A model generated the notes under the pieces. It was not told the DNA's origin. It saw only the letters and a list, made by a program, of their open reading frames with translations, and made no database searches. Below are positions 1-64,000 of a DNA stretch of 64,000 nucleotides, in pieces. Both the position numbers and the translations under genes were made by a program. Numbering within the stretch: the first letter of the stretch is position 1; each line of letters starts with the position of its first letter. The stretch is from Pseudogymnoascus verrucosus (taxonomy: Eukaryota), in the NCBI GenBank assembly GCA_001662655.1, contig KV460220.1; one strand, given 5' to 3'.

Positions 1-30
1 AGCAATTGTCTCCACAACACAGCTGTCGCC

Positions 31-832
31 ATGCTCTCAACAAGTCGAGGGGCAGCCTTAAGGGCGATCAGCTCCAGTCCATCCATATCTATCCCCGCCT
101 TCCTCGTCCCGGCCTTCCAATCCTCGGCCAGAGCCTTCTCTGCGACCACCTCGACACAGTCGCAAATCGGCAGAGCACCCCTATCGATTCCTCCCGAGGT
201 CAACTTCACTGTCACTTACCCTACTGCGCCGAAGAATGCGCGCCCGTCGCCGGAGCAGCTGAGGCCGACTGTTAAGGTTGAGGGCCCGCTGGGGTCGCTG
301 TCGATGACAATCCCGCCGTTCGTCCATATCGAGCATGATACCGTTACGAAGAAGGCGTTTGTCACTGTTGAGGACAGGGAGGTTCGCAAGCAAAGGGAGA
401 TGTGGGGTATGATATAATCTAACCCGGTTGAGGGCGCAGTGCTGACATTGATATCCAGGAACCACAAGAGCTTACCTTCAAAACCACATCCTCGGAGTCT
501 CAGAAGGACACAACGCTATTCTCCGCCTCATCGGAGTCGGTTACAGAGCCTCAGTCGAAGATACTGCCACCACCAAAGAGCCGGAATACGATGGCCAGAA
601 GTTCGTAGTCCTCAAAGTCGGCTACTCACATCCTATCGAGTTGCCAGTGCCGAAGGGCATGACGGCCAGCACACCGCAGCCAACGAGAATATTGTTGGAG
701 GGCCCGGAGAAGGAAGTTGTTCTGCAGTTTGCTGCGGAGATTCGCCAGTGGAGGAAGCCTGAGCCATATAAGGGGAAGGGAATCTTCGTCAACGGCGAGA
801 CGATCAAGTTGAAGGCCAAGAAGATCAAATAG
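31..832 (+). CDS. MRPL6: Mitochondrial ribosomal protein uL6m; exons 31-406 and 459-832
   Basis: Arg/Ser-rich presequence, then SQIGRAP, VEGPLG, WGTTRAYLQNHILGVSEGH and RKPEPYKGKGI motifs. Intron 407-458 (GTATGA...GCTGAC...CAG) restores the frame. Confidence 0.95.
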
Positions 833-937
833 ACGATTCGTCCTTGTATTATATTGTTCTTATATTGTCATAGAATTGGAGGGTCCCAAGCGGATAGTTA
901 TACGATATGTAGAATCTATTTCAATTGTTCATATCTA

Positions 938-2014
938 CTATAGGTTTCCCTTCTTGCCAAGGACTTCCTTTACAACCTGAAGGACTTGTGCGTGAAGTGC
1001 CTGTGGTGCGGCAACGACACCCTTATTCTCAGCCAAAGTTCTACCCTTGCTGAAATCCAGACGTCTGCCTAGTGAATCCGTAACCTGTCCTCCTGCCTCT
1101 CTGACAATCAAGTCTCCAGCAGCGTGATCCCAGATCTTCTCCTGGTATGTTGCACTTGTAGGAAGTCTCAGGTAAATATCCCCTGCGCCGCGGGCGATCG
1201 AGGCATACTTGGCCTGCGAATCCATTCGCACGCTCGGCTTGCTGATCTGCAGCTTCTGGGCGATCTGAGATTGGTCGTCGTGAGACGAGTGGCCAGCCTC
1301 AACACTCTCGCAGAAAGTGGCATCGGTGATATCCTTCTTCTCGCTCATGCGGATCGGCTGGCTCTTCGCCAACGCACCGGCAGTGAGGGGTCGGCTGGTC
1401 GCACCTTGGCCTAGAACACCCGAGAAAAGGACACCCTTGCCCTCAGAGTCGGTCTGGTCCTTTCCAGCATCTTGTGTTAAAGGTGCGGAGTCGTCGATAG
1501 GAAGGTTGGGGCAGCCCAGAACTCCCACTTTAACATCCCCATCCACCATGAGCCCGAGACAGACGGCATATTGTCCACCACGAAGGAAGCCCTTGGTTCC
1601 GTCGATTGGGTCCAAGGCCCATATCCTTCCCTTATCACCTCCAGCGCTGTTGCCCGCATCAATGGCGTCGAGCATGGCCTCCACAGTTGGGATCGGTCCA
1701 CCGATCAGCTTCTCGGCCTCGGCATCGTCTAACCGGGTGCTGTTGACAAGCTCCCAAATCTGGTCGCGTAGCTTGGTATCCTCCCTCAACGAGCTCGCCT
1801 CCTCCTCTCCTACGACTTGGTCTTCCGGGAAGGCATACTTGATTGCCTGGATAATAAGAGCTTGGGCGCCGAAGTCGCCAATGGTGACCGGGGATTTGTC
1901 GTCCTTGTTGAGGGTTCCCTTGGCCTTCTCGTGGAAGACTTTCTTAGTGAGAATTGCAGCTCTTGTAACGGCAAGCTCGGCGACCAGGCGCTCTTTCTCG
2001 TATGTGTTTGCCAT
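938..2014 (-). CDS. MET22: 3'(2'),5'-bisphosphate nucleotidase (Hal2/Met22, inositol monophosphatase family); possible in-frame upstream ATG at 2185
   Basis: KDDKSPVTIGDFGAQ, WALDPIDGTKGFLRGGQYAV, RMDSQAKY and EKIWDHAAG motifs in an intronless ORF. Confidence 0.95.
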   Translation of the reverse strand: MANTYEKERLVAELAVTRAAILTKKVFHEKAKGTLNKDDKSPVTIGDFGAQALIIQAIKYAFPEDQVVGEEEASSLREDTKLRDQIWELVNSTRLDDAEAEKLIGGPIPTVEAMLDAIDAGNSAGGDKGRIWALDPIDGTKGFLRGGQYAVCLGLMVDGDVKVGVLGCPNLPIDDSAPLTQDAGKDQTDSEGKGVLFSGVLGQGATSRPLTAGALAKSQPIRMSEKKDITDATFCESVEAGHSSHDDQSQIAQKLQISKPSVRMDSQAKYASIARGAGDIYLRLPTSATYQEKIWDHAAGDLIVREAGGQVTDSLGRRLDFSKGRTLAENKGVVAAPQALHAQVLQVVKEVLGKKGNL

Positions 2015-2523
2015 CTTCGTTGTTGTTGATAGAAGGCGTGGAAGTGGGGCAAGGTGAACTGAGAGGAGGGAGATGCGGGGCACGAATCTAGCTATGAAGG
2101 CCAGCGTCACGACAAAGAGGGAAAAAATAATAAGTGACTTTGGTAGAAATCTATAAGCGGTTCGATTTGCACTGGAGGACAGCATAAATTCTTCTAACAA
2201 AGTAAAAGTTTACAATTAAACATAAGGAATCTCTTCCACGTCACTTCAAAACAAACTACATCACTAACGACATCGGCGTTCCTTTTCTAAGGTGCACCAA
2301 TACCCAGAACAACGGATAAACTTCCTCCGGACCTCCGACAACAATGACCTTTGACCCCAGCAAAAGCTGGTCTCTCCAAGAAGAGCTCCAGCAGTTGATC
2401 ACCCAGATCGAAGCAGTTCCCTTTTGGGTTGATGAATCCTCCTCCATCTGGCTCGAAGACACCGCCTCCTTTTGGCTCGACGATTCAAACTCATCCGCCA
2501 GCTCGGACGATTCATCCACAGAC

Positions 2524-3885
2524 ATGAACAACACAAAGCGCAAGTTCAATGCACTGCTAAACAGCATCGGCAGCTCCTCCTCCGACGATCTCACACGCAC
2601 CACCAAGCAGGCCCGAACATCCTACGACGGCGCCTTCCCCCGCTCCTCAACCTCCTCGCCCAACCTCTCTACCTCATCCCGTACAGCTGCAGTCGCGAGG
2701 ATGTCTAAAACCGATCTAAAGTTCGCGGCTGCCAACTCCGCAAAGGCGCGTGGAACCGATGAGCCCGTCACGAAACCGTCGTTCCTCCCCGGCGACCGCG
2801 AGGACTTCCTCGAGCGTCTGGCTACTTTCCGCAACTTGACAGATTGGATGCCAAAGCCGCCAAAGGTCAACGAGGTTGCATGGGCGAAGCGCGGCTGGGC
2901 CTGCCAGCGCCTTGAGCGCGTGCGCTGTGTCACCTGTAGCGTTGAGATCATGGTCAAGCTGAACAAACAGGAGGATGAGAATGGGAAGCTTATTAAGTTC
3001 GCTGGGATGGAGAGTGACATCGGTATGCACCCCTCTCCCCACAGATATTTGCTAGGCAATAACAAAAGCTAACAACATACAGAACAGGCATTAGTAGACA
3101 AATACGCCGACCTCATGATAACCTCCCACGACGTCCTCTGCCCATGGCGCAAACGCGGCTGCGACGACTCTATCTTCAAACAGCCAATCTACCCCATCAC
3201 CACCACCTTCCAGGCTCTGAAGTCACGCTACGACTCCCTCCTCCCCATAGCCGCTCTCCTCCCGGCTGAATCCGTCTTCCTCCTCCCACCAGCCTACGAC
3301 CTCGACGCTATCATCGCACAACTCCCACACCCATTCCCGGCAAATGAATCACAAGAAGCGCCGCTGAACCGCGTCGCTCTCCTACTCGCCCTCTTCGGGT
3401 TTACAGCTCGACCAGCACATGTTCCGAAACTCGGATCTGCGGACTGCCGTGTCTGTTTCCGCACCGTGGGGCTGTGGTTGTACAGGCCTAAGACAAGTAA
3501 GCCTGCGGATGGAAGTCCGGGAGTAGAGCGTGCAGCTGCTATGGCGTCACTTAACCCGCTAGAATGCCATAAGGAGTATTGTCCCTGGGTGAATGCTGGG
3601 AGTCAGAATGGTGGTGTAGCCGGTGGAAAGCCAATCTGGTCTATTCTGGGAGAGGCGATTGGGAGGGAGGATAAGGTTCGGAAGCAAGATGAAGCGGGGA
3701 AGGGGGAGAAGGGTGCTGCGGCTGGTGGGGAGGCGACGCATGTTGAGACGGAGGGAGATGCGCGGGATGAGGGGGAGTATGAGAAGATGAGGGATGAGAA
3801 GGATAAGGAGAGGTGGGCGAGGCTGAGGAAGGTGAAGAGCTTGTTTGAGGGGAAGGGGAAGAAGGTTGCGAAGACGAAGCATTGA
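2524..3885 (+). CDS. C3HC zinc-finger / Rsm1-like protein (NIPA/Pml39 family); exons 2524-3022 and 3083-3885; possible upstream ATG at 2344
   Basis: FLERLATF..W..KP..VNEVAWAKRGW.C....VRCVTC ... H...CPW repeat, and a second C..C...H.EYCPW repeat. Intron 3023-3082 (GTATGC...GCTAAC...CAG) restores the frame. Confidence 0.85.
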
Positions 3886-4505
3886 GGTTGGTTTATATGG
3901 GGTGTTTAGGAAGTATGGGATGCACTTTCGATGGACGTGCTGGAGCTGGCAAAAGGGATATATTACTGAGCGTGGCGAGGAGTTTGTAAGGATAGATACC
4001 CAAGTACTGTATAATGAATTCTCAATGGCAAGCATGTTATCTTACGCAATCCTCTCCATGTTATTCCTGGCATTCACATTCATAAAACTAGACAAAGACA
4101 GCAAAGACAGCAATAATGGAGTGTAGTGATATTCGTATTTTCAGCTCCCCATCCGATATCTACCTCCAACCCATCCAGCCCTCGGATCCCATAAAGATCA
4201 TGGTATATACCTCATATCTATCTAATCATAACAAATCTTCGCCATAACCAGGCCCCTTCCCGGGTCACTGGCCCACAAAATCCGCTCATATATTCCCAGA
4301 ACGCCAGCCGATATGCTCGCTATACAATAAAAATCAAAACGCTTCATTCAATGCCATCCCAATATCCATCCCATTGTAGTATCAGTATTCCCATTGCCCA
4401 TCTGCACATTGGCAGTTCAACCAGTTTCGAAGCCTCGAAAAACTAGAGGCTTCGTGTGTCGTCTATTCATCGTTTCTCATCGTTCTTGGAGCTGGGGCGA
4501 GTTGA

Positions 4506-4655
4506 TCAGTCGTCGTCGACGAGAGAGTCGCTGCCGCTTGAGCTTGAGCCCTGGCCGCCAGCTGCGTGGATGAGGCGGTGGATGCCGTAGGCGAGAGCGG
4601 TGATGATAATGAAGAGGATGATGATTATCACGGCGATGGTGACGTTTTGTTGCAT
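4506..4655 (-). CDS. Putative 49-aa single-pass membrane microprotein
   Basis: ATG in ACCATG context after a CA-rich leader. MQQNVTIAVIIIILFIIITALAYGIHRLIHAAGGQGSSSSGSDSLVDDD has one hydrophobic helix and a Ser/acidic tail, with C-ending codon bias. Confidence 0.55.
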   Translation of the reverse strand: MQQNVTIAVIIIILFIIITALAYGIHRLIHAAGGQGSSSSGSDSLVDDD

Positions 4656-5249
4656 GGTTGCGGTTGTGTGTGTGTGTAGTTGGGAGATTGAGAGTGTGGA
4701 TTGATAGCTGGAGGAAGGTATGTTAGTGAATGACTCTTTGAAAGGCGGAGTTGAGATGAGGTGGTGGGTGAGGTTGGAGACGTACTGGTTGGTATTCACA
4801 GTACACCTGGTGTAACTGATACTCTCACTCGGCAGGTTAAGCAGTAGCAAGTAGTAATAGCAACAGTAATAAACAATCTCAGACTCTTAATTCAATCCGT
4901 AAAACAGAAGTAAATTGGAGTAGATTATTGACAGCTTATATCAGGGTCTGAAAAGGTGCGGATAGATGGGATGTGCAGTTTTACCCAGCAGTTGGTCCCC
5001 CAAGCAACCTTTTGTACGCTCGTGGTTGCCATAATGATGTGGCAGGGCGAGAACTCGGTTCGCTGGGAAACGGAGGAGGCTGACACGCGAGGCTGGGATG
5101 TGGGGTTGGCCCGGCGCTGGTGGTTGGTACGGGCGGGCGCTAACTTGGTTAGTGGATTTTCACGTGATGAAAGGTACCCCATTAAAATGATAAGTAGAGG
5201 GATTTAGGTGCGTTTGTAGTGTATATGAGGTATAAAAAGTAAATGAGTG

Positions 5250-5347
5250 TATAGAGTAAGATATAAACCTAGTGTATAATATATAATGTTTTAGAATTAA
5301 TTCTAAAACATTATATATTATATACTAGGTTTATATCTTACTTTATA
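5250..5347. repeat. 98-bp near-perfect AT-rich palindrome centred on GAATTAATTC
   Basis: The arms pair about 5298/5299. The two mismatches (5254/5343, 5274/5323) are G opposite T, compatible with transitions. Confidence 0.85.
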
Positions 5348-5830
5348 GGATATTTTACTTATATAACATTATAGTAAATCTCTTTAGATTATATTTAAAC
5401 CTAGGGTAGGGGGTTAGTATATAAAGATAATAATAGTTCTTACCCTAGAGGAGATTAAGAAAGAAATGTAGGATTTGTTTAAATAAGGGTAGACTAATGT
5501 TACGGCTAAAACATGCAACCCATATGCTGCAGGATAGAATAATAAGGTAAAATAGCTTGCGGCTAATTGGTAGCAGGAAATGGACGCAGAGATTGTAGGT
5601 AGCTTAGTTAATAAAGGCACCTTTAGGAAAAGGTACCTTTCTTAGAAGGTACCTGTTAGAAGAGGGGTGCCTATTAGGAAAGGCACCTGTGTAGAGCAAG
5701 GTGCCTCCTTAGAAAGGCACCTATGGGAATCGGTACCTATAATAAGTATAGCACCTCTTATAGGACCTACACGTAATTAGATTAGTAGGAATAGTAAGAA
5801 TAGTTAGAGAGTTTACTATTCTAACTATTC

Positions 5831-5873
5831 NNNNNNNNNNNNNNNNNNNNNNNNNNNNNNNNNNNNNNNNNNN
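5831..5873. other. Assembly gap (43 N) inside an LTR-A copy
   Basis: Run of N. The complete LTR-A copies are 529-530 bp, so the gap is undersized. Confidence 0.99.
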
Positions 5874-7978
5874 TCTAATCCCCTGCCTCCTCTATTAAGT
5901 AAACTAACGTAACGAAACCTCTATGAGTCTTATAGTTTAAGACCTAGCGTTACACTTTAAGCACTACTTCTACAAGGTACTAGCTCATACACTAAAGCAA
6001 CCATAGCTCTAAATGTTCTAAGCCTAAGAGGAAGTGTTGTTAGACGACCTAACATACCTACCCTATAGTCGTCTTAGAGACCTACAACTAAGAACGAGGA
6101 GATGCCTAACGCGCCTATAACTTTAGAACTTAGGGAGGCCTTGCGTGTTAAGCTCCCTAACACTTATTCTAGCAATCGAAAGGAACTTAAAGTATTCCTA
6201 CTATAGGTTGAACTATACTAGCACTTTAACAACAACAAGTTCCCTACTAGAGAAAGCTATGCTCTATAGACTTCGTCCTACCTTTAAGGAGAGGCCCTTC
6301 GATGGATTAAACCCTTCCTTAAGGACTACTTCTAACACGAAAGTACTAACGGAAGCATAGCAGCTACCTAAACTATATTTAGCAGCTAGAAAGGATTCTA
6401 TAAGGAGATCTAACGTATGTTTAGAGATATTAACGAGATTAAGACTATAGTAGACTACCTGTTTGCGCTTAAACAGACAGGTAGCGCTCTTACGTACTCT
6501 ATAGAATTCTAGAGATATGGCAATTAGATAGGATAGGACGCTAGCGCGCTTATTAGCTACTACTAACGTAGGCTAAAGAGCTATGTATGTATAGAACTTG
6601 CCTACTTAGAGCAACAACTAACAGACATGGTAACGCTAATCGAGCATATAGTCCGAATCGACAATTAGCTATACGAATTCTAGAAGGAACGACGGACCTA
6701 TAACAAACCTAAGAAAAGTTATCCCTACTAAGGGAACGAAGGTAGACGATGGGAATAACACCTATAAGACAACTATTAGTTAGACCTAATGGAACTCGAT
6801 GCTACGTTTAAGCCTAGACGACCCTATAACCTAAAAAAGGACAAGTAAGTTAAAGAACGGCTTTGTTTCAATTGTAATAAGCTAGGTCACATGGCACGAG
6901 ATTGTAGATAGCTAAAAAAGGGAAACGGTAGACGTAAATTTAGCAAACAACTTAACGCTACCTAGTAAGGCTAAGGAGGCTATAACGCCCTAGGAATGTA
7001 GTTAAACGCTACGTTTGTAAATAAACAGGACTAGGGAATTAATGGCGATAGCACCCTAGAAGATGAAAGCTTAGACGAGGGATTAGAGGTAGAATCTCTT
7101 ACCGTCTTAGAATAGGGAACCTTTAAAGAGCTCGTACCTATAGAACTAATGAGTCTGTAGTGTAAGAGCGTAGTACAACGCATGGCAAAACACGCCTACT
7201 TAAAGATTAAGGACGAACGAGGCAAGCCTAGCGCTCTAAGGAGAATTCCTATGCTTAAGGGCATCTATAGGGACCTGTTATAAGGACTCCCGTTAGAATG
7301 TAAGGTAGACGACTGCAAAGACGACCTCTAGAGATACTACGACATACTAACTAACGAGCTTAGACGGCTTAGAACGACATTAGAGATAGAAGACTTCTTA
7401 GTCTAAGAAGTAGGAAGACTATAAACGGATGTTAAGCATATGGCTACGCTAAAGAGCGTGAAAAGCGTTAAACTTTACTACTAGGACAGAAAGAGGGCCC
7501 TAAAGAAGTACGACAAGAAAGCTAGAGATATGATTTAATAGGAGAACACAAGACCTACTACCTAACTAGAACGGAGAGCTATAGAACAATTAGAGACGTT
7601 TACTACGCCTCTAAGGGAAGATAGTAAATAGGTAAAAGGACAACAGGAATTAGTAAGGGCAGATGTAACAGAGACTAATCATCCCTAGCATGCATATGTC
7701 TACTAGGAGTACTATAGTAAAGACGACTATAAACTCTACTAGAGAAAGAAACACTAGCATTAGTTATTCCCTTAATCCTTACCTAAGATACACTTTTAAG
7801 ACGTAGAATAGGTTTATGCCCTTAGATGCAGCTAGTCTAAAGGAGAATTACCTATAAAAAATGAATAGGTATACAAGAGATACCTATACCTACTAAAAGA
7901 GGCAGTAAGACAAGAAGGACTGCCCTCATTAGGACTGCTAATAGAGGACGATGAATATTATTCTCCCTCTAACGAATC

Positions 7979-7985
7979 AAAAAAC
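7979..7985 (+). promoter_or_regulatory. Putative -1 ribosomal frameshift heptamer (A AAA AAC) at the gag-pol junction of family A
   Basis: AAAAAAC followed directly by TAG, just upstream of the protease region. The same motif is at about 20367-20376 on the minus strand in element 2. Confidence 0.55.
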
Positions 7986-9203
7986 TAGGAGTCCTTGACA
8001 GTAGGCTACTAGCAAGCGACAAAAAGAGGCCTAGTGTAAAACAGCTATGTTGTAATGCTAGGTCTTAACTACAAGACTTATAGAGGTTTCGTTGCGTTAG
8101 TTTACTTAACAGAGGAGGCAGGGGATTAGACATAGAGGCTTTTATAAAACACGTTATAGTATATAACAAAATACTATATTGAGTTGAGCATAAAGCTCCT
8201 ATCTAAGAACTATCTATCTACTTATATAGTAGCGTTATGCTAAAGGGAATAGTTAGAATAGCAGACTCTCTAACTATTCTCACTATTCCTACTAATCTAA
8301 TTACATGTGTGTCCTATAAGAGGTGCTATACTTATTATAGGCACTGTTTCCTATAGGTGCCTTCCTAAGGAGGCACCTTACTCTATATAGGTGCCTTTCC
8401 TAATAGGCACCTCTCCTTTGCTAGGTACCTTCTAAGAAAGGTACCTTTCCCTAGAGGTGCCCTTATTAACTAAGCTACCTATAGTCTCTATGTCCATTTC
8501 CTACTGCTAATTAGCTGTAAGCTATTTTACCTTATTATTCCATCTTATAGCATATGGGTTGCATGTCTTAGCTATAACACTAAGTCCCCTCCCTTAAGGC
8601 CTAGTCCTATAGGCCTTGCTAACTAAGAGTCCCGCTAGCCTACTTAAGCATAGTAGGTCCCTTATATTTATAGGGTAGGTAAGGCCACAACCATGTCTTC
8701 CTCTAAACACTTAAAAATCAAAGAACGTAAACTACTTGCTAACTACATAACCTACGAAGGGGTTGAAATGCCTTCCTGTTCCTACTACGAGAAACGAGGT
8801 CTCTACTACCTTGCTTCTACATCTTTAAAGCAATGTAATGAATGTGTTCGTTCGAATTCTTGCAACTATAACGTCTCTAGCCCTTCTACTAGCAACTAGC
8901 TATAAGAAGGATGCCTCCTTACTTAGGTTAGTTACAGTCGTTACGTGCCGCCCCTAAGACTTAGGGCAGTTATGGTTTAATCGCAACTGCAAGCCTTAGG
9001 CACATAGCGTAAGGAAGCCTTAGGTAAATAGGGGGTTAGTCGTGTTAGAGGAGTTCTAGGTATAGAAGGAAACAGGAACGGAGGGTTCCCCCTTTATCTT
9101 TTTTATATCCTTCGTAGTAGACCTATAGGATTGTACCGACTTCTATCTAACTCGCACTCCTATATGCAATTGCTTGTAATATAGTGCCCTATGTCCTTAC
9201 ATT

Positions 9204-9216
9204 ATACAAAAAAGAT
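9204..9216 (+). promoter_or_regulatory. Self-priming primer-binding site of family B (Tf1/sushi-type)
   Basis: ATACAAAAAAGAT just after the 5' LTR is the exact reverse complement of ATCTTTTTTGTAT inside the LTR (16503-16515; RIP variant at 9096-9108). Confidence 0.7.
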
Positions 9217-12200
9217 TACGCCTGCTAGGGACAGCTGTACTTAAATAATATCCTACAACTAGAACGACTTAGGAGAACTGTTGAAACACCACCGACTGCA
9301 ACTTAGTAACATTTCAAAGTAGAGACCTAACGACTTTAAATAGCTGTAACCCTAGAGAACTTACGGACAACTAGTGGATTAGGGTTTAATCCTATAGAGC
9401 AAGCTAGTAAAGTCGCTAACGTGTTAGCGCTAAATAGGATATGAGATCCTTAAGAACCCCCTTAAGCATAGAGGCAATTGTGAACAAGAGTGTTGATAGC
9501 TACGAGCTACTAGAAGTTAAACTCTTTTGTATTGACACTAATACACCCCTAAACTAATATGAGGAAAATGACCTTAAACATCCCCTAAGACAATGATGGT
9601 TAACTGTTACGAATGTTAACGAGACAAACTACTGCTATAGCTACAACTACTGCACCTACTAATGACATACTAGATTAAATGGCAAACCTTAAGATCTAGA
9701 TGCAAGAGATTAAGGAAATGATAGCTAACCTAGTAGCAACCTAGACTAGAATACTGTCTACGCTACTAGTAGACACCGTTAAAGTTAGGGAGCGACGAAC
9801 TTCCCCTATGCAAAACACCCCTAAGACAGTTTAGTTGCTGCCTCTTTAAAACACTCGTTCTCTATCGATTCTAAGGATGTATTCTAAAGACCCTCTAAAT
9901 CGCTATAAGAAATCCACTATCTCTAAGAAGATTACGCTGCTTAGCAATAGGATAGAACATACCTTTATGCAATAGAGCGTGTCTATTTAGGACCGCCTCG
10001 TAGTTAATGAGGACTACTACCCTACTAACGTCTTAAGAAGAGCGTTAATATAGGGAACTACAACTAGCCTAGTAAAGAAATACCTCGAACCCTAATACCT
10101 GTCTACGACACATAGGTTTCGGAGTGCCGACGAGATAATGGACCTGTTAGGTTTATATTACCTTACTAGCAACAAAACGGAACAGGCCTAGAACCTCTTC
10201 GATGACCTCTAAATAGGAGAGAAAGGACATACAAACGAGACTTTCTTAGAGTTTAAAGCTCGCTTCTAAAGTGCAGCTATTATAGGACAGGTTACTAAGT
10301 TGGAATGGTTTTAGTATATGTAGAACAAGTTAACCCCTCAATTCCATAGCTGCGTAGCGGTTATTAAAAGTTAATGGAAGGGAGACTACTACACTATAGT
10401 CTAAGAACTCACTGCCTTTAATTAGGAGCGGCGCTAGAACAATGAGTTGAGCTTCCTGTCTAAGAGCAGCGAGTCGAGCTCCTAAGGACCCGCCTGCCTA
10501 AGCTCATCTAGGTTTACGCCTATGGACCCTAGAAAGGCCTAGCTACTAAGGTAGACAAGAAACCCTCTAGTTTCCTTCTAGAGGACTCCCTTTACGCCTA
10601 CGGCCCCTAAGCTAGACATTACAGGCTACGTGCAGACCGCTGTGCTAGCTACGTCTAGGAACTGTTTTAAGTGCAGCAAGCTAGGCTATTTCTAAGACAA
10701 ATGCCCGCTTAACCCCACTGTTAAGGAGATTGACGGCGAAGCCCCTAAGGACGAAGAGCAGTAGGAGGAAGCAGTCGCCTACTAGTCGGATGCGTCCCTA
10801 GAGGAAAACGACGAGGCCTAGGGAAAGGCTCCTTCCTAGGTCTATGTAAATGTAATCTATAAGGACTGGATTTATAAGAACTCTTAGGAGGCTCCTAATT
10901 TCTCGTCGATATAACCCTAAGTATAAACGGACTTAGGGTGCAAACGAAGTCACTTGCTAACATAGGAGCAAATGGCTACCTCGTCATTAATAAGCCTTTT
11001 GCGTAACGACTGTCGAAAGCGCTCTAGAGCCCTATACGGAAACTGCCCTACTCTGTACCTATACGTGGATTTCAGCGAAATATCTAAAGCTACGTGTCAG
11101 AGTATATTCAGTTATACTTAACAGTTAAAGGACGCCAAATCTATAACTGCCCCTTTGTGCTCCTAGATCTTAGAGCGCAAGATGTGATAATTAGGAAGAA
11201 GCTTTTTAGCCACTTCTAAATCCTACTCGACTCTACAAAGAGCTAGCTAGTATGGCTAAAGGAGTACCTGCCTACTCCTAGCTAGAGCAAAGAGATTACC
11301 TTGCCCTACTACTTACGTGAACTGTCTATACGTTACCCCGCCTATTAATTAGATGCGAACCAGCAGGATGATGCTATCGACTATAACGACAGATGACGTA
11401 AGGGCAGACGCTCGATGTAAATAAAAGTGATAACGGCCTATTATAACGCCATTATCGTTACCCTACTAAGTACAGTGCGAGACGATAGACCAACTAACCT
11501 ACACCCTAAAACCCTAAGGCTACAGGCCTCGCCTATGGAAACCTATAAAGACAGACCCTCTAAGTAAGCAGAGGCGAATCCTCTAAGAAATAGACTATCC
11601 GCATATAAGAGAAGGAATCATAGGAGAAGCAGAGCTGTCCCTCCCTCCTAACGCTAGACCCTGTTACGCAGCTTTACGCCAGTCTAAATTTATAAGATTA
11701 GTGCAAACGCTTTCTACTATAAGATGATGCGGAGCGACTCCGAGTTCTTTACAACAAGCATCTACGAGATCAACTAGGTCATCTAGGAGAGGGAAGCGGC
11801 TAAGGACAAAGAAACGCTCCGCCTTATTTAGGACAAGCTTCTATAGATGCACCGTAACTATTCCGATGTCTTTTTGAAGTCGGAATCTAATTAGCTTCCC
11901 CTACATTACATATACGATTATAGGATATAGCTAGAAGCCCCTTTACTAAACGCCTTCTTGCTACTATACTAACAAAGCACTGAAGAGCTTAAGGCGACTA
12001 AGTAATACCTATTAGAGAACCTTAAGAAGGGCTTTATAGTCAATAGCAATAGCCCGTTTGCCTCCCCTATACTATTTGTAAAGAAGGTAGATGGCAAACT
12101 GAGATTTTGTATCGACTACTAGAAGTTAAACAGACTAACCTATAACGACCCCTACCCTATCCTACGTATCGACGAACTACTAGGATAGGTAGCAAAAGCA

Positions 12201-14929
12201 AAAATCTTTATAAAGCTAGACATTAGACAAGCCTTCCATTGTATATAAATGGACCCTAACTCTAAAGAGTACACGACCTTTTAGACTCGATATAGATCCT
12301 ACAAATGCAAAGTGCTGCTGTTTAGTCTAACGAATGGCCCCGTAACCTATTAGAGGTATATAAACGACGTTCTTATGTAATACCTAGACGACTTCTATAC
12401 TGCCTACCTAGACGACATACTAATCTACTCTAAGGACCCTATAGAACACGTAGGCTACGTATATAAGGTCCTCTAGCAGCTTTAAGAGGCAGGACTCTAA
12501 GCAGATATAAAGAAATGCAAGTTTAACGTTACTAAGACAAAATACTTAGGTTACATTCTAACCACTTCTAGAGTAGAAGCAGACCCCGACAAAATCGAAC
12601 CGCTCTACAACTAGGTACAACCGACTACTGTTATAGGTGTGAAGTCCTACCTAGGATTTTGTGGTTTCTATAGACAGTTCATCTACAATTTCAGGAAAAT
12701 AGCAAAGCCTCTCACGACTATTACAAGCCCCTTAGAACCGTTTCTATAGACTAACGAATGCGAGAACGCTTTTAAAGAACTGCGCTGACAGCTTTTAGTA
12801 GTATAGGCGCTCTATTACTTCAACCCTAAATTGCCTACAAAGCTAGAAACAGACTCCTCTAATGGAGTAGTAGCTGGGGTTCTATCCTAGGAACACCCTA
12901 AGAAGTAGTGGTATCCTGTAAGCTTCTATAGCTATGTCCTAACTAGACACAAGATCAATTAGGAGATCTACGACAAGGAGTTATTTGCTATTATAAAAGC
13001 GTTTGCGAAATAGAGGCTAGAATTAGCATCGGTACGCCACTGAATCAACGTGTATACTGATTACCGATCTTTAGAATACTTTATGTCAACGAAGGTTCTT
13101 ATAGCAAAGCAGGTTTAGTGGATAGAACTACTCTCCGACTTTAACTTCTACATTACGTATACAGCCGGCAAGAATAACTAGAAGGCCGATATTCTAAGCT
13201 AAAGAGACTAAGACCTAGTAATGTAGCAGAAAGTCAAACTAGATAGTAGAGCGAGGGTATTACTTAGCCTAAGCCGTCTACACCCCTACATTAACGCCAA
13301 ACTAGCAGAGAACTATATAGCTTCTATAAATGCGTTAGACGTTGTGAATGTACAGATGCCCTTCGATCTAATAGAGGCATTGTGCGTAGACAACAAGAGG
13401 TCGTTTAGTAAGACCCGTGTGAAGCAACCCCTACCTAATGGGTTCGCTCTAAGCGACTAGCTTCTTATATACAAGGGTCAGTTATGCGTAAATCGCTATA
13501 CTAACTTATGTACAAAACTGATCTAAGAAGCGTACGATTAGGTGTCATTAGCACACCCTAGCAGCTAAAAAACCTACTAGCTAATCGCTCTAAAGTATCA
13601 CTAGGTAGGTATAGAAGTGGACTGCTTACGGTACGCATAGAACTGTGTGACATGCCGGCTCTCGCACACTAACGTCACTAAGCAGCAAGGTTTCTTACAC
13701 CCCCTACTAGTACCCGAATACCCTATACAACACCTAACGATGGACTTTAAGGAGTTCCTAAAGGATAAGCACAGTTATAACAGCATCTTAGTGTTTATAG
13801 ACCAACTCGGAAAGAGTTTAGTGACTATACTATGCTACAAGACCACTGACGCTAGACAGATGGCATAGTTGTTCATTAAATGGATATACTGATTTAGGCA
13901 CACTCTAGAGTCGATTATTAGCGACCGTAGACCCTAATTTGTGTCGTCTTTCTAGTAGGAGTTCTGCTGAATAATTAGCGTAAAGGTTAAATTGTCGACG
14001 GCTTACTATAAGCAGACTGACGGACAGACGGAAATTATGAACTAGTATATAGACTAGAGACTAAGGCCTTTCGTATCCCATTACTAGGACAATTAGAGCA
14101 AGCTCATTCCTATTATGGACTACGTATAAATGACGCTGCCCTATGCATCTATTAGGATGACTCCCTACCGACTTAAGTACGGAACCAATCTGTGTATAAG
14201 TTAGGATTAGAACACCCTAAAGGCTATCAATCCCTAAGAAACTCTAAATCGCAACGAAGCTAAAGCAGTAGCTACCCGAATGCATAACGCATAGGCTATC
14301 GTAAAGGGAAATATAGCTAAAGTACAGGAAGAGATGTCTAAGCACGCGAATCAACGCTAAAGAGCCGTTGATTAGGACGTAGGTAACAAGGTTTATTTAT
14401 CGACTAAGAACTTAAGAAACTCTCACCCTAGCTGGAAGTTAGGGCAACAATGGGTCGGACCCTATATAGTACTAGAACAAATCAGGTACTCCTTTCGATT
14501 AGACCTACTAAAGGGTTCCTAAATACACGATGTCTTCTCACTAGACGTACTCATTAAGGCCCTAAGCAATCCGCTACCTAGTTAAGCAGCGCCTAAGCTA
14601 AGCAGCGAAGTCGTAGACAGCCTAGAGGAGTAGGAGGTCAAAAAGATTCTCGCTATAAGGATCTAGCGAAAACAACTCTAATACTAGGTATCCTAGGTTA
14701 GATATAATCTAGACCTAGAATGGTACCCTACCTTAAACTTTAAGAACTCCCCCTACAAAATCTAGGAATTCTATACAGAGTACCTAAACCTGCTAGGACT
14801 GCTGTAGGACCTACCTAGTTGGATTACAGAATAGGAGATAGGCGAGCTAAGCTACAATTACGAGAGGCATAGCAAAGTAGGGAAAAACAGCGTCGTTGCT
14901 ACCTACAACACTAAACTAAACACCCTCTA

Positions 14930-15807
14930 AGCTAGGGCACCCTTAGAGCCGTAGCCCTTGTAGAAGCCACCCTTCCTAAACGTCTCACTAGCGTCGCAAT
15001 AAGCGGCTACTACTATAAGAGACGAAGGGTTGAAGTGACCCTACGTAAAAGACTACACCTAAGTTCCCTCTAACACAGGGCCTACCCCCTACTCTCTGTA
15101 AGAGGCCCTAACCCCATTCTCTACCTCCTTCTCCTTCTCCTTCTCTTTCCTGCAGGGGGTAGGCGCTAGGACCAACTTCGCGGCGACGGCAACGACAGCT
15201 ATAGCACCTGCCTCTACTGCGTTCACCACCTCCTTTAGGAGGCTAGGAACCTCCGCCTACTCTGTCTAAAGACAGCGTAGTAACGAACGAACAGCCTAAC
15301 CTAGGTCAGCACCGATACCCTACTAGGAAAGGAGATTCACTTACCTTAAGTCTCAAATTAAGAGACTCAAGGGCTGCGCGAGTTGCGCGGGCCTCCTTAT
15401 AGAGGTCCCGAGTCGCCTCGTCCTAGAACTTAGGGACGGAGGCGGCAGCGAGTAATAGGACGTAGTTAGCCTTAACGGCAGCGGCGACGACGTCGTTAGG
15501 GACGAGGGGGGTGGCTGCCTTAGTAGCGACGATGGTGGCGAACTCAGTCCCTAGGAACTAGGGCAGCTATTCCTACTAAGTCAACACTAAACAAACCTAA
15601 GAACAAGCTAAAAGCAAAACCAAACAGTAATAGGAAACCTACTAGAACATACGTAGAATGCTGCGAAGTGCAGTAACTATACTTCAAGCTAGTTAAGGAC
15701 TAGACATAAGTATAGGCCGCAGCCCTACAGGAAATTGCCTAAAGGCAGTAGACGCATAGGACGCAGAAGGAATCTACTAAAGCCCTAGAGGGCATAGGAA
15801 CCGGCAT
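14930..15807 (-). pseudogene. Intron-containing antisense accessory gene of family B (Cys6 cluster plus Ala-rich helical region); 3' end approximate
   Basis: ATG 15807 (MPVPMPSRALVDSF...) and a Cys cluster at about 15650-15760. Phase-0 introns 15642-15567 (GTAGGT...TAG) and 15344-15296 (GTAAGT...GCTGAC...TAG) keep one frame. A further intron, 15961-15911, lies in the 5' UTR. Internal stops are TAG, as expected from RIP. Confidence 0.65.
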
Positions 15808-18800
15808 CTTTAAATTGGAAATCTACGATTCCTATTAGCCTAGCCTAAGTTATCACTACTGCGCTAGTGCAGTTCCTCAACCTACCGAATCGTTCGAATT
15901 GGTTTTATGTCTAAAAACAATTAATTAGTATCCTCCTCTACGTTTAGGAGGGGCTACTTACTAGTCTTAGAGGGGGGTTTCGGCGTTGTTGTTGTAAAGA
16001 AAACAACAGGAAGTTAGCGAACCTCGATTTCATATTCTAGCTTACAATAAAGCTGTCTAAATTAGGTTTAGCGCGATCTATCTCTCCTTATACAAACAAT
16101 CTAGAGTCTATAGCCCTAATTAGACTCGATTCGATACTAACCCAGACCCTTGCATACAACTTACTACCTTAAACAAAGAAACACCTACTCTTCTACCCTC
16201 CTTAGCGACGACTTAGGCCATAATACCCTCAACTTACACAACAAACTAAACACAGAGTTCTGCGTGCGTGCTTTAAGGACAAAGCACCCTCTAAAGGCAG
16301 GGGGTAGTGTAAGAAGGATGCCTCCTTACTTAGGTTAGTTACGGTTGTTATGTGCTGCCCCTAAGACTTAGGGCGGTTATAGTTTAATTGCGACTGCGAG
16401 CCTTAGGTACATAGCGTAAGGAAGCCTTAGGTAAATAGGGGGTTAGTCGTGTCGGAGGAGTTCTAGGTATAGAAGGAAACAGGAACAGAGGGTTCCCCCT
16501 TTATCTTTTTTGTATCCTTTGTAGTAGACCTATAGGATTGTACCGACTTCTATCCAACTTGCACTCCTATATACAATTGCTCGTGATACGGTGCCCTATG
16601 TCCTTACACTAGCAGTTACTATAGAAAGAAGAAGATCGTCTTCGCCTTAAAACTTACATAACCTATAAAGCTATAGCAACTGCTATAGCGCGTCTTAACT
16701 GCCTTAAGTAATAGTAGGATCTTCTTAAGACCTAAGGTGCTAAGATGCTTCACTACAGTCTAAAGACCCTTAATGAACTAGAGGAGGTAGAAGAACGTAA
16801 GCGGCAAGAAGCCGAAGCCTACAGTCACCTTACTAGTCCTTCTGTAACTAACCCTAGGAGCGCTGCCCCTAAGCACGACTACCTATTAGCTCTTTCTCCT
16901 AGGTTTTTCAACTGCTAGGGTGTCGACGGTAGAACTCCGCTAGCAACTCTAGGCAGCTAAGGTTTCCCCTTAACTCCTATAAGTTGTCCGTAGGTTCGTA
17001 GCCTTTCCATTTTATTAAAAACTCTTCTTAGCATCCTACTAACCTTTTGTCTAGGATCGCCTCGACCTTATATTTAATGATCTCATTCTTAGGTTAGAGT
17101 TTAGCGTTAGTTGCAATTAGAGTATCCCCTCTTACTAGTTCTAATAATAAGATATGAAACACTAGGTAGAGTTTAGAGTTCTTAGGTAGCTGTAGTCTGT
17201 AATTAACTAAGCTGACTTTGTTTAATACCTTAAATGGTCCTAATTTCTTAAAGTCCAACTTTGTACTTAGTCGTTTCGTTTTGATATGTTTTTAGAGTAG
17301 GTATACTTTATCCCCCTCCTTAAAGGCAGGTTCCATACTACACTTCCTGTTTACATATATAGTAGATCGTTCATTTAAGAATTAGATGTCCGTTGCAAGT
17401 TGTTTATAGAACGATTTCAGTTGTTCTACCACAATTAGGGCTTGTTTAGCTCGTGCTTCATCTAGTCTTAGTTGCCTATATACTTCTAGCTAGTAGCTGT
17501 AATTAGCAAAGAACAGTGAGACTTTCGTTGCTTCCGCCATCGCGCTGTTATATATAAACTGTGTAATAGGTAAAATCTAAACCTAATTATCCTGTTAATG
17601 ATTAACATAACTTCGTAGGTACTATTTAAGAGTTTGATTTAATCTTTCTATTTAGCTGTCTATCTAGGGGTAGAAAGCTGTTAATAGCTTGTGATTTGTT
17701 CCTAGTAGAGCCATTAACGATTTCTAGAATTTCGAAGTAAAGAGCTTGTCTCTGTCTAAGATGATTTCTTCTAGCATCCTATGATTAGCTAATATGACTC
17801 GAATGAAGGTATATGCAAGCGCCTTAGCGTTGCTAGCTTCTAGATATAGTACGAATTTCCTATACTTCGTAAGTCTTTCCGTTATAACGAGGATAGAGTT
17901 GTATTCTATTCCTATTAATAGGTCTTTAGAGGGTGGTAGCTTAACGATGAAGTCTAAAGCTATTGATTTCTACGCTCCTTTTAGTACTAGTGTCAACTTA
18001 AGTTGTCTGTAAGGCAAGTGCCTATTAGATTTAGACTTACTACAAATGTTGCACTCTCTTACTACTGTTTCTACCTACTTCCTTATACCTAGGAAGTAGT
18101 AGTGTCTAGTGATTCGTTTAAAGGTTCGTGTTACTCCTTAATGGCCATGTGCTAGCAACGAGTGTTGTTCTTACACTAGCAGGCGTCTCATTTAACTTAG
18201 GACATACACTAATCCCTTATAACGGATCAATCCTTGTTTGTTAATAGCGAAGTTGCCTTTGACTTTAGTTAAGACTCTCTTTACGCATTCGTCTGTTACA
18301 TAAGATTTCTTAAGTCTTTCCTTAAGTTCTATATCTTTAACGATGGAGATCGTTGCTAGCAACTCGTTGTACTGTATTCCTACATCTGTTTTCTTTAATA
18401 TTGCTCTAGGTCTTTCTTCCTTTAGACCGACGTAGTCGGTCCTTCTGCTAAGAGCATCTGCTCTTACGTTCTTAGAGCCCTTACAATAGGTTATTGTGAA
18501 GTTGTAGGCTGCAAGGGTTTCTGCCTAGCAGACTTATCTACAGTTTAAAACTTTAGTTATAGTAAAGTATATGAGGTTCTTGTAATCCGTCTACACTTAT
18601 ATAGTGTAGGTGGATCCCTTAAGATATACTTACTACTGCTTAAAGGCAACGACAATAGCTAGCAGCTCCTTGTCATAGATGTTATAGTTAAGCTCTATAG
18701 GTAACAGTTTCCTAGAGTAGTACGCGATTAGTTTAAACTTACCGTTCTCGTCTAGCTGATTTAGACATGCTCTAATTACGAAGTCTAAAGAGTCTGTCTT

Positions 18801-21800
18801 AAGGATGATCTTCCTTATAGGGTTAAATGTAGCAAGGATAGGTGCTTCTGTGAACTTTGTCTTAAGCTCCTAGAAGGTAGCCTCTGCTTTATCTGTCCAT
18901 TTAAACGCGAGGTCTTTCCTAGTAAGCTCTGTAAGCAGTTGAGCTACCTTAGAATATCCTGTAATAAACTAACGGTAGAAGTTAGCAAAGCCTAGGAAGG
19001 CTTGCACTTCTTTAACTATAGTTAGTGTTAGCTATTCTAACACTACTATAACCTTTGCTTAGTCCATCTTAATGCTGTGCGTTCTAATAATGTAACCTAA
19101 GAATTCAACTTGGTTTTTATAAAACTTACATTTCCCTAGCTTTAATAGTAGGTTGTATTCCTTTAGCTTCTAGAGGACGAGCTTAACATACTAAGCATGT
19201 TCGTCCTTACTTACTAAGTATACTAGTATATCATCTAAGTAAACGATTGTGAATATGTCTAGATATTCGTGTAAAGCATCATTCATTAAGCGTTGCATAG
19301 ATGTAGGGGCGTTAGTTAGCCTAAAGGGCATGACTTAATATTTAAATAGACTATAGTAGGTGTAGAATGCTGTTTTCCACTCCTTGCCGTTAGCTATTTA
19401 GATTAGGTTGTACGTGCTACGTAGATCTAGCTTAGTAAAGATCTTAGCTCCTTAGAATCTATTATGTAACTTATTGATTAACGGTAAGGCGTACCTATCC
19501 TTTATCGTTATATTGTTTAATGCTCAATAGTCTATGCATGGTCGTTTACTCCTATCCTTCTTAGGAACCTATAACATTAGGCTTCCTCTAGGAGATTTAG
19601 ATAGTCTAATAAATCCCTTCTTAAGATTATTATCAATATACTCCTTTAGCAGTTTTAGTTCGTCTGCTAACATCTAGTATATTAGTCTGAACGGTAGACT
19701 CTTTCCTTCTTCTAAGGGTATTACATAATCCTATAGTTAGTGCTTAGGGAGCGCCTCGTTCTTAGGGCCTTCCTAGAATAGCTACTTGTATTCCTTATAC
19801 TCTACTAGTATACTCGTTAGTAAGGGTGCCTAGGCTAGGTCACTAGGCTCTATAGAGGTTGCACATACCTTGCATTAGCCTTAGGAGGGTTTCTCCCGTT
19901 GTAGCGTGTCCGTTCGTTGTTTACACGCGCACTAGCTCATTATAATTTTCTCGTTCTACTAGTTGATCTAGGGGTTGTGTTTCCTAAGCCATAGCACACT
20001 AAGGATACATGCATAATTGTCTATGTGTATAATGTCGAATTGGATCGTTTCCTTATGTCTACGTAGCATAACCATTTCTAATAGGACCGTCTTATAGGTT
20101 ACCATTCCCTTGTTAGTTAAGATGGGCTCTCTATCTACAACCATTAACAGGTAGGGGTTAGTTTTTAATTACATCTTAAAACCTTAGGTGTCTGCTACTT
20201 TCCTTGTCATAAAGTTGCCCGTTACTCCCGAGTTAATCATTGCTTAGAGGTGTCGCTGTTATACCTTAGCAACTACATATAGCTACATGCCGCCCTCTAT
20301 AGCGCATAGCTGTTCCTTACTAGGCCTCTTATTATCACTCGTTAGTAGCCTACTGTCAAGGACTCCTAGTTTTTTGACTTTAATTGTCTAGTAGATCGTT
20401 GCTTTACAAGGATCCCCTTTATTAATTCCTAGTCGTAGTATACTAGTCTTTGTCTAGTAGGGAAGTAGGTGTGGTCCGTCTTCTTAAGGTAGTGCTGTAA
20501 GCAGTCCTAAGTATAACACTACAACTATAGTATAAATTTGTGCTAGGGGTAATCAGTCCTAGACGCGTCTTATGTCTATAGTTTGTCCCCTTCCTTGTTA
20601 GTAGTAGCTCCGTTAAAACGGTAGCTGTTCGTAGCCTAAATTTCTATAGGCTACAGACCTTTATAGTTATCCCCTAGCTCTAGCTGCTCTAATACTTACA
20701 GTAGGCTTTCTTAGTAGTCCTCGTAGACCTCCTTGTTAGGGTAGTATATATTAATGATTTTTCCTTTAGCAATGGCGTCCTAGACGTCATACTCGCGAAG
20801 TTTATACTTAAGCCATCCTATAGCTTCTTGTTCTGTGTGGTTCGCTCTACGTGGTTCCTGCTAGGTAGGGTATCTAGGTTGGCATCTCATTTTGCAGACT
20901 ACAACCTCCTAGTCTTGTGCAGTACCCTACTACATCGCTAGTAGTCTAGGTATAGGAATTCCTTCGTTAGTGACGTTTTAGAGCACTGTCTCTTTATAGA
21001 CTTCTACTACTCCTGCCACTTGTTCCTTAAAGAGGGTCTTTTGTGCGCTTTTTTTAAAGGCGCTTATCCTACGTTCTTAAGAACTAGTGAAGACCTCTTT
21101 AACAGCTGACGAATCGTTGCTATCATCTTCTCTATTTAATGTATCGAATTCCTTAAGGTCCTAGGTAGTGACTTCCTAGACCTCTTTTCCTTTAGACGTA
21201 GCAGCTAGTTGTCCTTGCTAAGTGGCATTGATTTGCTTGCTATACTTCCGTCCTCCGTTCCCTTTCTTTAACTGCTTGCAATCCCTAGCCATGTAGCTAG
21301 GCTTGTTACAATTAAAGTAGAGTCGTTCCTTAAGCTGTTGCTCCTTGTTGGGATTATAGGGCTAGTTGCCTTATTTAAAGGTAGCGTCGAGTTCTATTAG
21401 CTAAGGCTAATAGCTTCTCTACTTTAGTCTCTTCTAGACAGACCTAAGTAGGTTTCTATCCTCCCTTCTTAAGTCAACGCTCGTAGTGGCGATTGTCGAT
21501 CAACATAGCAGCGAGGATTAATTTCTCTAAATCGTCTAGACAGACGCCGTGAGCGATCTCGTCCTTAATAGAGTCCTTTAAGCCGTTGTAGTACCTTGCT
21601 TATAAGGCATCGTCGTTCTAATCGGTTCGTCCTATGTACTGCTGGAATTCGGTAGTGTAGGACGTAACTAATCCTATATATTGGATTTTCAGTAGGTGTT
21701 GTTCCGCTGTTCTCTTAGCGTCTAAGTTGCTAAACACCTTAGTAATCTAGGTCTTAAACCCCTTCTAGGTTCTAAAGATTTCTCTAGTAGTAACTGCTAT

Positions 21801-24800
21801 GTTAGTGTAGAGTTGTCCCTTAGGTCCTTTTTTCTCTAAGTACTCATTAACGAAGAACTCGACCTAGTTGAAGGCAGCCCCTCTTAAAAGGGCTATAGCC
21901 TAAAGGACTTAGTTAGCTTCATTCTTAAGCATGTAAGCATTAAATCTAATGTACAAGTTGCACTTAAGGAGAAAAGCCTTAAGCTTGTGTCGTTCTCTAC
22001 TGTAGGGCTTAGGCATCTAAACCTTAACGACTTATTTATAGGCTAGGGCCGTTTCTATAGTAGTAGAGACCGCTAGGGGGGCTGTAGGTTCTAGGGACTT
22101 ACTCTTTCTAACGGAAGACATGTTGCTTTGTATATAAGCTGGTACCTCGTAGAAGTGGTGCTTAAAGTGTAACGCTAGGTCTTAACTATAAGACTTATAG
22201 AGGTTTCATTACGTTAGTTTACTTAATAGAGGAGGTAGGGGATTAGACATAGAGGCTTTCGTAAAACACGTTATAGTATATAATAAAATACTATATTAAG
22301 TTGAGCANNNNNNNNNNNNNNNNNNNNNNNNNNNNNNNNNNNNNNTATTCTCACTATTCCTACTAATCCAATTACATGTGTGTCCTATAAGAGGTGCTAT
22401 ACTTATTATAGGCACTGATTCCTATAGGTGCCTTCCTAAGGAGGCACCTTGCTCTACATAGGTGCCTTTCCTAATAGGCACCTCTCCTTTGCTAGGTACC
22501 TCCTAAGAAAGGTACCTTTCCCTAGAGGTGCCCTTATTAACTAAGCTACCTACAGTCTCTACGTCCATTTCCTGCTACTAATTAGCTATAAGCTATTTTA
22601 CCTTATTATTCCATCTTATAGCATATGGGTTGTATGTCTTAGCTATAACATATGTGCTATAGAAGGCAGCATGCAACTATATGTAGTCGCTAAGGTACAA
22701 TAGCAATACCTCTAAGTAATGATTAACTTAGGAGTAACGGGCAACTTTATAACAAAGAAAGTAGTAGACACTTAAGGTTTTAAAACGTAATTAAAAGCTA
22801 ACCTATACCTACTAATAGTTGTAGATAGAGAACCTATCTCAACTAACAAGGGAATGGTAACCTATAAAATAGTCCTATTAGAAATGGTTATGCTACGTAG
22901 ACATAAGGAAACGATCTAATTTAACATTATATACATAGACAATTATGTATGTATCCTTAGTGTACTGTAGCTTAGGAAACATAATCCCTAGATCGACTAG
23001 TAGAACGAGAGAATTATAATGAGCTAGTGCATGTGTAAACAACGAATAGACACGCTATAATAGGAGAAACCCTCCTAGGGCTAACGTAAGGTATGTACGA
23101 CCTCTATAGAGCCTAGTGACCTAGCCTAGGCACCCTTACTAACGGGTATACTAGTAGAGTATAAGGAGTACAAGCAACTATTCTAGGAAGGCCCTAAAAA
23201 CGAGGCGCTTCCTAAGCACTAACTATAGGATTATGTAATACCATTAGAAGAAGGAAAGAGTCTACCGTTTAGACTAATATACTAGATGTTAGTAGACGAA
23301 CTAAAACTACTAAAGGAGTATATTAACGATAACCTTAAGAAAGGATTTATTAGACCCTCTAAGTCTCCTATAGGAAGCCTAATGTTATAGGTTCCTAAGA
23401 AGGATGGAAGTAAACGACCCTACGTAGACTATTAAGCATTAAACAACATAACGATAAAGGATTAATACGCCTTACTGTTAATTAATGAGTTACACGATAG
23501 ATTCTAAGGAGCTAAGATCTTTACTAAGCTAGATCTATATAGCGCATACAACCTAATCTAGATAGCTAACAGCAAGGAGTAGAAAACAGCATTCTACACC
23601 TACTATAGTCTATTTAAATATTAAGTCATGCCCTTTAGGCTAACTAACGCCCCTATGTCTATACAACGCTTAATGAATGATGCGCTATATAAATACCTAG
23701 ATATATTCACTATCGTTTACTTAGACGATATACTAGTATACTTAGTAAGTAAGGACGAACATAAACGGCATGTTAAGCTTATCCTAGAAAAGCTAAAGGA
23801 GTACAACCTACTATTAAAGCTAGAGAAGTGTAAGTTCTATAAAAGCTAAGTTAAGTTCTTAGGCTACATTATTAGAACGCATGGCATTAAGATGGACTAA
23901 GCAAAGGTTATAGTAGTGTTAGAATGGCTAACACTAACTATAGTTAAGGAAGTATAAGCCTTCCTAGGCTTTGCTAACTTCTACTGTTGGTTTATTACAG
24001 GATATTCTAAGGTAGCTCAACTACTTATAGAGCTCACTAGGAAGGACCTTACGTTTAAATAGACAGACAAAGTAGAGGCTACCTTCTAGGAACTTAAGAT
24101 GAAGTTTATAGAGGCACCTATCCTTACTATATTTAACCCTATAAAGAAGATCGTCCTTAAAACGGACGCTTCTAATTTCGTGATTAAAGCATGTCTAAAT
24201 TAGCTAGGCGAGAACGGTAAGTTTAAACTAATTGCATACTACTCTAGGAAACTGTCACCTATAGAGCTTAACTATGACATCTATAACAAGGAGCTACTAG
24301 CTATTATCGTTGCCTTTAAGTAGTAGCGCGTATATCTTAAGGGATCTACCTATACTATGTAAGTGTAGATAGATTATAAGAACCTTATATACTTCACTAC
24401 AACTAAGGTTTTAAACTGTAGATAAGTCTGCTAGGCAGAAACCCTTACAGCCTACAACTTTATAATAACCTATTATAAAGGCTCTAAGAATGTAAGAGCA
24501 GATGCTCTTAGCAGAAGGACTAACTACATTAGCCTAAAGGAAGAAAGACCTAGAGCAATATTAAAGAAGACAGACGTAGGAATGCAATACAACGAACTAC
24601 TAGCTACAATCGCCATCGTAGAAGACACAAAACTTAAGTAGAGACTTAGGAACGCTTATGCAACAGACGAAATAGCAAAGTAAACCCTAAACAAAGTTAA
24701 AGGAAACTTCTCTATTAACGAATAAGGGCTAATCTAATTTAAAGGATTAGTGTATGTCCTAAGTTAAATGAGACGCCTACTAGTATAAGAACAACACTCG

Positions 24801-26519
24801 TTGCTAGTACACAGTCATTAGGGAGTAACACGAACCTTTAAACGAATTGCATAACACTACTACTTCCTAGGTCTAAGGAAGTAGGTAGAAACAATTGTGT
24901 TAGGATGTAACATTTGCTAGAAGTTAAAAGTAAATAGACACGCACTATATGGACTTTTAAAGTCCCTACTAACACTAAAACGAGCATGGTCCTTAATAGC
25001 AATTAACTTTATTGTTAAGTTGCTATCATTAAAAGAGCTAATGATAGGATTTGTTATAGACTCTATTATAGTCTCTAACTATAGGCTTACAAAAGAAGCA
25101 CACTTCACGCCGTTTAAAGAAGCGTTAGACGTAAAGGCGTTAGTATATATCTTTCTAAAAGTCATTATCGTAGCGCATAGGCTACTAGACAAGATAATTT
25201 CAGATAGAGATAAGCTCTTTACATCTAAATTCTAGTAGACAGTCATGGCGCAGCTTAGAACAAACTATAAGCTATCTATAGCTTTTCATCTATAAACGGA
25301 TAGACAAACAGAACGAACTAATTAGACGTTAGAGGCGTATCTACAAAGCTACGTTAATGCTAAATAGGACAACTAGGTCTAGTACCTACATTTAGTAGAG
25401 TTTACATATAATTCGTTACCATTAGAGGTAATAAAAGTCTTACCATTCTTTGCTAATAACGGATAGTAACTAGAGGTGTATAAGACGCTAAGACTAGATA
25501 AATTTCGCTCTAAGGAAGGAACGTTAGAAGTATCAAAGATACTTTCCTTCTAGAAACAACTAGTAACGGACATCTAGTTCTTAAATGAACGATCTACTAC
25601 ATATGTAAATAGGAAGTGTAGTATAGAACCTGCCTTTAAGGAGGGGGATAAAGTATACCTACTCTAGAAACACATTAAAACGAAACGACTAAGCACAAAG
25701 TTAGACTTTAAGAAATTAGGACCATTTAAGATATTAGAGAAAGTTAGCTTAGTTAATTACAAGCTGTAGCTACCTAAGAACTCTAAACTCCATCTAGTGT
25801 TTTATGTCTCATTATTAGAACTAGTAAGAGGGGATGCCCTAATTACAATAGATACTGAACTTCAACCTAAAAATGAGATCATTAAATATGAGGTTAAGGC
25901 GATCCTAGACAAAAGGTTAGTAGGATGCTAAGAAGAGTTTTTAATAAAATAGAAAGGTTACGAACCTATAGACAACTCATAGGAGTTAAGGGGAAACCTT
26001 AGCTGCCTAGAGTTGCTAGTAGAGTTCTACCGTTAACACCCTAACAATTAAAGAACCTAGGGAAAAGGGCTAATAGGTAGTTGTACTTAGGGACGGCGCT
26101 CCTAGGGTTAGTTATAGAAGGACTAGCAAGGTGACTATAGGCTTTAGCTTCTTGCTACTTACGTTCTTCTACCTCCTCTAGTTCGTTAAGGGTCTTTAGA
26201 CTATAGCGAAGCATCTTAGCACCTTAGGTCTTAAGGAGATCCTACTACTACTTAAGGCAGTTAAGACAGGCCATAGTAGTTGCTATAGCCTTATAAGTCA
26301 TGTAAGTTTTAAGTTAAAGACGGTCCTCTTCTTTCTATAGCAACTACTAGTTACTAGTAGAGGGACTAGAGACATTATAGTTATAGGAATTTAAACGAAT
26401 ACATTCGTTACATCGTTTTAAGGATGTAGAAGCGAGGTAGTAGAGACCTTGTTTCTTATAGTAGGAACAGGAAGGCATTTTAACCCCTTTGTAGGTTATG
26501 TAGTTAGTAAGTAGTTTAC

Positions 26520-28645
26520 TATAAGAAGGATGCCTCCTTACTTAGGTTAGTTACAGTCGTCACGTGCCGCCCCTAAGACTTAGGGCAGTTATAGTTTAAT
26601 TGCAACTACAAGCCTTAGGTAAATAGGGGGTTAGTTGTGTTAGAGGAGTTCTAGGTATAGAAGGAAACAGGAACGGAGGGTTCCCCCTTTATCTTTTTTA
26701 TATCCTTTATAGTAGACCTATAGGATTGCACTGACTTCTATCTGACTTGCACTCCTATATGCAACTTCTTGTAATATAGTACCCTATGTCCTTACATTAT
26801 ACAAAAAAGATTATGCCTACTAGGGACGGCTGTACTCAAATAATATCCTATAACTAGAACGACTTAGGAGAACTATCGAAACACTACCGACTGCAACTTA
26901 GTGACATTTCGAAGTAGAGACCTAACAACTTCAAATAGCTGTGACCCTAGAGAACTTATAGACAACTAGTAGATTAGGGTTTGATCCTATAGAGCAAGCT
27001 AGTAAAGTTGCTGACGCGTTAGCGCTAAATAGGATACAAGATCCTTAAGAACCCCCTTACGCATAGAGGAATATGTAAACAAGAGTGTTAATGGCTACAA
27101 GCTACCTAGAAATCAAACTCTTCTCTTCTATATCAACTACAACTTAATACACCTCTAAACCATTATGTTGAAGAACTCGACACCTACTACACTTAACAAT
27201 GATGGCTAACTGTCTAGAGCTACAAGACAGACAGTAGCTATTGCCTAAACTGCTCTACCTACTAAGGACATACTAAACTGAATGGTAGTCCTTAAGACCT
27301 AGATGCTAGAGATTAAGGAGCTACTTACAACTCTAGTGGCAAGTTAGACAAGAACCCTACCTACACTAGAGGACACCCCTATACCTACAGAGCGATCTCC
27401 TATACAAAACACCCCTAAGACAGTTTAACTGCCGCCTCTTTAGAACACTCGCTCTCTATTAATTTCAAGGCTGCTGCGAATACCTACTAAAGACCCTCTA
27501 AACTACTACAAGAAATCTATAATCTCTAAGAGGATTACTCCGCTTAGCGATGGGATAGAACACACCTTCCTACAATGGAGCGCGTCGATTTAGGACCGTC
27601 TTATAGTTAATAAGGACTACTACCCTACCGACTTCTCTAGAAGAGCGTTGATTTAGGGAACTACAACTAGCCTTGTAAAAACCTACTTAGAGCCACAATA
27701 CCTATCCGCTACGCATGGGTTCTAGAGTGCAGATGAGATAATGGACCTTCTAGGCTTATACTACCTTACTAGAAACAAGACGGAGCAGGCTTAGAACCTC
27801 TTTAACGACCTATATATAGGAGAGAAGGGACATATAGATAAGACCTTCCCTAAATTTAAAGTACGTTTCTAGGGTGTAGCTATTATAGGACAAGTAGCCT
27901 ACTTAGAATGGTTTTAGTACATGTAGAACAAGTTAACCCCTTAATTCCATAGCTACGTAGCAGTTATCAAAAGTTAATAGAAGGGAGACTACTACACTAT
28001 AGTCTAAGAACTCACTGCCTTCAATTAGGAGCAGCACTAGAACAATGAGCTAGATCCTCCTTGCGTTCCTACTAAATAGACTGCAACTACAGTTACACAG
28101 CCTCTAGATTCTATAGAGGCAGCGACTCTAAATCCCTTCTAAGGAGTATCTGCTACGACTACGAAGCCTTTGTTCTTCCCTAAGCCAACCCTTAAGCGCC
28201 CTCGAGCAACTAGCCTACTTAATGCTACAGTTAGGTACTGTGACCACAACGACCCTAACCTAGAACTAGATAAGCAATAGGAAGTGGCTATTTGATAGAA
28301 CTTCGTGCATTAAGGACAAAGCACCCTCTAAAGGCAGGGGGTAGTGTAAGAAGGATGCCTCCTTACTTAGGTTAGTTACAGTCGTTACGTGCTGCCCCTA
28401 AGACTTAGGGCAGTTATAGTTCAATTGCAACTGCGAGCCTTAGGCACACAGCGTAAGGAAGCCTTAGGTAAATAGGGGGTTAGTTGTGTTAGAGGAGTTC
28501 TAGGTATAGAAGGAAACAGGAACGGAGGGTTCCCCCTTTATCTTTTTTGTATCCTTTGTAGTAGACCTATAGGATTGCACTAACTTCTATCCAACTTACA
28601 CTCCTATATACAACTTCTTATGATACGGTGCCCTATGTCCTTACA
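26520..28645 (+). mobile_element. Element 4: non-autonomous gag-only family B LTR element; TSD TTTAC
   Basis: LTRs at 26520-26796 (24-bp internal deletion) and 28345-28645. TTTAC occurs at 26515-26519 and 28646-28650. The 1.55-kb interior resembles the gag of element 3, then runs directly to the PPT with no pol. Confidence 0.9.
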
Positions 28646-29406
28646 TTTACGTTCTTTAATTTTTAAGTGTTTAGAGGAAGACATAGTCGTGGCCTTACCT
28701 ACCCTATGAATATAGGGGACCTACTACGCTTAAGTAGGCTAGTAGATTCTTAGTTAGCAATGGCCTATAGGACTAGGCCTTAAGGGAGGGGACCTAGTGT
28801 TATAGCTAAAACATGTAACCTATATGCTATAAGATAGAATAATAAGGTAAAATAGCTTGTAGCTAATTAGTAGTAGGAAATGGATGTAGAGATTGTAGGT
28901 AGCTTAGTTAATGAGGGTACCTTTAGGAAAAGGTACCTTTCTTAGAAGGTACCTAGCAAAAGAAAGGTGCCTATTAGGAAAGGCACCTATGTAGAGTAAG
29001 GTGCCTCCTTAGAAGGGCACCTATAGGAATCGGTACCTACAATAAGTATAGCACCTCTTATAGGACGTACACGTGATTAGATTAGTAGGAATAGTAAGAA
29101 TAGTTAGAGAGTCTACTATTCTAACTATTCCCTTTAGCACGATACTACTATATAAGTAGATAGATAGTTCTTAGATAGGAGCTTCGTGCTCAACTTAATA
29201 TAGTATTTGTTATATACTATAACGTGTTTTATAAAAGTCTTTAGTGTCTAATCCCCTACCTCCTCTGTTAAGTAAACTAACGTAACGAAACCTCTATAAG
29301 TCTTATAGTTTAAGACCTAGCGTTACACTATAGCTCTTCCCTTAAATATCTAAAACTACTCTAACTTAGCTAACTCCCTATTTACCTAAGGCTTCCTTAT
29401 ACTATA

Positions 29407-29919
29407 TATTATAGCTAGCATTATAGCTATACTTTTACTAATATACTAGTTATAGTAGTAATAAACATGTTAGTAGTTTAGCTGCCCTTAAGGTAAGGTT
29501 AACATTAGGTAATAGAGTTTTCTTAAGTACTTACTTCTATAGGTACTAGAGAATTCCTAAGTACTTAAGGATTACTAAGTACTAGATAGTGTAGGTACTA
29601 GACTCTTTCTAAGTACCTAACTATTACTAGGTACTAGATAGAGTAGGTACTAGACTATTTATAGGCACCTCCTTATAAGATCCTTATATAATAGAATAGT
29701 AGGAATAGTAAGAATAGTAATAGAGTTTACTATTCTAACTATTCCCTTTAGTATAATACCTTTATATAAGTAGATAGATAGTTCTTAAATAGAAGCTTTA
29801 TGCTTAACTTAATATAGTATTTTATAGAAGCCTTTATATCTAATCCCCTACCTTCTCTATTAAGTAAACTAACGTAATAAAACCTCTATAAGTCTTATAG
29901 TTTAAGACCTAGTGTTATA
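29407..29919 (+). mobile_element. Older solo LTR related to family A, inserted in a reverse-oriented degenerate LTR-B (about 29330-30023); TSD CTATA
   Basis: Its 3' half matches LTR-A. CTATA occurs at 29402-29406 and 29920-29924. The flanks join to give the reverse complement of the LTR-B segment GCCTTAGG...AAGGAAGCCTTAGGTAAATAGG. Confidence 0.75.
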
Positions 29920-30978
29920 CTATATACCTAAGGCTATTAATTATAACTAACCTATAATAGCCCTAAGTTTTAATAGTACTATATAATAGCTATAACTAAC
30001 CTAAGTAAGGAGGTATCCTTATACTATAAGTAAGGAGACATTCTTATATAGGTTATATATATAGAGTATAGAACATTATAAGTTAGTAAGGAGTAGATAG
30101 TTAAAATAGATTAGAAGATAAAATGATAATAACCTTAGGGCTCTATACTATATATAATAGCTAATATAAAGAGATATTATCTAAAGTAAGAGGCCTAATT
30201 TATACTTTATTAGTATTAGCTTAAAATAAATTATAAGTAACTTATAAATACTAACTATAATATAAACTATACTAAAGCTTTCCTAGGCTATCTTTACTAT
30301 CCTTATAATATTTTCTTTTTTTATATACCTATCTATATAAAGGTAAATAGGTAAATTAGTTTAGGAATTATTATTAATACTATTATCCTAATACTCTATA
30401 TAGAACTAACATATGCCTAATTCTTAGAAACGTTTAAATAATGCTAAATAAAGACACTATAAGTAGTAAGGTAGCTAAGAAACTATATAATCCTAAGTAA
30501 ATAACTTATATTAGTAGTTGTTTTTTATAAGAGGGAGTAAGCTTTTACTAGATCTTAAAAGAGTAGCCTTTTATATCTTAGTGTTTTAATAACAAGTATA
30601 TACTTACCTAGCCTACTAGTAATTCTAAGAGAATTCTAACCTAGTAAGCTATAACCTATTAACAATTATCTAGAAATATTATTAAAAGTGTTTATAAGGC
30701 TAAAATGCCTATAAGAAAACCTATAAAAATCTAAATAGTTATTATATGTCTTTAACTAGGTGTATAAGTAGATAAAACAGCTATAGTAGTAAAGAGAACA
30801 TTAAGACTAAGCTAAGCTAAAAAGCTTGTTCTCTTAAATTTCATAGATGTTGTTGTTAAGGTCTAAATGAATAGATAACTCTCTAGTAGATTAAGGCATA
30901 GATCTAAAGGTTAAACTATAAGGTGTGTTCTGTAGTTTCTAGCTAGAGTAAATGAGGATGTATTTATACTGTATATAG

Positions 30979-31448
30979 AAAGCCCCTACGAGGCTAAAAA
31001 TAGCCTCGCAGGAACATCTAAGGAACCACACGCAAAATTGATGGATGTATTAGCGAAGCCATTATCATATTGAAAACAACTTACAAGTATCCCTACTGCT
31101 ATAAATGGCTTCGCAGGGACTTCTCGGTCGCCCGCATAAATTAACTAGGTATAGCGCAAGTCCCCGCGACGCCATTTTGGCTTTGCGGATACTTTGAGGG
31201 ACCAAAACGACAAGAGGTATCAGCGAAACCGTCTCAGTATGAAAAGCTACTTATAAGTATCCGCGCCACTACTTTTGGCTTCGCGAAGACTTTTGGGAAT
31301 CTACACCAAAAATGTGCAAGTACAGCACAAGTCCCCGTGACGTCAAAAATAGCTTCGCGTGGACTTTCAGGGAACGTGCAGCAAAATGGGGACAAGTCCC
31401 AGCGAAGCCATTTTTGTGCCTGTGGATAATTTGGATGGCGCACCCCTG
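30979..31448. repeat. Array of about 6 degenerate palindromic ~38-bp units, ending in a possible TIR (CAGGGGTGCG on the minus strand at 31448)
   Basis: Units start near 30980, 31085, 31158, 31255, 31329 and 31394. Approximate consensus AAGTCCCYGCGAAGCCA-(T/A)4-TGGCTTCGCRGGGACTT. Confidence 0.6.
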
Positions 31449-31816
31449 AGTACCCCGCATACCTGTAGATCCCTGACGACGCCTTGATCTATATTTATGA
31501 GAATAATATGAATACTACACAGCGAGGATAACTAAAGTGTTGGCGAGTGAGTGGCTGATTATAGTAGACTCATATTTTATCACTTGAATATTCAAAGATT
31601 ATACTCGAGAGAGTAGATAATACCGTAGCGTCGAAGTTAAAGATTGGCATTCTCATTGTAAATGAAATAATTAATATTTTTCATCTTATAGTAATTCTGC
31701 GATTGGCCTGAATTATAGACCGCCGCTTGCTGGGAATACTTTGGCTATCAAAGTTGTCAACCTCACAAACGTCTCAACTTTACACAAGAACCCACAAACC
31801 ATACGACAACAAAGCA

Positions 31817-32431
31817 ATGTCCACCCCCAACGACGCAGCTGATGTGTTCAGTCGCCTCACCATGGGTAAGTGAAATTGCCATAGTCTGTGTGGCAACATG
31901 AAATAACAATCTACAGATCAACCCGAGGAGTCGTCGACTGCTGACGCAAACATCCATGTAACGACCGCGAAACCCAGCCAAGTACGCATGCTGACATTTG
32001 ATATAGAATGCGCATGTGCAGAAGATGTTGGCGGATCTGGAATTGCCCCTGTACCCCGATATCGCAATTACCACAGCAAGGGCCTAAGATTCGATTGATA
32101 CTATGCGTGTACACGTCGGTTTTATCACCGTTCCCGAGCAGCCAGGTATGTATGACAAACACATTGATACGAACTCAATCTAACATTTTATAGCAAACAT
32201 CGAGCTTAGGCAGCATACCAAGGCTATATTGATTGAGGTAATGCCCTTCACATACATTCGTATATGGTTCATTTCTGACTCCAAGGATAGATCGAGGGTC
32301 TCTAGTGGTCGATTCGACACCTGAGATTGATACTCGATTGTATGAAGGAGCGCACAGCGACCCTCTCGAACGAGATGTTGCAGGTGCAGGGGGAGCTGGA
32401 CCGCATCGAGCGCGAAGGGGGAAGACAGTGA
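31817..32431 (+). pseudogene. Five-exon orphan gene (about 137 codons, coiled-coil-like) with two premature stops
   Basis: Exons 31817-31865, 31917-31957, 32007-32145, 32194-32237 and 32291-32431. All four introns are 48-53-nt GT-AG with branch-like motifs and keep frame. Stops are TAA 32085-32087 and TAG 32303-32305. Confidence 0.6.
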
Positions 32432-32687
32432 TGATGGCGTGGGGGGCGACTACAATGGGAATGGCTATGTGGCTTACGACTGTCCGTAGAACAATACAGG
32501 TACGATATACGTAATATGTGATTTGCAAATTGTGTATTGATATGGACTTATGGAGTCGTCAATTGGGTGGGACCGGAGGCGACACCTTTGTCAAGACGGC
32601 TTCACACAGAAAAGTTATTCAATCTCACATCATGCACCGCTTGTGGACAGCTCGGGCAGCGAGATTGAATAACTCGGACAAATAAAA

Positions 32688-32855
32688 CTACAAAAACGCC
32701 TCTCTCATCCGCTTGAGCACATCACTCTCCGACTCTGCCAGTCGCTGGGCCTCTAGGGCTGCTGTGCTAATCTTGGCCCATAGAACATCCCGCTTCTCCT
32801 CTTCCTCGGCAAGCTCGTGGTCTTCATTTGCGAGTTTGCTTTTGACAGTAGACAT
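32688..32855 (-). CDS. Possible 55-aa acidic helical peptide or gene remnant
   Basis: MSTVKSKLANEDHELAEEEEKRDVLWAKISTAALEAQRLAESESDVLKRMREAFL has protein-like composition, with no other support. Confidence 0.3.
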   Translation of the reverse strand: MSTVKSKLANEDHELAEEEEKRDVLWAKISTAALEAQRLAESESDVLKRMREAFL

Positions 32856-32985
32856 TCACACATTGCAGGAATAATTTCGCATAATGAAAACATTTTTTTT
32901 TGTCAACGTTCTCTAGCAATATCCCTGGCGCGCAAGCAACCCTCCCCCTACACCCAGCGCAAAACACAACGCAATCTACACAGCC

Positions 32986-33060
32986 GACTTATGGAGTCAC
33001 CCGGTGGAAGGGCTGACAAAAGCCCTTTGTAGGTCCTTCCACCGGGCGACTCCATAAGTC
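32986..33060 (-). repeat. 75-nt hairpin H1, 2 nt after the stop codon of orphan gene A
   Basis: GACTTATGGAGTC...GACTCCATAAGTC, a 26-bp outer stem with one G-U on the minus strand; GGGCT loop on the minus strand. Confidence 0.95.
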
Positions 33061-33062
33061 TA

Positions 33063-34120
33063 TCAGGCGTAATTAGATGCGTCCCATCCTGTCTTCTTGA
33101 CAGTGGTGGTCCCACCAATTGATCTCGTTCGAGAGTGTGTGTCGAAACCGTCGGCTGCCGGAAGTCGTTTCAAGTTCTTGGAAACCTCACCAGCTGGCCC
33201 TCCACCAGGCATAATATAGTAATTATTTCGCACGAACATACGCCCAATCCCGTTCTTATCAATGAAATCCTTGTCGTCTCCTTCCTTCACAGAGATAACA
33301 AATCGGAGGAAGTCATATATGATATGACAGGTCGTAAATCTAAGATATTTACGGAGGTCTATCCGCAATTCCTCTTCCTGCAGGTTGGCGCGTACAGCAT
33401 TATGGAACACAAAGTTGTAAGAGACCGCCTTAAATTGGTCAGAGAACATGAAGTGAATGTGCTCCGGCCGAATGTACTGATTGATAGTACTGATGCGGTG
33501 CAGCTCATCTTCGTGTTGCATCTGCTGAAAAAAATCTCCGGAGTTCATCGCGATGTCAATGACAGAGCAAGACAGGAGGAACCCACGCTCTAACGTCGCA
33601 CGGGTGATTGCGGATGCGTGCTCCTTTAGCTTAGTCTCGTAGAACGCAAACACAGTATCCCTCTTGCCAAACTTAGTAACATGCTTCGGGAAGCAATTGC
33701 GGATTTCACTGGCGGGCATCGAATGGTGCATTAACTCGATCGCTTTCGCAAGCTTGAGGCTGGTCGCTGGCACCGCGATGCTCACGTTCGGCTCCACCGG
33801 GGCTGCCGCTTCTTCTCCATTGCCGAGCCAGTTTCCTGCGATATAGTGGGCCATGGGGATGTAGGTGGGAATATCCAGCTCGTTGTTCTGTTTGATGTTA
33901 GTATGTAGTTTAGTTGGCAATGGAGACATTATCTTACCAGGTTCACTGCGAGGCTTCCGTCAATCTTTGGATCGGACCACACCCCTGCTTTCTTCGATGC
34001 TTGGAGCCTCGTGGCTGTTTTATCGAACAGTTCCTTGGAGGCAAATACGGCATTCTTGTCGAGTTCTGGTTCCTGTCTCGATTCGATCACTTTCAATGGG
34101 GAGTTGGGAGGAGTCGCCAT
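33063..34120 (-). CDS. Orphan protein A, 335 aa; exons 34120-33938 and 33887-33063
   Basis: A 50-nt phase-0 intron, 33937-33888 (GTAAGA...TACTAAC...CAG), joins the 63-aa and 288-aa ORFs. No family recognised. Confidence 0.8.
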
Positions 34121-34429
34121 CTATGTTTGAACTCGTAAGTATAGAACATCTAATAAAAACAATATATATAGCTTACCTTAGACGTGTTTGGGTGATTTGG
34201 GGCAGTGAGGGCTTCTGGAATATTGCGGACAGAGGTTGTTGTGTTGTGGACAATTATTACGAGTAGAAGTTGTAAGCGGGGGTTGTTGTGGGTGGGCTGG
34301 AGGGGGGGTCTAAGCGGGTGAATTTATCACTTAAGTGAATTTGTCTTTGGATAGGGACCAGTGCATACCAATATTCACAGAATAGCACCACCTCTAAAGA
34401 AAAAAAATCCAATCCAATTCATTTACATC

Positions 34430-35410
34430 ATGTACAGTCTTACAAACATTCGAGCGATTACAAACGGGGAGATTTGGGACTTCCCAAACTTCAAATTCGA
34501 ACCATTCAATCCTCTCGACCAGAAGAACGCCCAGAGACTCATATCGCAATACGCCAAAAAGTTGGCCAAGGTAATTTACTTGACAACCCATGATTGCCGA
34601 CAAGAGGAGATCGAAGGATGCCTCCCAATGGAGATTGTCCTGCAGGTGTTCGACGCCAAGACCTGGGAAAGAAACTTGAAGGGGATCCGAGCAGAGCTGC
34701 ACCGGGCCATGCTCACAACTGCACTGGCGGATAAAATTATCCCCAGATGGAAAAATAGGCCAGATTACCCGGTGCAGTCAGGGGCAGCCGAGGGCAAGGA
34801 GGAGGAGAAGGAGAAGGAAGAGAGGATGAGGACCTGGGAGAGGTTTGTGCACGAAGACCCGGATGCAGTAAGATGGTTCGTGGCCCCATTGTGGGAGAGC
34901 GTCGATTTTGACGAAATCTCGTGCGCCGACACTCCCAGGATGGTGACCCTGCACGAATGGATTGCAGCATGCTTGGTTGCGGCGGTTGAGAAGTCCTTCT
35001 CCCTGCAGAGAGGCGCGCGGGACCCAGCCACGGGGAAGATCAAGGGGGGGAACCAGCCCGCCTTTATTATGAACAGGGAATGGGAGGAAATGCCAGACCA
35101 GGAGCCATGGAAGACTCGGCTGGCTGGGATCGCCGTCCCACTGCGCTACAACTTTGGCGGTGGAAACCGTGCGCCCATGAAGCCCATGCCGTCGGTATTC
35201 AATAACTCCGGATTCGCCCAGACACCGCGCAAGACGTCTGGGGGCGGCCAGAGTCTCCCGGGATCCAAAGAGAAGAAAAGGAAGAAGGATAGTCAGAAGG
35301 AGCAGGGCCACAAGAGGAGAGTGAGCAGGTCGGGCGGGGTGATTAGGCAGAACATCATTGTCATGGGAGAGGAGGAGGGGGAGGAGGAGGGGGAGGAGGA
35401 GGAGAAGTAG
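34430..35410 (+). CDS. Orphan protein B, 326 aa, distant paralog of A, with a basic NLS-like patch and acidic tail
   Basis: Intronless ORF, ATG with A at -3. KLAKVIYLTTHDCRQEEIEGCLP aligns with A's KLAKAIELMHHSMPASEIRNCFP. Confidence 0.8.
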   Translation: MYSLTNIRAITNGEIWDFPNFKFEPFNPLDQKNAQRLISQYAKKLAKVIYLTTHDCRQEEIEGCLPMEIVLQVFDAKTWERNLKGIRAELHRAMLTTALADKIIPRWKNRPDYPVQSGAAEGKEEEKEKEERMRTWERFVHEDPDAVRWFVAPLWESVDFDEISCADTPRMVTLHEWIAACLVAAVEKSFSLQRGARDPATGKIKGGNQPAFIMNREWEEMPDQEPWKTRLAGIAVPLRYNFGGGNRAPMKPMPSVFNNSGFAQTPRKTSGGGQSLPGSKEKKRKKDSQKEQGHKRRVSRSGGVIRQNIIVMGEEEGEEEGEEEEK

Positions 35411-35593
35411 GGGAGATCGACAATGTGGCGGCAGAGGAACCGGGAAACGTCCACCGCCGCATCGTCGATCTCGTCCGCGAGTACGATGAGCCGAGGGAGA
35501 GATGGGCCGAGTGTCATAGATAGTTATTCTGAACAATGACAACGTTTTTAACCTGCATCTCATCTACTAATATTACTTATCTCATCGCGATTC

Positions 35594-35668
35594 TACTTAT
35601 GGAGTCGCACGGTGGAAAGGCCGTCGAAGGGCTTTCGCAAGCCTTTCCACCGTGCGACTCCATAAGTA
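35594..35668 (+). repeat. 75-nt hairpin H2, downstream of orphan gene B
   Basis: TACTTATGGAGTCG...CGACTCCATAAGTA, a perfect 28-bp outer stem with GGGCT loop; 61/75 identical to the reverse complement of H1. Confidence 0.95.
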
Positions 35669-35945
35669 ACGGGCGCGAGTGGTTAGAGCTTTCGCTGTTA
35701 GTAACCCATTATCAAACACGGAAAGGGACTCACAATCTTGGACACCCGCCACAGCCATGACCGATCCCCCGGCCCTCAACACATTTCACGTTTCAACGGA
35801 AAGAGGTTTCGGATATGGAATATGCTTGAAGAATGACTGAAAAACGATTCTCAAGTTTAATATATACACACTCGCCCCATATCGATGATGTCGTCCCCAT
35901 TGTTAAACATACTTGACACTCGACCCCAGTTCACCCCCGACCACC

Positions 35946-36695
35946 TCAGTCTAAGTCCGCCTCAGAAGAATCCCCCCCCGTGCCACTCCCTCTATCCCCC
36001 GTGCCGCTCCCTCCTGGCCCATCTTTTCGCCCCCTGCTGACAATGTGTAGCAAATTCAGGAGCAGGGTGTTGGTATATTTTTGTTGAGTAAGAATGTCCT
36101 GTTGGGTGGTGGCGTATGCTTTCCAGAACGCGTCGGTCATCCTCTGATGCTCTCGGGTCGCTTTGATTTCAATATCAACGGCTGCGCGTGCAGATTGGGC
36201 TTCTCTGCGTTCTACTTCGGCTCTCCCCCGCTCGCTCGCCGCCGCTCCCCGCTCACTCGCCGCCGCTCCCCGTTCGGCCGCCGCCCTCCCCCGCTCGCTG
36301 GCCGCTGCTCCCCGCTCGTTGGCCGCCCTCCCCCGCTCACTGGCCGCTGCTCCCCACTCGTTGGCCGCCCTCTCCCGCTCGCCGGCTGCTGCTCCTCGTT
36401 CGGCTGCCGCAGCTCCTCGTTCGGCTGCCGCAGCTCCTCTCTCCGTCCCCGCATCTCTCCGTTCGGCCACCACTGCCGCTGCCTCCGTAGTCGCAGCTGC
36501 TCTCTCTGCAGTTACTACTGGCGGAGTAAGCAAGTCTGCCGCCCATGTACCCGCGAACCATCTCCGGATAAACGCAGTTGAGGATCCAAACATGATCCCT
36601 ATGTGGACAATTATCCCGATGATAAGAGCAGCATACTGCCACTCTAGACTTGGCGCCTGCGATTCGGTAGGTGTTGGCTTAATTGTTGTAGTCAT
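35946..36695 (-). CDS. Membrane-anchored protein with 7-aa ERGAAAA-type tandem repeats (predicted coiled coil), about 249 aa
   Basis: ATG 36695 in ACAATG context, a hydrophobic segment YAALIIGIIVHIGIMFG, and about 12 copies of a 21-nt repeat at about 36200-36460. Confidence 0.7.
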   Translation of the reverse strand: MTTTIKPTPTESQAPSLEWQYAALIIGIIVHIGIMFGSSTAFIRRWFAGTWAADLLTPPVVTAERAAATTEAAAVVAERRDAGTERGAAAAERGAAAAERGAAAGERERAANEWGAAASERGRAANERGAAASERGRAAAERGAAASERGAAASERGRAEVERREAQSARAAVDIEIKATREHQRMTDAFWKAYATTQQDILTQQKYTNTLLLNLLHIVSRGRKDGPGGSGTGDRGSGTGGDSSEADLD

Positions 36696-36829
36696 TGTTA
36701 ATGTATGTGTAGTAAAGTAAGCTGTTCGTCCTCTTTGTTTGTCTTCTTCAACTTCTTCAGACCACATAGTTGGGTTTTGAATGCATGGCGAGACACTTAA
36801 AAAGGGGGAAGGAACGACCGTATACCTCA

Positions 36830-37846
36830 TTATATCAGCGCACTTTTAAACATTTCTGCTTTATATTTCGGTGTCAGCAGCTGTATAATATCAATATCTC
36901 CTCCCTCATATGTAGCTTTAATAGATCCTGCGTCAAATGGTACTGGATCGCCCCAATAACCATGTACATGACTTCTATATTTGATGTCTAGCGGGTTCCG
37001 GCCCTCGCCCAAGTCCAACCAACACGTTATTATCAACGCTACGCCATGACCAAAAAAGTCCATGGCGTCAATCTGGATCTCAGTTGGGCAGGTGTCGCAT
37101 TGGAACAGGCCCGCGCAAGTTAGGCAGTTGAGCTGTGGATTGTTCCAATGGCTTGCTCGACATGTCAACCTCCTCCTTAATTCTATCGATTGTCCATACG
37201 GCACTACAAAATGCCAGTGTGGACAAATGTTTGCATAGACTTTTTTAGGGACCTCTACCTTCTTCCCAACCGGGAGAAGGAGCCAGATTTGATGGCGTAG
37301 TAAAAACCTGCCGTCTGTAATTCGGGGGGTAAACTCCTCGTGGTTCACATGCTTAGTGTCGGAAACACTGCGTCTTGGAAAACTGTAGAATCTAGATAGT
37401 GAAGATAGTAGCTTGCCGTAGTCAAGGCCGCTACGATACAGCTTCATAACCAAGAAAAATGTGACAGAGGTGAATCCTCTGCATATATGCCAATGGACAG
37501 ATGATGCACAATCTGCCATCGTGCATGGTGATCGACTATTTACTTGCTGTGCTCGACTATGGAGAATCTCACAATCAAGGCACAGGATGTGCCGTGGTAG
37601 ATCTCTCTGTAGGATATCCAGGAAAACTGGTCTATCGAGTCCATCTTGCTGATCTTCCCGAAGCCGATCAAGGTACTGGCTCCCCAGAATAAACCAGACC
37701 GAACGACAGGTCAAAGTAAACGAGACGGCGGCTGAGAGAGGGAGGAAGGTAGCTATCGACTTGATAATCTCGACGGGTAACTGCTTTAAAAGCGCTCGTG
37801 TGTCTGTCTTCCCGGTTTGGAAATGGGATGCTGGTGGGGACGCCAT
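36830..37846 (-). CDS. F-box domain protein, 338 aa
   Basis: N-terminal LLKQLPVEIIKSIATFLP...F.LTCR F-box motif, CxxC motifs, and a C-terminal C..CPTE....WLDLG pattern seen in fungal F-box proteins. Confidence 0.8.
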   Translation of the reverse strand: MASPPASHFQTGKTDTRALLKQLPVEIIKSIATFLPLSAAVSFTLTCRSVWFILGSQYLDRLREDQQDGLDRPVFLDILQRDLPRHILCLDCEILHSRAQQVNSRSPCTMADCASSVHWHICRGFTSVTFFLVMKLYRSGLDYGKLLSSLSRFYSFPRRSVSDTKHVNHEEFTPRITDGRFLLRHQIWLLLPVGKKVEVPKKVYANICPHWHFVVPYGQSIELRRRLTCRASHWNNPQLNCLTCAGLFQCDTCPTEIQIDAMDFFGHGVALIITCWLDLGEGRNPLDIKYRSHVHGYWGDPVPFDAGSIKATYEGGDIDIIQLLTPKYKAEMFKSALI

Positions 37847-38129
37847 AGTTGCCTGTGTAGCTGTGACTGCTTTGGGACAGGGTAATATATTATAATTCAG
37901 AGTCAGACGAACTACATGCTAAATGTCATGCCACTTATATTAATATATCTCCTGATCTGTTATAGTGGCAGTTAGTCAGGGACGCTATCAAAATGAGTCT
38001 ACAATTACGTCAAATTGTCCAAGTAAGAAGCATGAGTGTCACGTGGAAGCGAAAACGGAAAATGAGAAACTGGAAATATGATAGCAGAGTGTGATCGCTA
38101 GATACTGCAATACAGATTCAGTCTCGAAA

Positions 38130-38631
38130 AGGCTTCGCTCCTCACTTATGCGCTTTTCATCGAAAAGCCAAGAGGAAGCAGCTAAGGCAAGAAAGTACTC
38201 TTGAGACGCTCCATATTTGGCTAGACTTTCGTGTTAGTGATGTACAGCGAGAGGGATGGTTCGGCACGTCACCAGGTCCGATTCCCCTCGTAAAGGTGAG
38301 AACCTTGTGTCCAACTTTGAACCCTGTAACCCCATCGCCAACCTCTACGATCTCGCCAACTGCGTCAAAACCCCCAATCGTATTAATGGCGCCAAATTTC
38401 TCAGTATCCCTATCAGAAGCACCGAATGAGAATTGTTCTTGGCAATCTTTTTCAATGGAAGCGTTGAGGAGGAACAGAGATATCTAGAGGAACCAACCCA
38501 TAATCTCCTGGATTTACTGCAACACAAATGGTTTTCAGTAGCAGATCACCAGCTACGACCTTGTAGTACCCAGGCACATCTTTGACCTCCTGAGTTGCAT
38601 CCTCATTTACCCATAGTCCTTTGTGTGGCAT
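38130..38631 (-). pseudogene. Truncated medium-chain dehydrogenase / enoyl-reductase-like gene (N-terminal GroES-like domain only)
   Basis: Spliced reading gives LLKTICVAVNPGD...GFDAVGEIVEVGDGVTGFKVGHKV...YGASQEY. No Rossmann-fold half follows. Confidence 0.7.
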
Positions 38632-38762
38632 ATTGCGCTTTTTCTTAATAGCTCATGAATGAGAAGTGTGTATTTAAGGCAATATTTGGATACGGTAATA
38701 TTATCTAGACTACTATTATACTTTTATAGGAGCAGTACTTCTCGAAATGTACAATAGTTTAT

Positions 38763-38946
38763 GGTCAGAGTTCATGGTCAGTGGTCTCTGAGTGGCTGTA
38801 CATCAACATCGTGCGCACACTGTGGGGTTTCAATTTACAGAAGAAGACGGACGAATACAGGAAGTGGATTGAGCCGGATACGCGCATAGTGCGCAGCTTC
38901 CTGAGCGTGCCGAACCCGTTCAAGTGTGAGATAACACCGAGGAGCG
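38763..38946 (+). pseudogene. Cytochrome P450 C-terminal fragment
   Basis: LYINIVRTLWGFNLQKK...IEPD...FLSVPNPFKCEITPRS matches the region after the heme-Cys in fungal P450s. The rest of the gene is absent. Confidence 0.65.
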
Positions 38947-39431
38947 TTTTATATATATGTAGAAGTCCTTGACTTTTAAAGTTGTTCCCACGGTGAATAC
39001 TCGTGGTGCAAGTCTCACCGTAGTCCCTGCAGCGAACACAGCTTCCCAGCCCCTTCCAAAGCTTCCAAGCGACAGTATCCAAAAAAAACCACAAAAATAA
39101 CAACCCATGGAAAAATCAAGGCACACCTCACTGCCTCCATTTTGTAGATATTTGCATGGCAGGGGTTCCAACAGCGAGCGAGATTGAGTAAATAGGTATT
39201 ATTAACTAACGAACGATGATCGTGCCGAAAATAAACATAGTCTTCTTACTTTATAAGGACCTTGAAGTAAAGACGTTGAGTTAACAAAAAGAAATCAAAG
39301 CTTCCCAAGTTCGCAGTGACGTGGGCGATGAGAAAATCAGCTGTAAAAAAAATGCAGAGAAACATGTGCCAAGGCTGTATTATTTCCGATGCTATTTTCC
39401 CACTGACTATGTATTCTTGACGGTACTAGTC

Positions 39432-39533
39432 TCTCACCGATGCTGTCTTGTCATCGATACCGTCTTGCCACCAATGCCATCTTCTCATCGGTGCCGTTTG
39501 TCACCGATACTTCTCACTGATGCGCCTTCTCAT
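39432..39533. repeat. Degenerate ~17-bp tandem repeat (about TCACCGATGCCGTCTTG, ~6 copies)
   Basis: Recurrent TCA(C/T)CGAT(G/A)C units in an intergenic region. Confidence 0.6.
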
Positions 39534-40078
39534 CAACCACTCGAGAAATATCTGGATTGTTTAAAAAGCTTTGCACATCCCAATTACATTGTTCCGCCCA
39601 TTACCTCCATTGACTGTCCAGCTGATGCACATGCAAAATCGAGCTTTATGTTTTGAAAACTGATTCCCTAGTTTCGTACTACATCGTTCCTTTTATATAT
39701 CTCCATTCTGGTACAGAAATAGCACTTATGACGCGCACGCAGGGCCAAGACATTGTAATCCAGTATTATTATACACGCCCAGTTTTTCAAGTGAAAATAA
39801 ATATATATGTCTATCTACACTACATCACAGATCGCCGTTGCCATAGAAGGCTTAATTAACACAAAATCGCAGCCTCGTCGGCACCCGGACCCCAACTCCA
39901 CCCCGTCCGCCCGTCCCACCCCCAGCCTCGCGCTAGACCCCTCCACACTCACTCACCCCACGATAACAACAGCACTGATTAACAATCCACTCCTCCACCT
40001 CACCTCTCTCCAGCTCCCAGCTCCCCTCTTATACCCCCCATACCCACCTCCCAAAGCGACCCCTAGATACCTGCCAAA

Positions 40079-40848
40079 ATGCCACCCTCAACCAAAGAAC
40101 CCCGCGCCTCCATAATCGGCCCCGCCTCGGGACCTGAAGCTCCCTTTCCCCTCCGCATGCGCGGCGCAGTCGAAAAGGGTTTCGGACGGGGTTCTAAAGA
40201 AGTTCGTCCTCTCCCCCCCCCCTCTCCCTCCCCTCCTCCCCTCCTCTCCTCCCCCTTACCCCGCAAAAAACTAACCCCCAACCAAGCTCGGCATCCCCAC
40301 CGCCAACCTCCCCGTCACCTCCGCCGCCTGGATCGCGACCGCTGAGTCAGGTGTCTACTTCGGGTGGGCGTCTCTCCAGCTCTCCTCCTCGCACCCCTCG
40401 CACCCTGCGAACGATAAGGAGGCCGATAAGGACGCTGCGGAGTTCGTGCCGGAGGAGAAACAAAAAGAGGGGTGGAGGGTTTTCCCGATGGTGATGTCGA
40501 TTGGGTATAACCCGTTTTATGGGAATACCGTGCGGTCTGCTGTTTGTCCCCCCTGTCTCCCCCCCCATTCCGCCGTCCCCTCAACCCCCTCCCACTCATC
40601 ATTCCGAAAACAAGTATTGACAACAAGAGCAGGAAGTCCACATAATGCACCCCTTCCCCGCCGACTTCTACGGCACCCAAATGGCCCTCAGCATCCTGGG
40701 CTACATCCGTCCGGAATACGATTACGTCGATAAGGAGAGCTTGGTCAAGGATATTAGGGAGGATATGGCGGTTGCGGAGCGCAGTCTGGATAGGGAGGAG
40801 TGGAGGAAGAGGAGGGCGGATGGGTGGTTGTGGGGGGAGGAGGAGTGA
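40079..40848 (+). CDS. FMN1: Riboflavin kinase; exons 40079-40201, 40287-40541 and 40633-40848
   Basis: [35 protein letters not shown]...SA|EVH and GYIRPE motifs; two phase-0 GT-AG introns. Confidence 0.95.
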
Positions 40849-41698
40849 GGGTGAATGAGGGTATGGGTATGGGTGTCAGCGAAGGGAAGGGAAGGGGAAA
40901 ATGATACAACTGGGTCGATGGTGGGGAATGGGGTTAGATCGTTCTAGAATGTAATTGATTCCATACACTAATCACCACCCTATCCTTCCTCGTCCTGTAC
41001 TAGTTCTTCTCGTCTCTCTCGCCCTCGACTATCTTGAATTCCCCCGTCCCGTGTCTGTCCACCCGTCGTCCCTCCCAGCGTAGAGAGCCAATGATGTTAT
41101 ACCCCCAAACTTTTAAATAACCTTCCACCTCCCTCCCTCCTGCCACCCCGTTATAACGAGAGTGGATATAGTAGTAGAGGGAGAGATGAACCATGTTTCC
41201 ATCCCCCACCCAAGACCCCAAGATACCTAATTCCTAATGCCAATTCCAATTACATTTATCTCTTCTCCCACTTCCAATGCATCCTTATAATTACCAAAGA
41301 AACAAGAAAACTTCGAAAAGAAAACCAACGAAAGACAAGTAATGCAAAATGCGGCGCAATGCTGTGTATAGACCGCGATCGCGGCAGTCGTCTCTATATA
41401 TCGCCCGCGAATTCGCGCACGCCATGGCCGCCTCGCGAGGCCGCATATTCGCGTGCCACGGCCCTACTCCCCACCCCACCCCCCACACGCTGCGCGCTAC
41501 TTATATGCGTAGCGCTGCGCTGTGCTGCGTGCGTGCAGCTTTTATTATGCTGATGGCCGGTGTCGTCGTCAGGTGCGACTATGCGGATTCCCGCTTTCTG
41601 AGCGGGCCGGGCCGGAGGTGAAGCACGGGTGGGTGTGATGCGTGCCGGGGGTGTGTTGGTGAGCGTGGGGGTAGTGGTTGTTGTGGTGGTGAGGTGGA

Positions 41699-43891
41699 TT
41701 AGATGCATGGGAGGAACTGCGATATGTTAGCTTTGCCCTCCGCGCGTGTGTGTGAAAGAGGGGAATACTCACGTTCATAACAATCAACATAGGGATATCA
41801 AACACATCCCTCTTAACCGTCCAACAATAACTGCAATCCAGCTTCCCATCCTTCTCCAGCCTCCCAATCCCCCACTCCCCATCAATCCTACTAACCCTCT
41901 CCCCCACGGGCCTCTCCTCCCTCGGCCCCTCCCCGCTACCCACCCCCTCCCCCCCCTCCTTCGTCTGATACTTCAACAACTTACACTTCCTCCTCACGCT
42001 CCCTCTCGAGTCTCCAAACGCCAGTCGCGCGAAATCTTCATAGAATTCTACGACAGAATCATCATCCATCAGCTCAGCGAGCAGCACATACGTCGGCCGA
42101 CCAGGCTGTACATCCATCGCCGCCGGCCTCGTCGCCCTCGGCGTCGCCATCCCGCTTCGTCCCCCCTGGGAGCTCCCCGCACTCGCATCCCCAGAATGTC
42201 CACGGTTGACATTCTCATTCTTCTCCCTCCCCATCAGGACATTCTTCCCCCACCCCGTGAGGAGGCTAAACTCCTTATTCACCGCCGCCACCTCTCCACT
42301 GCGCCTACACACGAGGGTCGGGGTGGAGCAATCGCGCATGAAATCCTCGTACTCGAAGAGCGTGCGCTGGAAGCACTTCTCCATGAAGATGAGATCCTCG
42401 CGATTCAGCGTCTTCGTGCAGCTGATGAATGACGGACGAATGGAGCCGAGCGACTTGGCGATGCGAAGGGTCGCGTTGGCGGAGAAGCGGCGCTGGATGA
42501 AGGCCGTGAGGGCGTGGAAGCCGGTGGTGTAGGAGTACGGCTCTGTGACGGAGGTGTATATAGATGACGGATCTCTCCCGCGTTTCGTCGGCGCCATAAC
42601 GCTCTGGAATTTCGGCACTGGCTTCTGCGGCGCATCTCGCTTAGCAGTCCGGGGGGTAGCAGATTGCGTGAACGCGGTTTTTGGGCTCGTATCGAAGATC
42701 AGGGAAGATTGCTGCGGTGACGCGTTCGCGTCGGTGCTCGGACTCGCGTTGCTCATGGGCCCGGTTTCGATGGCGAAGGCACGCGGGAGGTGGTGTGATG
42801 CGGGGAGGTTGTAGATGTTCCCGCTCGAGTCCTGGCGCGTGAGACTGCCGTAGTCGGAGAGCATGGCGTCGCGCTGCTGGGGGTAGAGCTGGTTATACTG
42901 CACGGTGGCGTTGTTGTACATGTTTCCTGCGTCGAAGGAGCCGCCGTGGGAGGAGCCTGGTTGGTCTTGGGGAGGCGTCTCGGCGGCGCCGGAGGACATG
43001 TGGTTCAGCATGCTGAATTCCATGGCGCCGTAGTGGTTGCCGAAGTTGAGGGAATCGAGGTCGAAGTTGAAGAGCGCGGGGTTGCTAGGGTCGAAGAGCG
43101 CGTTTGCGAAGGGGTTGGTTTCTTGCATCTCGATTTTGGCGGGGGTCATGGAGTTGCCTAGGCCTTGGAGCTGCTGGTTTCCGGCGAAGCTGGGGGAGAG
43201 AGGCGAGGGGTTCGTCATGAACGGCATCGCGTCTGGCATCGGAGGCGCCATTTGCGGGTGGCGGATCTGCTGGAATGGCATAGTGTACGTCGGCGATGTG
43301 GTGACTTGCGGGAAGAATCCGCCTACACCAGGTGAAGAATCAGACGCCGCAGTAGTTGGCGCCTGGCTCGGTGTTCGCCCATTGCGCCCGGCGTTGTAGT
43401 TAGGGCCAAGCACTGGTCGTAGTGCCTCTGGCGGAGCATCGTGAAGGTATTTTGCCTTCTTCCTGACGCCGTCTTGGCATGCATCTGCGAGATTGCGCTT
43501 GATACAGCGTTGACACGGTCTCTCGTCGCCTATTGAAAGTTAGTTTTATCGTAGGAAAATCATCTACCCATAGTAATAGGCAGCTATCCGAGACAATTGG
43601 ACTGCAAGGAGATTCGACCACACAGGCAAAATTATCTATCACATGGGAAAACATACCACAAGTAAGATGTGCTCTCTGACATGCAAAACATGCCCTCCTC
43701 GCCTTCTTCCTCCTCGGCCTCAACGGATCCTTGGGATCCAATTTCGGCTTCTTGGTTTCCCTCCCCTCACCAACTCCATTCTGCGCCGCACCCTCCGCCG
43801 CTCCCTCATCATGCTCCTCTCTCGCATCATACTCATTCTCAGACGCGACATCAGACGAATCGTCCACAATCTCGCTCTCATGTCCCGGCAT
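41699..43891 (-). CDS. acuK: Zn2Cys6 transcriptional activator of gluconeogenesis (AcuK/Ert1-like) with a C-terminal PAS-like domain; exons 43891-43657, 43529-41773 and 41716-41699
   Basis: [31 protein letters not shown]...[40 protein letters not shown], and [22 protein letters not shown]. Confidence 0.92.
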
Positions 43892-45390
43892 CTTCACGTC
43901 TTGTCGCTACTCCGTAGCTATCGTCCTGTCGCCGGGTATCCAATGTCTTAAATCACACCCCAATTCTCCCTTTTCCCTTCTCAGCGCCGAAACAAAAAAA
44001 TCGTCACACCCCACAACGCAAGGGCAATCAGTACGTCCACTTCTCTACGCCGTCTCCGGAGAAACCGTCGTGCGCCTATCCTCTTCCCGAGCCGTCTCGT
44101 GCCGTGGCAGCAGACAGACACCTTTCGCGAAAAATAAATTTCACTCGTCGTACACCGCGCAGTGTAGCTGAAGCTCGTGCGCTGCACCCAGCCGGTCCTG
44201 GCCCGCGTCCAACACGTTGCCGCGGCCTTTCGCTGACCGTCTCCTCTCGTCTCGTCCGTCTCGTCTCGCTTGGCCCGTGTCGTTCAGACAGGGTTACGCA
44301 GCATAAGCCTCTGTATGCGCCTCCTTCGTGTGTGAGCGTGCCGGCCACGTCTACACTCTGCTCGTACAGCTCGTAAGCCCGTCCGTCCTATCCGTTCGCA
44401 ATTCCGCCGTGCCCTTTTCTCGGCCCTGCTCTCTCTCTCGGCTCTCAGCCTCTCAGATTCCCTGCTCTCGTGCGGTCGCTGGACCCGGACCCGTCACGCG
44501 CGTCGTCCGTCGTCGCTGTCGTACCGCCGCCGTGTGCGTTGCTTGCCTCTGCCTGGCTGGCTGTGATGCTGCTGCAGCTACCCGCGTGCAGGCGCGGGGC
44601 GTGTCGAGCTGCGCGTGCGCGTGGGGAGGAGTGGTCGGGGATGTGGTGGCGAGGTCAGACGTGCATGCGGGCATCGCATTGGCGAGGCCGAGGGGGTTGT
44701 TTGGTTTGTTGGTGGTTGTGAGTGCGGCGTCGGGGATTGTCTCGTGAGGTCTTTTCGTTTCTTGTGTTGCTTCGGTATCGGCGTCGGCGTCGGTGGTTGG
44801 GGTTGGAGAGAGCGGGTTTTTCGCAAGCGCTTGCGCTCCTCGGCGATGCGATGCGAGCTGGGGGGGAGTTGGAGGTAGTTGATTGATGTGATTGAGTGGA
44901 GAGTGATGTGGTATGGCCGAGGCTGTGGTGGGTAATGTACGAGTAATGGTAGGCCAATGGAGTAATTGCCCGCGTGGATCGGAGCTAGGAAGGTAAGAAG
45001 GTAGAAATGTGTGGTGTGTGGTGGGTGGTGGGAGTAGAGTAGACTGTGATGGCTATGTCAGTTCCTAGTGTAAGGCAGAAGGTTAAGGCGTGCGGAGAAA
45101 GAAATAGCGCGGTCAAGGTTGGGCGCCGAAAGCCGCATGCGAAAAAAAAAGGGCTGAGGGCTGAAAAGGAAATAAAAGCAGTAAACAGGGCAGGGAAGAG
45201 CGAGCTGCTTTTTTTCACTCGTGGGAAAGGAACCCCGCACCTTGGAAGAGTCTGGGCACTGCCTGTGACTATGACTGCGCCTTAATGTTTTGATAATTTG
45301 TATTTTTGGGGTTTGGGATTCCACATGATATTTTGCGGAGTGGTTACTTGTATTTTTAGCAATTAGTCCGTGAGTGATTTAATGAGGAAG

Positions 45391-45438
45391 GAGAGAGTGA
45401 GAGTGAGTTAGAGAGAGAGAGAGAGAGAAAGGGAGAGT
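45391..45438. repeat. (GA)n microsatellite
   Basis: GAGAGA tract; further CA/CATA tracts lie at about 47545-47650. Confidence 0.85.
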
Positions 45439-48089
45439 ATATAAGTTCAATTGGGGGAGAGTGAAGGAGGTGAAGGTAGAGAGAGGTGATGTGATGGTCT
45501 AATAGTAATATTACATACAATACAGTATAATAGTAATATTACAAACAGCCAAGTCAGTACATACAGTTCAAGCCAATACAATGCATCTGAATACAATAAT
45601 ATCAATCAGTACGCAGCATCTGAACCATTTAATTATACGATAGTATACGAGTAGTGTATGTAAGAATAGAATCTGCATCAGCATCTGCCATACAGAAATA
45701 CAAGAAAGGACAGAGACAAGAATGAAGGGCACAAGAGGGACAGAATGAGAGACAAAAGGGACAAATAGGACCAGAGGGATTTAAGGAGGGACATGATGAC
45801 AGAAGGAGAGAGGGAAAGAGGGAAAGAGGAGAGACACATCAGTGCATGGCCAAGGACATAAGACAGAAGGTACCTTGGCCTACGACAGAGGTACATAAGC
45901 AGGGTTCAAGTCACATGGGTTTTTGACTCTCTCTCTTCTCTCTCTCGCCCGCCAAGAAAAGCACGGGAAAGTGTACGCCCGCCTAAAATTCTGCAGCGGA
46001 CACCGCCGTACAAACAATTCGCGCAACAGCCGAGGATGTCACAATGCACAAGTACCGATGTCTCGTCTGCATGTCTCATTTGTCCCTATACCATTTTGTC
46101 CCTTGTGGTGCAAAAGTCGACAACGCAGTTACTCATTATGCCCATTGTTTCTTATTTTGTCCCCATTTAATCCATTTCAATCATTGTTTTCATGTCAGCC
46201 TGTCGTGTGTCCGTATTGTCTCAATTAATACCCCATTGTTTCCTTATTTTGTTTCCCATTTGATTCGTTCCAATCGCTGTTTATATTGTCTTATTTGTCC
46301 CATTCGTCCTATCCCCGACCCATTCATCCCCCAAGGTCTCCCCCCAGCTCGCACTGGATGGACCCAGTTCAGAAATCCCAATAAACCTTCCTGCTCGCAC
46401 AAGAAATACACGTACTGTACTCCATACATACTGCTCCATACATACTGTCGACCCTCTCCTGTACGCTGGGAACCGCATCAAACACCCCTCCTAACCCTCC
46501 TAACTCGTCCCCTCCCAACCCCCCAATCTCAAACAGTCTCACTCCCCCCCTCACCATCTCCCAATCCCGTGACATCTCTCCTTCCCCCCCTTCCCCTCTG
46601 TGATATCTTCACCAACCCACCTACCTGTACCTGTGACGATATCCATCCCCTCCATCCATCCACTGATCTGACTCTGCAACCCCTCCACCGCCTCTGTCCC
46701 ATCCTCCACTGACTCACCCACGCCCGCCACTTACACCCAGACCACCCAGCTGTCCTCCGTGCGCCCATCACAGCATCACCTAATCACAATATCACAAATC
46801 CGCAGCTCACTCTATATCACCTCGTAAACACCGATTCACCAATCGCACGTGTCCCCTCCCCAGACTGGCTGGCACCGATGAGCTGGAGGCGCTGTCACAC
46901 TGCAGATGTCTTACATCCCTCCGTTCCACAGGCACTCGCTGCAGGCTGCTGCACAGACACAGGAGGATGACAGGCTCTGATCTGCTGTGCTGTGCTGCGC
47001 CATGCTTGTTGGTGATGGGTGGCGCTGGGTGCTGCTGGGTGCTGCTGGGTGATGCTGGTGATGCTGGGGTGCTGGGTTCTGGTCTTGGGTGGTGGGCGGA
47101 TGGCGGTAGGTAGTGGTAGGTGCTGGATACGAGACGATACGATACAATGCGGTGAATGTCTTGCTTGCTTGCTAATCTGGCCGTGACGGTGATGGCGGTT
47201 ACACGCATGTTTCGGGCTGCGTGTCCCTGCCGCGCTGAGGGGTGACAAACCCAGAGGGGGGCGAGACCGAGTCGAGAGATCTCACCGGTTGGTTGGGGTG
47301 GCTGGGGGTTTGTTTGTTTACGAGGGGAGTATCACACGGACGGGACGGGATAGGGAGTTGATGAGGGAAGGGAGGAGGTGGAAAGGTAGGTCTAGGTGGT
47401 GGGAGTCATCCGATCTCCTTCTTCCTTCCTTCCCCTTTCTCCCCTATCCCGCCGAATCCAGACGGACAGATAGACAGACAAACCACACCCCGTTCTCCCC
47501 TTTTCATCCCATCCCCAGACTACCCAGGCAGCACAGCAACACAAAACAACACACACATACATACATACATACACACATACATACGCGCATCTGCACCCTC
47601 CCGCTCTCCGCCACCACCATACCCCCCACACACACACATACATACGCACATAACACCGCAGCACAGCCGCTGCCCACGCCAGAGACCCGGATCGCGCCAG
47701 TGCGAGAGCGGTAACCCGGAGAGTGGGCGTTGCACGGCATGTATGATAGGCAGCGGCGGTGGTGGTGGGGATTTGTGTGTGATTACGGAGCAGGTATGGG
47801 AGGGTGACGGGGGTGGGATTTATCATCAGTGTTGTCTGAGATGGGGTAGAGGGGTGATATGGGAAGGGTATAGGGTTTGTCTGAGATGGAGGAGGGGTGT
47901 TGTGATCGATCACAGATGAAGATAGGAATGAGGATGAAGATGATCTCGTGCGATATATACGAACGCGTCTACATACAACCCCCTGCCGACTCTCCGCTCG
48001 AATCGGCGTGCCCCCCCGTGTTCCCATCTAATCAATCTAATCCTCCCCCCATACCACCACACTCCTACACCCCAAAAACCTTCAGCAGA

Positions 48090-49406
48090 TCAAGTACACT
48101 GCGAGTAATAAGGCGGACTAACAGCCTCACACGTCGACCCATCCACACACCCCGTACACCCCGTCCACCCCTGCCCCCCACACTGTCCATACTTCGGGCT
48201 CTTGCACCCACCTGGCGCCGCCGTACTCGTCGGTGCCGCACCCCCAGTCGTAGGAACAACACTCGTGGCCATCGTCGTCGGCGCCGCGGTCGTAGGAACA
48301 GCAGTAGTTGGTCCAGAACCAACATTCGTAGTCGGCGCCGCTCCCCCACCACCTTCATACGCAGGCCCGGTGGCAGTACCGCTCTCGACGCCAGCGCAGG
48401 TGGCGCCGGCGGATTTGGTGAAGCCGCCGTATACGGTTGGGCCGGGCGCGATGTAGGTGGCGAGGGATTGGTAGATGTCTACTTTTATTCCTGGGTCGGT
48501 GGCGGCGTAGGCGCCGGGGAGTTGGATGAGGGAGGGGGAGGCGGAACCGCCGCCGCTGATGGTAAGTTGGTCTTGAGGGTTGGGTTAGCTTGGGTTTATG
48601 GGGAGGGGGAGGAAGGGGAAACAAGGGAAATGGAAGGGGAAGGAAAAGGGAAGGAGAGGGAGGAAGGGGAGGAAGGGGGACATACAGCAGCTCATATACA
48701 GCTGTGCCCCGCCGAGGGAGCCAGCAACGTGCAGAGCCACCACTTCGGCGCGGAGGAGGTAGTCGCCTGCGGGGATGTCGGCAGGGATCTTCATGTTCAC
48801 GCGGCCGCAGCAGAGGTTCATGTCTTTTGTTCCCCAGTAGTCTGCGGCGCCGTTGCTTCCTGTGCCCTGTTTCCAAATACGTCAGCCATCAATGCACATA
48901 CATCCGTGATTGAGTGCCCAGAGGGGAGGAGCTGGCAGTTAGTCAGAGAAAAACATACCCGCGCCCACGAATCCTCATAAATCTTAAACCACCCCGCCGA
49001 CCCATCCGCCGTCGCCGCATCCTCCACCTTCGAAAGATACCCCAACACCGGCCCAAAATGATCACCCCCAATCGCCTCATTCGCACACGACCTATCCCCA
49101 GGCTGCTGGTGCATCTCGACCGTCACCGTTGAGCCGGCAGCCACAGCACATTTCCCTGCTACGCCAGTGGCGCCGCCGACGTTGCAGCGGAGGTCGTTGG
49201 AGGTTACGTCCGAGACGGGGGAGTTGGATTGGGGGAGGCGGGCGCAGAAGGATTGGTGGGGTGGGTGTTAGCTGGGTGTTTGAAAAGGGGGGGGGGGGAC
49301 TTATTTCATCGACGCCGTCAACCCAGAGATCTTGGAAGGTGGCGTGGCCGGCGACTTGCTGGGCGGCGAGCGCGGCGATGAGGGAGATGATCGTGGTGGA
49401 CTTCAT
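48090..49406 (-). CDS. AA9 lytic polysaccharide monooxygenase with linker and CBM1; exons 49406-49305, 49255-48959, 48866-48686 and 48571-48090
   Basis: Signal peptide ending before His1 (VAG|HATFQ), H-x-GP, GWFKI, YLLRAEVVALH and AQLYMSCYQL motifs, and C-terminal YGQCGGQGWTG...YYSQC. Intron 1 is non-canonical. Confidence 0.92.
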
Positions 49407-50547
49407 GATGTGCGAGTTGATAATGACACCGAATAAACCTGACGTCCATCCGTCCCCGGCTGGTCGAAGGATATATATACTCCTCCCCTTTCACTGCCCC
49501 CATCTTCCTGCCAAGTTGCCCACGCGTCCAAGGCGCTGATGTAAATTGCTTTTATATTACACACCCCGCCTTCCATCTAGCTAGCACATCACGGCAACTC
49601 GATCCGTGACCACCACCATAACCAGGACCGAAGAAAGAAAGGATAGGCGCTGGACATCCTTCTTCAACCTTCGAGGCAGCGTGCCCCGCCCGGCAGATCT
49701 CCCAGCCCACGCGCCTCCGTCATATCCACCTCTTAAACCCACCCTTCTATTTCTCCGCCTCCACGCCGCCGGCCCTGCGGTCCTTCGCACGCCTAAACCC
49801 TACTACTCTCTGCTAACAGGCGGACAGAACCCCATCTACCGCGTCTCGCCCTCATCGTCCCTGCATATCCCGCCAAGTCGCGTGGCTTGTCCCCGATAGT
49901 GTTTAATCAATCCATTACGCCGGTGGCGTCGAAGAGAGTGTTGCCCTTGCGCGCCTTGGCGAGTCGTCGGTGGACGTTTGACAGCGCTGACTTACTTACT
50001 ACATTACCTTAACTCCCGGTTGGCGACAGGGGCGAGGTGCATTTTGCCGGTGGGCGGCTACCCCACACGGATGCTAAATGGTAAACGTTTTTGATGGGGC
50101 GGGCGGGTTTTGGATGGGGGAGAGGGGAGGGGAATTTGGGGTAAGCCACAGGGATTGCGAGGTGCGTCGGAAGCGGGTGCCGGTGTCTTGGCTGGGGGGT
50201 TGTTTTACGGGTGTTGCTGTCAGATTGCAGATTACGAGGAATGAATGTCTCATCGCGAAATTGGTTGTGGGGATAAGCGAATTGTCGGAATTTCGGGTGC
50301 ACGTCGTGTTTCTTCTTTTGTTTCGTTTCAGTCATGAATATTTGTATTTACTGGACTGTACTGTATGTAAGGTTTATTCTGCGCCGCAGAATACTACAAG
50401 TGGGATACAACACTCCCACATCATCATCTCATTATTCAATCCAATCCAATCCAAGCCAAGCCCCCAACATACCCCCCGTCGAGGAGGTAAGCCAATTCCA
50501 CTAAGTCAAAAGCCCAACCCCATCAGTCTCTCCCATACATCCACCCC

Positions 50548-51933
50548 TTATGCGGTGGCAGCGAAACCAAAGCTGGGTCCGCTGGCATCGAAGACACCGT
50601 AGAAGGCGTTGAAGAAGGTGTCACCGTAGATGTTCTGCTGGCCGTTACCAGATGGCTGGAGAGAACCGAAGCAGCTCGTGCCGGTGTTGTCAGCCGGGGC
50701 GAAGTTGAGGTACTTGGCGGGGATGACGGCATCACCGCCGTCACCGATGGCGACAGTGAGGGATGGGAGGGTGGTGCTGCAGGGGAAGACGTAACCGCCT
50801 TGGGTGTTGTCCAACTTGGAGCCGGGGACGCTCTTGTAGTAGTTGGCGACCTGCTCGTCACCCATGAGGATCAGGGTGGTTCCGGTGTCTGGAAATTGTT
50901 AGTGATGAGGTGGGGAGGATGGGAAGAAACAAACTAACCGGCAATGGCGGTGTAGCCTGGGGAGGTGAAGGCCTTGGATCCGACCTTGTAGGAGGTGCTG
51001 GGGAACTCCCACCAGCCGTTGCTGTTGTCGACGGAGGTGTAGGAAATCTCGCCGGTGTAACGGCTGGAGTCGGTGGCGCCAAAGTCGTAGGCACCGGTTG
51101 CCTGGAAAGGAAGGTAGGCTGCGAACAGGGGCTGGTCCAAGCTGGCCTGGGCGTTATCGAAGAAGGTCTTCTGCTGGGTTGGCTGGACTGCGAAGACAGA
51201 TTGTCAGTGAACATTCTTGCAGGCCGGCGCAAACTATAGACAAAGAAAACATACCAGTGTTGATGCTGCTGAAGGACAGTCCGACGAGTCCATCGTTGGC
51301 GCCAGAGACGAATTGGGAGGAAGCCTTGTTGGCAATCTCAACAGCCTGTCCCTTAACGGTGGTGCCACCAATGGTCACAGTGTCGGTGCCGACGGTACCG
51401 GAAGATCCACTGCCATCAGCATACTGAATACTCCAGGATGCGCCAGACATCTTCTTCCAGGTGGTGCTCTTGGTAGGGTCAAAGACGTTGTGGTTCTTTT
51501 GCGCAGTTGCGGGCAGGCTGGTGGAGAAGACCCAGCTAGAAACATATGAGCTACTTTTCCCATGTCTCATTCTTGTGAAAACAACTTACAGATCGGCGCT
51601 TCCGGTGTCGAAGTCGAGGTTCAAGGTCTGTCCGCCAATGGTGACTTCGCAGACGTACTCGACGTTCTGGGAGTCAGGCTTGGCTGGGACGGTGCCGTCC
51701 TGGCGCTTGACAAGGTTTCCGAGAAGGACGTTGATGATGCTCTCTGGCTCGGAGGGAGTCAGGCCGTACTTGGCGTAGGCCTTGAGCAGAGCAAGCGTAC
51801 CATTGCGCTGGTAGTTGCCGTTGTGGACAGCGGGGACGCTAAAGGACGTCGCGACGCCGGCCTCGGCGGCAGGGGCGGCGGCAACACTCGCAGCGGCGGT
51901 GGCGAACAGGGCAAGCTTGCTGGCGGCGACCAT
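50548..51933 (-). CDS. Secreted A1 aspartic protease (aspergillopepsin/penicillopepsin-like); introns 51589-51536, 51254-51188 and 50938-50889
   Basis: Signal and pro-peptide, two catalytic motifs (FDTGSADLW, IA|DTGTTL), YADGS flap and IYGDTF. Confidence 0.95.
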
Positions 51934-54149
51934 TTTGACGGTGGTTTGGCTTGAGGGTTGGATGGAGATGTGGAGAGAAGACTGGATGAGGGAGTGTCGA
52001 AGGATCTAGGAACGTTCCATCGCGGCCCCTTTATAGATCCTCTCGATTGTCACAATGGTACATCACAGAGATGATGATGTTGCGCAAGGTTGACACAAGC
52101 TTTGGGCCAAGGATCACCAAGCATCATGGCGCCGGACTGCCGATCAACGCTCCGGACGGACTGGCTTAGCTAGCAACCTCCCTCATGTGGTAGGCCGGCC
52201 TTCGGTGCATTGTTCTCTAATTGGAAGGTTAGGAACCGCCGACTAAGTTCCCCGTAGTTGATAAGTAGTGCCTGACTGTAGCGTCTGAACGTGGGGTGTG
52301 GCATGTGATATTTAGATCTGCAGCATTTTGAAGATGACCTGGGGTCCACTGGTTCTACTGCGCGTGCGGCGCTGATGGCACCCATGACACGAAGGGTCCA
52401 TGGCACATCTGGAAGGAATCATTGGCAGGTCTGCCGTTGAAACGTTGATTCAAATGCGTCAAATGGGAGAAGCTTAGGGTTGAGGCTGTGGCGATATTCA
52501 CACACATCTTCCTAATGCGATGAGTGTTCGCCGGCAGAAGACCCAAAGTAGGCAGGTGGATGCTAGTGACGATCGGAGATCGCCAAGGTACCCTTTGGAC
52601 GATGCACGTCTGCCATGCAGCCAGGATTCAGCCCCTCGCTGGGCCATTATCAGAGCATCCATTGGACATAGCGTATGGCAGATAAGCCTTAATAGCCTCT
52701 TCTATAGAGTGGCACTGTAAGAGAATTAGATCTTGGTGGTGCATTGAGAGGATGAGGAAGCTGGTGCCCACGGGGAAACGAAACGGTGTGTGGGGGTTAT
52801 CCGTCTTGGCGGGATCTACCACAATTTCATCCTTCGGCGTTTTTGCTGGAGATTAAAGGGCAGGCATTTCGGGGAAGATCAACCGAGCGGGTGATATTCA
52901 TCCAATCCTCCCCATAGAATAGGCTATACTATGTAAACAATCGAGAAAGGATTAAAATAGAAACGTTGCTCTCCCACCTATGACGGAGATGTCTCGCTGT
53001 CTCGCTGAACTTTGGGCGGGAGGCGGCTGTAGCGCAGTCAGGAACAACCAATACGGACAAACCATTCGCCGGCCCATCACCTGCCACTATCAGAAGCTAG
53101 ACATGGTCCAGCTGAAGACCGCAAACGACTCCCCGCATTTAGACATCTCCCCCGTTCCCCAAATCCATTATCGCGATCACATCATCAACAGTTGCACATC
53201 GGACTTCCTCTTGTGATGTTGGTCTTGGCCGACGCCACTTCCATGATTTAGCGCAGAACTCACCGCCAAGGGAAAGCTTCTTAAAGCTTCTTTTAGGAAT
53301 GCCCAGACCCTAGCAGAGGCCACTGATTTGACAGAATGAGAACCGCCGGACGTCTTCTCGATGCGCTCTTGCGGATACGAGGGTTGCATCAAACTAACTA
53401 GTGAGCGGCGTCAACTACAGACGAAGAAGGAAGCTCGATGTACCCGCGCTCGCGCACCCCAGCCTGGCTGGCATCAGACGGAATGTTTCGTGTAGATGTT
53501 CTGTTTCGGCGTCAAAGTGCCACCTTCCTAAGATGGCTATGGCTGTCTATCCATCAACGAGGGCTATTGTCCACAATGTACGTGCCGTTATCCGGCTACC
53601 ATGATGACATCGCCAATTCTTATGATATTTCACGGAATCCGAGTCAGCTATGAGGCATAAAATTTCACTGCTTGAAATTCGGATCTCCGACTATACGGCG
53701 ATGGTCACGGCCAGTTAGACATGGGTTGCTAATATCTTCAACTTCGAGTAACGAGTGCGTGCTTTGATGATGGGATGAGAGACTCTGTCCACAGCCACCT
53801 TCCTGTAGTCCAAGGCACGACTGTGTCATGCCCAGCATACTCAGTTGAGGCGATGATGCTCTGCCACCTATAGGGCCAAGACGCGCTTTCGACTACTGTC
53901 TCATAAACGGTCGAGCTGAGGCACCTTAAATATACCTCCTACCATAGAAAGATGACCATGTGGGTCCTTTAGATAAGAACTGTTCCTCGGCTTCACGGAA
54001 AATGGCCAACTCGACCGATGGTCAATTTGTCAAACTCTATATAAAATATAGCTGCCAGTTGAATACATGCACCTCCCACGGTGTCACCAGCATCTGCGTC
54101 ACGAGAACCGCTCCTCAGGTCGTCACCGCCACGCCTACCATCTTGATAA

Positions 54150-57100
54150 TTAACTAGTACAAAACGTTTGGCAACACGCATCATCAAACGGCGACCCGCA
54201 AGCCCGACAGTCGAACCCCGCGCAGGGATCAACAGCCGTTGACGTCGGAGGTGCTACCGAGGTGTCCCCACAGGTGCCGTTGGCGCAGCAAGCCGGCGAG
54301 CACGCGTCGCACCCACTCTCATTGCAGTTGCACACTCCGGTGATGGTGCACACATCAGAACCGCACGTGCCGTTAGCGCAGCAAGTTGGTGAGCACGCAT
54401 CACAACCACTCTCATTGCAATTGCACACGTTGGTGACGGTGCAGGTGCTGGTCGGCGGTTTGGTCGTCGTCGTCGAGCCGCCGATGCTTGTCGTGGGCGC
54501 CGAGTAGCCGCCCGAGCTGGGATCCTGTGGGTCCTGGAAGCCGGGTGGGTAGCCGGTTGGGGTGGGCGTGCAATAGTAACCAGAGCAAAGCGTGCCGCCA
54601 CAGGCAGTGGTGGCTCCCGCGCACGTTGGTCCGGCTGTGGGCCCTGGCGTGAAGCTAATGGTCGTGCCATCGCCGCTGGCCTCATCGCGGGCCATCTGCG
54701 CGCTCAGGGCGTCGTAGACCGAGTTACTAAAGGCATCACCTAAAGTCATGGTGGCCCAGACCTCGTCATGCCAGGTGCCGATGGGCGCCGGCGTCTGCGT
54801 GCCAATGACCGTGGTAGACTCGTCCGAGACGCTTATAGAGCAGCCCGAGATGGTCTCGCACATGGAGGCCGACGAGAGCGTTGAGTCGGCCGAGACGAAG
54901 GTTGTGGTTGTGCAGGCCTCAGCCGTCTGTGTCTCGCACTCGCCCTCCTCCTCGGTCGTGATCTGATTGTCGCGTCCGATGGTGATCTTGGGCCAGTTCG
55001 GCAGGTTTCCTTTGATGGTAATGCCAGGCGGCCACCTGATCAGGCCGATGGGTGGGGGACCGGGACCGTAAATTCCCGGCGGCAAGACCCAGTGCCAGGC
55101 GTTGATGTGAAGCTCTCCCCATGAGATGCAGATGAAGAAGAACCACGCCTTACAAGGCACAACCACGCCGTCATCGGTCGGCTGGGGCTTGTCGATGCTC
55201 GTCGTAACAGGGATGATCTGGCCGTAGACAGGCCAGGTGGCCCAGATGGGCAGCGGCGTCGTAGTAGAAGCGGCTTGGCCTGTGCTCCAGGTCGTGACTA
55301 GAGAGCAGTCGACGGAGACCATCGCAATGGTGGACGCAAGGAAGGTGACCACCTTAGTAGTTGGGCAGACAAAGTTGAATGTAAGCGAGCCTGCGTTGGT
55401 ACATGTCGTAGCAACGGCAATGGGTGGCGTGGCAAAGACGACGGACGTCTCGGCCGGGCAGGAGATGGTGATGGCTCCGGTCGTGGCTGGGAACGTAAGG
55501 GTCGTAACGGTTGCGCCAGAAACTGTGACGGGGACGCCGATGGGTGTATAGTACGTGGTGGCTTTACCTACGCCGCTGCTGCCGCCGGTGTCGACAGGCA
55601 CGGTGCCTGGATCCGTGTAATCGATGGTGGGCCCGCCATTCACCTGCGGCCATGGCGGGAGGGTGACAGTGCGTGTGGTTTCGCCGCCGTGGCCGTCGGG
55701 CAATGTGACGCCGATAGGTGGGATGTCGATGCTAGGGTATATGGTGATGGGCGTCGGTCCCGCGGCCGTCACATTGACGTTGGAATAGCCGATGCCGTTC
55801 GTGACAATGGTGGGGATCGTGATAGTCACGGTGGTCGTGGATGTTACGAAGACTGTGGTCCCTATGCCGCCAATCGTGGTGGGAACAAACCCGCCGTACT
55901 CAAACGAGGTTTTGTATTTGCTAGGCGTGATAGTGGTGTCCTGTGCCAGCGAGCTCGTTGGTATGATTAACATGCAGGGCGGCGACGAGCAGGTCACCGT
56001 CGGCGTTTCCCACACTTCAGTGCCTACCCAGACTATGTCGATATTGTCACCACCCGGCAGGGGAAGCCACACGCTGACCTCAGTCGTGAAGCCACGCTGG
56101 ACGTCTGCCTGGGGGATGCTGGAGCCATCAATGCCATTGGCTGCGTCGACGATGGCAACGGTGAACAAGTTGTAAATGACGACTCCAGTGGACCCCTTAA
56201 CCTCAAGAACGCGCTCCTGGCAGTTGTGAGTGTCTATGCAGTCCTGGTAATAGGCGTTGAAGAAGCTGTACAGCCCAGCACTGTGGATGGTGACGTCGGT
56301 CGAGTCGATGACCTGCAGTCCCCAAGAATAGCGGCACTGTTCGTTGTCTGTGTTGGCCGTGATATTGCACTGGCTGAAGTCTGGGTCGTTGGGAAAGCTC
56401 GCGGCCGCGCCAAAGGGCGCCGGGGCGCCAGGGACAGGCTGGTAGTAGGGCGACTCGGTCTGAATGTGGCCCATGTATATGTTCTTGGCCCCGCTGAGCA
56501 AGTAATTGTACAGCACCGTGTGCTCGGAGCCACTTCCGTAGAACCATGACGGGCCGTGGGACTCGATCAACGTGCCGCGGGCCCCGTAAACGGTAACCTG
56601 CGTGATGGTTGAGTCGGGCTGATTGAAGACGCTCGCGTCATTATCATGATCACCTACCCACGCCCACACGTTCTCGAAGTAGCCATTCCCCTGAGGCGTC
56701 ACGTGGAACATGAGCGAGGCCGCGATACACTCGTCCTTGGAGCTGAACTTAGGGCAGGTAGCAAAGTCAAGATCGCTGCCGAGGGCGCCGCCGACGCGGA
56801 AGTGAGAGTCCCACATGGCCGCCGCGCCCTGCTCGGATGCCGCTGTGTTCCACTCCATGAGGACAGCACCGGCCGTGGCGCCACGCACTGAAAAAAGCAT
56901 CTCGACGATCTCCATGGTGCCGATGTCACCCTTGTTGCCGACCTGTATCATAACCTTGGGGTTGTTCATGTCGCTGAAGTAGAAGCCCGACCCTTGGATC
57001 TGCGACCACGAAGAGCCTTGCACGCGCGAACCTGTGGGAATCAGCACGGTGCCGCCGATTGTATAGATCCCGGCCGGGAAGTAGGCCACCTGGTCCGCGG

Positions 57101-58818
57101 CTGCGGCCTTTTGCAGAAAGGAATTGATGCAGGATTGCTGATCGCCCGTGCCATCATTCTTGCACCCTCCGTCGGTGGTTGCCACGAGGAAGGAGCTGGT
57201 ACTCAGGTCCTCGTATTGCGGCCGCGAGCGCACATAGAGGAATCCCGAGTCGGAGTCGAGGAGCCCTTTGGCCTTGGCAGGTGCTGTCACGTCCCCAGTC
57301 TCGGTCGTGCCAACTGAGCCATTGTACCGCTTGCCTGTTGCCCACAAGTCGGAACTGCCGGATAGGATCGTGTCACCGCCATCCACCATGACGGGGCTGG
57401 CCACGTCCTTAAAGACGGTGTTGTCTAGCACAATATTAGGCGACGACTTTAGCCCGTTCGTCAGGATGCCGACGGTTGTACCGCTAATTATAGTGTCGAT
57501 GATGGATACGCTGCCCGTGCCCTGGCCTGTGTCGCCGCCTGTGCCCGAGATGTTAAAGGCGATGGAGCCGCCGGTAATTTCGATCTGCTGCCAGTTCCAG
57601 CCCCAATCCCAAACCATCTGCACGGCTGTGTTGCAAGAGTTGAACTGCAGATTACGTGCCGTATACTGCTGTGAACCCGCGCGCCAGCCGATGTTTCCGC
57701 CATTAAATTCGAGGTCGGACACGAAGCCGCCGCTGCCGTTCTCGGAGAATATGCCAACGGCCGTCGTGGTGCTCGATGTAGGCATTTTAAATACCAAGTT
57801 TTGCAGCGACGTGGCCTGCGCCACTTGCCAGTGGATACCGGTCGGCACTAGGTCCTGGTCGTTCTCTGCTGTCGATTCCGGCATGTCGTTGAGGTCAAAA
57901 ATGAAGTTGCGGATCTGGCGGAAGAACTGGTTCTGGTTCACGTACCACTGCGAGCCCGACCCCCCGGGGATATAGGGGTCCGTATCGAATAGCGCGATGC
58001 CCTGGAAGGTATCACAACCCTTAATGGTGGGCATGTCGTTGGGGTCACCGATGAACTGCGTGTAGTAGTACTGGATCACAGGCGAGCAAATCTTGTATGT
58101 GCCTGGGGGAAAGTAGACGATGGCACCCTGCGCAAATGTGTTGCCACAATCCTCGCCACACCGCGTTTTGGCACCCCCCACCGAGTCCCTGTTCCAGCTG
58201 GCCACGGCTGCGTTGAGCGCCTCGGTCGTGTCCGTGTCTCCCGAATTATCGGCCCCGAAGTCGTCGACAACATTGCGGAAGAACTGGTAGTCATCTCCGC
58301 CGGCCAATGGTTGCTTGAATGCAGCATTAGCAACACGTCGGCAGTGTCCATTTTTCACTCAAAAGGGGAAGAAACCTACAGCTCCCTTAGACCCAAGACT
58401 CGCGAGCCAGTAGTCCGAGGAGGACTGCCGTTTGGTCACCGCGGCTTTGAGAGTTGTTCGCCTGGTTCCGTTCGATTTGGCATAACCGCCACGAACAACA
58501 GTGCCGCCGCGAAGGTTGGTCATGTACTTGTTAAGGCTACCAGAGTAGCGCCAGAGGGGACCGTTCTGCTTCCCCTTGTCAGGAGCTGTATGGAAGTAGT
58601 TGTGCTGGTTGTCGACCATATAGGCCGGTGCAGGCTACGATCAGAGATTAGCATTGTCCCGAACAATACAGCAACAGAGAGGCATAGCCCACCCGCGGGT
58701 TGAAGTGGAGTGCAGTCGCATTTTGCTTCGCGTTTGGGGTGTAATGTGAGGAGGCCGACTGCCCAAGACCCCATTGTGCAGCTAGCAAAGCTAACAAGAA
58801 AATTAGGGGAGCCGTCAT
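54150..58818 (-). CDS. Secreted GH55 exo-beta-1,3-glucanase-like protein with a ~650-aa C-terminal extension, 1514 aa; exons 58818-58693, 58634-58380 and 58313-54150
   Basis: Signal peptide MTAPLIFLLALLAAQWGLG, VYFPPGTY, QNQFFRQIRNF, GIHWQVAQATSLQN, WDSHFRVGG, ENVWAWVGDHD and IQTESPYYQP motifs. Both introns are phase 0. Confidence 0.92.
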
Positions 58819-60015
58819 GTCACCGTGGAGGCTTGACGGTAGTCTCTTAGATTCGAAAAAGGGCGAGTGGTGAGGAAAGAACAGATTTGGGGAAGGACAT
58901 CTTCCCTAATGTCATGGACAGAAATACTAGCCCGTAAAACCCCCTGTATCGCACCTGTATAGTGTAGAGGTGTCGGCATATCCGATCGATGGAAATGCTG
59001 ACGGTCCATCCTTACACGGTGGACTGCCTGGAGACTAGAAGCCATGTCCCGGCGCGTGAGACCCCCGCGTGAGACGGCTATAGTTGCCGTGGTCTAGATT
59101 CTGACGTGAGGCGCGGGGTGGCTCTAACATGAGCCAGGGAGTTAGTTTAATGTGAGGGGATGTTTTGTAGGATTCCGGCGGGCCGAAACGGAAAGCCGGA
59201 AGATACAGTGCAGCACCGTGGGGGCTAGTGCTCAAATCGTAGCAAATGAGATGTTGATTTACCAAAAGTCGTGTTCAGGCCCGTACGGAGATTTATGGCG
59301 TCGTACCCTGGATCTGCAAGGCGTTAGCGGGAAGGGCCGAGCAGGTGGGGGCGGTAAGTGGGATCTTACATGCATAAATGCTTGTATAGCGTTAGCGTCA
59401 AGGAAACCCAATCATCAGCGCCAAACCCGTTATCACCACCATACTAAGGCATATATCACTTTCAGACTTGATATCCCTGTACGGATTTAAGCCTGTTCTC
59501 GACGTAAGCCGTGAAGTATTATTGTAGACGCATCATAACATGGGATCCTAACATTTGTGCACAGCGATAAGAGTAGTTGTTGTATTAATATATGGATATT
59601 ATAACCCGGGATCCCACGGCTGTGATGAGTGTCATCTGGTGCCTATACATGTGGCTATAAAATTGGACTCAACCTATACTACTTTGAGGCTTTGCCTCCG
59701 TATCTGCATGCATGTGATAGTCAGCGTCGTATGTGCTGTGTAGTACAATACTCGACAGGGGGGCTTAACCAGCTGGACTTGTGAAAGCGTGTTTATCTTC
59801 AACCATCGGTGTCGGTGTTTCTACAACCTGATACTATACATGTACAATATGAGGCATTGGTATAGTTATAAGCCTACTTAATTCCATTGCTTTCCTCATC
59901 ACCAAGACACTTCACACTTCACTTCCAGTTCCAGTACCTCCGAAATCCCACCCATCCTCACCAGAAGACTTCAGCTTTCAACTCTCTCAAAGGCATCTCT
60001 AACATCCGTTTAAAG

Positions 60016-60567
60016 ATGTTCACCCAAAGCCTCCTTCATCTTGTCCCTTTGGCACTACTTGGCACCGTCATTGCTGCCCCGAGCTCCCGCACGTCCTCTC
60101 CCCGCGCGGCGCAGATCTGCTACGACAACGAGACAACTGACCTCCTCTGCTATACGGCGCCCGACAACACGCCGCAGGATGTCGCGGTTGCCGACGTAAC
60201 CTACATCGCGGCGTATCTTCGCGCGTACGGGGCCCAGACCAAGGCCGGGCGCCTTTTTACGATGGCTGCGGCCGATGCCCCTGACTGCGCCGAGTGGGTT
60301 ATCTATGCCCATGGCACTGCCCAGGCCATCGCCAAGCACATCGACAGCACTGTCGATTCGAGTGTGCTCTTTGCGGACATCGCTAACACCATCGACGGCG
60401 GATCCGGCACTAGCACCACAACCAATGCCCTTGTCACCTGCGGCACCGATGGAGGTTCGCTGGGCGTGGTATATAACGCGACCAACCCGGCTTACTCGGC
60501 GTCGACGTACCCCGTTGGGTACACCCCTGCAGGAATTCTTGTCAAGATCGTGGCGACGGGGGCTTAG
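60016..60567 (+). CDS. Small secreted protein, 183 aa, 4 Cys
   Basis: Signal peptide MFTQSLLHLVPLALLGTVIA, a short pro-region, strong coding codon bias; divergent from the GH55 gene. Confidence 0.85.
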   Translation: MFTQSLLHLVPLALLGTVIAAPSSRTSSPRAAQICYDNETTDLLCYTAPDNTPQDVAVADVTYIAAYLRAYGAQTKAGRLFTMAAADAPDCAEWVIYAHGTAQAIAKHIDSTVDSSVLFADIANTIDGGSGTSTTTNALVTCGTDGGSLGVVYNATNPAYSASTYPVGYTPAGILVKIVATGA

Positions 60568-62100
60568 GCAGGGACTCAGGACTAGGGCAAGAAGGACGAC
60601 AGTAGATCCTAGATGAGAACCCGTCTCTTCAATCATAGCTTGTATATACCTGGTCCTGGCCCATCCTGTAGGATTAGGCATGCATTAGTTAAATATACAC
60701 TTGAACCTGCTAGCCCAACAAACTATGCGCGTTACCAATAGTACAATATATTGTAATAGATAAGTTGCGGAAATGGGCGTATTGTAACAGTCCTTTCTTC
60801 TCAGCTTCATCACGGATGTTACTCTAACCTTGCCACTTTACATGGTTTATTCGGCCTAATTGTAAGACACATAAATCCTATCGTTCTTTATGTGATCACG
60901 GCTATGACGGCAGACCAAACTTCCATCGCTGACTGTGTCTCTATGCAGTGAAACGATAGTCGGAGGATGTTGCCAATGTAAGATGAATCCTATCTCGGCC
61001 AACAACAGCGGGATAGACTTCGTCAAATTTCAAGGGATGTTGCCGAAGTAAGACAAATTATCTCTCGGCCTTCAGTGGCCATGAGTGTATTGTATTGCAG
61101 CCTCCCAAAAGCATTGACACTAACTACCTTACCGGAGTTTCATACAAATCCAGTATGGTACCTCCAACCGTCGCCAATCGTTGCTAATTCGGAACCAATG
61201 TGTTAGCTTCTATACCGGATGTAAATAGCTATATTTTTAATAGCTAAATCTTAGAAAGTAACTATAATCCAGCGGAAGTCTCACCAACTGTGATATAAAT
61301 TAAACAACTCTACTATGCTATACATGCTAGCTACTCTAGGGTATTTACGACTGCTGCTGAGATATAACCGTTCGAGCCGCGTAACAATCACATAGTAGTG
61401 CCTGGAGTGGCGCACCCTTGAACAGCCACCCTTGCCGTCCCTAGCCACCTTCCCTTTTTCCATATTAATCGTCACAGTAAGCAGGGAAGGAAACCAATCA
61501 CCTTGTTGATGTAAAGTGATATATAACGACACCTTTATTTTCGCTGCCAAGTTTACTTACTATGACGATTATTATCTGACATCCTATGCCGAGGCCCTAC
61601 CTGGGCCCCGTTTAACCCCCGTTGCCGTCACATTTTATAATATCAGACAGTTATTGGTTATATCGAAAGGATCGGGAGAAGGTACAATGGCCTGCTCCTA
61701 ACCGAAGCTAATGGTTGATAATCTAATATTGACGGCTACCTTTATCGACAAGTGTGTCTCATGGAATAAACTGCCGACGCTGAGCTGAGCCTACATGGCC
61801 ACGGAGTGATCGTCGTTCTAATGTCATGTATGTCAGCAATCCCTAGCTGGCAAGGCCATTTTGCCTATCAGTAGATGGTTGCAAGGCCATGCTTGGTCTC
61901 TTAGATGAGAGAATGTCGTTATCATACATGATCAGGCGGCCGTAAGCAAGCAACCTGGTCGGCGCGTCCATCAGGACAACCCATATTCCCACTCCCTAAG
62001 AAATGCTGGATTACTTCATTGTCTTGGGTTGTTGCACATAGTATTGCCCTCACGTCCAGCGACTCTTTATCTTTGGTCCTTCCTGAGCTCGCGGCGAACA

Positions 62101-63389
62101 ATGGCGAGGCTGCTCTTTCCTCTGGGTCTGGTTACAGCACTCCTCATCTTCCTTTTCCGCACCGTCTCGGGCTTGTCCCTTAATGATTTGTTCATAGTCC
62201 AGAGCGGGAGCACCGACGGCGGCTGCGATACTCATTTCAACCAGGCGGCGGAAAGTGGCACACTGGATGACTGGCACACAGAAATCACCTTTGCCCTTGA
62301 CTTGGTCGTTAACCGACTTGATACATACGACCAAGATATCAAAGTTCGAAGGGCGCTTCAAATCTTCTTCGGCATCCGCAACAATGGAAAGGCTTCGGCG
62401 CCTGCGCGGGTTGAAATCGACGAAATCATCGGTACGTATTGACACCCAAGTCTCTTACAAGGCGTTTATTTTAGAAAATGTTAATCGATTATTCGATAAA
62501 ATGTTTATCCCGACCCAAAAACGTCGACCGGACTAACGAGGTGGCTAGGCCAATTCCAACGTGCTAAGGACTTCTTCGACTTTCGACAAATTGGTGGCGT
62601 ACCAATGTATCCTCTGAACGGGAACCGCTATTTGTTTTGTGACAGCAATTTTCTTATACACCAAGCGGAGGACACGCCGGCCCAGGACTGGAACGCCCAG
62701 GACATCATAGACGCCAATGGCAACATCGTCACCATAGGAGACGTGCCCGGGTACGCTGAAGCCCTCGCTGAGAATAAAACCAGTGAAGCCTGGTGGTCCG
62801 GCGACCTCACACCGGTGAACGGATACTACTTCTCGCCCACCGGCGGCGACTACTGTGACGGTGCCGGTCTTGGTCTCACCGCCGAGATTACAGAGTTGAA
62901 CCAGCCCACCCGACCCACCGGAATAGAGAGCATCATACTTTGCGGTAGCAGCTTCACGAACGGAAAACCAAATAATTACAGGGATGGGGATGCGCTCATC
63001 CAGGCGGGAACCAACCTTGCGGATGTGGTACCAAAGAGCGCAACCCTCCTCCACGAGGCCCTTCACGTCCTCAACGGAGCCGGCCCGACCGGATTTCTTC
63101 AGGGGGATGAGATCTGTAGGTTTCCCATACACAATACCCGTGTATTCTCAGAATTGTGTACTTTGATAATACTGACTCGTCATGGATAGATGATATCGCC
63201 GCGTGTATTAACGCTGCCAAAGCCACAAAAAAGCGAAATCCTGAGAACTACATCTTCTTAGTCACTCACTTGTACTACCTGTATGGAGAACCAGAAGACG
63301 GTAATCCAGGTACTTCTATAAACACGAACTGGGATTTTGCAGTGGTCGGGAATGGTGCAAATAGGATTCTTGGGGCGTTAACGCCGTAA
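62101..63389 (+). CDS. Secreted HEXXH zincin-like (M35-like) protein, 365 aa; exons 62101-62431, 62549-63115 and 63190-63389
   Basis: Signal peptide, TLLHEALHV motif and a downstream NPENY motif; two GT-AG introns keep frame. Confidence 0.8.
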
Positions 63390-63709
63390 AGGAAGCCGAA
63401 TGTCTATACTAATACTAAAGGAGATGCAGTACTGTTTCTCGTCAAGTTATGTAGATACTTCATAGGCCAGAAACTGTTAAAAACCCTTTATCCTATAATT
63501 CTAAGTTTATGTAAGATATTGGTGCCGGAGCTGCTGTTTTCGGCTGGCGTTGGTTGCTGCTTTACACAGCCTCCACCACACAGCTCGATCGGTCATCATT
63601 CGTAGGCTAATTAACAGACAACCAAGTATATTTAAACTATTTAAGCTATTTAGACCTATTGTAACTAATAGAGGGACGCAGGATCCCATTGTAACACGCT
63701 TATTTCACC

Positions 63710-64000
63710 TTAGTCGCAATAGGCACCGGTGCACTCGCTCCTCTCGGAATTTGGCACGCTACGGAACATCACGCGTGCTGGGTTGGCGCAAATGGTAGAT
63801 GGGACGGTGCAGATGCCTTGGCCGCAGCAACTCTTGACCCAGCAGACTCCACCTCCAGCACAATCGGAATCTGAGGTGCAGGCAGTATTAGAACACCACG
63901 CGTTCTCTACACAGACGGCGCTTCCATCAGCATCAAAAGCGCACATGCATTCTTGAAACTCGCCACACGAGGCATCTGCGACCAAGACAAAGGTGCCGCA
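63710..64000 (-). CDS. Cys-rich protein, 5' end outside the window
   Basis: Open frame to the window edge with about 15 Cys (C.SDSDC..G.VC....CC....C). Confidence 0.7.
   Translation of the reverse strand, partial: CGTFVLVADASCGEFQECMCAFDADGSAVCVENAWCSNTACTSDSDCAGGGVCWVKSCCGQGICTVPSTICANPARVMFRSVPNSERSECTGAYCD

What the first reader, a model, noticed from the sequence alone, without database searches (positions are those of the whole stretch)
14930..15961. Family B carries a spliced antisense gene with its own Cys6 cluster
Seen: three canonical introns lie on the minus strand inside an LTR retrotransposon, and the two coding ones preserve frame. The inferred pattern is C-x2-C-x12-C-x8-C-x2-C-x6-C, followed by an Ala-rich helical region and a KEKEKE tract. 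Introns can persist because they are antisense to the genomic RNA. I see no nucleotide similarity to the family A gene, yet position, orientation and Cys architecture are parallel. Inference: a recurrent class of chromovirus accessory genes that I do not know to be characterised.
Basis: partly seen in the sequence, partly recalled or inferred. Interest (0 to 1): 0.7.

Follow-up and report, generated by a model that had tools for sequence, protein, structure and literature searches.

The report
Spliced antisense gene in fungal retrotransposon
A mutation-wrecked fungal jumping gene carries, backwards behind its own genes, the remains of a real intron-containing extra gene for a small six-cysteine, probably zinc-binding protein; relatives keep it intact and appear to swap it between nearly identical elements, but what it does is untested.

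Summary
Largely confirmed. A RIP-damaged chromovirus (window 8901-16608, genus Pseudogymnoascus by closest hits) carries a minus-strand gene between pol and the 3' LTR. It has four introns, not three: two upstream of the ATG, two coding and in frame. Only 3 of 6 cysteines survive here, but intact natural homologues have exactly the inferred C-x2-C-x12-C-x8-C-x2-C-x6-C spacing. In metagenomes, 9 of 9 loci long enough to tell (8 distinct elements) place the homologue antisense behind a related pol, and its coding sequence is under purifying selection. The fold resembles Zn2Cys6 (weak scores; Pfam not met). KEKEKE is not conserved. Two additions: two subfamilies share nearly identical gag and chromodomain but differ by 19-24% transversions across this gene, which points to cassette swapping; and a single-copy, pol-free gene in the same genome has the same motif and first intron position. 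Best guess: an element-encoded nuclear regulator acting on its own LTR (about 0.5; inferred). Antisense accessory genes are already known (Botrytis brtn; paper not readable here), and this scan has noted similar genes in other genomes. Verdict: new variant of a known kind.

The parts
8901..16608 (+). Family B (subfamily B1) Ty3/gypsy chromovirus, full length, RIP-damaged; 5-bp target-site duplication CTAGC at 8896-8900 and 16609-16613
8901..9201 (+). 5' LTR
9400..14930 (+). gag-pol remains (protease, RT, RNase H, integrase, chromodomain near 14620-14780); limits approximate
   Evidence: translations printed; 75% to copy L029; Pfam domains on intact relatives L071, L072
14931..15088 (.). Spacer between pol and the antisense gene; almost identical in B1 and B2; holds the motif AGGCCCTGT (minus strand, 15083-15075) shared with metagenome elements L071, L072/L075, L078
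15089..15295 (-). Coding exon 3 (69 codons): end of long helix, then charged tail with KEKEKE; last TAG is the probable stop
15296..15344 (-). Intron 4 (49 nt, phase 0; GTAAGT...GCTGAC...TAG)
15345..15566 (-). Coding exon 2 (74 codons): Ala-rich helices with the conserved PKF motif
15567..15642 (-). Intron 3 (76 nt, phase 0, directly after C-x-P/L); a second AG at 15573 is also in frame, intact homologues favour 15567
15643..15807 (-). Coding exon 1 (55 codons): MPVP leader and C-x2-C-x12-C-x8-C-x2-C-x6-C cluster; three positions read Tyr here
15823..15885 (-). Intron 2 (63 nt), probably 5' UTR
   Evidence: gene model P0002 is consistent with the same junctions
15911..15961 (-). Intron 1 (51 nt), probably 5' UTR
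16308..16608 (+). 3' LTR; the antisense promoter is inferred to lie in it or just inside it
   Evidence: promoter is inference
8693..8900 (+). Family A antisense gene, 5' part with its Cys6 cluster; split by the family B insertion and continuing at 16609 to about 16950

Best explanation
A lineage of ascomycete chromoviruses carries a third gene, antisense, between pol and the 3' LTR. Shown: the gene, its exon structure, its lineage-wide position and purifying selection. The element's genomic RNA runs on the other strand, so the introns are not spliced from it and are copied intact (established retroelement biology). Inferred: a promoter in or near the 3' LTR makes a spliced mRNA for a protein of about 200 residues with a variant Zn2Cys6 cluster, a helical linker, a long helix that probably dimerises and a basic tail that probably targets the nucleus. 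Most likely it binds DNA of its own element family (LTR or spacer) and sets that family's transcription, as an activator or as a copy-number brake. Subfamilies exchange the cassette by recombination. The window copy is dead (RIP).
For: Exons match intact proteins in the predicted frames only; annotators spliced P0001/P0002/P0004 at the same coding junctions. 9 of 9 informative metagenome loci are tail-to-tail with pol, 52-65% identical to family B pol in 7 of them against 31-36% to A-type pol. GT follows C-x-P in 10 of 10 loci with an intact motif. dN 0.00 against dS 0.16 for L072/L075, and dN<dS in 36 of 36 pairs. The Cys-domain model matches only Zn2Cys6 DNA-binding domains: 10 of 10 Foldseek rows (Leu3, Pho7, GAL4, Put3, 1cld) and 3 of 3 VIA rows. 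Arg20 and Lys42 are invariant and Arg23 nearly so in A1. Full model pLDDT 83 with helix 108-183. Basic tails such as KKRKR occur in many homologues.
Against: Fold scores are weak (E 2.3-7.2; Z 2.0-2.9). Pfam Zn_clus hits 0 of 42 members. The first loop is 11-17 residues instead of 6, which alters the part that Gal4-type proteins use to read CGG (recalled), and some homologues have Ala at the second Cys position (P0042, P0045, L083-L085). No binding site stood out: 9-mers shared between upstream regions of 4 elements were dominated by one LTR-end motif that may serve priming. Splicing rests on sequence signals and gene models, not cDNA. No functional data exist.
Confidence: 0.5

Rival explanations
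1. Family-specific anti-silencing factor: the protein binds its own elements and blocks or removes host heterochromatin marks, as VANC proteins do for plant VANDAL transposons (recalled). Cassette swapping would then be an arms-race signature.
For: Cassette diverged 19-24% (transversions) on a backbone with 0.2-0.4% in gag and chromodomain, with a sharp edge at about 15090; several cassette types of 35-60% identity exist within Pseudogymnoascus; the elements lie in RIP-marked DNA.
Against: All 12 copies examined were hit by RIP; exon 1 is about as conserved as the 3' part of pol among distant elements (38-65% against 57-73%), which is not what fast adaptive evolution predicts; no test of methylation.
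Confidence: 0.2
2. A protein- or RNA-binding helper of the particle or integration complex (nuclear import, packaging, target-site choice); the zinc cluster is structural rather than a DNA reader.
For: Enlarged first loop and variable second Cys; long helix and basic tail fit an adaptor; cassette type co-varies with the RNase H-integrase segment (5.8% transversions between B1 and B2, 0-1% within).
Against: All structural neighbours of the domain are DNA-binding domains; co-variation with integrase can be plain linkage in two subfamilies.
Confidence: 0.15
3. The cassette defines exclusion or incompatibility groups: each allele represses or excludes elements with another allele, or biases transmission of the chromosomes that carry it.
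For: Two very different alleles coexist on one backbone in this genome, and both types also occur among P. destructans proteins, as in long-lived balanced polymorphisms.
Against: B1 and B2 elements lie side by side on one contig (C51); ordinary template switching between co-packaged RNAs gives mosaics without selection, and pol is mosaic too.
Confidence: 0.08
4. A captured host gene carried as a passenger, or a locus whose antisense RNA matters and whose protein does not.
For: A single-copy, pol-free gene with the same motif and first intron position lies in this genome (L061), so a host source is plausible.
Against: Present in 8 distinct distant elements with purifying selection on the protein; frames and Cys positions kept while introns diverged.
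Confidence: 0.07

Closest known systems
brtn, antisense gene of Boty-like Ty3/gypsy elements of Botrytis cinerea and Sclerotinia (Zhao et al. 2011, PMID 21802103; paper not held; seen only through passages of PMC7264820, PMC8365987, PMC4227169, PMC5987419)
   Same: Antisense extra gene between pol and the 3' LTR (PMC7264820) of a chromodomain-bearing fungal gypsy element (PMC4227169); function unknown.
   Different: No BRTN sequence was available. The family A profile hits a B. cinerea protein (ACHAP3_005898, 38%, on 12 contigs) that may be BRTN but is not so named. The family B search gave no Botrytis or Sclerotinia name among the 23 of 50 hits that were traced. B has coding introns, a longer first loop and another pol lineage.
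Gal4-type Zn2Cys6 binuclear cluster factors (PF00172; Gal4, Leu3, Ppr1, Put3, Pho7)
   Same: Six Cys as two CxxC-helix halves, basic residues after the second Cys, a Lys before the fourth, a long helix downstream; only structural neighbours found. UniRef labels some members 'Zn(2)-C6 fungal-type domain'.
   Different: First loop 11-17 residues, Pfam not met, about 200 residues with no middle homology region, element-encoded.
Plant antisense aORFs (Grande gene23, RIRE2, Retand TRP28; passages of PMC7264820 and PMC11963269)
   Same: Same position and orientation; nuclear localisation or predicted DNA binding; regulatory role proposed but untested.
   Different: Non-chromovirus plant lineages; no Cys6 cluster is mentioned in the passages read.
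Family A-type antisense gene of this genome
   Same: Position, orientation, Cys6 plus long helix; Cys domains align (hhalign 80%, E 1.5e-5 pairwise).
   Different: No coding introns, C-x2-C-x6-C-x8-C-x2-C-x6/7-C, weak Zn_clus hits (E 0.02-0.4), separate pol clade.

Membership tests
Chromovirus (Ty3/gypsy) | LTRs with target-site duplication | tested here: met
   301-nt LTRs, CTAGC duplication
Chromovirus (Ty3/gypsy) | PR-RT-RH-IN order with C-terminal chromodomain | tested here: met
   Pfam on intact relatives L071/L072 (Chromo E 5.6e-5 and 1.2e-3, below the curated cut-off); window pol aligns with them; the window's damaged chromodomain alone gave no Pfam hit
Antisense accessory ORF of LTR retrotransposons (aORF-3R) | Antisense, between pol and 3' LTR | tested here: met
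Antisense accessory ORF of LTR retrotransposons (aORF-3R) | Present in most family copies and conserved as protein | tested here: met
   12 copies in the genome; 9 of 9 informative metagenome loci; dN<dS
Antisense accessory ORF of LTR retrotransposons (aORF-3R) | Transcribed (and here spliced) | tested here: inconclusive
   see Tried and rejected
brtn/BRTN | Sequence homology to BRTN | not testable with these tools
   paper not held; no record named BRTN
Zn2Cys6 (PF00172) | Six conserved Cys in two CxxC pairs | tested here: met
   C18, C46, C53 invariant, C21, C34, C43 in at least 90% of 22 sequences (members were chosen partly for having the domain)
Zn2Cys6 (PF00172) | C-x2-C-x6-C spacing and Pfam score | tested here: not met
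   first loop 11-17; 0 of 42 members hit Zn_clus at E<=0.5
Zn2Cys6 (PF00172) | Binuclear-cluster fold | tested here: inconclusive
   all 13 rows of two searches are Zn2Cys6 or the like-titled 1cld, but E>=2.3 and Z<=2.9
Zn2Cys6 (PF00172) | Binds two zinc ions and CGG-type DNA sites | not testable with these tools
   needs bench work

The most novel reading that the evidence does not exclude
Ascomycete chromoviruses carry, in at least two independent pol lineages, their own Zn2Cys6-derived nuclear regulators. The spliced type came from an intron-bearing host gene family (a free-standing relative survives in this genome) and is exchanged as an allelic cassette between otherwise near-identical elements, each allele defining which element family it switches on, silences or shields from host silencing: a fungal counterpart of retroviral accessory genes with swappable specificity.
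Probability: 0.2. Interest if true: 0.8.

Novelty: new variant of a known kind. Interest (0 to 1): 0.5.

Why it matters
Gag and pol are taken to be enough for LTR retrotransposons, and the role of antisense extra genes is an open question (PMC7264820). Here the extra gene has a recognisable candidate fold, intact natural versions, and two natural alleles on one backbone, which makes DNA binding and allele specificity directly testable. It also explains many 'hypothetical' or 'Zn(2)-C6' gene models in Pseudogymnoascus as transposon products rather than host transcription factors.

Tried and rejected
RNA evidence: no RNA holder listed (17 runs, none on record as RNA). Four runs were laid as contigs (3 guessed RNA, 1 unknown): no joint matched a predicted intron and the listed contigs run through introns unspliced; these may be DNA or the element's sense RNA, so this says nothing either way. 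Homodimer prediction: no answer, score 0.02. Pfam on the damaged window exons: 0 families for 8 queries, one of which had wrong coordinates. Full-length fold search was filled by the long helix (best Z 7.0, generic coiled coils). PDB sequence search: one chance-level hit, PPAR-gamma, E 0.3. ESM Atlas: unnamed Ascomycota clusters by features, Zn2Cys6 clusters by structure at TM<0.5. Rfam: 0 matches on 5 loci. Donor at 15652 rejected (phase 2, frame lost). Exon 3 in the poly-Arg frame rejected (many stops, no homologue). Discarded numbers: pol dN/dS columns (out of frame; redone as identities) and B2-B2 cassette values (projected through a B1 reference; redone directly). Literature searches listed no paper describing a spliced Cys6 antisense gene in fungal elements; the library lacks most subscription papers, and Fig. 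S1 of PMC8365987, which draws extra ORFs of Botrytis elements, was not readable as text. Sequence look-up in earlier findings was empty, as was the look-up in this genome.

Full report
Setting. Window 5000-31000 is an AT-rich nest of LTR elements with a RIP signature (TpA/ApT about 2). The closest protein hit is 95% identical and comes from Pseudogymnoascus sp. VKM F-103, so the genome is taken to be Pseudogymnoascus. The element in question spans 8901-16608 with a perfect CTAGC target-site duplication. Its LTRs differ by 23 transitions and no transversion in 302 nt: a young insertion, then RIP. It landed inside the antisense gene of a family A element, just after that gene's Cys cluster.

The gene. 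On the minus strand there are four introns: 15961-15911 and 15885-15823 upstream of the ATG (15807), 15642-15567 and 15344-15296 in the coding part, both phase 0. The three coding exons give about 198 codons. All seven in-frame stops are TAG, the last being the probable true end. Three of six Cys positions read Tyr. The DNA search of the genome gave 28 matches, resolving into 4 B1 copies and 8 B2 copies that could be scored, plus fragments (L005, L024, L026, L016, L032, L038, L060) left out of the tallies. Splice dinucleotides hold in 16 of 16 donors and 15 of 16 acceptors in B1 and 31 of 31 each in B2; all 72 Cys-position codons are Cys (38) or Tyr (34). Copies within a subfamily are young relatives, so this conservation alone is weak; the weight comes from comparison between subfamilies and with distant elements. 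Four intron-like units in 882 nt were reached by 0 of 2000 shuffles.

Intact homologues. P0001 (208 aa) is an intact B2-type protein whose gene model is spliced at both coding junctions inferred here; P. destructans has both B2-type (P0002, P0004) and B1-type proteins (P0016, P0020, P0058-61). B1-type proteins have exactly C-x2-C-x12-C-x8-C-x2-C-x6-C, B2-type have x15. The window's exons match these in the predicted frames only. A phmmer search of 1.84 billion representatives gave 50 hits at E<=0.001; of 23 traced, named ones beyond the genus are Stipitochalara, Diplocarpon, Cadophora and Didymella. Their genomic context could not be read. Among sequences with an intact motif the commonest spacing is 2-11-9-2-6. 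These are automatic gene models, not cDNAs.

Position in distant elements. A metagenome scan with the distant group gave 16 loci from 433 pattern matches. Nine have at least 1.5 kb downstream and all nine carry pol on the opposite strand, tail to tail; the other seven have under 1 kb and cannot tell. The nine are 8 distinct elements (L072 and L075 are near copies). Pol is 52-65% identical to family B pol in seven, 38-56% in pieces or 43% in two damaged ones, against 31-36% to an A-type pol. L071 and L072 have uninterrupted pol frames with RT, RNase H, integrase and chromodomain. A GT donor follows C-x-P in 10 of 10 loci whose motif is intact; 9 of 9 examined have a 45-54 nt intron there. Several also show introns just upstream of the ATG (read by eye). 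Selection: L072/L075 have dN 0.00 and dS 0.16 over 115 codons; dN<dS in all 36 pairs, dS mostly saturated. On a pol tree of 9 rows, spliced-type and intronless-type elements fall on either side of a 100/100 branch (midpoint root, no outgroup).

Cassette exchange. Counting transversions only, which RIP does not make, B1 and B2 differ by 0.2-0.3% in gag, about 1% in PR-RT, 5.8% in RH-IN, 0.4-0.7% in the chromodomain, 0-0.3% in pol tail plus spacer, 6% in the LTR, but 19-24% plus many gaps across the antisense coding cassette; within a subfamily the cassette differs by 0-2.4%. The edge is sharp, at about 15090, beside a motif AGGCCCTGT that L071, L072/L075 and L078 share. Among distant elements exon 1 (38-65%) is nearly as conserved as the 3' part of pol (57-73%), so a faster rate cannot explain the B1/B2 contrast; recombination between lineages can. 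Gene models of at least three cassette types read on into the same spacer (P0010, P0016, P0011/P0032). Against over-reading: pol is itself mosaic, so swapping may be neutral.

A free-standing relative. G000:C7 (L061, about 3960-4780) has an undamaged gene with C-x2-C-x12-C-x8-C-x2-C-x6-C, a GTGAGT donor right after C-E-P, a helical second exon and a basic tail. It aligns to the B profile over the Cys domain (hhalign 95%), is single copy, has no pol within the 10 kb fetched and lies among ordinary genes and a DUF7924 frame. It is either a member of the host family from which the cassette was captured or a domesticated copy; the direction is not resolved.

Protein. The AlphaFold model of P0001 (pLDDT 83) has a Cys domain, two helices and a long helix 108-183. 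Folded alone, the Cys domain matches only Zn2Cys6 DNA-binding domains: 10 of 10 Foldseek rows (E 2.3-7.2) and 3 of 3 VIA rows (Z 2.0-2.9). Pfam Zn_clus hits 0 of 42 members, whereas family A-type proteins hit it weakly (4 of 5, E 0.02-0.4). So it works, if at all, like a Zn2Cys6 protein but is not a Pfam member. KEKEKE is subfamily-specific; the shared feature is a basic patch followed by an acidic tail.

Mechanism. Shown: gene, position, inheritance with one pol lineage, selection on the protein, mosaicism. From established biology: antisense introns escape splicing of the genomic RNA. Inferred: antisense promoter near the 3' LTR, zinc binding, dimerisation, nuclear import, binding to the element's own DNA, control of its transcription (0.5). 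Rivals: anti-silencing factor (0.2), particle or integration helper (0.15), exclusion alleles (0.08), passenger or RNA-only role (0.07).

Known relatives. The antisense gene brtn of Botrytis and Sclerotinia Boty elements occupies the same position (passages of PMC7264820; PMC8365987; PMC4227169; PMC5987419); the original paper was not held, so whether brtn has introns or a Cys cluster was not seen. The family A profile gave 178 hits, 120 listed, including a multi-copy B. cinerea protein, which makes family A the likelier brtn relative. Plant Retand and Grande antisense ORFs are analogous (passages of PMC11963269). Passages of PMC3248453, a survey of fungal LTR elements, hold no 'zinc' or 'antisense'. 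Nine literature searches listed no description of this spliced type. This scan has recorded similar genes in other genomes (8 notes listed); those are unchecked AI notes and were not used as support.

Verdict. Observation partly confirmed (four introns; Cys pattern right but half erased here; KEKEKE incidental). Interpretation partly supported. New variant of a known kind; interest 0.5.

Noticed in passing
L061 (G000:C7:348000-357999), about 3960-4780 +: Single-copy, undamaged, pol-free gene with the same Cys6 spacing and first intron position as the family B gene; a perfect 60-nt palindrome and a 120-nt low-copy repeat lie upstream.
   Followed up: partly
window 8693-8900 and 16609-16950 (+); about 26000-26550 (-): Family A antisense gene. 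Both family A copies in the window were hit by family B insertions within about 170 nt of each other, in or at the start of this gene.
   Followed up: partly
L062, L063, L064, L065, L068, L069: Further gypsy families in this genome with intronless antisense C-x2-C-x6-C-x8-C-x2-C-x6-C plus coiled-coil genes; pol seen in five of these six loci.
   Followed up: partly
window 15083-15075 (-) and L071:3547, L072:1273, L075:909, L078:2365: Conserved motif TAGGCCCTGT-x-TCGG at the end of the antisense gene, with further short conserved blocks in the spacer; absent from L070, L080, L083, L085; no Rfam match.
   Followed up: partly
LTRs of L071, L072, L083 and L030: A motif GCATATGGGAGTGCG (antisense reading) is identical in four distant elements near the LTR 3' end; may belong to Tf1-like self-priming (recalled, not tested).
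   Followed up: no
window 12400-14400: The RNase H-integrase segment differs by 5.8% transversions between B1 and B2 while its flanks are nearly identical: a second recombination block.
   Followed up: partly
window 32987-33059 and 35595-35667: Two 73-nt near-palindromic repeats flank two divergent frames (33063-33959 minus, 34355-35410 plus) with no Pfam match.
   Followed up: no
window 36182-36475: 21-nt tandem repeat coding an Ala/Glu/Arg-rich helical repeat in frame 35946-36845 (minus); no Pfam match.
   Followed up: no
window 54150-58358 (-): 1402-codon frame with two pectate-lyase-like domains and Cys-rich repeats, probably a secreted glycoside hydrolase.
   Followed up: no
L060 (G000:C17:454549-454900): Isolated damaged fragment of a B2-like exon 1 and intron joined to part of an LTR among host genes.
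   Followed up: no

Follow-up and report, generated by a model that had tools for sequence, protein, structure and literature searches.

Among described systems, the closest in form to the locus analysed here are the MITE and foldback repeats of fungi, such as Fusarium mimp and Neurospora Guest, and the PIF/Harbinger elements, two-ORF cut-and-paste transposons that encode a transposase and a DNA-binding partner. The REP, Correia and ERIC sequences of bacteria can be compared by analogy only. The locus lies in a 64-kb stretch of DNA (the window) from the soil fungus Pseudogymnoascus verrucosus and consists of a divergent, intact gene pair, A and B, flanked by two 75-nt palindromes, H1 and H2. 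Like the fungal elements, H1 and H2 are short and non-coding, with inverted arms, sharp boundaries and unrelated flanks; they sit beside genes and a transposon island, a solo-arm remnant is found nearby, and H2 may carry a TA duplication. They differ in being entirely one hairpin with a 5-nt loop, in the absence of a duplication at H1, in their few and local copies, and in that the window holds no autonomous partner with matching ends. With the bacterial palindromes they share a stable structure a few bases from a stop codon and the presence of several unrelated hairpin families in one region; here, however, the host is eukaryotic and its genes are spliced, a transposase that binds the hairpins is not evident, and intrinsic termination is inapplicable. 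The A/B cassette recalls PIF/Harbinger in that two genes stand between inverted ends and B weakly matches a DNA-binding helical fold, whereas it lacks a DDE domain or other Pfam family and a 3-bp target duplication, and its ends are themselves palindromes. We tentatively regard H1 and H2 as a small non-coding foldback (MITE-like) repeat with symmetric arms, its copies known from the 64-kb window alone, and give this reading slightly less than even weight. The locus is laid out as follows, in window coordinates.

32545..32559, plus strand: solo-arm remnant of the H1/H2 family, matching the start of the arm at 14 of 15 positions
32613..32674, no strand assigned: hairpin Q, a 14-bp perfect stem, unrelated in sequence to H1/H2
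32986..33060, minus strand: hairpin H1, a near-perfect 75-nt palindrome that starts 2 nt past the gene A stop codon
33063..33887, minus strand: gene A exon 2, 274 codons plus the stop at 33063-33065
33888..33937, minus strand: gene A intron, 50 nt, GT..AG, phase 0, from genomic letters compared with protein VE01_04970
33938..34120, minus strand: gene A exon 1, 61 codons
34121..34429, no strand assigned: divergent spacer, 309 bp from the start codon of A to the start codon of B
34430..35410, plus strand: gene B, an ORF of 326 codons plus stop, with no Pfam match
35413..35472, no strand assigned: hairpin H3, 60 nt, 17 of 19 stem positions paired, 2 nt past the B stop
35594..35668, plus strand: hairpin H2, a 75-nt palindrome 183 nt past the B stop

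An earlier, sequence-only reading of this DNA had described much of this arrangement, and its coordinates for H1 and H2 are exact; the divergent orientation across a 309-bp spacer and the intactness of both reading frames are likewise as it reported. Gene A encodes 335 aa in two exons, its translation being 100% identical to the annotated protein VE01_04970, and B is a 326-codon ORF for which the protein database searched contains no identical entry. A and B are real, intact, lineage-restricted genes. Relatives of A are known only from Pseudogymnoascus and include a paralogue in the same species, VE01_04416. B had been called an orphan, a description that no longer holds, as it has 67 relatives at E≤0.001; those that are named all belong to Leotiomycetes, among them relatives in Glarea, Oculimacula, Cudoniella and Phialocephala, and VKM F-4513 has two members. 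Other genes of the A or B family are V496_06216, V498_03964 and VE00_03611-03614. Linkage of the two families recurs in two other Pseudogymnoascus genomes, F-4517, in which the first 38 residues of the A-orthologue model are an antisense reading of B, and WSF 3629, in which an A-family and a B-family gene are three locus tags apart on the same contig; the pair is therefore a conserved neighbourhood.

The H1 and H2 stem-loops fold at -55.8 to -60.6 kcal/mol (z -11.3 to -13.8), values matched by none of 200 shuffles. Their 35-nt arms are 89-91% complementary within the 75-nt element, and a perfect outer stem of 26-28 bp is kept in both copies. Membership among MITE and foldback elements was judged by terminal inverted repeats, small size and lack of coding capacity, and H1 and H2 show all three. 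An origin from a tRNA or SINE was rejected, with no tRNA gene in the 30-37 kb interval. When the reverse complement of H1 is set against H2, 61 of 75 positions are identical (81%) and both carry the loop GGGCT, while the flanks are unrelated, all as the sequence-only reading had it. Also borne out are the compensatory swaps on which that reading placed weight: at pairs 1/75, 16/60, 25/51 and 33/43 both partners differ between the copies and still pair, 26 of the 35 stem pairs have the same letters in H1 and H2, and the sole one-sided change, at pair 14/62, is G-U in one copy and G-C in the other (G-C to G-U on the A-sense strand).

Covariation of this kind invites the explanation that selection maintains the hairpin as a structural element, present beside A and B alike owing to co-regulation of the pair. 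Such an element could be a 3'-UTR RNA stem-loop (acting in stability, in 3'-end formation or as a Dicer substrate), a DNA cruciform or a binding site. We consider this unlikely, although several observations are what it would predict. With 14 differences placed randomly, at least four compensatory pairs arose in 0.056% of 100,000 simulations (P about 6e-4), and selection for pairing fits the four two-sided changes as well as DNA-level symmetry does, which counts against the repeat reading; however, the alignment holds two sequences only, and 84 of 500 shuffles reached the same covariation. The perfect outer stem in both copies and the lone one-sided change, which leaves a G-U pair on the A-sense strand, are also in keeping with selection. 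At both H1 and H2, by contrast, folding is 2.8 kcal/mol more favourable for the antisense than for the sense strand, so that nothing points to selection on a sense-strand RNA. Searches of Rfam 15 with H1 and H2 returned no family at the gathering threshold, the best score being 30.6 bits against the 69 required for mir-5918, a generic hairpin match that falls on both strands of H2.

The placement of the hairpins bears on the same question. The sequence-only reading had them in gene-sense orientation, one after each gene. The loop is indeed identical when they are compared in that orientation, which a selected element would explain, but the assignment depends on a 5-nt loop, and within it on three positions (61 matches in gene-sense orientation, 58/73 in the opposite one). 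Similarly, H1 begins only 2 nt past the A stop, as expected of an element that belongs to the gene, and the conserved A-B linkage in F-4517 and WSF 3629 would suit co-regulation, yet H2 is 183 nt past the B stop, between the converging 3' ends of B and an ORF at 35946-36830 on the minus strand. Hairpins of other sequence directly follow the stops of B (H3) and of a 55-aa ORF at 32855..32688 on the minus strand (Q, 13 nt past the stop), so that a hairpin after a stop codon is not specific to this family; and the solo arm stands outside the 3' end of any gene. The repeat reading draws support from the sharp boundaries, the unrelated flanks and the unequal stop distances. Symmetric 3' placement with the same loop orientation nevertheless counts against it, being expected of a functional element too.

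The relationship between A and B bears on a second explanation, the one adopted by the sequence-only reading, in which a single ancient inverted duplication of a gene with its 3' hairpin produced the locus, the proteins diverged and selection held the hairpin. We give this account little credence. Its mirror-symmetric arrangement is evident, and the three motif pairs cited for it are present in the same order in A and B. A BLASTP comparison of the two proteins gives 29.6 bits (pairwise E 6e-5) over 78 columns, carried by a single motif of ~25-30 residues, and since none of 3000 shuffles reached this score (the best was 28.5), the similarity is above chance; moreover, the aligned segment coincides with the motif that is best conserved in each family, and every profile used with hhalign recovers it. 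That reading had itself made paralogy depend on a significant HMM-HMM comparison, and there the claim fails: hhalign assigns probabilities of 2.4% (E 0.019), 1.4% (E 0.037) and 3.1% (E 0.014), with a match of 28 columns after deepening of the B profile alone and of 55 columns with both profiles deepened. When A was compared with 70 B-family proteins by phmmer the best E was 0.26, and in a search of the window's 1077 six-frame ORFs the A-family HMM missed B and the B-family HMM missed A. The A model, predicted from a two-sequence alignment, has a pLDDT of 34.7, too low for a comparison of folds. Paralogy of A and B is thus not established; judged by their sequences, the families may share at best one short motif, and of the two-gene module that had been proposed the conserved neighbourhood stands and the kinship is not supported.

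The relative ages of genes and hairpins point the same way. Because the B HMM finds 67 relatives but not A, any split between A and B would predate the spread of family B, and because H1 and H2 are still 61/75 identical, a likeness that unconstrained DNA so old would have lost, the hairpins would be much younger. That the hairpins are so much more alike than the proteins speaks against joint inheritance by one inverted duplication, which, with so many invariant stem pairs, would also require primary-sequence constraint on the hairpin while the proteins lost detectable similarity. Most likely the palindrome is a small repeat element rather than an inherited part of the genes, a statement that covers the 64-kb window.

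A further possibility, which we regard as improbable, is a mobile or selfish cassette of 2,683 bp in which H1 and H2 serve as terminal inverted repeats and A and B as cargo or machinery. The match of the H1 reverse complement to H2 does provide 75-bp inverted ends, although these are 19% diverged, and no target-site duplication surrounds the 2,683-bp unit at any of three boundary choices (..CACAGCC on the left, ACGGGCG.. on the right). Both families are lineage-restricted and multi-copy, as VE01_04416 and the two B members of VKM F-4513 illustrate, many of their database members are fragments on short contigs, the pair occurs together in three genomes, and the locus is at the edge of a transposon island, all of which a selfish unit might show. 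No transposase or recombinase family was detected: Pfam scans of A with two relatives, and of B with 19 relatives and then with all 39 aligned B relatives, gave no family at curated thresholds, an outcome that an enzyme of unknown type would still allow, and PDB sequence searches with the A and B profiles yielded nothing below E 0.37.

The predicted structure of B bears on the cassette from both sides. The model is confident (pLDDT 84.2) and almost all alpha-helical, unlike known transposase catalytic folds. Foldseek returned no PDB match at E≤0.001. Among 48,161 chains, the Homeo-prospero domain (PDB 1mij) is the sole match above Z 5: residues 34-235 of B share its arrangement over 136 of 139 residues, with rmsd 3.6 and 7% identity, at a Z of 7.5 that is weak, since values below about 13 are common for helical models. 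Together with a basic C-terminal tail, this match would make B a candidate DNA-binding protein. On the fullest version of the cassette, H1-A-B-H2 would be an undescribed selfish or mobile element of Leotiomycetes, its palindromic ends serving as recognition sites, with B as the predicted binder and A as a putative enzyme, and the arms would covary because the ends evolved together with the protein that binds them; this, too, strikes us as very doubtful.

For the foldback repeat that we prefer, additional copies are informative. A third, partial copy at 32545-32559, overlooked in the sequence-only reading, lies outside the cassette and on that account favours a repeat. At the margin of the transposon island, it has three hairpins of other sequence around it. 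Its local alignment score exceeds those of all 300 shuffles, its similarity fades across the following ~20 nt, and its partner arm is absent. The family in the window thus comprises two full copies and one partial copy, all within 3.1 kb, a scarcity that counts against a repeat; an unfiltered covariance model and a RIP-tolerant pattern found no further copies in the rest of the window, and RIP-mutated arm copies were not found within the transposon island. Also unfavourable is a metagenome scan with the terminal pattern of the hairpin, in which none of nine loci was related to H1/H2, seven being other sequences and two being unrelated long palindromes near contig ends. H3 was rejected as a diverged member of the family, 117 and 167 of 300 shuffles having scored at least as high. 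Hairpins with at least 14 paired bases number five in the 31.1-35.7 kb interval and none in the other 28 kb of normal-GC sequence, and twenty block shuffles contained one in total. By sequence they form no fewer than three unrelated groups, in addition to a related pair, P1/P2. The cluster adjoins an AT-rich transposon island, as might be expected of a zone in which small palindromic insertions accumulate.

Local sequence at the two copies is divided in its implications. With the element taken as 71 nt, TA..TA flanks H2, which supports a repeat; at H1 the flanks are GA..TC with no direct repeat, which does not. A in P. verrucosus has eight extra C-terminal residues relative to three orthologues, exactly where H1 abuts, a difference that hints at a remodelled gene 3' end and counts in favour of the repeat. 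The genomic setting is similarly mixed. One paper (PMC5751038) counts P. destructans as one of the Pezizomycotina that carry DNA transposons in the thousands, which is favourable, whereas Table 1 of another (PMC5750222) gives repetitive DNA in P. verrucosus as 4.60%, a repeat-poor genome, which is not.

We propose that H1 and H2 may be copies of a foldback or MITE-like element, or local duplicates of such copies. On this view the parting of the two gene families came first, and the hairpin reached, or was copied to, the 3' side of each gene only much later. It would evolve as a DNA palindrome, with arm symmetry maintained either by descent from source copies that need matching ends or by arm-to-arm correction, and by either route differences that look compensatory could accumulate between copies without an RNA function. 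The sequence itself shows the layout of the locus, the covarying arms, the third partial copy, the nearby hairpins of other sequence and the conserved A-B linkage; mobility or copying of the hairpin, its youth relative to the genes and a DNA-level cause of its symmetry are what we infer here.

If H1 and H2 are a foldback repeat, the finding is an ordinary one, one more MITE-like family, and it carries a caution: covariation between copies of a DNA palindrome is no proof of RNA structure. If instead the hairpins occur only with A and B genes across species, the locus would be either a structured element not described before or a novel type of mobile cassette; the genus includes the bat white-nose pathogen, and such a locus would merit bench work, for which a published transformation method exists (PMC6883257). 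Literature searches on hairpins, inverted repeats or MITEs in Pseudogymnoascus turned up no such element, and among the matches listed for two 11-mers of the hairpin all were unrelated, apparently primer matches. Short contigs from two soil runs match parts of A, the spacer and B at 95-100% identity in a comparison of 32900-35750, with no coverage of 32900-33090 or 35493-35750.

The gene families are useful by-products of the analysis. For B, the ESM Atlas points only weakly to two basidiomycete families, DUF6532 and DUF6698 (score 0.90, 137 shared features); DUF6532 is not among the matches listed in the Pfam scans of B and its relatives, and the literature on it held nothing relevant. Family B is thus predicted to be a well-folded protein family with neither a Pfam entry nor a clear solved fold. 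For A the ESM Atlas offered no useful neighbour. Family A, restricted to Pseudogymnoascus and repeatedly linked to family B, has invariant positions H/D/Q/H/N/R.

Two hairpins, H1 (32986-33060, 3′ of the minus-strand gene A) and H2 (35594-35668, 3′ of the plus-strand gene B), are the only occurrences of their arm pattern in the 64 kb window from Pseudogymnoascus verrucosus, against a chance expectation of 0.01. Each folds as a single 75-nt stem-loop at -55.8 to -60.6 kcal/mol (z -11.3 to -13.8), a stability that none of 200 shuffles reached. As the sequence-only reading had stated, the two are alike at 61 of 75 positions when H1 is reverse-complemented, they have the loop GGGCT in common, and their flanks are unrelated. 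That reading also placed both hairpins in the sense orientation of their genes. The common loop agrees with this, but the stem is barely oriented: on the same strand H1 and H2 are 79% identical over 73 nt, so the claim depends on three loop positions. Folding is slightly better on the antisense than on the sense strand at both copies and gives no hint of selection on a sense RNA.

Among the 35 stem pairs, 26 are invariant, four have changed on both sides with pairing kept (the compensatory swaps first reported), one has gone from G-C to G-U, and the remaining four are inner and include unpaired cells. The covariation tool's shuffle control is weak with two sequences (84/500); in a simulation with 14 random differences, at least four compensatory pairs arose in 0.056% of 100,000 trials, which indicates that the arms are not evolving independently. 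A metagenome scan for the hairpin returned nothing related to H1 or H2. Long near-perfect palindromes on two metagenome contigs (L001 135-218 and L003 1087-1172) open with the same 11-mer as H1/H2 and differ inside; each is close to the end of its contig and could be a fold-back produced in assembly.

Both genes are intact, as had been proposed, and their start codons are 309 bp apart:

34120-33938, minus strand: exon 1 of A, from the full 335-aa protein
between 33938 and 33887, minus strand: intron of A, 50 nt, GT..AG, from the full 335-aa protein
33887-33063, minus strand: exon 2 of A, from the full 335-aa protein
34430-35410, plus strand: B, an uninterrupted 326-codon ORF, from the reading of the ORF

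Exon 2 of A, translated, matches the annotated hypothetical protein VE01_04970 at 100% identity, and the full 335 residues of that protein bear out the two-exon model. The C-terminus of A (33063-33090) is 8 residues longer in P. verrucosus than in three orthologues, which stop about 8 residues earlier, and the extension directly adjoins H1, which hints at a remodelled 3′ end at this point. A protein collection searched with B held no identical entry, so that P. verrucosus has no identical B protein on record there; the closest match, at 61% identity, is from Pseudogymnoascus sp. VKM F-4246.

Sequence comparison places B in a real protein family. Among 1.84 billion representatives, a profile search picked up 67 proteins at E<=0.001, 13 of them at E<=1e-30, and the named relatives among 30 looked up are without exception Leotiomycetes (several Pseudogymnoascus strains, Oculimacula yallundae, Cudoniella acicularis, Glarea lozoyensis and Phialocephala subalpina). 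Across 39 aligned members, no Pfam family occurred in more than two and none reached its curated score. The AlphaFold model of B, built from 39 sequences, is confident (pLDDT 84.2, pTM 0.78) and combines long helices with a small beta hairpin at the N-terminus and a tail that is disordered, basic and G-rich. Foldseek found no match to it in the PDB at E<=0.001; with an exhaustive structure aligner the sole match above Z 5 was the Homeo-prospero domain 1mij (Z 7.5, rmsd 3.6, 136 of 139 residues aligned), a score that by the tool's own warning is common for helical models, and the second-best stood at Z 4.9. The A family is narrower: a profile search gave 10 proteins at E<=0.1, every named one from Pseudogymnoascus; P. 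verrucosus itself has a paralogue of A, VE01_04416, 32% identical. Pfam, the PDB and the Atlas offered no lead for A, and literature searches turned up no description of the H1/H2 hairpin or of either family.

HMM-HMM comparison, a criterion set by the sequence-only reading itself, does not support the proposal that A and B are diverged paralogs. Pairwise BLASTP gave 29.6 bits over 78 columns (E 6e-5 for the pair), a score reached by none of 3000 shuffles of B (best 28.5). Stronger methods disagreed with it. With hhalign, a 2-sequence A profile matched a 5-sequence B profile at 2.4% probability (E 0.019), A against the 39-sequence B profile fell to 1.4% (E 0.037) and 28 columns, and 12 A sequences against those 39 gave 3.1% (E 0.014, 55 columns). 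The best phmmer E between two A proteins and 70 B-family proteins was 0.26, and over the window's 1077 six-frame ORFs each family HMM found its own gene with no cross-match. What recurs is one motif, KLAK.I.L..H.....EI..C.P, the most conserved block in both families; the predicted model of A (pLDDT 34.7) is unusable for a comparison of folds. On these alignments a remote relationship, or one short module in common, is possible.

A covariance model run without filters added no members to the H1/H2 family and picked up other hairpins nearby, listed here with a third, solo copy of the H1/H2 arm:

31103-31177: hairpin P1, related to P2
31344-31416: hairpin P2, related to P1
32545-32559: solo arm, 14 of 15 bases, without a partner arm
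32613-32674: hairpin Q, 13 nt past the stop of a 55-aa ORF
35413-35472: hairpin H3, 2 nt past the stop of B

The solo arm resembles H1/H2 more closely than 300 of 300 shuffles, and P1 and P2 are unrelated to H1/H2. Where the window has normal GC, every hairpin with at least 14 paired bases, five in all, falls within 31.1-35.7 kb; the next 28 kb has none, and 20 block shuffles together produced a single one. Stable hairpins stand 2-13 nt past the stops of B (H3), the minus-strand 55-aa ORF at 32855..32688 (Q) and A (H1), in three unrelated sequence groups, and the gene-dense 28 kb on the right-hand side has no such stop-adjacent hairpin. An array of a ~20-nt motif (30980-31420; core GGCTTCGC..GGACTT, both orientations) forms P1 and P2, each ~75 nt, at the edge of an AT-rich island and may represent subterminal repeats from a DNA transposon that has since degraded. 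This island (4-32 kb, GC 35-46%), which the hairpin stretch adjoins, is full of repeated transposon fragments in a genome otherwise poor in repeats (4.60% repetitive in Table 1 of PMC5750222). Two runs of N, at 5831-5873 and 22308-22345, are assembly gaps inside it, and 5224-5373 is an AT-rich perfect-type palindrome (75+75 nt). Convergent to B, a 294-aa ORF (35946-36830, minus strand) contains about ten 21-nt tandem repeats encoding ERGAAA-type units and has no Pfam match.

The first model, an ancient duplication of gene and hairpin together, is improbable, since the hairpins are 81% identical and any A/B similarity is at the detection limit at most. The B profile detects members in other Leotiomycete genera yet misses A; the hairpins must therefore postdate any A/B split by far, unless they are under a constraint on primary sequence that is implausibly strict, given the 26 invariant pairs. 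Symmetric placement with a common loop orientation would be expected if H1 and H2 were a functional 3′ element, which we consider unlikely, and equally if they bounded a two-gene cassette as its inverted ends, which we doubt strongly; the boldest version, a new cassette with self-recognised palindromic ends, is a similarly long shot. The reading we tentatively favour is a small repeat of the foldback or MITE-like kind, or copies of such a repeat made locally, because the boundaries are sharp, a solo arm exists, the distances from the stop codons are unequal (2 nt from A to H1, 183 nt from B to H2) and other small palindromes lie beside the transposon island. Against it, the copies seen are local only and H1 has no target duplication. 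In such an element arm symmetry would arise at the DNA level, either because the two ends of the source element must suit a single binding protein or through correction of one arm by the other, and 'compensatory' pairs could then distinguish the copies even if no RNA were involved. On this most probable reading the locus is an ordinary case, a new small palindromic repeat beside two uncharacterised, lineage-restricted genes.

The pairing of A with B extends to relatives. Parts of A, of B and of the spacer between them occur at 95-99% identity in a soil metagenome run; each of the three differences listed for A is synonymous, and the seven listed for B comprise two synonymous and five nonsynonymous changes, three of these in the disordered tail, counts too small for a test. 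In WSF 3629, VE00_03611 (A family) and VE00_03614 (B family) lie three locus tags apart on one 275,991-nt contig. These data make the pair a conserved neighbourhood within the genus Pseudogymnoascus, which is expected of any neighbouring genes among congeners and is no proof of joint function. In VKM F-4517, the first 38 residues of the A orthologue V498_03964 are 68% identical to the antisense translation of B (E 4e-15), which puts a B orthologue divergently upstream of A there too; part of the antisense strand of that B orthologue stands in the public record as exon 1 of the A orthologue, apparently an annotation error.
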